From NCBI GenBank assembly GCA_977017575.1, contig CDRNVI010000233.1, positions 1 through 35,638 on the forward strand: a stretch of 35,638 nucleotides of DNA. Reading direction: 5' to 3'. Positions 1 to 35,638 of the stretch are shown in pieces; within the stretch, counting starts at the first letter, position 1; each line of letters starts with the position of its first letter. A program made the position numbers and the translations under genes. The notes beneath the pieces were generated by a model. It was not told where the DNA came from, did not search any database, and was given only the letters and a program-made list of their open reading frames with translations. The DNA comes from Paramoeba atlantica. Lineage: Eukaryota; Protista; Discosea.

Positions 1-1850
1 TGTTAAAAATTATTTTTGATCAATAAAAATTATTTTCGATGTTCAAATTCATCGTTTGATAACAAAAAAGTTATAACGCTGTTAATTTTCCATCAAAAAT
101 TATTTTTTTTGCTTCAAAAATTTTTTTTAACATAAAAATTTATAATGATGATTACAAAATAAGTGTTGCAACTCAAAAAAGTTGTTTAACACTGTTAATT
201 TTCCATCAACATCATAATTTTTATTTAAAAATTTTAATCAAAATCAATTTTATAAACATTTTTTGTAAAAAAATTAAAATTTTTACTGGAAAATTACGGT
301 GAGATGCATAAAAATTAGATTTAAACATAAATTTATGCAAACTACCGTTTAATTTCCAACAAAATTTAAATTTTTTTCATTCAAAAATAGATTTTTTTAA
401 TTTTTCGCCGACAAAATTGAAAAAAAATTGAATTTTCATTCAAAAAGTTGTAAAATTGAGTCTCAGGATGAAAAAGTGGAAAAAGACCACATTTTATCAA
501 TTCGACGCTAAATTAGCAAAAAATTTCAATTTCTACACCTAAATGACTGTAGAAATTGGTGTTTTCCTACAATTTTGTGGAAACTCCTGACAAACACTGC
601 TAAATTTCCAACAAAAAGTCAATTTGCAGGTGCTGCCCGTGGATTTTCCAACAAAATACTAGCAAAACTACTCAAAATGCTATTTTTCCGGCAGAAAACC
701 GTCAAAATCTGCTTTTTCTGGGCAGGAATGACAAAAACGGCCCAAAAAAGGCCCTGTCATTTTGCCCAAAAACGCAGTATTTTTTCCTGTTCTGGCCTGC
801 AAATTAGCGGATGTCCAAGTGCCCCAAAAAAAGTGACTTGGACTCCGAGCCGACTCGAAAAGTCGTATTTTCCGGCAGAAACGAAAAAATATGCCACATT
901 TTGTCCGACGATTATTTACAACTTTTTCTCGCATCCCATCATAGCGATTTTGCGGATCTGCAAGTTGGGAGGGAACCAACTGCATTTTTTGGCCGTTTTG
1001 AACCCGTTTTGTAAAAAATCGCATATATAAACTCCATAATTTCCCCTCAGAAATCTGCCACTTTTGGACGCCAAAAAGTGTTTTGCAGAATCTCGAGGGC
1101 AAAATAGGAGTTTTTTGACCCGATTTTGTGAACAAAACTGGCATCAAAAACTATTCCAAATGCTCCAATCCGAATTTCAGCTATTGAACACTAAAAATGC
1201 TGAAAATCGCTATTTCGCACTGGAATTCCGCCAAAACTCCTTTTCAATGCGTATTTTGGGCGAGAAAATCGTGAATTTTATAATTTTTAAACTTTTTTTT
1301 GTATAATTTATCATTTTTAGCGCGGATTTGTATAATTTCTCGCATAATTTATTAGTTTTATAGCGTTGTAGTTAAAATTTTCATAATTTTATCATCAAAG
1401 TCATCATTTTTCTATAATTTCAAACAAAATTATTAAAAAAAATGTTGTCTCAGACGAAAAAATTGCATGAAAGTTGTTAAACAACACTAAAACTAAAAAA
1501 ATATCCCGCAGAAATTAAAAAACCGTGATAAAAATTTATAAATTCAAAAGAAAAATTTAAAAATCTTAAAAATTTATGATGAAATCATCTTCTTTGTACC
1601 AAAATCAGATGTAAACATCAAAAAATTTTTTTAAAATCACTAGTTGAAACCATCGTCTATGGTTTCTTTTGTTAATGATCAATGTTTTCATTTCATTCAT
1701 AACATTTTCACGTTAACTTCGTTCAACTAACTTGAATTTTATTAAAATTATGATTCATAAAATAATTTTTTCATTGCTAAAAATAAAACCGCAATGGAAA
1801 TTATTATGAAACAAGTTTTAATAATTCAAACTTAAGTTTGAACTCGAGTT

Positions 1851-2854
1851 ATAAAATTTTAATAACATTAATATATACTTTTAAATAACTTCTATAATTA
1901 ATTCAAAAGAGAATTTATAATTAAGAACTTATAAAACTATATTTAATGATTTAAAACTTAATAACTTGTTGTAATGTTTTCAATATAATAATATATTTAC
2001 GATATATTATCTTCTTTGTTCCAAAATCAGATGTTGATTATCGTACATTCTTATTACATGAAAACATAACAACATAAAGAATACAATAGGCACTCCTTAC
2101 ATTTAAATGCCCTTAATATAATTTATCGATATATTTAATTACACAAATAATTTAAAATATAATTTATAAAATATTAATAAAGTTCATGTAAAATGTAAGA
2201 AGTTACCCTAGTTTTCCTGGTATTGTGAGTATGTTTTCATGTAATAAACATGTACGATAATCAACATCTGATTTTGACTCAAAGCAGAGTAATCATCGTT
2301 AAATATCGTTACAAAGTTATTACAAATAAAACATAAATCACTAATAACAGGAAAATATTAAATACAAAAATATTTAATAAACTTCGATGCAAAAAAGCAT
2401 CTTGACAATCTCTGTGTTTTTGTTAAAAAAAATAGCGTAAAACTACAAAACCATATATATAAAATGAAAAGTGTATAAAAAAGAAAAGCATACACTTTGA
2501 TACATTCAATCGAAAAATATCTCAATCATGTATCATTAATTTTAGTATATATGGTAGGAGTTTTACCTTTACAGTGCTATTAGTCATGTTTTCATGTAAT
2601 AAGAATGTACGATAATCAACATCTGATTTGCACTCAAAGTAGAGTAATCATCGTTAAATATCAGTACAAAGTCATTACAAGAAAACTAAAGATTAAAGCA
2701 CTGTAAAATTGCACTAAGATTTCCTTCAGAAATTCAAGTGCAAATATCCGCCCAACTTATAAAATATAAGTGGCGTCTATATATATTTTTTTATCGAAAA
2801 AAACGATAAATAAATAAAGATCATGATAAGATTTCTACGAAATTCAATCATGAA
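1851..2854. other. Hypervariable hairpin cassette, type A (1 L-module, 2 R-modules, 2 AAGATTT hairpins)
   Basis: The 43-nt motif aaaatcagatgttgattatcgtacattcttattacatgaaaac is at 2023-2065, with inverted copies starting at 2233 and 2588. Each sits in a local hairpin (1967-2074, 2212-2355, 2568-2707). Confidence 0.85.
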
Positions 2855-2993
2855 GCATACACTATAGTGTATGCAAATTATTACAAAAATAATAATTTTA
2901 AAATTTTTTCTTCGAAATTCAAAGAAGAATTTATTCGAAAAAAATATAAATTTTAATGTTTTCGTGTTTAACTACAACTTAAATTTATATATA

Positions 2994-3315
2994 TTTCGTT
3001 AAATTAAGAGAATAATTAAACGAAACTGTTACTCGGCAAAAATAAGGGAATTTTTGAGTAACAGACCGTTCAAATTGAAAACAAAAAAACAATTTGCACG
3101 GCAATTCTTGGGGTTTTTACGCCTCACGGCTTCGTGATTGGACTAAAGAGCAGGAGCGAGAGCAAGAAAGTTTGCAGGGGTAGTTGAGTTAGCTATTCCC
3201 GGTGGAAGCTAACCTCGATTCTTTAGTCTTTAGTTGTGGTAATTTGGGATAGTGAAGTAAAATTTTTAAAGTTCACTATCGACAATTACTATTCTCTTTC
3301 ATCTTTTGGCGTGCA
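2994..3315 (+). ncRNA. Candidate structured ncRNA domain of unknown family (copies at 7533-7854, 12071-12392, 16609-16930, 21264-21585, 25802-26123)
   Basis: Consecutive stems: tttcgtt/aacgaaa, ctgttactc/gagtaacag, tcacg/cgtga, gactaaaga/tctttagtt, gagttagct/agctaacctc, gtaatt/aattac, gatagtgaa/ttcactatc, and long-range tgcacggcaa/ttggcgtgca. Two compensatory double changes occur between array copies. Strand is inferred only from G-U pairs. Confidence 0.5.
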
Positions 3316-3831
3316 TTGCTAATTGATCCCAATAGACAATCACATTCAGAAATGATCGTTGCTATCCCTATATGTATGTAAAATATCATACATAAGAATC
3401 AATAAGATCTATTTCGTCTCCTCTTTCATCCTTTTAACATAGCAAGACTAATCTATATTATATAATTATTATTCAACTTTTTTAATTATATTTTATCTGC
3501 TTGAACACCATAGTTCGATAAAAAATAAATAAAAAGATGAATAAATAACTAAAAAATAAAGATAGACAAGAACAAGAATAGTTTAGTTTAATTCCGTGTT
3601 AAATCCTCAATCCTTAAGTCGGATTTGTCACTCCATATACGATCAAACTTTATTTACTTAAATTTTTACAAAGATAGTAAAATTAAAAGTATAAAGATGA
3701 TCTAGCTCACCAGTTTTATTTAAATTAAAATCTTACACAATGATTTTATATTTATAAACTACTCGCTTCCATCGACCCTCGACTTTGTTGAAGTTTAAGT
3801 TTTTGAGTTTACGATATTAAAGAGAAAAAAA

Positions 3832-3977
3832 ATATTATTGCGCTCTATTGGTGGGGCTTTCGTTAGATTATTAAAAGCTCAACGTCATTGTTCGCGTTTT
3901 ACGTTACACTCCACAAGCTAAACAAGTGCGTTCTGCCTTAATAATCACTACCCCTCACCAAAAGGTCGCAATAATAT
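3832..3977. ncRNA. Second candidate structured domain (rod-like foldback; copies at 8370-8515, 12908-13053, 17446-17591, 22101-22246)
   Basis: Nested inverted repeats atattattgcg/cgcaataatat (11 bp), ttggtgggg/cccctcaccaa, gattattaa/ttaataatc (9 bp) and aacgt/acgtt. No covariation seen. Confidence 0.35.
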
Positions 3978-4347
3978 ATGTTTTTAGCGTTTAAGATCTG
4001 GAGACCATTTTCAAAATAGAAAATGTCAATCGCTTTTTTCTTACGCAAGTACGTCAAAAAAATCGTTTTTCTCCATGAGCTAAAACGAGTTAGTTCGATC
4101 GGGCTTTTTTTGATGCTTTTTTTGGATCGCAGCTTCAACAAAAAAAAATTTCTGCTGCTGTTTTCCAACAAAGAAAATTATAAAAAAATAATTTTGTTGT
4201 TGTCAAATACGATCTTTTAAAATATAAAATTTTTTTTATCGTTATAAATTTTATTCCAACATAAATTTGTTGGAAAAGTAACAGTAAAAAGTTGTTAATG
4301 AAAAAAAATAAATTCATTAACAACAACGTTGATGAAAAATATCAATC

Positions 4348-4812
4348 AACGCTGTTAAATTTCCAACAAAATAATGTCAGAAAAAAATTTCTGCCGAAAT
4401 AATTTAGCTGATTAAATTTTTATCACGACAAAAATATTTTTTTGTGGATCAATTAAATCGTTATTAACAAAAAAGTTATAACGCTGTTAATTTTCCAACC
4501 TAAAAATTTTTTATCTCTCAAAAAATATTTTTTGATGTTCAAAGTTATCGTTTGATAACAAAAAAGTTATAACGCTGTAACTTTTCCAACAAAAAAAATT
4601 TTTTTTCGTGTTAAAAATTATTTTTGATCAATAAAAATTATTTTCGATGTTCAAATTCATCGTTTGATAACAAAAAAGTTATAACGCTGTTAATTTTCCA
4701 TCAAAAATTATTTTTTTTTGCTTCAAAAATTTTTTTTAACATAAAAATTTATAATGATGATTACAAAATAAGTGTTGCAACTCAAAAAAGTTGTTTAACA
4801 CTGTTAATTTTC
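4348..4812 (+). repeat. Five iteron/enhancer-like direct subrepeats AAC(G/A)CTGT..(A/C)TTTTCCA, spaced 91-132 bp, in each unit
   Basis: Motif starts at 4348, 4480, 4571, 4683 and 4797. Three copies are preceded by aacaaaaaagttat. Confidence 0.75.
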
Positions 4813-7800
4813 CATCAACATCATAATTTTTATTTAAAAATTTTAATCAAGATCAATTTTATAAACATTTTTTGTAAAAAAATTAAAATTTTTACTGGAA
4901 AATTACGGTGAGATGCATAAAAATTAGATTTAAACATAAATTTATGCAAACTACCGTTTAATTTCCAACAAAATTTAAATTTTTTTCATTCAAAAATAGA
5001 TTTTTTTAATTTTTCGCCGACAAAATTGAAAAAAAATTGAATTTTCATTCAAAAAGTTGTAAAATTGAGTCTCAGGATGAAAAAGTGGAAAAAGACCACA
5101 TTTTATCAATTCGACGCTAAATTAGCAAAAAATTTCAATTTCTACACCTAAATGACTGTAGAAATTGGTGTTTTCCTACAATTTTGTGGAAATCCCTGAC
5201 AAACACTGCTAAATTTCCAACAAAAAGTCAATTTGCAGGTGCTGCCCGTGGATTTTCCAACAAAATACTAGCAAAACTACTCAAAATGCTATTTTTCCGG
5301 CAGAAAACCGTCAAAATCTGCTTTTTCTGGGCAGGAATGACAAAAACGGCCCAAAAAAGGCCCTGTCATTTTGCCCAAAAACGCAGTATTTTTTCCTGTT
5401 CTGGCCTGCAAATTAGCGGATGTCCAAAGCCCCCAAAAAAAGTGACTTGGACTCCGAGCCGACTCGAAAAGTCGTATTTTCCGGCAGAAACGAAAAAATA
5501 TGCCACATTTTGTCCGACGATTATTTACAACTTTTTCTCGCATCCCATCATGGCGATTTTGCGGATCTGCAGGTTGGGAGGGAGCCAACTGCATTTTTTG
5601 GCCGTTTTGAACCCGTTTTGTAAAAAATCGCATATATAAACTCCATAATTTCCCCTCAGAAATCTGCCACTTTTGGAGGCCAAAAAGTGTTTTGCAGAAT
5701 CTCGAGGGCAAAATAGGAGTTTTTTGACCCGATTTTGTGAACAAAACTGGCATCAAAAACTATTCCAAATGCTCCAATCCGAATTTCAGCTATTGAACAC
5801 TAAAAATGCTGAAAATCGCTATTTCGCACTGGAATTCCGCCAAAACTCCTTTTCAATGCGTATTTTGGGCGAGAAAACCGTCGATTTTATAATTTTTAAA
5901 CTTTTTTTTGTATAATTTATCATTTTTAGCGCGGATTTCTATAATTTCTCGCATAATTTATTAGTTTTATAGCGTTGTAGTTAAAATTTTCATAATTTTA
6001 TCATCAAAGTCATCATTTTTCTATAATTTCAAACAAAATTATTAAAAAAAATGTTGTCTCAGACGAAAAAATTGCATGAAAGTTGTTAAACAACACTAAA
6101 ACTAAAAAAATATCCCGCAGAAATTAAAAAACCGTGATAAAAATTTATAAATTCAAAAGAAAAATTTAAAAATCTTAAAAATTTATGATGAAATCATCTT
6201 CTTTGTACCAAAATCAGATGTAAACATCAAAAAATTTTTTTAAAATCACTAGCTGAAACCATCGTCTATGGTTTCTTTTGTTAATGATCAATGTTTTCAT
6301 TTCATTCATAACATTTTCACGTTAACTTCGTTCAACTAACTTGAATTTTATTAAAATTATGATTCATAAAATAATTTTTTCATTGCTAAAAATAGAATCG
6401 CAATGGAAATTATTATGAAACAAGTTTTAATAATTCAAACTTAAGTTTGAACTCGAGTTATAAAATTTTAATAACATTAATATATACTTTTAAATAACTT
6501 CTATAATTAATTCAAAAGAGAATTTATAATTATGAACTTATAAAACTATATTTAATGATTTAAAAATTTAATAACTTGTTCTAATGTTTTCAATGTAATA
6601 CGATATTTACGATATATGATCTTCTTTGTTCCAAAATCAGATGTTGATTATCGTACATTCTTATTACATGAAAACAAAGAACAGCTACGGATAAGAACTG
6701 AAATGCCTTCCATATACCGAGATACTTTAAATTGATTATAGATAAATTTTCTAAAATATTTAATTACAAAAATAATTTAAAATATTATTTACAAAACTTA
6801 TAAATATAATCAATAAAAGTATACGTTATAAAGGAGCGCATAGTTCCTATCACTTTTAAATACGCTATTTTCCTTGATAAAAAAAATCACTGGAAAATTA
6901 GCAGTCTTTAAAGAACTTCGATACAAAAAAGTATCTTGACAATCTCTGTTGTTTTTGTTACAAAAAAATAGTAAATAACTTCAAACATATATACAAAATT
7001 AAACGTGTATAAAAAAAGAAAAACATACACTTTGATACATTCAATCAAAAAAGATCTCAATCATGTATCATTAACTTTAGCATATATGTAAGAAGTTCCT
7101 TGGTGATTAATTCTTTTACGGTTTTCATGTAATAAACATGTACGATAATCAACATCTGATTTTAACTCAAAGCAGAGTAATCATCGTTAAATATCGTACA
7201 AAAGTTATTACAAAGAAAACTGCTAAGAATTATCATCAGGAAATTGCACTAAGATTTCCTTCAGAAATTCAAGTACAAATATCCGCTTAACTTATAAAAA
7301 GATATAAGTAGCTTCTATATATATTTTTTTATCGAAAAAACGATAAATAAATAAAGATCATGATAAGATTTCTACGAAATTCAATCATGAAGCATACACT
7401 ATAGTGTATGCAAATTATTACAAAAATAATAATTTTAAAATTTTTTTCTTCGTAATTCAAAGAAGAATTTACTTGAAAAAAAATATAAATTTTAATGTTT
7501 TCGTGTTTAACTACAACTTAAATTTATATATATTTCGTTAAATTAAGAGAATAATTAAACGAAACTGTTACTCGGCAAAAATAAGGGAATTTTTGAGTAA
7601 CAGACCGTTCAAATTGAAAACAAAAAAACAATTTGCACGGCAATTCTTGGGGTTTTTACGCCTCACGGCTTCGTGATCGGACTAAAGAGCAGTAGCGAGA
7701 GCAAGAAAGTTTGCAGGGGTAGTTGAGTTAGCTATTCCCGGTGGTAGCTAACCTCGATTCCTTAGTCTTTAGTTGTGGTAATTTGGGATAGCGAAGTAAA

Positions 7801-9146
7801 ATTTTTAAAGTTCGCTATCGACAATTACTATTCTCTTTCATCTTTTGGCGTGCATTGCTAATTGATCCCAATAGACAATCACATTCAGAAACGATCGTAG
7901 CTTTACCTATATGTATGTAAAATATCATACATAAGAATCAATAAGATCTGTTTCGTCTCCTCTTTTTTCTTTTAAAATAGCAGGACTAATCTATATTATA
8001 TAATTATTATTCAACTTTTTTAATTATATTTTATCTGCTTGAACACCATAGTTCGATAAAAAATAAATAAAAAGATGAATAAATAACTAAAAAATAAAGA
8101 TAGACAAGAACAAGAATAGTTTAGTTTAATTCCGTGTTAAATCCTCAATCCTTAAGTCGGATTTGTCACTCCATATACGATCAAACTTTATTTACTTAAA
8201 TTTTTACAAAGATAGTAAAATTAAAAGTATAAAGATGATCTAGCTCACCAGTTTTATTTAAATTAAAATCTTACACAATGATTTTATATTTATAAACTAC
8301 TCGCTTCCATCGACCCTCGACTTTGTTGAAGTTTAAGTTTTTGAGTTTACGATATTAAAGAGAAAAAAAATATTATTGCGCTCTATTGGTGGGGCTTTCG
8401 TTAGATTATTAAAAGCTCAACGTCATTGTTCGCGTTTTACGTTACACTCCACAAGCTAAACAAGTGCGTTCTGCCTTAATAATCATTACCCCTCACCAAA
8501 AGGTCGCAATAATATATGTTTTTAGCGTTTAAGATCTGGAGACCATTTTCAAAATAGAAAATGTCAATCGCTTTTTTCTTACGCAAGTACGTCAAAAAAA
8601 TCGTTTTTCTCCATGAGCTAAAACGAGTTAGTTCGATCGGGCTTTTTTTGATGCTTTTTTTGGATCGCAGCTTCAACAAAAAAAAATTTCTGCTGCTGTT
8701 TTCCAACAAAGAAAATTATAAAAAAATAATTTTGTTGTTGTCAAATACGATCTTTTAAAATATAAAATTTTTTTTATCGTTATAAATTTTATTCCAACAT
8801 AAATTTGTTGGAAAAGTAACAGTAAAAAGTTGTTAATGAAAAAAAATAAATTCATTAACAACAACGTTGATGAAAAATATCAATCAACGCTGTTAAATTT
8901 CCAACAAAATAATGTCAGAAAAAAATTTCTGCCGAAATAATTTAGCTGATTAAATTTTTATCACGACAAAAATATTTTTTTGTGGATCAATTAAATCGTT
9001 ATTAACAAAAAAGTTATAACGCTGTTAATTTTCCAACCTAAAAATTTTTTATCTCTCAAAAAATATTTTTTGATGTTCAAAGTTATCGTTTGATAACAAA
9101 AAAGTTATAACGCTGTAACTTTTCCAACAAAAAAAATTTTTTTTCG
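4609..9146. repeat. Array unit 2 (cassette type B, 4538 bp)
   Basis: Appears identical to unit 3 in every segment compared; ORF-track translations are identical. Confidence 0.95.
6460..7391. other. Hypervariable hairpin cassette, type B (1 L-module, 1 R-module, 2 AAGATTT hairpins); also at 10998-11929, 15536-16467, 24729-25660
   Basis: 43-nt motif at 6633-6675 with an inverted copy at 7121-7163; local hairpins at 6576-6684 and 7096-7242. Confidence 0.85.
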
Positions 9147-12100
9147 TGTTAAAAATTATTTTTGATCAATAAAAATTATTTTCGATGTTCAAATTCATCG
9201 TTTGATAACAAAAAAGTTATAACGCTGTTAATTTTCCATCAAAAATTATTTTTTTTTGCTTCAAAAATTTTTTTTAACATAAAAATTTATAATGATGATT
9301 ACAAAATAAGTGTTGCAACTCAAAAAAGTTGTTTAACACTGTTAATTTTCCATCAACATCATAATTTTTATTTAAAAATTTTAATCAAGATCAATTTTAT
9401 AAACATTTTTTGTAAAAAAATTAAAATTTTTACTGGAAAATTACGGTGAGATGCATAAAAATTAGATTTAAACATAAATTTATGCAAACTACCGTTTAAT
9501 TTCCAACAAAATTTAAATTTTTTTCATTCAAAAATAGATTTTTTTAATTTTTCGCCGACAAAATTGAAAAAAAATTGAATTTTCATTCAAAAAGTTGTAA
9601 AATTGAGTCTCAGGATGAAAAAGTGGAAAAAGACCACATTTTATCAATTCGACGCTAAATTAGCAAAAAATTTCAATTTCTACACCTAAATGACTGTAGA
9701 AATTGGTGTTTTCCTACAATTTTGTGGAAATCCCTGACAAACACTGCTAAATTTCCAACAAAAAGTCAATTTGCAGGTGCTGCCCGTGGATTTTCCAACA
9801 AAATACTAGCAAAACTACTCAAAATGCTATTTTTCCGGCAGAAAACCGTCAAAATCTGCTTTTTCTGGGCAGGAATGACAAAAACGGCCCAAAAAAGGCC
9901 CTGTCATTTTGCCCAAAAACGCAGTATTTTTTCCTGTTCTGGCCTGCAAATTAGCGGATGTCCAAAGCCCCCAAAAAAAGTGACTTGGACTCCGAGCCGA
10001 CTCGAAAAGTCGTATTTTCCGGCAGAAACGAAAAAATATGCCACATTTTGTCCGACGATTATTTACAACTTTTTCTCGCATCCCATCATGGCGATTTTGC
10101 GGATCTGCAGGTTGGGAGGGAGCCAACTGCATTTTTTGGCCGTTTTGAACCCGTTTTGTAAAAAATCGCATATATAAACTCCATAATTTCCCCTCAGAAA
10201 TCTGCCACTTTTGGAGGCCAAAAAGTGTTTTGCAGAATCTCGAGGGCAAAATAGGAGTTTTTTGACCCGATTTTGTGAACAAAACTGGCATCAAAAACTA
10301 TTCCAAATGCTCCAATCCGAATTTCAGCTATTGAACACTAAAAATGCTGAAAATCGCTATTTCGCACTGGAATTCCGCCAAAACTCCTTTTCAATGCGTA
10401 TTTTGGGCGAGAAAACCGTCGATTTTATAATTTTTAAACTTTTTTTTGTATAATTTATCATTTTTAGCGCGGATTTCTATAATTTCTCGCATAATTTATT
10501 AGTTTTATAGCGTTGTAGTTAAAATTTTCATAATTTTATCATCAAAGTCATCATTTTTCTATAATTTCAAACAAAATTATTAAAAAAAATGTTGTCTCAG
10601 ACGAAAAAATTGCATGAAAGTTGTTAAACAACACTAAAACTAAAAAAATATCCCGCAGAAATTAAAAAACCGTGATAAAAATTTATAAATTCAAAAGAAA
10701 AATTTAAAAATCTTAAAAATTTATGATGAAATCATCTTCTTTGTACCAAAATCAGATGTAAACATCAAAAAATTTTTTTAAAATCACTAGCTGAAACCAT
10801 CGTCTATGGTTTCTTTTGTTAATGATCAATGTTTTCATTTCATTCATAACATTTTCACGTTAACTTCGTTCAACTAACTTGAATTTTATTAAAATTATGA
10901 TTCATAAAATAATTTTTTCATTGCTAAAAATAGAATCGCAATGGAAATTATTATGAAACAAGTTTTAATAATTCAAACTTAAGTTTGAACTCGAGTTATA
11001 AAATTTTAATAACATTAATATATACTTTTAAATAACTTCTATAATTAATTCAAAAGAGAATTTATAATTATGAACTTATAAAACTATATTTAATGATTTA
11101 AAAATTTAATAACTTGTTCTAATGTTTTCAATGTAATACGATATTTACGATATATGATCTTCTTTGTTCCAAAATCAGATGTTGATTATCGTACATTCTT
11201 ATTACATGAAAACAAAGAACAGCTACGGATAAGAACTGAAATGCCTTCCATATACCGAGATACTTTAAATTGATTATAGATAAATTTTCTAAAATATTTA
11301 ATTACAAAAATAATTTAAAATATTATTTACAAAACTTATAAATATAATCAATAAAAGTATACGTTATAAAGGAGCGCATAGTTCCTATCACTTTTAAATA
11401 CGCTATTTTCCTTGATAAAAAAAATCACTGGAAAATTAGCAGTCTTTAAAGAACTTCGATACAAAAAAGTATCTTGACAATCTCTGTTGTTTTTGTTACA
11501 AAAAAATAGTAAATAACTTCAAACATATATACAAAATTAAACGTGTATAAAAAAAGAAAAACATACACTTTGATACATTCAATCAAAAAAGATCTCAATC
11601 ATGTATCATTAACTTTAGCATATATGTAAGAAGTTCCTTGGTGATTAATTCTTTTACGGTTTTCATGTAATAAACATGTACGATAATCAACATCTGATTT
11701 TAACTCAAAGCAGAGTAATCATCGTTAAATATCGTACAAAAGTTATTACAAAGAAAACTGCTAAGAATTATCATCAGGAAATTGCACTAAGATTTCCTTC
11801 AGAAATTCAAGTACAAATATCCGCTTAACTTATAAAAAGATATAAGTAGCTTCTATATATATTTTTTTATCGAAAAAACGATAAATAAATAAAGATCATG
11901 ATAAGATTTCTACGAAATTCAATCATGAAGCATACACTATAGTGTATGCAAATTATTACAAAAATAATAATTTTAAAATTTTTTTCTTCGTAATTCAAAG
12001 AAGAATTTACTTGAAAAAAAATATAAATTTTAATGTTTTCGTGTTTAACTACAACTTAAATTTATATATATTTCGTTAAATTAAGAGAATAATTAAACGA

Positions 12101-13684
12101 AACTGTTACTCGGCAAAAATAAGGGAATTTTTGAGTAACAGACCGTTCAAATTGAAAACAAAAAAACAATTTGCACGGCAATTCTTGGGGTTTTTACGCC
12201 TCACGGCTTCGTGATCGGACTAAAGAGCAGTAGCGAGAGCAAGAAAGTTTGCAGGGGTAGTTGAGTTAGCTATTCCCGGTGGTAGCTAACCTCGATTCCT
12301 TAGTCTTTAGTTGTGGTAATTTGGGATAGCGAAGTAAAATTTTTAAAGTTCGCTATCGACAATTACTATTCTCTTTCATCTTTTGGCGTGCATTGCTAAT
12401 TGATCCCAATAGACAATCACATTCAGAAACGATCGTAGCTTTACCTATATGTATGTAAAATATCATACATAAGAATCAATAAGATCTGTTTCGTCTCCTC
12501 TTTTTTCTTTTAAAATAGCAGGACTAATCTATATTATATAATTATTATTCAACTTTTTTAATTATATTTTATCTGCTTGAACACCATAGTTCGATAAAAA
12601 ATAAATAAAAAGATGAATAAATAACTAAAAAATAAAGATAGACAAGAACAAGAATAGTTTAGTTTAATTCCGTGTTAAATCCTCAATCCTTAAGTCGGAT
12701 TTGTCACTCCATATACGATCAAACTTTATTTACTTAAATTTTTACAAAGATAGTAAAATTAAAAGTATAAAGATGATCTAGCTCACCAGTTTTATTTAAA
12801 TTAAAATCTTACACAATGATTTTATATTTATAAACTACTCGCTTCCATCGACCCTCGACTTTGTTGAAGTTTAAGTTTTTGAGTTTACGATATTAAAGAG
12901 AAAAAAAATATTATTGCGCTCTATTGGTGGGGCTTTCGTTAGATTATTAAAAGCTCAACGTCATTGTTCGCGTTTTACGTTACACTCCACAAGCTAAACA
13001 AGTGCGTTCTGCCTTAATAATCATTACCCCTCACCAAAAGGTCGCAATAATATATGTTTTTAGCGTTTAAGATCTGGAGACCATTTTCAAAATAGAAAAT
13101 GTCAATCGCTTTTTTCTTACGCAAGTACGTCAAAAAAATCGTTTTTCTCCATGAGCTAAAACGAGTTAGTTCGATCGGGCTTTTTTTGATGCTTTTTTTG
13201 GATCGCAGCTTCAACAAAAAAAAATTTCTGCTGCTGTTTTCCAACAAAGAAAATTATAAAAAAATAATTTTGTTGTTGTCAAATACGATCTTTTAAAATA
13301 TAAAATTTTTTTTATCGTTATAAATTTTATTCCAACATAAATTTGTTGGAAAAGTAACAGTAAAAAGTTGTTAATGAAAAAAAATAAATTCATTAACAAC
13401 AACGTTGATGAAAAATATCAATCAACGCTGTTAAATTTCCAACAAAATAATGTCAGAAAAAAATTTCTGCCGAAATAATTTAGCTGATTAAATTTTTATC
13501 ACGACAAAAATATTTTTTTGTGGATCAATTAAATCGTTATTAACAAAAAAGTTATAACGCTGTTAATTTTCCAACCTAAAAATTTTTTATCTCTCAAAAA
13601 ATATTTTTTGATGTTCAAAGTTATCGTTTGATAACAAAAAAGTTATAACGCTGTAACTTTTCCAACAAAAAAAATTTTTTTTCG
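9147..13684. repeat. Array unit 3 (cassette type B, 4538 bp)
   Basis: Exact 4538-bp offset from unit 2 with identical ORF-track translations. Confidence 0.95.
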
Positions 13685-16600
13685 TGTTAAAAATTATTTT
13701 TGATCAATAAAAATTATTTTCGATGTTCAAATTCATCGTTTGATAACAAAAAAGTTATAACGCTGTTAATTTTCCATCAAAAATTATTTTTTTTTGCTTC
13801 AAAAATTTTTTTTAACATAAAAATTTATAATGATGATTACAAAATAAGTGTTGCAACTCAAAAAAGTTGTTTAACACTGTTAATTTTCCATCAACATCAT
13901 AATTTTTATTTAAAAATTTTAATCAAGATCAATTTTATAAACATTTTTTGTAAAAAAATTAAAATTTTTACTGGAAAATTACGGTGAGATGCATAAAAAT
14001 TAGATTTAAACATAAATTTATGCAAACTACCGTTTAATTTCCAACAAAATTTAAATTTTTTTCATTCAAAAATAGATTTTTTTAATTTTTCGCCGACAAA
14101 ATTGAAAAAAAATTGAATTTTCATTCAAAAAGTTGTAAAATTGAGTCTCAGGATGAAAAAGTGGAAAAAGACCACATTTTATCAATTCGACGCTAAATTA
14201 GCAAAAAATTTCAATTTCTACACCTAAATGACTGTAGAAATTGGTGTTTTCCTACAATTTTGTGGAAATCCCTGACAAACACTGCTAAATTTCCAACAAA
14301 AAGTCAATTTGCAGGTGCTGCCCGTGGATTTTCCAACAAAATACTAGCAAAACTACTCAAAATGCTATTTTTCCGGCAGAAAACCGTCAAAATCTGCTTT
14401 TTCTGGGCAGGAATGACAAAAACGGCCCAAAAAAGGCCCTGTCATTTTGCCCAAAAACGCAGTATTTTTTCCTGTTCTGGCCTGCAAATTAGCGGATGTC
14501 CAAAGCCCCCAAAAAAAGTGACTTGGACTCCGAGCCGACTCGAAAAGTCGTATTTTCCGGCAGAAACGAAAAAATATGCCACATTTTGTCCGACGATTAT
14601 TTACAACTTTTTCTCGCATCCCATCATGGCGATTTTGCGGATCTGCAGGTTGGGAGGGAGCCAACTGCATTTTTTGGCCGTTTTGAACCCGTTTTGTAAA
14701 AAATCGCATATATAAACTCCATAATTTCCCCTCAGAAATCTGCCACTTTTGGAGGCCAAAAAGTGTTTTGCAGAATCTCGAGGGCAAAATAGGAGTTTTT
14801 TGACCCGATTTTGTGAACAAAACTGGCATCAAAAACTATTCCAAATGCTCCAATCCGAATTTCAGCTATTGAACACTAAAAATGCTGAAAATCGCTATTT
14901 CGCACTGGAATTCCGCCAAAACTCCTTTTCAATGCGTATTTTGGGCGAGAAAACCGTCGATTTTATAATTTTTAAACTTTTTTTTGTATAATTTATCATT
15001 TTTAGCGCGGATTTCTATAATTTCTCGCATAATTTATTAGTTTTATAGCGTTGTAGTTAAAATTTTCATAATTTTATCATCAAAGTCATCATTTTTCTAT
15101 AATTTCAAACAAAATTATTAAAAAAAATGTTGTCTCAGACGAAAAAATTGCATGAAAGTTGTTAAACAACACTAAAACTAAAAAAATATCCCGCAGAAAT
15201 TAAAAAACCGTGATAAAAATTTATAAATTCAAAAGAAAAATTTAAAAATCTTAAAAATTTATGATGAAATCATCTTCTTTGTACCAAAATCAGATGTAAA
15301 CATCAAAAAATTTTTTTAAAATCACTAGCTGAAACCATCGTCTATGGTTTCTTTTGTTAATGATCAATGTTTTCATTTCATTCATAACATTTTCACGTTA
15401 ACTTCGTTCAACTAACTTGAATTTTATTAAAATTATGATTCATAAAATAATTTTTTCATTGCTAAAAATAGAATCGCAATGGAAATTATTATGAAACAAG
15501 TTTTAATAATTCAAACTTAAGTTTGAACTCGAGTTATAAAATTTTAATAACATTAATATATACTTTTAAATAACTTCTATAATTAATTCAAAAGAGAATT
15601 TATAATTATGAACTTATAAAACTATATTTAATGATTTAAAAATTTAATAACTTGTTCTAATGTTTTCAATGTAATACGATATTTACGATATATGATCTTC
15701 TTTGTTCCAAAATCAGATGTTGATTATCGTACATTCTTATTACATGAAAACAAAGAACAGCTACGGATAAGAACTGAAATGCCTTCCATATACCGAGATA
15801 CTTTAAATTGATTATAGATAAATTTTCTAAAATATTTAATTACAAAAATAATTTAAAATATTATTTACAAAACTTATAAATATAATCAATAAAAGTATAC
15901 GTTATAAAGGAGCGCATAGTTCCTATCACTTTTAAATACGCTATTTTCCTTGATAAAAAAAATCACTGGAAAATTAGCAGTCTTTAAAGAACTTCGATAC
16001 AAAAAAGTATCTTGACAATCTCTGTTGTTTTTGTTACAAAAAAATAGTAAATAACTTCAAACATATATACAAAATTAAACGTGTATAAAAAAAGAAAAAC
16101 ATACACTTTGATACATTCAATCAAAAAAGATCTCAATCATGTATCATTAACTTTAGCATATATGTAAGAAGTTCCTTGGTGATTAATTCTTTTACGGTTT
16201 TCATGTAATAAACATGTACGATAATCAACATCTGATTTTAACTCAAAGCAGAGTAATCATCGTTAAATATCGTACAAAAGTTATTACAAAGAAAACTGCT
16301 AAGAATTATCATCAGGAAATTGCACTAAGATTTCCTTCAGAAATTCAAGTACAAATATCCGCTTAACTTATAAAAAGATATAAGTAGCTTCTATATATAT
16401 TTTTTTATCGAAAAAACGATAAATAAATAAAGATCATGATAAGATTTCTACGAAATTCAATCATGAAGCATACACTATAGTGTATGCAAATTATTACAAA
16501 AATAATAATTTTAAAATTTTTTTCTTCGTAATTCAAAGAAGAATTTACTTGAAAAAAAATATAAATTTTAATGTTTTCGTGTTTAACTACAACTTAAATT

Positions 16601-18221
16601 TATATATATTTCGTTAAATTAAGAGAATAATTAAACGAAACTGTTACTCGGCAAAAATAAGGGAATTTTTGAGTAACAGACCGTTCAAATTGAAAACAAA
16701 AAAACAATTTGCACGGCAATTCTTGGGGTTTTTACGCCTCACGGCTTCGTGATCGGACTAAAGAGCAGTAGCGAGAGCAAGAAAGTTTGCAGGGGTAGTT
16801 GAGTTAGCTATTCCCGGTGGTAGCTAACCTCGATTCCTTAGTCTTTAGTTGTGGTAATTTGGGATAGCGAAGTAAAATTTTTAAAGTTCGCTATCGACAA
16901 TTACTATTCTCTTTCATCTTTTGGCGTGCATTGCTAATTGATCCCAATAGACAATCACATTCAGAAACGATCGTAGCTTTACCTATATGTATGTAAAATA
17001 TCATACATAAGAATCAATAAGATCTGTTTCGTCTCCTCTTTTTTCTTTTAAAATAGCAGGACTAATCTATATTATATAATTATTATTCAACTTTTTTAAT
17101 TATATTTTATCTGCTTGAACACCATAGTTCGATAAAAAATAAATAAAAAGATGAATAAATAACTAAAAAATAAAGATAGACAAGAACAAGAATAGTTTAG
17201 TTTAATTCCGTGTTAAATCCTCAATCCTTAAGTCGGATTTGTCACTCCATATACGATCAAACTTTATTTACTTAAATTTTTACAAAGATAGTAAAATTAA
17301 AAGTATAAAGATGATCTAGCTCACCAGTTTTATTTAAATTAAAATCTTACACAATGATTTTATATTTATAAACTACTCGCTTCCATCGACCCTCGACTTT
17401 GTTGAAGTTTAAGTTTTTGAGTTTACGATATTAAAGAGAAAAAAAATATTATTGCGCTCTATTGGTGGGGCTTTCGTTAGATTATTAAAAGCTCAACGTC
17501 ATTGTTCGCGTTTTACGTTACACTCCACAAGCTAAACAAGTGCGTTCTGCCTTAATAATCACTACCCCTCACCAAAAGGTCGCAATAATATATGTTTTTA
17601 GCGTTTAAGATCTGGAGACCATTTTCAAAATAGAAAATGTCAATCGCTTTTTTCTTACGCAAGTACGTCAAAAAAATCGTTTTTCTCCATGAGCTAAAAC
17701 GAGTTAGTTCGATCGGGTGTTTTTTGATGCTTTTTTTGGATCGCAGCTTCAACAAAAAAAAATTTCCACTGCTGTTTTCCAACAAAGAAAATTATAAAAA
17801 AATAATTTTGTTGTTGTCAAATACGATCTTTTAAAATATAAAATTTTTTTTATCGTTATAAATTTTATTCCAACATAAATTTGTTGGAAAAGTAACAGTA
17901 AAAAGTTGTTAATGAAAAAAAATAAATTCATTAACAACAACGTTGATGAAAAATAACAATCAACGCTGTTAAATTTCCAACAAAATAATGTCAGAAAAAA
18001 ATTTCTGCCGAAATAATTTAGCTGATTAAATTTTTATCACGACAAAAATATTTTTTTGTTGATCAATTAAATCGTTATTAACAAAAAAGTTATAACGCTG
18101 TTAATTTTCCAACATAAAAATTTTTTATCTCTCAAAAAATATTTTTTGATGTTCAAAGTTATCGTTTGATAACAAAAAAGTTATAACGCTGTAACTTTTC
18201 CAACAAAAAAATTTTTTTTCG
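13685..18221. repeat. Array unit 4 (cassette type B, 4537 bp; 3' end switches to a variant haplotype)
   Basis: Matches units 2/3 up to ~17550, then carries private substitutions (e.g. gatcgggtgttttt, aatttccactgc, tgttgatcaatt). Confidence 0.93.
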
Positions 18222-21200
18222 TGTTAAAAATTATTTTTGATCAATAAAAATTATTTTCGATGTTCAAATTCATCGTTTGATAACAAAAAAGTTATAACGC
18301 TGTTAATTTTCCATCAAAAATTATTTTTTTTGCTTCAAAAATTTTTTTTAACATAAAAATTTATGATGATGATTACAAAACCAGTGTTGCAACTCAAAAA
18401 AGTTGTTTAACACTGTGAATTTTCCATCAACATCATAATTTTTATTTAAAAATTTTAATCAAAATCAATTTTATAAACATTTTTTGTAAAAAAATTAAAA
18501 TTTTTACTGGAAAATTACGGTGAGATGCATAAAAATTAGATTTAAACATAAATTTATGCAAACTACCGTTTAATTTCCAACAAAATTTAAATTTTTTTCA
18601 TTCAAAAATAGATTTTTTTAATTTTTCGCTGACAAAATTGAAAAAAAATTGAATTTTCATTCAAAAAGTTGTAAAATTGAGTCTCAGGATGAAAAAGTGG
18701 AAAAAGACCACATTTTATCAATTCGACGCTAAATTAGCAAAAAATTTCAATTTCTACACCTAAATGACTGTAGAAATTGGTGTTTTCCTACAATTTTGTG
18801 GAAATCCCTGACAAACACTGCTAAATTTCCAACAAAAAGTCAATTTGCAGGTGCTGCCCGTGGATTTTCCAACAAAATACTAGCAAAACTACTCAAAATG
18901 CTATTTTTCCGGCAGAAAACCGTCAAAATCTGCTTTTTCTGGGCAGGAATGACAAAAACGGCCCAAAAAAGGCCCTGTCATTTTGCCCAAAAACGCAGTA
19001 TTTTTTCCTGTTCTGGCCTGCAAATTAGCGGATGTCCAAGTGCCCCAAAAAAAGTGACTTGCACTCCGAGCCGACTCGAAAAGTCGTATTTTCCGGCAGA
19101 AACGAAAAAATATGCCACATTTTGTCCGACGATTATTTACAACTTTTTCTCGCATCCCATCATAGCGATTTTGCGGATCTGCAGGTTGGGAGGGAGCCAA
19201 CTGCATTTTTTGGCCGTTTTGAACCCGTTTTGTAAAAAATCGCATATATAAACTCCTTAATTTCCCCTCAGAAATCTGCCACTTTTGGAGACCAAAAAGT
19301 GTTTTGCAGAATCTAAAGTGGAAAATAGGAGTTTTTTGACCCGATTTTGTGAACAAAACTGGCATCAAAAACTATTCCAAATGCTCCAATCCGAATTTCA
19401 GCTATTGAACACTAAAAATGCTGAAAATCGCTATTTCGCACTGGAATTCCGCCAAAACTCCTTTTCAATGCGTATTTTGGGCGAGAAAACCGTCGATTTT
19501 ATAATTTTTAAACTTTTTTTTGTATAATTTATCATTTTTAGCGCGGATTTCTATAATTTCTCGCATAATTTATTAGTTTTATAGCGTTGTAGTTAAAATT
19601 TTCATAATTTTATCATCAAAGTCATCATTTTTCTATAATTTCAAACAAAATTATTAAAAAAAATGTTGTCTCAGACGAAAAAATTGCATGAAAGTTGTTA
19701 AACAACACTAAAACTAAAAAAATATCCCGCAGAAATTAAAAAACCGTGATAAAAATTTATAAATTCAAAAGAAAAATTTAAAAATCTTAAAAATTTATGA
19801 TGAAATCATCTTCTTTGTACCAAAATCAGATGTAAACATCAAAAAATTTTTTTAAAATCACTAGTTGAAACCATCGTCTATGGTTTCTTTTGTTAATGAT
19901 CAATGTTTTCATTTCATTCATAACATTTTCACGTTAACTTCGTTCAACTAACTTGAATTTTATTAAAATTATGATTCATAAAATAATTTTTTCATTGCTA
20001 AAAATAGAATCGCAATGGAAATTATTATGAAACAAGTTTTAATAATTCAAACTTAAGTTTGAACTCGAGTTATAAAATTTTATAAATTTAAATTATAATT
20101 TCAATCATTTCTATAATTAATTCAATAGAGAATTTATAATTATGAAACTATGAAACTATATTTAATGATTTAAAATTTAATAATCCCTGTATGTGTTCTT
20201 TATGTTTTCAATGTCTGATGATATGTTCGATATATCATCTTCTTTGTACCAAAATCAGATGTTGATTATCGTACATTCTTATTACATGAAAACAAAAAAG
20301 AACATACAACAGGGAAATACTAAGATACTTTAATAACTATTATGTATATAAATTGATCGAATATATAATTACAAAAATAATTTAAAATATTCAATAATAT
20401 TAAATATATATAGTTATTAAAGTGATCTTGTATCCTAGTTCATGTCGATTCTTTTAGGTTTTCATGTAATAAGAATGTACGATAATCAACATCTGATTTT
20501 GACTCAAAGTAGAGTAATCATCGTTAAATATCAGTACAAAACTTATTACAAAGAAAACAACTAATAAAGCATCGACATGAAATTCTGCTAAGATTTCTAC
20601 GAAATTCAAGCAGAAAATTACACTAAGATTTCCTATAGAAATTCAAGTGTAAACAAACATTAGTATTGCAAAAACAATCTATGTTTGTATTAAAAAAAAC
20701 ACATCTAGAACAATATAATATAAATCAATAAAAATATTTAATTACAAAAATAATATAAAATATAATTTATAAATTTATTATTAAAATGATCTAGATGAAC
20801 ATATTCCTGGGTATTCTAATGTGGTTTTCATGTAATAAACATGTACGATAATCAACATCTGATTTTGACTCAAAGTAGAGTAATCATCGTTAAATATCGT
20901 ATAAAGTTTATTAATAATAAAACCACAAAGGAATCCAAGGAATAATTATGCTAAGATTTATACTAAATTCAAGCATAAGATTGCACTAAGATTTCCTTCA
21001 GAAATTCAAGTGCAAATATCCGCTCAACTTATAAAATATAAGTGGCGTCTATATATTTAATCATTACAAAAATAATGAATTAAATAGATCATGATAAGAT
21101 TTTTTACAAAAATTCAATCATGAAGCATACACTATAGTGTATGCAAATTATTACAAAAATAATAATTTTAAAATTTTTTCTTCGAAATTCAAAGAAGAAT

Positions 21201-22877
21201 TTATTCGAAAAAAATATAAATTTTAATGTTTACGTGTTTAACTACAACTTAAATTTATATATATTTCGTTAAATTAAGAGAATAATTAAACGAAACTGTT
21301 ACTCGGCAAAAATAAGGGAATTTTTGAGTAACAGACCGTTCAAATTGAAAACAAAAAAACAATTTGCACGGCAATTCTTGGGGTTTTTACGCCTCACGGC
21401 TTCGTGATTGGACTAAAGAGCAGGAGCGAGAGCAAGAAAGTTTGCAGGGGTAGTTGAGTTAGCTATTCCCGGTGGTAGCTAACCTCGATTCCTTAGTCTT
21501 TAGTTGTGATAATTTGGGATAGCGAAGTAAAATTTTTAAAGTTCGCTATCGACAATTATTGTTCTCTTTCATCTTTTGGCGTGCATTGCTAATTGATCCC
21601 AATAGACAATCACATTCAGAAACGATCGTAGCTTTACCTATATGTATGTAAAATATCATACATAAGAATCAATAAGATCTGTTTCGTCTCCTCTTTTTTC
21701 TTTTAAAATAGCAGGACTAATCTATATTATATAATTATTATTCAACTTTTTTAATTATATTTTATCTGCTTGAACACCATAGTTCGATAAAAAATAAATA
21801 AAAAGATGAATAAATAACTAAAAAATAAAGATAGACAAGAACAAGAATAGTTTAGTTTAATTCCGTGTTAAATCCTCAATCCTTAAGTCGGATTTGTCAC
21901 TCCATATACGATCAAACTTTATTTACTTAAATTTTTACAAAGATAGTAAAATTAAAAGTATAAAGATGATCTAGCTCACCAGTTTTATTTAAATTAAAAT
22001 CTTACACAATGATTTTATATTTATAAACTACTCGCTTCCATCGACCCTCGACTTTGTTGAAGTTTAAGTTTTTGAGTTTACGATATTAAAGAGAAAAAAA
22101 ATATTATTGCGCTCTATTGGTGGGGCTTTCGTTAGATTATTAAAAGCTCAACGTCATTGTTCGCGTTTTACGTTACACTCCACAAGCTAAACAAGTGCGT
22201 TCTGCCTTAATAATCACTACCCCTCACCAAAAGGTCGCAATAATATATGTTTTTAGCGTTTAAGATCTGGAGACCATTTTCAAAATAGAAAATGTCAATC
22301 GCTTTTTTCTTACGCAAGTACGTCAAAAAAATCGTTTTTCTCCATGAGCTAAAACGAGTTAGTTCGATCGGGCTTTTTTTGATGCTTTTTTTGGATCGCA
22401 GCTTCAACAAAAAAAAATTTCTGCTGCTGTTTTCCAACAAAGAAAATTATAAAAAAATAATTTTGTTGTTGTCAAATACGATCTTTTAAAATATAAAATT
22501 TTTTTTATCGTTATAAATTTTATTCCAACATAAATTTGTTGGAAAAGTAACAGTAAAAAGTTGTTAATGAAAAAAAATAAATTCATTAACAACAACGTTG
22601 ATGAAAAATATCAATCAACGCTGTTAAATTTCCAACAAAATAATGTCAGAAAAAAATTTCTGCCGAAATAATTTAGCTGATTAAATTTTTATCACGACAA
22701 AAATATTTTTTTGTGGATCAATTAAATCGTTATTAACAAAAAAGTTATAACGCTGTTAATTTTCCAACCTAAAAATTTTTTATCTCTCAAAAAATATTTT
22801 TTGATGTTCAAAGTTATCGTTTGATAACAAAAAAGTTATAACGCTGTAACTTTTCCAACAAAAAAAATTTTTTTTCG
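18222..22877. repeat. Array unit 5 (cassette type C, 4656 bp)
   Basis: Backbone homologous with scattered SNPs. The cassette is ~120 bp longer than type B and strongly diverged. Confidence 0.95.
20072..21124. other. Hypervariable hairpin cassette, type C (1 L-module, 2 R-modules, 5 AAGATTT hairpins)
   Basis: 43-nt motif at 20251-20293, a perfect inverted copy at 20458-20500 and a second inverted copy at 20824-20866; local hairpins at 20184-20315, 20439-20581 and 20802-20944. Confidence 0.85.
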
Positions 22878-25800
22878 TGTTAAAAATTATTTTTGATCAA
22901 TAAAAATTATTTTCGATGTTCAAATTCATCGTTTGATAACAAAAAAGTTATAACGCTGTTAATTTTCCATCAAAAATTATTTTTTTTTGCTTCAAAAATT
23001 TTTTTTAACATAAAAATTTATAATGATGATTACAAAATAAGTGTTGCAACTCAAAAAAGTTGTTTAACACTGTTAATTTTCCATCAACATCATAATTTTT
23101 ATTTAAAAATTTTAATCAAGCTCAATTTTATAAACATTTTTTGTAAAAAAATTAAAATTTTTACTGGAAAATTACGGTGAGATGCATAAAAATTAGATTT
23201 AAACATAAATTTATGCAAACTACCGTTTAATTTCCAACAAAATTTAAATTTTTTTCATTCAAAAATAGATTTTTTTAATTTTTCGCCGACAAAATTGAAA
23301 AAAAATTGAATTTTCATTCAAAAAGTTGTAAAATTGAGTCTCAGGATGAAAAAGTGGAAAAAGACCACATTTTATCAATTCGACGCTAAATTAGCAAAAA
23401 ATTTCAATTTCTACACCTAAATGACTGTAGAAATTGGTGTTTTCCTACAATTTTGTGGAAATCCCTGACAAACACTGCTAAATTTCCAACAAAAAGTCAA
23501 TTTGCAGGTGCTGCCCGTGGATTTTCCAACAAAATACTAGCAAAACTACTCAAAATGCTATTTTTCCGGCAGAAAACCGTCAAAATCTGCTTTTTCTGGG
23601 CAGGAATGACAAAAACGGCCCAAAAAAGGCCCTGTCATTTTGCCCAAAAACGCAGTATTTTTTCCTGTTCTGGCCTGCAAATTAGCGGATGTCCAAAGCC
23701 CCCAAAAAAAGTGACTTGGACTCCGAGCCGACTCGAAAAGTCGTATTTTCCGGCAGAAACGAAAAAATATGCCACATTTTGTCCGACGATTATTTACAAC
23801 TTTTTCTCGCATCCCATCATGGCGATTTTGCGGATCTGCAGGTTGGGAGGGAGCCAACTGCATTTTTTGGCCGTTTTGAACCCGTTTTGTAAAAAATCGC
23901 ATATATAAACTCCATAATTTCCCCTCAGAAATCTGCCACTTTTGGAGGCCAAAAAGTGTTTTGCAGAATCTCGAGGGCAAAATAGGAGTTTTTTGACCCG
24001 ATTTTGTGAACAAAACTGGCATCAAAAACTATTCCAAATGCTCCAATCCGAATTTCAGCTATTGAACACTAAAAATGCTGAAAATCGCTATTTCGCACTG
24101 GAATTCCGCCAAAACTCCTTTTCAATGCGTATTTTGGGCGAGAAAACCGTCGATTTTATAATTTTTAAACTTTTTTTTGTATAATTTATCATTTTTAGCG
24201 CGGATTTCTATAATTTCTCGCATAATTTATTAGTTTTATAGCGTTGTAGTTAAAATTTTCATAATTTTATCATCAAAGTCATCATTTTTCTATAATTTCA
24301 AACAAAATTATTAAAAAAAATGTTGTCTCAGACGAAAAAATTGCATGAAAGTTGTTAAACAACACTAAAACTAAAAAAATATCCCGCAGAAATTAAAAAA
24401 CCGTGATAAAAATTTATAAATTCAAAAGAAAAATTTAAAAATCTTAAAAATTTATGATGAAATCATCTTCTTTGTACCAAAATCAGATGTAAACATCAAA
24501 AAATTTTTTTAAAATCACTAGCTGAAACCATCGTCTATGGTTTCTTTTGTTAATGATCAATGTTTTCATTTCATTCATAACATTTTCACGTTAACTTCGT
24601 TCAACTAACTTGAATTTTATTAAAATTATGATTCATAAAATAATTTTTTCATTGCTAAAAATAGAATCGCAATGGAAATTATTATGAAACAAGTTTTAAT
24701 AATTCAAACTTAAGTTTGAACTCGAGTTATAAAATTTTAATAACATTAATATATACTTTTAAATAACTTCTATAATTAATTCAAAAGAGAATTTATAATT
24801 ATGAACTTATAAAACTATATTTAATGATTTAAAAATTTAATAACTTGTTCTAATGTTTTCAATGTAATACGATATTTACGATATATGATCTTCTTTGTTC
24901 CAAAATCAGATGTTGATTATCGTACATTCTTATTACATGAAAACAAAGAACAGCTACGGATAAGAACTGAAATGCCTTCCATATACCGAGATACTTTAAA
25001 TTGATTATAGATAAATTTTCTAAAATATTTAATTACAAAAATAATTTAAAATATTATTTACAAAACTTATAAATATAATCAATAAAAGTATACGTTATAA
25101 AGGAGCGCATAGTTCCTATCACTTTTAAATACGCTATTTTCCTTGATAAAAAAAATCACTGGAAAATTAGCAGTCTTTAAAGAACTTCGATACAAAAAAG
25201 TATCTTGACAATCTCTGTTGTTTTTGTTACAAAAAAATAGTAAATAACTTCAAACATATATACAAAATTAAACGTGTATAAAAAAAGAAAAACATACACT
25301 TTGATACATTCAATCAAAAAAGATCTCAATCATGTATCATTAACTTTAGCATATATGTAAGAAGTTCCTTGGTGATTAATTCTTTTACGGTTTTCATGTA
25401 ATAAACATGTACGATAATCAACATCTGATTTTAACTCAAAGCAGAGTAATCATCGTTAAATATCGTACAAAAGTTATTACAAAGAAAACTGCTAAGAATT
25501 ATCATCAGGAAATTGCACTAAGATTTCCTTCAGAAATTCAAGTACAAATATCCGCTTAACTTATAAAAAGATATAAGTAGCTTCTATATATATTTTTTTA
25601 TCGAAAAAACGATAAATAAATAAAGATCATGATAAGATTTCTACGAAATTCAATCATGAAGCATACACTATAGTGTATGCAAATTATTACAAAAATAATA
25701 ATTTTAAAATTTTTTTCTTCGTAATTCAAAGAAGAATTTACTTGAAAAAAAATATAAATTTTAATGTTTTCGTGTTTAACTACAACTTAAATTTATATAT

Positions 25801-26158
25801 ATTTCGTTAAATTAAGAGAATAATTAAACGAAACTGTTACTCGGCAAAAATAAGGGAATTTTTGAGTAACAGACCGTTCAAATTGAAAACAAAAAAACAA
25901 TTTGCACGGCAATTCTTGGGGTTTTTACGCCTCACGGCTTCGTGATCGGACTAAAGAGCAGTAGCGAGAGCAAGAAAGTTTGCAGGGGTAGTTGAGTTAG
26001 CTATTCCCGGTGGTAGCTAACCTCGATTCCTTAGTCTTTAGTTGTGGTAATTTGGGATAGCGAAGTAAAATTTTTAAAGTTCGCTATCGACAATTACTAT
26101 TCTCTTTCATCTTTTGGCGTGCATTGCTAATTGATCCCAATAGACAATCACATTCAGA
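22878..26158. repeat. Array unit 6 (type B, truncated at the junction with bacterial DNA)
   Basis: Matches unit 2 up to ...agacaatcacattcaga (26158), then diverges. Confidence 0.95.
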
Positions 26159-26165
26159 GCGTGTT

Positions 26166-26450
26166 GGCTGGCCTATATGTATGTAAAGGATCATCCTGGG
26201 TGCTGCCTTTTTGTTAAAGGCGGCTGCGGGGATCGGTCTTACCGCCGATTTCGGGGCGCGTCATCTGGCAGCACATGCAGATGGCCGAGGGCGTCATTGG
26301 CGTGAATTTGTCGATCAGGTCAATAGCTTGGCACTTGTAAAGAATGAAGATGAGATGGTTCGCGACGGTGCCTGTGCGGCCTTTGAATTTTTCCGTAATC
26401 TGCTGATGGTAGAGGCCGCGCGCACGGCTGACACGCAATCCCACGGTTGA
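26166..26450 (+). CDS. hemO: Heme oxygenase (biliverdin-producing, HemO/PigA family), 3' part only, cut by the junction
   Basis: ORF 26211-26450 contains FGARHLA...GR...W..FV...GA..AF..F..LL, as in the Pseudomonas PigA C-terminus. Upstream bases read G-W-(+1 nt)-L-Y-V-C-K-G-S-S-(-1 nt)-L-G-A-A-F-L-L-K, matching the family motif GWLxVxEGSxLGAAFL. Confidence 0.85.
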
Positions 26451-26476
26451 AAGGCTCTCGCAGTGGGTATCCCGAC

Positions 26477-26505
26477 TTGATTTCTGCGCAAACCGGCTGT
26501 ATAAA
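26477..26505 (+). promoter_or_regulatory. Putative sigma70 promoter of the rimP-nusA-infB operon
   Basis: TTGATT (26477-82), 17-nt spacer, TATAAA (26500-05), upstream of rimP. Confidence 0.55.
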
Positions 26506-26532
26506 GCCGCCAAGCTTTTTGTAAAACCGGAC

Positions 26533-26560
26533 AAAGAGTGGGCCTTGCGCCCGCTCTTTT
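26533..26560 (+). promoter_or_regulatory. rimP leader hairpin (attenuator/terminator-like)
   Basis: aaagagtgggc-cttgc-gcccgctcttt(t): 11-bp stem ending in a U-run, between the promoter and the rimP start. Similar leader hairpins are known upstream of rimP in other bacteria. Confidence 0.55.
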
Positions 26561-26587
26561 GTGCATTTTGGGGTATGGCATCGCTAT

Positions 26588-27127
26588 ATGGCCGAACTGA
26601 TTGGACAGCAGTTAAAAGACCCGTTGATGGCGAAGGTCACGGAAATTATTGAACCGTCGATCAACGCGCTGGGTTTTGAACTTGTCCGCGTCTCCATGAC
26701 CGGACAGGACCACAATATCCTGCAGATCATGGCAGATCGTGCGGACGCCAAAGGCAGCATCAATGTTACTGAATGCGCCGAAATCAGCCGTACTGTTTCT
26801 GCCCTTATGGATGTCGAGGATCCGATTTCAGGTGCGTATCACCTTGAAGTCAGTTCCCCGGGGATCGACCGTCCTTTAACCCGTGCACCGCATTTTGAAG
26901 TGTGGAAGGGGTTTGAGGCAAAGGTCGAACTGACGATGGCCCAGAATGGTCGTCGTCGCTTCAGCGGTTTGCTGGATGGGATTGAAGATAATGCGGTCGC
27001 CCTGATTGTTGATGGCGAACGTGTCTTGTTACCGCTGGCCGATATCGCAAAGTCGAAATTGGTGTTGACGGATGAATTGATCGCGCATGTCACCGGCCAA
27101 CGCCGGACTGACGACACCGCAGAATAG
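26588..27127 (+). CDS. rimP: Ribosome maturation factor RimP
   Basis: Motifs GFELVRV, LQIMADR, CAEISR.VSALMDVEDPI.GAYHLEVSSPGIDRPL; first gene of the nusA operon. Start is uncertain (ATG 26588 or 26627). Confidence 0.96.
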   Translation: MAELIGQQLKDPLMAKVTEIIEPSINALGFELVRVSMTGQDHNILQIMADRADAKGSINVTECAEISRTVSALMDVEDPISGAYHLEVSSPGIDRPLTRAPHFEVWKGFEAKVELTMAQNGRRRFSGLLDGIEDNAVALIVDGERVLLPLADIAKSKLVLTDELIAHVTGQRRTDDTAE

Positions 27128-27136
27128 AGGTTGGAT

Positions 27137-28705
27137 ATGGAAGCCACTTCGGGAATGCCACGGCCGGAACTTTTGCAAGTTGCTGATGCCGTTGCCCGTG
27201 AAAAGGGTATTGATCGTGATGAGGTTCTTGGCGCAATGGAGCAGGCCATTCAGAAGGCTGGCCGCTCCAGATATGGCCATGAACATGACATCCGTGCCCA
27301 TATCGACCGTAAAACCGGCGAGATCAAACTCGCGCGTTTCGTTGAAGTCACCGATGACATCGAAAACGATTTTACGCAGATGTCGCTCGAACAGGCGCGT
27401 ATCCGTGATGAAAACATCAATCTGGGTGAGTTCCTGATTGATCCGTTGCCGCCGATTGATTTTGGTCGTATCGCTGCACAGACCGCCAAGCAGGTTATCG
27501 TTCAGAAAGTGCGCGACGCAGAGCGTGAACGTCAGTTCGAAGAATACAAAGACCGTGCCGACGAAGTCATCAATGGCTTGGTCAAGCGTGTTGAATTTGG
27601 CAACGTTCTGGTTGATATCGGCCGTGCCGAGGCCATCCTGCGCCGCGAAGAGCTGATCCCGCGTGAAACAGTACGTCAGGGTGATCGCGTTCGTGCGGTG
27701 ATCCTGGATGTGCGCCGCGAACAGCGCGGCCCGCAAATCTTCCTGTCGCGGACCCATCCTGCTTTCATGGCCAAACTTTTTGCCCAGGAAGTACCGGAAA
27801 TCTACGACGGTATTATCGAAATCAAATCGGTGGCCCGTGATCCGGGTTCGCGCGCTAAAATCTCGGTTCAGTCGTCAGACACCTCGATCGATCCGGTCGG
27901 TGCCTGTGTCGGTATGCGCGGTTCGCGTGTGCAGGCGGTTGTTGCCGAATTGCAGGGCGAAAAAATCGATATCATTCAGTGGTCGGAAGATCCGGCAACC
28001 TTTGTTGTGAACGCATTGGCACCTGCCGAGGTCACCAAGGTTGTTCTGGATGAAGAAACCAATCGTATCGAAGTCGTCGTGCCGGATGATCAACTGAGCC
28101 TGGCCATTGGTCGTCGCGGTCAGAACGTGCGTCTGGCGTCTCAGCTTACCGGTTGGGATATCGATATTCTGACCGAGGAAGACGAAAGCGAACGTCGTCA
28201 GGAAGAAGCGCGCAAGCGTGCGGAAATGTTCATCAAGGCACTTGATGTTGATGAAGTTATCGCCCATCTCCTGGTCGCCGAAGGCTTTACCTCGATCGAG
28301 GAAGTTGGCTATGTGCCGTTGGCCGAGCTGGCAGAAATCGAAGGTTTCGAAGAAGAAATCGCCGAGGAACTGCGTACCCGTGCGCGGACCTTCCTGTCGG
28401 ACGAAGCTGAACGTCTTCAGAAACGCCGCGAAGAACTTAAGGTTGCTGACGATCTGGTCGAATTTAACGGCCTGTCGCTGGCAGTTGTTGTGCGTCTTGG
28501 CGAGAACGAGGTTAAAAACCTTGAAGATTTCGCCGATTTGGCAAGTGACGAGCTGATCGAATTTGCCGGCGATGCCGACAATATCACCATGGATCAGGCG
28601 AACGACATGATCATGGAAGCCCGTCGCAAGCTTGGCTGGTTCGAAGGTCTTGAAGAAGAGACCGTTGAGACTGCTGACGAAGCAGTTGAAAGCGAACAGG
28701 CCTAA
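27137..28705 (+). CDS. nusA: Transcription termination/antitermination factor NusA
   Basis: FGRIAAQTAKQVI, S1 domain, ARDPGSRAKI, DPVGACVGMRGSRVQ, SLAIGRRGQNVRLAS (KH domains) and acidic C-terminal repeats. GAGG RBS lies 6 nt before ATG 27137. Confidence 0.99.
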   Translation: MEATSGMPRPELLQVADAVAREKGIDRDEVLGAMEQAIQKAGRSRYGHEHDIRAHIDRKTGEIKLARFVEVTDDIENDFTQMSLEQARIRDENINLGEFLIDPLPPIDFGRIAAQTAKQVIVQKVRDAERERQFEEYKDRADEVINGLVKRVEFGNVLVDIGRAEAILRREELIPRETVRQGDRVRAVILDVRREQRGPQIFLSRTHPAFMAKLFAQEVPEIYDGIIEIKSVARDPGSRAKISVQSSDTSIDPVGACVGMRGSRVQAVVAELQGEKIDIIQWSEDPATFVVNALAPAEVTKVVLDEETNRIEVVVPDDQLSLAIGRRGQNVRLASQLTGWDIDILTEEDESERRQEEARKRAEMFIKALDVDEVIAHLLVAEGFTSIEEVGYVPLAELAEIEGFEEEIAEELRTRARTFLSDEAERLQKRREELKVADDLVEFNGLSLAVVVRLGENEVKNLEDFADLASDELIEFAGDADNITMDQANDMIMEARRKLGWFEGLEEETVETADEAVESEQA

Positions 28706-28723
28706 GGCCGATCGGAGGACACC

Positions 28724-29314
28724 ATGTCGCATCGCAAAGGCGGCAAGGTAGCCGAGGTTCCGGAACGCCGGTGCATTGTCACCGGCGAGGTCCGGGCCAA
28801 GGAAGATCTTCTCAGGGTTGTGATCGGACCAGATGGTTCGGTTGTTCCCGATCTTGAGGAACGGTTGCCGGGACGGGGATTATGGTTGTGCCCGTCGCGG
28901 GATGTGATAAATACCGCCTGTGCAAAGAATGCCTTTGCCCGGGCAGCGCGGCAAAAAGTCGTGATCGACCCCGAGCTTGCTGACCGGATCGAGCAGCTGC
29001 TAACGCAGAAATGTCTTGATCTGTTGTCGCTTGCACGACGTGCCGGTCAAGCCGTTGCCGGGTTTGAAAAAGCACGTGCCCAAATTGCTGAGGGTGCGGC
29101 TCTGATATTGGCAGCACGCGATGGTGCTGCAGACGGAAAATCCAAGATCGAGGCCAAGGCCCGGGATCTGCCGATTTATTCCGTTCTGAACGCTGCTGAA
29201 ATCGGCGCGGCTTTTGGTCGTGAAAAAGCAGTACATGTGGCCGTTGCGCCAGGAGGTCTGGCCAAACGGCTGGGTCGCTCCTTGAAGCGGCTTGAAGGAT
29301 TTCGCGCAGTCTGA
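28724..29314 (+). CDS. ylxR: YlxR/DUF448 RNA-binding protein fused to an L7Ae-like domain
   Basis: N-terminal PERRCIVT...LLRVV...VVPD...LPGRGLW (DUF448). C-terminal [16 protein letters not shown]...A.DGA.DG..K...AEIGAAFGR...HVAV (L7Ae/YlxQ-like). GGAGG RBS and position between nusA and infB fit. Confidence 0.9.
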
Positions 29315-29394
29315 CAACAGGCGTGCGCCGGACGGACAGGACAGGGTCGACATGTGAAGTCGATCCCGCAGGAAATGAGGAAGTTGGACGGATT

Positions 29395-32076
29395 ATGAGT
29401 GATCGCGATCAGGAGAAGAAACCGCTGAGCCTCAACAGATCGAAACTTGAATTGAGCAAGACGGTCGAGGCAGGGCAGGTTCGCCAAAACTTCTCACATG
29501 GACGGTCAAAATCTGTGACCGTCGAAGTGCGCAAGAAGCGGACATTCGAAAAGAACGAATCCGGTCGCTTCCGTGAAGTGAAAAAGGATCTCGTTGCCGA
29601 GGAGCCGCAGGCGGCGCCAGAAGCACCGGAAGCCAAATCGGCACCGGAAGCTAAAAAGGAACCGGTTAAAGAAGTAAAAAAGCGTCCGGTTGTCGAAGAT
29701 CAGGGCAATCTGACCAACAGTGAGCGTGCAACCCGCATGGCTGCTTTGAAGGCTGCTGAAGAGCGCCGCAAGCAGGATGAGGCGGATGCCGAGGTGCGCG
29801 CACGCGAAGAAGCTGCGCGCAAGGTCGAAGAAGACGCCCGCAAGGCAGAAGAAGCCAAAGCGGCAGAAGCTGCCGACAAAGCAGAAGATGCTCCGGTTAA
29901 AGATGGCTCGATGTCTGTCGAAGACGTTGAAAAGTCGATTGCGGCATCAACAGCCAAAGGCAAACCTTCCAAACCAAAACCGGTTGGTAAGCCAAAAGCT
30001 GCCGAGGAAATCATGCCCGGTGAGCCGGCAGAACCGCTGGTTCCTGAAGAGCGTCGTCGTACGGCCCCTGCTGCTGCCAAGACCAAAAGCCGCAAGGAAA
30101 TCGACGAGGAAAATGCTCGTTTGGCAGCACGCAAGCGTGCCGAAGAAGAAGCAAAGGGTGGGGCTGCGCGCGCCAAAACTGATGATGGCCGTCGCCGTGG
30201 CAAACTGTCGATCAACAATGCCATGAGCGGTGACGAAAGTGGTCGTCGTCGTTCAATGGCATCGATCAAGCGCCAGCAGGCCAAAGCCAAGGCCCGTGCT
30301 CAGGGCCCGCAGAAACCTAAGGAGAAAGTCGTGCGTGATGTGGTCGTTCCTGACGTCATTACTGTTCAGGAACTTGCCAACCGTATGGCCGAACGTGCAG
30401 CTGATGTGATCAAGTCCCTGATGGGCATGGGCGTTATGGCGACCATCAACCAGAGCCTTGATCCAGATACCGCCCAGCTTGTGGTCGAAGAATTCGGCCA
30501 TAACATGAAGCGTGTTTCGGATGCTGATATTGAAGAATCGCTGGTATCGGTTGATGAGAATGACGACAATCTGATTGGTCGTCCGCCGGTCGTGACCGTT
30601 ATGGGCCACGTTGACCATGGTAAAACCTCGTTGCTTGATGCGCTGCGTGCAACCGATGTCGCCGGTGGCGAAGCCGGTGGTATTACCCAGCACATTGGGG
30701 CCTATCAGGTCACCATGGCAACCGGTGCGAAAATCACCTTTATTGATACCCCGGGCCACGCGGCATTTACCGAAATGCGTTCGCGCGGTGCGAAGGTTAC
30801 CGATATCGTTGTTCTTGTTGTTGCAGCCGACGACTCGGTCATGCCGCAAACGATCGAGGCCATCAGCCATGCCAAGGCAGCCGGTGTTCCGATGATTATT
30901 GCGATCAACAAGATCGACAAACCGGGTGCCGATGCATCAAGGGTTAAAACCCAGCTGCTTCAGCATGAAGTTGTGGTCGAGGAAATGGGCGGCGACGTTC
31001 AGGCTGTCGAGGTTTCGGCCAAACAGCGTCTTGGTCTTACCGAACTTGAAGAAGCCATTCTGCTTCAGTCCGAGGTTCTTGACCTTAAAGCCAACCCCAA
31101 ACGTGTTGCCGATGGCGTTGTCGTCGAAGCCCGTATGGAAAAAGGCCGTGGTCCGGTCGCAACCGTTCTGGTTCAGCGCGGGACGCTGAAAACCGGTGAT
31201 ATCTTTGTCACGGGTGCAGAATGGGGCCGTGTTCGTGCGCTGGTCGATGATCACGGTAACCGTGTTGTCGATGCCATTCCGGGCATGCCGGTTGAGGTCA
31301 CTGGCCTGAACGGTGTTCCAGCAGCGGGTGATGACTTCGTGGTTGTTGAAAACGAAGCAAAAGCACGTGAAGTCTCTGATTTCCGTCAGCGTCGTATCCG
31401 CGAAACGCAGGCTGCGGCCATGAAGAAATCCGCGCTTGAGAACATGTTCGCGCAGAGCGGTGAAGTTAAAGAACTTCCGATTGTCATCAAGGGTGACGTT
31501 CAGGGGTCGGTCGAGGCGCTTATCGGGACCTTGCAGAAGCTTGGTAACGAAGAAGTCTCGGTTCGCGTCCTGCACAGCGGCGTTGGTGGAATTAACGAGT
31601 CGGATGTCACGCTTGCCCGTGCATCGAACGCGTTGATCATTGGCTTTAACGTGCGTGCAAACCAGCAGGCCCGCGAACAGTCGCGTCGTGATAACGTTGA
31701 TATTCGGTATTATTCGATCATCTATGATGTTGCTGATGACATCAAAAAGATGCTGTCGGGTATGCTGTCGCCGGAAGTTCGCGAGAAGTTCCTGGGCTAC
31801 GCCGAAATCCGCGACCTGTTCACCATCTCTGGCAACAAGATCGCTGGTTGTATGGTTACCGAAGGTACCGTCAAACGTGGTGCAGGTGTCCGCCTTCTGC
31901 GCGACAACGTGGTCATTCACTCCGGCGAACTGTCGACCCTGCGTCGCTTCAAGGACGAAGTCAAAGAAGTCCGTGAGGGCTATGAATGTGGTATGTCGTT
32001 CGCCAAGTATAATGATCTGCAGGCCGGCGATATGATTGAGTGCTTCGAAAACGAGGAAATCGCCGTCGAACTGTAA
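29395..32076 (+). CDS. infB: Translation initiation factor IF-2
   Basis: [20 protein letters not shown]-terminus; G-domain [42 protein letters not shown]; C-terminal [17 protein letters not shown] 29395 (MSDRDQE) is preferred over GTG 29323. Confidence 0.99.
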
Positions 32077-32093
32077 GGCGGTGAGGATCTGAA

Positions 32094-32513
32094 ATGGCGA
32101 AGCAACCAGCCAAAGCACCAAGTCAGCGACAGCTCCGAGTGGCGGAAGAAATCCGCCAGGCGCTGTCGCAGGCGTTGGAACGCGGCGATATTTACGAACC
32201 GGAACTGACCCGTCGCCCGGTCACCATTACGGGTGTCAGTCTTTCACCGGATATGCGCAATGCCATGGTATCCTTCACGCCGCTTGGCGGGGGTGAGGCG
32301 GAAGCCTCGCTCAAGGCGCTGACGCGCCAGAAGGGTCACCTGCGCAATCATGTGGCCCAGAAGGTTCACATGAAATATGTGCCGGCATTGCGATTTATCG
32401 AAGACAAAAGTTTTGATGTCGCCGACCATATCGGAGCTTTGTTGCGCGATCCGCACGTTGCTCAGGATCTTGCGGATGGTGGTTCAAACGAACCGGAAAA
32501 TGAGGACGACTGA
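32094..32513 (+). CDS. rbfA: 30S ribosome-binding factor RbfA
   Basis: SQRQLRVAEEIR, V.IT.V.LSPDMRNA, KYVPALRFIED.SFD; directly after infB. Confidence 0.97.
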   Translation: MAKQPAKAPSQRQLRVAEEIRQALSQALERGDIYEPELTRRPVTITGVSLSPDMRNAMVSFTPLGGGEAEASLKALTRQKGHLRNHVAQKVHMKYVPALRFIEDKSFDVADHIGALLRDPHVAQDLADGGSNEPENEDD

Positions 32514-33439
32514 TGGCGCGTCGTCGTCGCGGTAAAAGCATTAATGGTTGGCTGGCGGTCGACAAACCTCTGGAGATCACGTCATCAACCGTGGTCAATC
32601 AGGTGCGTCGTCTGTTAGATGCAGCCAAAGCCGGACATGGCGGGACACTTGACCCGTTGGCGTCTGGTGTGTTGCCAATTGCCTTTGGCGAAGCAACCAA
32701 AACGGTTGCTTATGTCATGGATGGCAGCAAAAGTTATCGTGTTACGCTGAAGTTCGGCGAAGCACGCAGCACGGATGATGCAGAAGGCGACGTTATCGAA
32801 ACGTCTGATCATCGTCCGAGCGCAGACGAAATTAAGGCCGTGCTGAATGAATTCACGGGTGAAATTCAGCAGGTGCCGCCAAAGTTTTCGGCGATCAAGG
32901 TCAATGGCAAGCGTGCCTATGACCTTGCGCGCCGCGATGAAGAGGTGGTGTTAAAACCACGTCCGATTCTGATCAAGGATCTTCGACTGGTCGATATGCC
33001 AGATCGCGATCATGCTGTGTTCGATGTCATATCGGGCAAAGGGGCATATATGCGATCTTTGGCGCGCGATATTGCGCTGCGCCTTGGTACTGTTGGCTAT
33101 ATCGCCGCGCTTCGCCGGACTTCGGCGGGGCCGTTTTCGGAGGGTGATTCCATTCGCTTGCAGGATCTGCTCGAAATGGACCCCGAAGAGGTGTTGAAGA
33201 AAATGCTTCCGGTTGAGACCGCGCTGGACGACATCCCGGCGCTGGCCCTGACCGAAGTCGAGGCGCAACGCCTTTCATCTGGCCAGTCCGTAGGACTGTT
33301 GCCGGTTGCAAAGCGAAGTGCCCTCGAAAACCCCGTCGTGCAGGACGAAATCGTCTGTGCCATGCTCCATAACCGCGCTGTTGCGTTGGCGGAGATAAGT
33401 GGTGGCGAAATTCGGCCCGTACGTGTTTTTAATCTCTAA
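32513..33439 (+). CDS. truB: tRNA pseudouridine(55) synthase TruB
   Basis: [56 protein letters not shown]. Start overlaps the rbfA stop (TGATG). Confidence 0.98.
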
Positions 33440-33456
33440 AGGCGAAAGGATGCCTG

Positions 33457-33726
33457 ATGTCGATTACTGCTGAACGCAAAGCCGAGCTGATCAAAGAATA
33501 CGCTCAGAAAGACGGTGACACCGGTTCCCCCGAAGTCCAGGTTTCAATCCTGACCGAACGGATCAAGAACCTTACCGAACACATGAAAGAACACAAACAC
33601 GACTTCCATAGTCGTCGTGGTCTTCTCATGATGGTCGGCCAGCGTCGTCGCCTGCTGAAGTATCTGCAGCGCAAAGACCAGTCGCGTTACGAGACCGTCA
33701 TTGCACGTCTCGGTATTCGCCGCTGA
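33457..33726 (+). CDS. rpsO: 30S ribosomal protein S15
   Basis: [12 protein letters not shown]...[19 protein letters not shown]...[22 protein letters not shown]; 89 aa. Confidence 0.99.
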
Positions 33727-33735
33727 TTTCGAACT

Positions 33736-33767
33736 ACGGCGGAGGGTGACCTCCGCCGTCGTTTTTT
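33736..33767 (+). terminator. Rho-independent terminator after rpsO
   Basis: acggcggagg-gtga-cctccgccgt (10-bp GC-rich stem) followed by cgtttttt. Confidence 0.85.
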
Positions 33768-33772
33768 ATTGT

Positions 33773-33910
33773 TCTGATGGATCAGAACACGGGAAGTAGG
33801 GTCGGATGGGCCGACCAGATGCTTAATCCGGACCCATTAATTATGAAGCTGTTACCAAAGCCTCATAATTAATGTGTTCGGAACTCGTGTATGATTACGG
33901 GTCCGTCAGA
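33773..33910 (+). promoter_or_regulatory. Structured pnp 5' leader (candidate RNase III processing stem)
   Basis: Nested stems tctgatggatc/ggtccgtcaga, acacggg/ctcgtgt and tccggac.cattaattatga/tcataattaatg.gttcgga. RNase III-dependent pnp autoregulation is established in E. coli. Confidence 0.55.
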
Positions 33911-33934
33911 TGTTTGTAAGAGGAAGAGAAAATA

Positions 33935-35638
33935 ATGTTTAATGTCGTCCGTAAGGAAATGCAGTGGGGCAACGCCACTCTGACCCTTGAAACTGGTAAA
34001 ATCGCCCGTCAGGCCGATGGCGCTGTCAAGGTCACCTATGGTGAGACCGTTGTTCTTTGTACTGCCGTTGGCGCCAAACAGCCGCGCCCGGATGTCGACT
34101 TTTTCCCACTGACGGTTAACTACCAGGAAAAAGCATTTGCCGCGGGTAAAATCCCAGGTGGTTTCTTCAAACGTGAAGGCCGTCCTTCGGAAAAAGAAAC
34201 GCTTGTTTCGCGTCTGATCGACCGTCCGATCCGCCCGCTGTTCCACCCGCTGTATCGCAACGACACCCAGATCGTTTGTACCGTTCTGTCGCACGACATG
34301 GAACACGACCCGGATGTGGTTGCCATGATCGGCACCTCGGCTGCGCTGACGATTTCTGGTCTGCCGTTCCTCGGCCCGATTGGTGCTGCGCGCGTTGGTT
34401 ATGCAGATGGTGAGTATATCCTCAACCCGGCGACCGACTCGGTTAAAGAAGGCGATCTTGATCTTGTTGTTGCGGGTACCCGCGATGGCGTGATGATGGT
34501 TGAGTCCGAAGCATCCGAGCTGTCCGAAGAAATCATGCTTGGTGCAGTTAAATTCGGTCACGATCAGTTCCAGGGCGTTCTCGACCTGATCATCGATCTT
34601 GCTGAAGACGCTGCCAAAGAGCCGCGCGCTATTGCTGAATTGCCAGAAGGCTATGACGCACTGGTCGAAAAAATTGCTGGTCTTGGCACCGATGCCCTGA
34701 CCAAAGCTTATGGCCATGTTGTCAAACAGGAACGTTCGGCTGCAATTTCGGTTGCCAAAGCTGAAATCGTCGAGAAACTTGGCGATGAAGTTCCTGATGG
34801 GCTTAAAGGCAAAGTTTCGTCGATCATCAAGGATCTGGAAAAAGACATCGTTCGCGGTGCGATCCTGAAAACCGGCAAACGTATTGATGGCCGTAGCGGT
34901 GCTGACGTTCGTCCGATCCTCGGCGAAGTTTCGGTTCTGCCGCGTTCGCACGGTTCTGCGATCTTTACCCGTGGTGAAACGCAGGCACTGGCTGTTGTTA
35001 CCCTTGGTACCGGTCAGGACGAGCAGATCGTCGATGCGCTTGACGGTGAATACCGTGAAAGCTTCATGCTGCATTACAACTTCCCGCCGTACTCGGTTGG
35101 TGAAGCTGGCCGCATGGGGTCGCCTGGCCGTCGTGAGATCGGTCATGGTAAACTTGCATGGCGTGCGTTGCACCCGTTGATGCCGACCAAAGACACCTTC
35201 CCGTACACCACCCGTATTGTTTCGGAAGTTACCGAATCGAACGGTTCGTCTTCGATGGCGACGGTGTGTGCAAGCTCGCTTGCAATGATGGATGCCGGTG
35301 TTCCGCTGGTACGTCCGGTTGCGGGTATTGCGATGGGCCTGATCAAGGAATCAGACGACTTTGCTGTTCTTTCTGACATCATGGGTGATGAAGATCACCT
35401 TGGTGACATGGACTTTAAAGTTGCTGGTACCGAAAACGGCATTACCTCGCTGCAGATGGACATCAAGATCACCTCGGTGACCGCAGACATCATGCAGATC
35501 GCCCTGAAACAGGCACGTGACGGCCGTTTGCATATCCTTGGTGAAATGTCCAAGGCGCTTCCGGAAGCACGTGGTGAAGTATCGGGCAATGCACCGACCA
35601 TTACCCAGTTCTCGATCCCGAAAGACAAAATTCGTGAT
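33935..35638 (+). CDS. pnp: Polyribonucleotide nucleotidyltransferase (PNPase), 3' truncated by the window end
   Basis: Read manually because it is absent from the ORF track (no stop in the window): [12 protein letters not shown]...[12 protein letters not shown]...[29 protein letters not shown]...[10 protein letters not shown]; [45 protein letters not shown]. Confidence 0.99.

Follow-up and report, generated by a model that had tools for sequence, protein, structure and literature searches.

The AT-rich part of the window (the window being the whole stretch of DNA analysed here, i.e. the 35,638 nucleotides of contig CDRNVI010000233.1 of Paramoeba atlantica) contains eight distinct hairpin modules in which only one arm is under sequence constraint, and in which the basal stem turns over faster than the flanking sequences while remaining complementary. 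The explanation given most weight in the current work, with a rough probability of 0.4, is that these modules may represent foldback cassettes located in the variable island of a very abundant repeat, itself probably of the kinetoplast type, one arm of each cassette constituting a constrained cis element and the closing stem being renewed by hairpin-templated copying.

Hairpin modules within a tandemly repeated unit

The GC content of the window is 22-36% from approximately position 1 to 26150, and 51-56% from approximately position 26200 onwards. Based on composition and self-comparison, positions 1 to 26158 were found to form a tandem array of six AT-rich units placed head to tail, with unit starts near positions 1, 4610, 9148, 13686, 18222 and 22879. 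The unit has a length of ≈4538 bp (4.54 kb), with the exception of units 1 and 5, which are longer (4609/4655 bp). Backbone identity among the units amounts to 97-100%, except in a single hypervariable stretch of ≈1 kb which contains the hairpins. The original prediction had described these hairpins as an array; the eight variants are indeed present, but what is arrayed is in reality a 4.54-kb unit that occurs as three variants over six copies. No tRNA was found in the window, the unit contains no mitochondrial gene, and the repeat lacks the LSU peptidyl-transferase motif. The two ORFs of the unit (151 and 155 aa) produced no match in Pfam, exact-product look-ups retrieved no record for them, and they were judged to be spurious.

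The core of the modules has the sequence GTTTTCATGTAATAA[GA/AC]ATGTACGATAATCAACATCTGATTT and comprises 42 nt with two variable positions, the other 40 being invariant in all eight modules. Exact matches to this core number 14 over both strands (0 expected), and these 14 copies reduce to eight distinct modules because of the tandem repetition of the 4.54-kb unit. The invariant arm that had been predicted is thus present, though with a length of 42 rather than 43 nt, and in the five modules that carry the core on the plus strand the invariant block reaches ≈78 nt, encompassing the core, the apical loop and the inner 3’ arm. These five modules of 140-147 nt are here referred to as type I, and the three modules of 108-132 nt with the core on the minus strand as type II. 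A canonical unit possesses one type II and one type I module, to which units 1 and 5 add a second type I module.

In unit 1, the type II module M1 (1967-2074, minus strand) has a basal stem of only 6 bp (-5.7 kcal/mol) and is accompanied by two type I modules on the plus strand: M2 (2212-2355), the extra middle module of this unit, with the basal stem ttttcctg.tatt.gtga / tcac.aata.caggaaaa, and M3 (2568-2707), with a perfect 11-bp outer stem (tttacagtgct/agcactgtaaa). The type II module M4 (6576-6684, minus strand) has a basal stem of 7 bp (-9.8 kcal/mol) and recurs as identical copies at 11114-11222, 15652-15760 and 24845-24953; the type I module M5 (7096-7242, plus strand) likewise recurs identically at 11634-11780, 16172-16318 and 25365-25511. 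The three remaining modules are the type II module M6 (20184-20315, minus strand), which has a long basal stem (tccctg..tgttcttt / aaagaaca..caggga), and the type I modules M7 (20439-20581, plus strand), with a perfect 11-bp outer stem (ttcatgtcgat/atcgacatgaa), and M8 (20802-20944, plus strand). M3 is the positional orthologue of M5 and M8.

Each of the eight modules folds, at the coordinates that had been predicted, into one long imperfect hairpin with conserved internal loops, the minimum free energy ranging from -30 to -49 kcal/mol and the z-score, relative to dinucleotide shuffles, from -5.3 to -10.2, so that the hairpins as such can be considered real. The opposite strand of the modules folds equally well or better. 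In a sliding fold scan the modules stand out with a z-score of about -8, as do several unrelated segments of the unit, the strongest of which (22512-22661) attains a z-score of -11.8.

Partial copies of the modules are also present. A truncated module apex of 26 nt, consisting of the core end and the loop (96% identity), is located on the minus strand at 6196-6221, where it forms its own mini-hairpin; it occurs once per unit, being found also at 1587-1612. In canonical copies, i.e. those of the unit 2 type, a second mini-hairpin (ttttccttgat..atcactggaaaa; 6866-6900, plus strand) occupies the site at which unit 1 contains M2, and consists of M2-like basal arms only. Judged by its sequence, it looks like a centre-deleted remnant that has retained the basal stem alone; DNA palindromes are expected to lose their centres in this way. 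The unit furthermore contains a second, unrelated hairpin family (AAGATTT...AAATTCA) with a conserved centre and variable 7-bp stems, in which pairing is perfect in seven of eight variants and a single uncompensated change disrupts the most frequent copy.

Such remnants, together with a generally hairpin-rich unit, are what would be expected if the modules were selfish, non-functional palindromic repeats that spread and decay within a non-coding repeat, their arm symmetry resulting only from the mode of copying. This explanation, which we regard as doubtful, also accounts for a module number that differs between units (two or three), for the presence of both orientations and for the lack of a strand signal, and it has precedents in the hairpin elements of sponge mtDNA (PMC2800124) and the palindromes of Volvox carteri organelles (PMC2670323). 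The latter families share with the modules both orientations, truncated copies and complementary arms, and reside in bloated, AT-rich, non-coding organelle DNA, an organellar location being probable in the present case. They are, however, shorter and dispersed intergenically, whereas the modules are confined to the one island of a tandem unit and combine a strictly invariant 42-nt arm with an asymmetrically decaying partner. The fact that this arm is invariant among eight paralogues that have diverged elsewhere, and that its boundaries are sharp and shared, argues for selection at the sequence level and thereby against a purely selfish nature. A relationship with MITE or Foldback elements, which the original prediction had named as an outcome that would overturn it, would be suggested by the foldback structure, by copy-number variation and by arms that are more alike within a copy than between copies. 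Nevertheless, neither direct repeats flanking the modules nor target-site duplications at module ends are visible, the termini constitute the least conserved part of the modules whereas transposase-driven MITEs conserve their terminal repeats, and all copies are located in one island instead of being dispersed.

Sequence constraint and pairing between module copies

The basal duplexes differ from module to module and yet pair, as had been predicted. Cognate basal arms form duplexes with a mean of -15.9 kcal/mol as compared to -7.0 kcal/mol for non-cognate arms, the observed mean being reached in 0 of 20000 permutations, although the stems of M1 and M4 (6-7 bp) are weak. Between modules the basal arms are barely alignable (42-69% identity), while each of them pairs with its own partner. 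The extent of this turnover is best appreciated from M3 and M5, positional orthologues from units that are otherwise nearly identical: the flanks of these two modules are 79% and 89% identical, the core 95%, the apex 91% and the distal 3’ arm 85%, as opposed to only 48% and 56% for the basal arms. Considering that the identity of the basal arms lies far below that of the flanks, the basal duplex represents a hot spot of change that affects its two arms jointly.

Application of RNAalifold to all eight modules, aligned by sequence, recovered no more than 12 invariant pairs, since the two module types differ in the register of their 3’ arms in this alignment. Therefore, the analysis of individual pairs was performed on the five colinear plus-strand modules, for which a register-true alignment yields 42 consensus pairs. 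The inner basal helix comprises 13 pairs, 6 of which show compensated double changes, whereas none is present among the 29 pairs of the upper stem, where 21 pairs never vary, one varies on one side and seven depart from the consensus only through broken pairs, in each case because the 3’ arm has changed while the core that it faces is frozen. For these sequences, which are related and only five in number, the covariation score is 0.117, as compared to 0.064 in shuffles, and is reached by 5 of 500 shuffles. The minus-strand modules behave likewise, in that their non-core arm differs among units 1, 2 and 5. The modules are thus characterized by constraint on the sequence of one arm, by complementarity that is kept in the closing stem, and by decay in between. 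The joint change of both arms had originally been taken as a signature of selection on secondary structure; such joint change is seen in the basal helix but not in the upper stem, and a signature of this kind over the whole hairpin is not supported. Since compensated changes in the basal stem can coexist with a decaying upper stem in these modules, arms that change together do not, on their own, constitute proof of selection on RNA structure.

Mismatches of the G·U type between the arms number nine on the core strand and eight on the other strand, and arm-to-arm mismatches are chiefly transversions and indels. This even split provides no support for a transcribed strand, and represents weak evidence in DNA of 75% A+T. 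A DNA-level reading fits the observation that both strands fold alike, the lack of a G·U bias, and the presence of unrelated hairpins, of the second hairpin family and of remnants. According to the preferred explanation, the modules would be imperfect DNA palindromes located in both orientations in the sole hypervariable ≈1 kb of the unit. The constrained arm may then act in cis as a recognition sequence, which single-stranded DNA or a primary transcript would present as a hairpin or cruciform, candidate roles being a processing signal or a site of replication or nicking. The closing stem would be renewed via template switching or conversion within the palindrome, possibly together with selection that keeps the stem closed. 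It is documented that template switching in the course of replication can create or repair stems, generating multi-base changes of apparently compensatory nature in a single step (PMC8794818, PMC5453318). By itself, however, template switching leaves the excess divergence of the basal arms over the flanks unexplained, and the invariance of the 42 nt would be just as compatible with a short RNA product.

A short RNA product is central to the reading, put forward in the original prediction as a miRNA/hpRNA-like cluster, in which the modules form a nuclear cluster of miRNA-, hpRNA- or siRNA-producing hairpins with the invariant arm as product. The modules resemble such clusters in being clustered, long and imperfect hairpins with conserved internal loops and one arm more conserved than the other, and the length of the invariant arm equals 2 x 21 nt. 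Moreover, a weak likeness to miRNA precursor models was noted below threshold, the best such match of a module being to MIR3932 (23.3 bits versus a threshold of 150, E 0.69). A search of Rfam 15 nevertheless returned nothing at gathering score, in line with the earlier statement that no known RNA family was recognisable, and permissive thresholds yielded only noise (23-26 bits versus 100-150). There is no strand asymmetry, both strands folding equally well, and the upper stem, which would correspond to the miRNA duplex, is devoid of compensation. The sole RNA-labelled run (X23; 17 M letters of contigs), which is tiny and not a small-RNA library, contains no contig on the unit, constituting weak evidence. 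The extreme copy number and the AT-rich, bent context argue in the same direction and, because Dicer-type pathways are not expected in a hyper-abundant and probably organellar repeat, the miRNA/hpRNA reading is left without support and is considered quite improbable.

Abundance of the repeat and the join to bacterial DNA

Approximately 622,000 of the 3.48 million contigs in run X1 (≈18%) fall on the repeat unit. The joints of contigs in this run are located at GATC, GANTC and TTAA sites, and X1 is therefore a multi-enzyme Hi-C library. The summed word depth of the repeat in X1 is in the millions, whereas that of the adjoining bacterial DNA is ≈17-100 (about 70), placing the two approximately four to five orders of magnitude apart. 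The repeat is present nearly word for word in runs labelled with about 12 different organisms, for which bleed-through from a hyper-abundant library, or else a protist of wide distribution, can be guessed as causes.

The remainder of the window (26159-35638, plus strand) consists of GC-rich bacterial DNA (55% GC) that is unrelated to the repeat and that encodes, in the usual bacterial order, a RimP-like ORF, NusA (nusA), IF-2 (infB), an RbfA-size ORF and TruB (truB). Its NusA shares 96% identity with the NusA of Thalassospira profundimaris, a marine alphaproteobacterium. The repeat ends at 26158 (...cacattcaga) and from 26159/26164 onwards the window aligns to genomes of the Thalassospira group; a BLAST match of the repeat was extended to 26194 because of a 16-nt identity (cctatatgtatgtaaa) situated 13 nt beyond the join. 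Runs X3 and X4 contain the repeat without the bacterial block, a contig of X3 passes position 26194 and proceeds as the repeat normally does, and a bacterial contig of X1 spans 26159-26670 and is then followed by 95 nt that are unlike the window. For these reasons the join 26158|26159 is without read support, and a mis-join or a chimeric molecule is its best interpretation. If the repeat had entered other runs by bleed-through, the missing bacterial block in those runs would say little; the doubt concerning the join survives this caveat, which leaves the contrast in depth and the X1 contig unaffected. Horizontal acquisition of the bacterial operon by a protist genome was rejected in view of the depth gap, the 95-nt divergence of the X1 contig and the continuation seen in X3, and such a reading of this contig, which fuses a protist repeat to bacterial DNA, is to be avoided.

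In view of this one unsupported join, it may be asked if the hairpins or the repeat themselves are an assembly artefact that does not exist as such in the organism. Such a notion is scarcely credible, as the repeat and the module variants M3 and M7 were recovered in contigs of several runs, among them a single one of 3006 nt in X4 and another of 1249 nt in X3.

Origin of the repeat and comparison with guide-RNA cassettes

Positions 4300 to 5110 contain 54 A/T tracts phased at 10.2 bp, with a phasing power in a periodicity test of 20.7 as compared to 12.4 for the 99th percentile of the null (reached by 0 of 2000 nulls). The same segment also contains iterated 47-nt motifs (..AACGCTGTTAAATTTCCAACAAAA..), five to six per unit, and is predicted to represent an intrinsically bent region, as in minicircles. 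Because the unit is both hyper-abundant and equipped with this bent phased-A-tract segment, the balance leans somewhat towards its belonging to inflated kinetoplast-type DNA, in which case it would most likely represent the bulk, non-maxicircle component of inflated kinetoplast/mitochondrial DNA. Mitochondria of euglenozoans contain AT-rich DNA that can make up most of the DNA of the cell and, in kinetoplastids and diplonemids, half to more than 90% of it, this DNA being mainly non-coding (PMC6334171, PMC4669381). A giant nuclear satellite is the alternative origin, and the same depth picture would be expected from it. With kinetoplast minicircles the repeat shares the phased-A-tract bent region, a very high copy number (as indicated by its contig share in the Hi-C run X1), a conserved backbone and a variable island with two to three cassettes, whereas the dodecamer CSB-3, the universal minicircle sequence (GGGGTTGGTGTA), has no match in the repeat at up to two mismatches, its sole match being located in the bacterial part. 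Six k-mers of the repeat are absent from the supplements of the Perkinsela paper (gRNA candidates and edited transcripts), and searches with two halves of the core against public metagenome contigs, and with one half against viral contigs, returned no match.

If the repeat is the bulk of inflated kinetoplast DNA, the cassettes would be its only features that are both sequence-constrained and fast-diversifying, and hence those most readily suspected of being guide-RNA genes or signals for replication or processing, elements that are still poorly defined in early-branching and free-living kinetoplastids. One explanation of this kind holds that the modules are gRNA-type cassettes of non-trypanosomatid kinetoplast DNA, in which the conserved hairpin serves as scaffold, promoter or processing element, and in which the guide derives either from a variable arm of ≈20-25 nt, the other arm being its intramolecular antisense, or from the invariant 42 nt. 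The cassettes of T. brucei minicircles consist of 18-bp inverted repeats that bracket a cassette with a median size of ≈142 nt (PMC9202587, PMC6868439), while in the modules an inverted repeat of ≈20 bp brackets ≈100 nt. The overall size of type I modules (140-147 nt) is thus the same, several modules occur per molecule, both orientations are possible in either system, and the carrier is in both cases high-copy, AT-rich DNA with a bent segment. The distribution of conservation is nevertheless reversed, as the cassettes of T. brucei have conserved repeats around a variable gRNA interior, whereas the modules have an invariant interior between variable bracketing repeats (48-70% identity). Furthermore, the interior is here itself a long imperfect hairpin, CSB-3 is absent, and the unit is tandem with a length of 4.5 kb.

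The molecules of bodonids and prokinetoplastids provide a closer parallel in architecture. Minicircles with two cassettes are described for Bodo saltans (PMC7859406), and gRNA-bearing circles of 1.3-2.2 kb in Papus ankaliazontas as well as ScaI-flanked contigs in T. borreli are on record (PMC7859406, PMC9679448). Such molecules have a highly conserved backbone with short variable regions and two to three cassettes of opposite polarity (PMC7859406), as does the repeat, and they further resemble it in coverage far above nuclear levels and in conserved motifs beside variable parts. The gRNAs of T. borreli are short (median 28 nt) and adjoin conserved motifs (PMC9679448). The hypervariability of the basal arms relative to the flanks, the very high copy number and the bent DNA would also agree with gRNA-type cassettes. 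Bodonid and prokinetoplastid kDNA, however, carries a CSB-3-like sequence, absent from the repeat, and variable regions that match edited mRNAs, and hairpin embedding of the kind seen here is not described for it. Only eight variants of the modules were observed, the same ones recurring in other runs, and the truly variable stretch amounts to ≈20 nt. The target search that had been proposed for the variable arms was performed within the unit and yielded no G·U-tolerant targets above shuffled arms. Together with the lack of matches in the Perkinsela gRNA and transcript supplements, these observations make a gRNA-type cassette a doubtful reading as well.

A more specific version, which we hold to be unlikely, would see in the modules a new type of guide-RNA cassette from the inflated kinetoplast DNA of a marine kinetoplastid that has been little studied, with a constant hairpin scaffold of ≈80 nt and either a short variable guide in the basal duplex that is accompanied by its own antisense, or an invariant 42-nt RNA that is released. 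If true, such a cassette would represent the reverse layout of that of T. brucei, and might provide a clue to ancestral processing of gRNA precursors.

Finally, a CRISPR-type array is composed of direct repeats and unrelated spacers of uniform length, unlike the modules, which occur in both orientations and at irregular spacing and whose variable arms are related to each other. The view that these arms are diverging paralogues rather than newly acquired spacers of the CRISPR type is thereby upheld.

Motif array and strongest-folding segment

Each of the six head-to-tail copies of the ~4538-bp AT-rich unit carries, at 4300-5230 and at the equivalent position of every unit, an array of a 47-nt motif with the sequence ..AACGCTGTTAA(A/T)TTTCCA(A/T)CAAAA.., which is iterated five to six times per unit at a spacing of 91-132 bp, every copy being preceded upstream by a small hairpin. 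The A/T tracts within this region (4300-5230 of the window) are phased at 10.2 bp, corresponding to bent DNA. The region resembles an array of iterons or of origin or promoter elements. The most pronounced non-random folding of the whole unit (z -11.8) was obtained for 22512-22661 (equivalent to 8780-8930 in unit 2), a segment consisting of several short nested hairpins which surround the first 47-nt motif.

Second hairpin family and GC-richer segments

In addition to the main foldback cassettes, a second hairpin family is present at 2707-2745, 2819-2855, 7242-7280, 20581-20655 and 20944-21125, in which the centre, AAGATTT(n)AAATTCA, is conserved and the 7-bp stems are variable. Pairing is perfect in seven of the eight variants, while the most frequent copy (found four times) contains a single uncompensated break.

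An island of ~40% GC is located at 5180-5900 and at the equivalent position of every unit, and contains two overlapping open frames of 151 and 155 aa on opposite strands, for which a Pfam search returned zero matches. Short GC hairpins, separated by A-runs, are abundant in this island, which is probably non-coding. A further GC-richer, multi-helix segment at 7560-7900 (corresponding to 2994-3315 of unit 1) was without a match in Rfam, including at permissive thresholds.

Repeat across sequencing runs and its bacterial junction

The repeat recurs in near-identical form in sequencing runs (X1-X16) labelled as approximately 12 different organisms, with up to 0.92 of its sampled words present in a run. 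This distribution may reflect either a widespread protist that occurs in many samples or bleed-through from a hyper-abundant library.

At 26158|26159 the protist repeat switches abruptly to Thalassospira-like bacterial DNA, a join which was unsupported by contigs from three runs. A 16-nt identity, cctatatgtatgtaaa, is positioned 13 nt to the right of this join.
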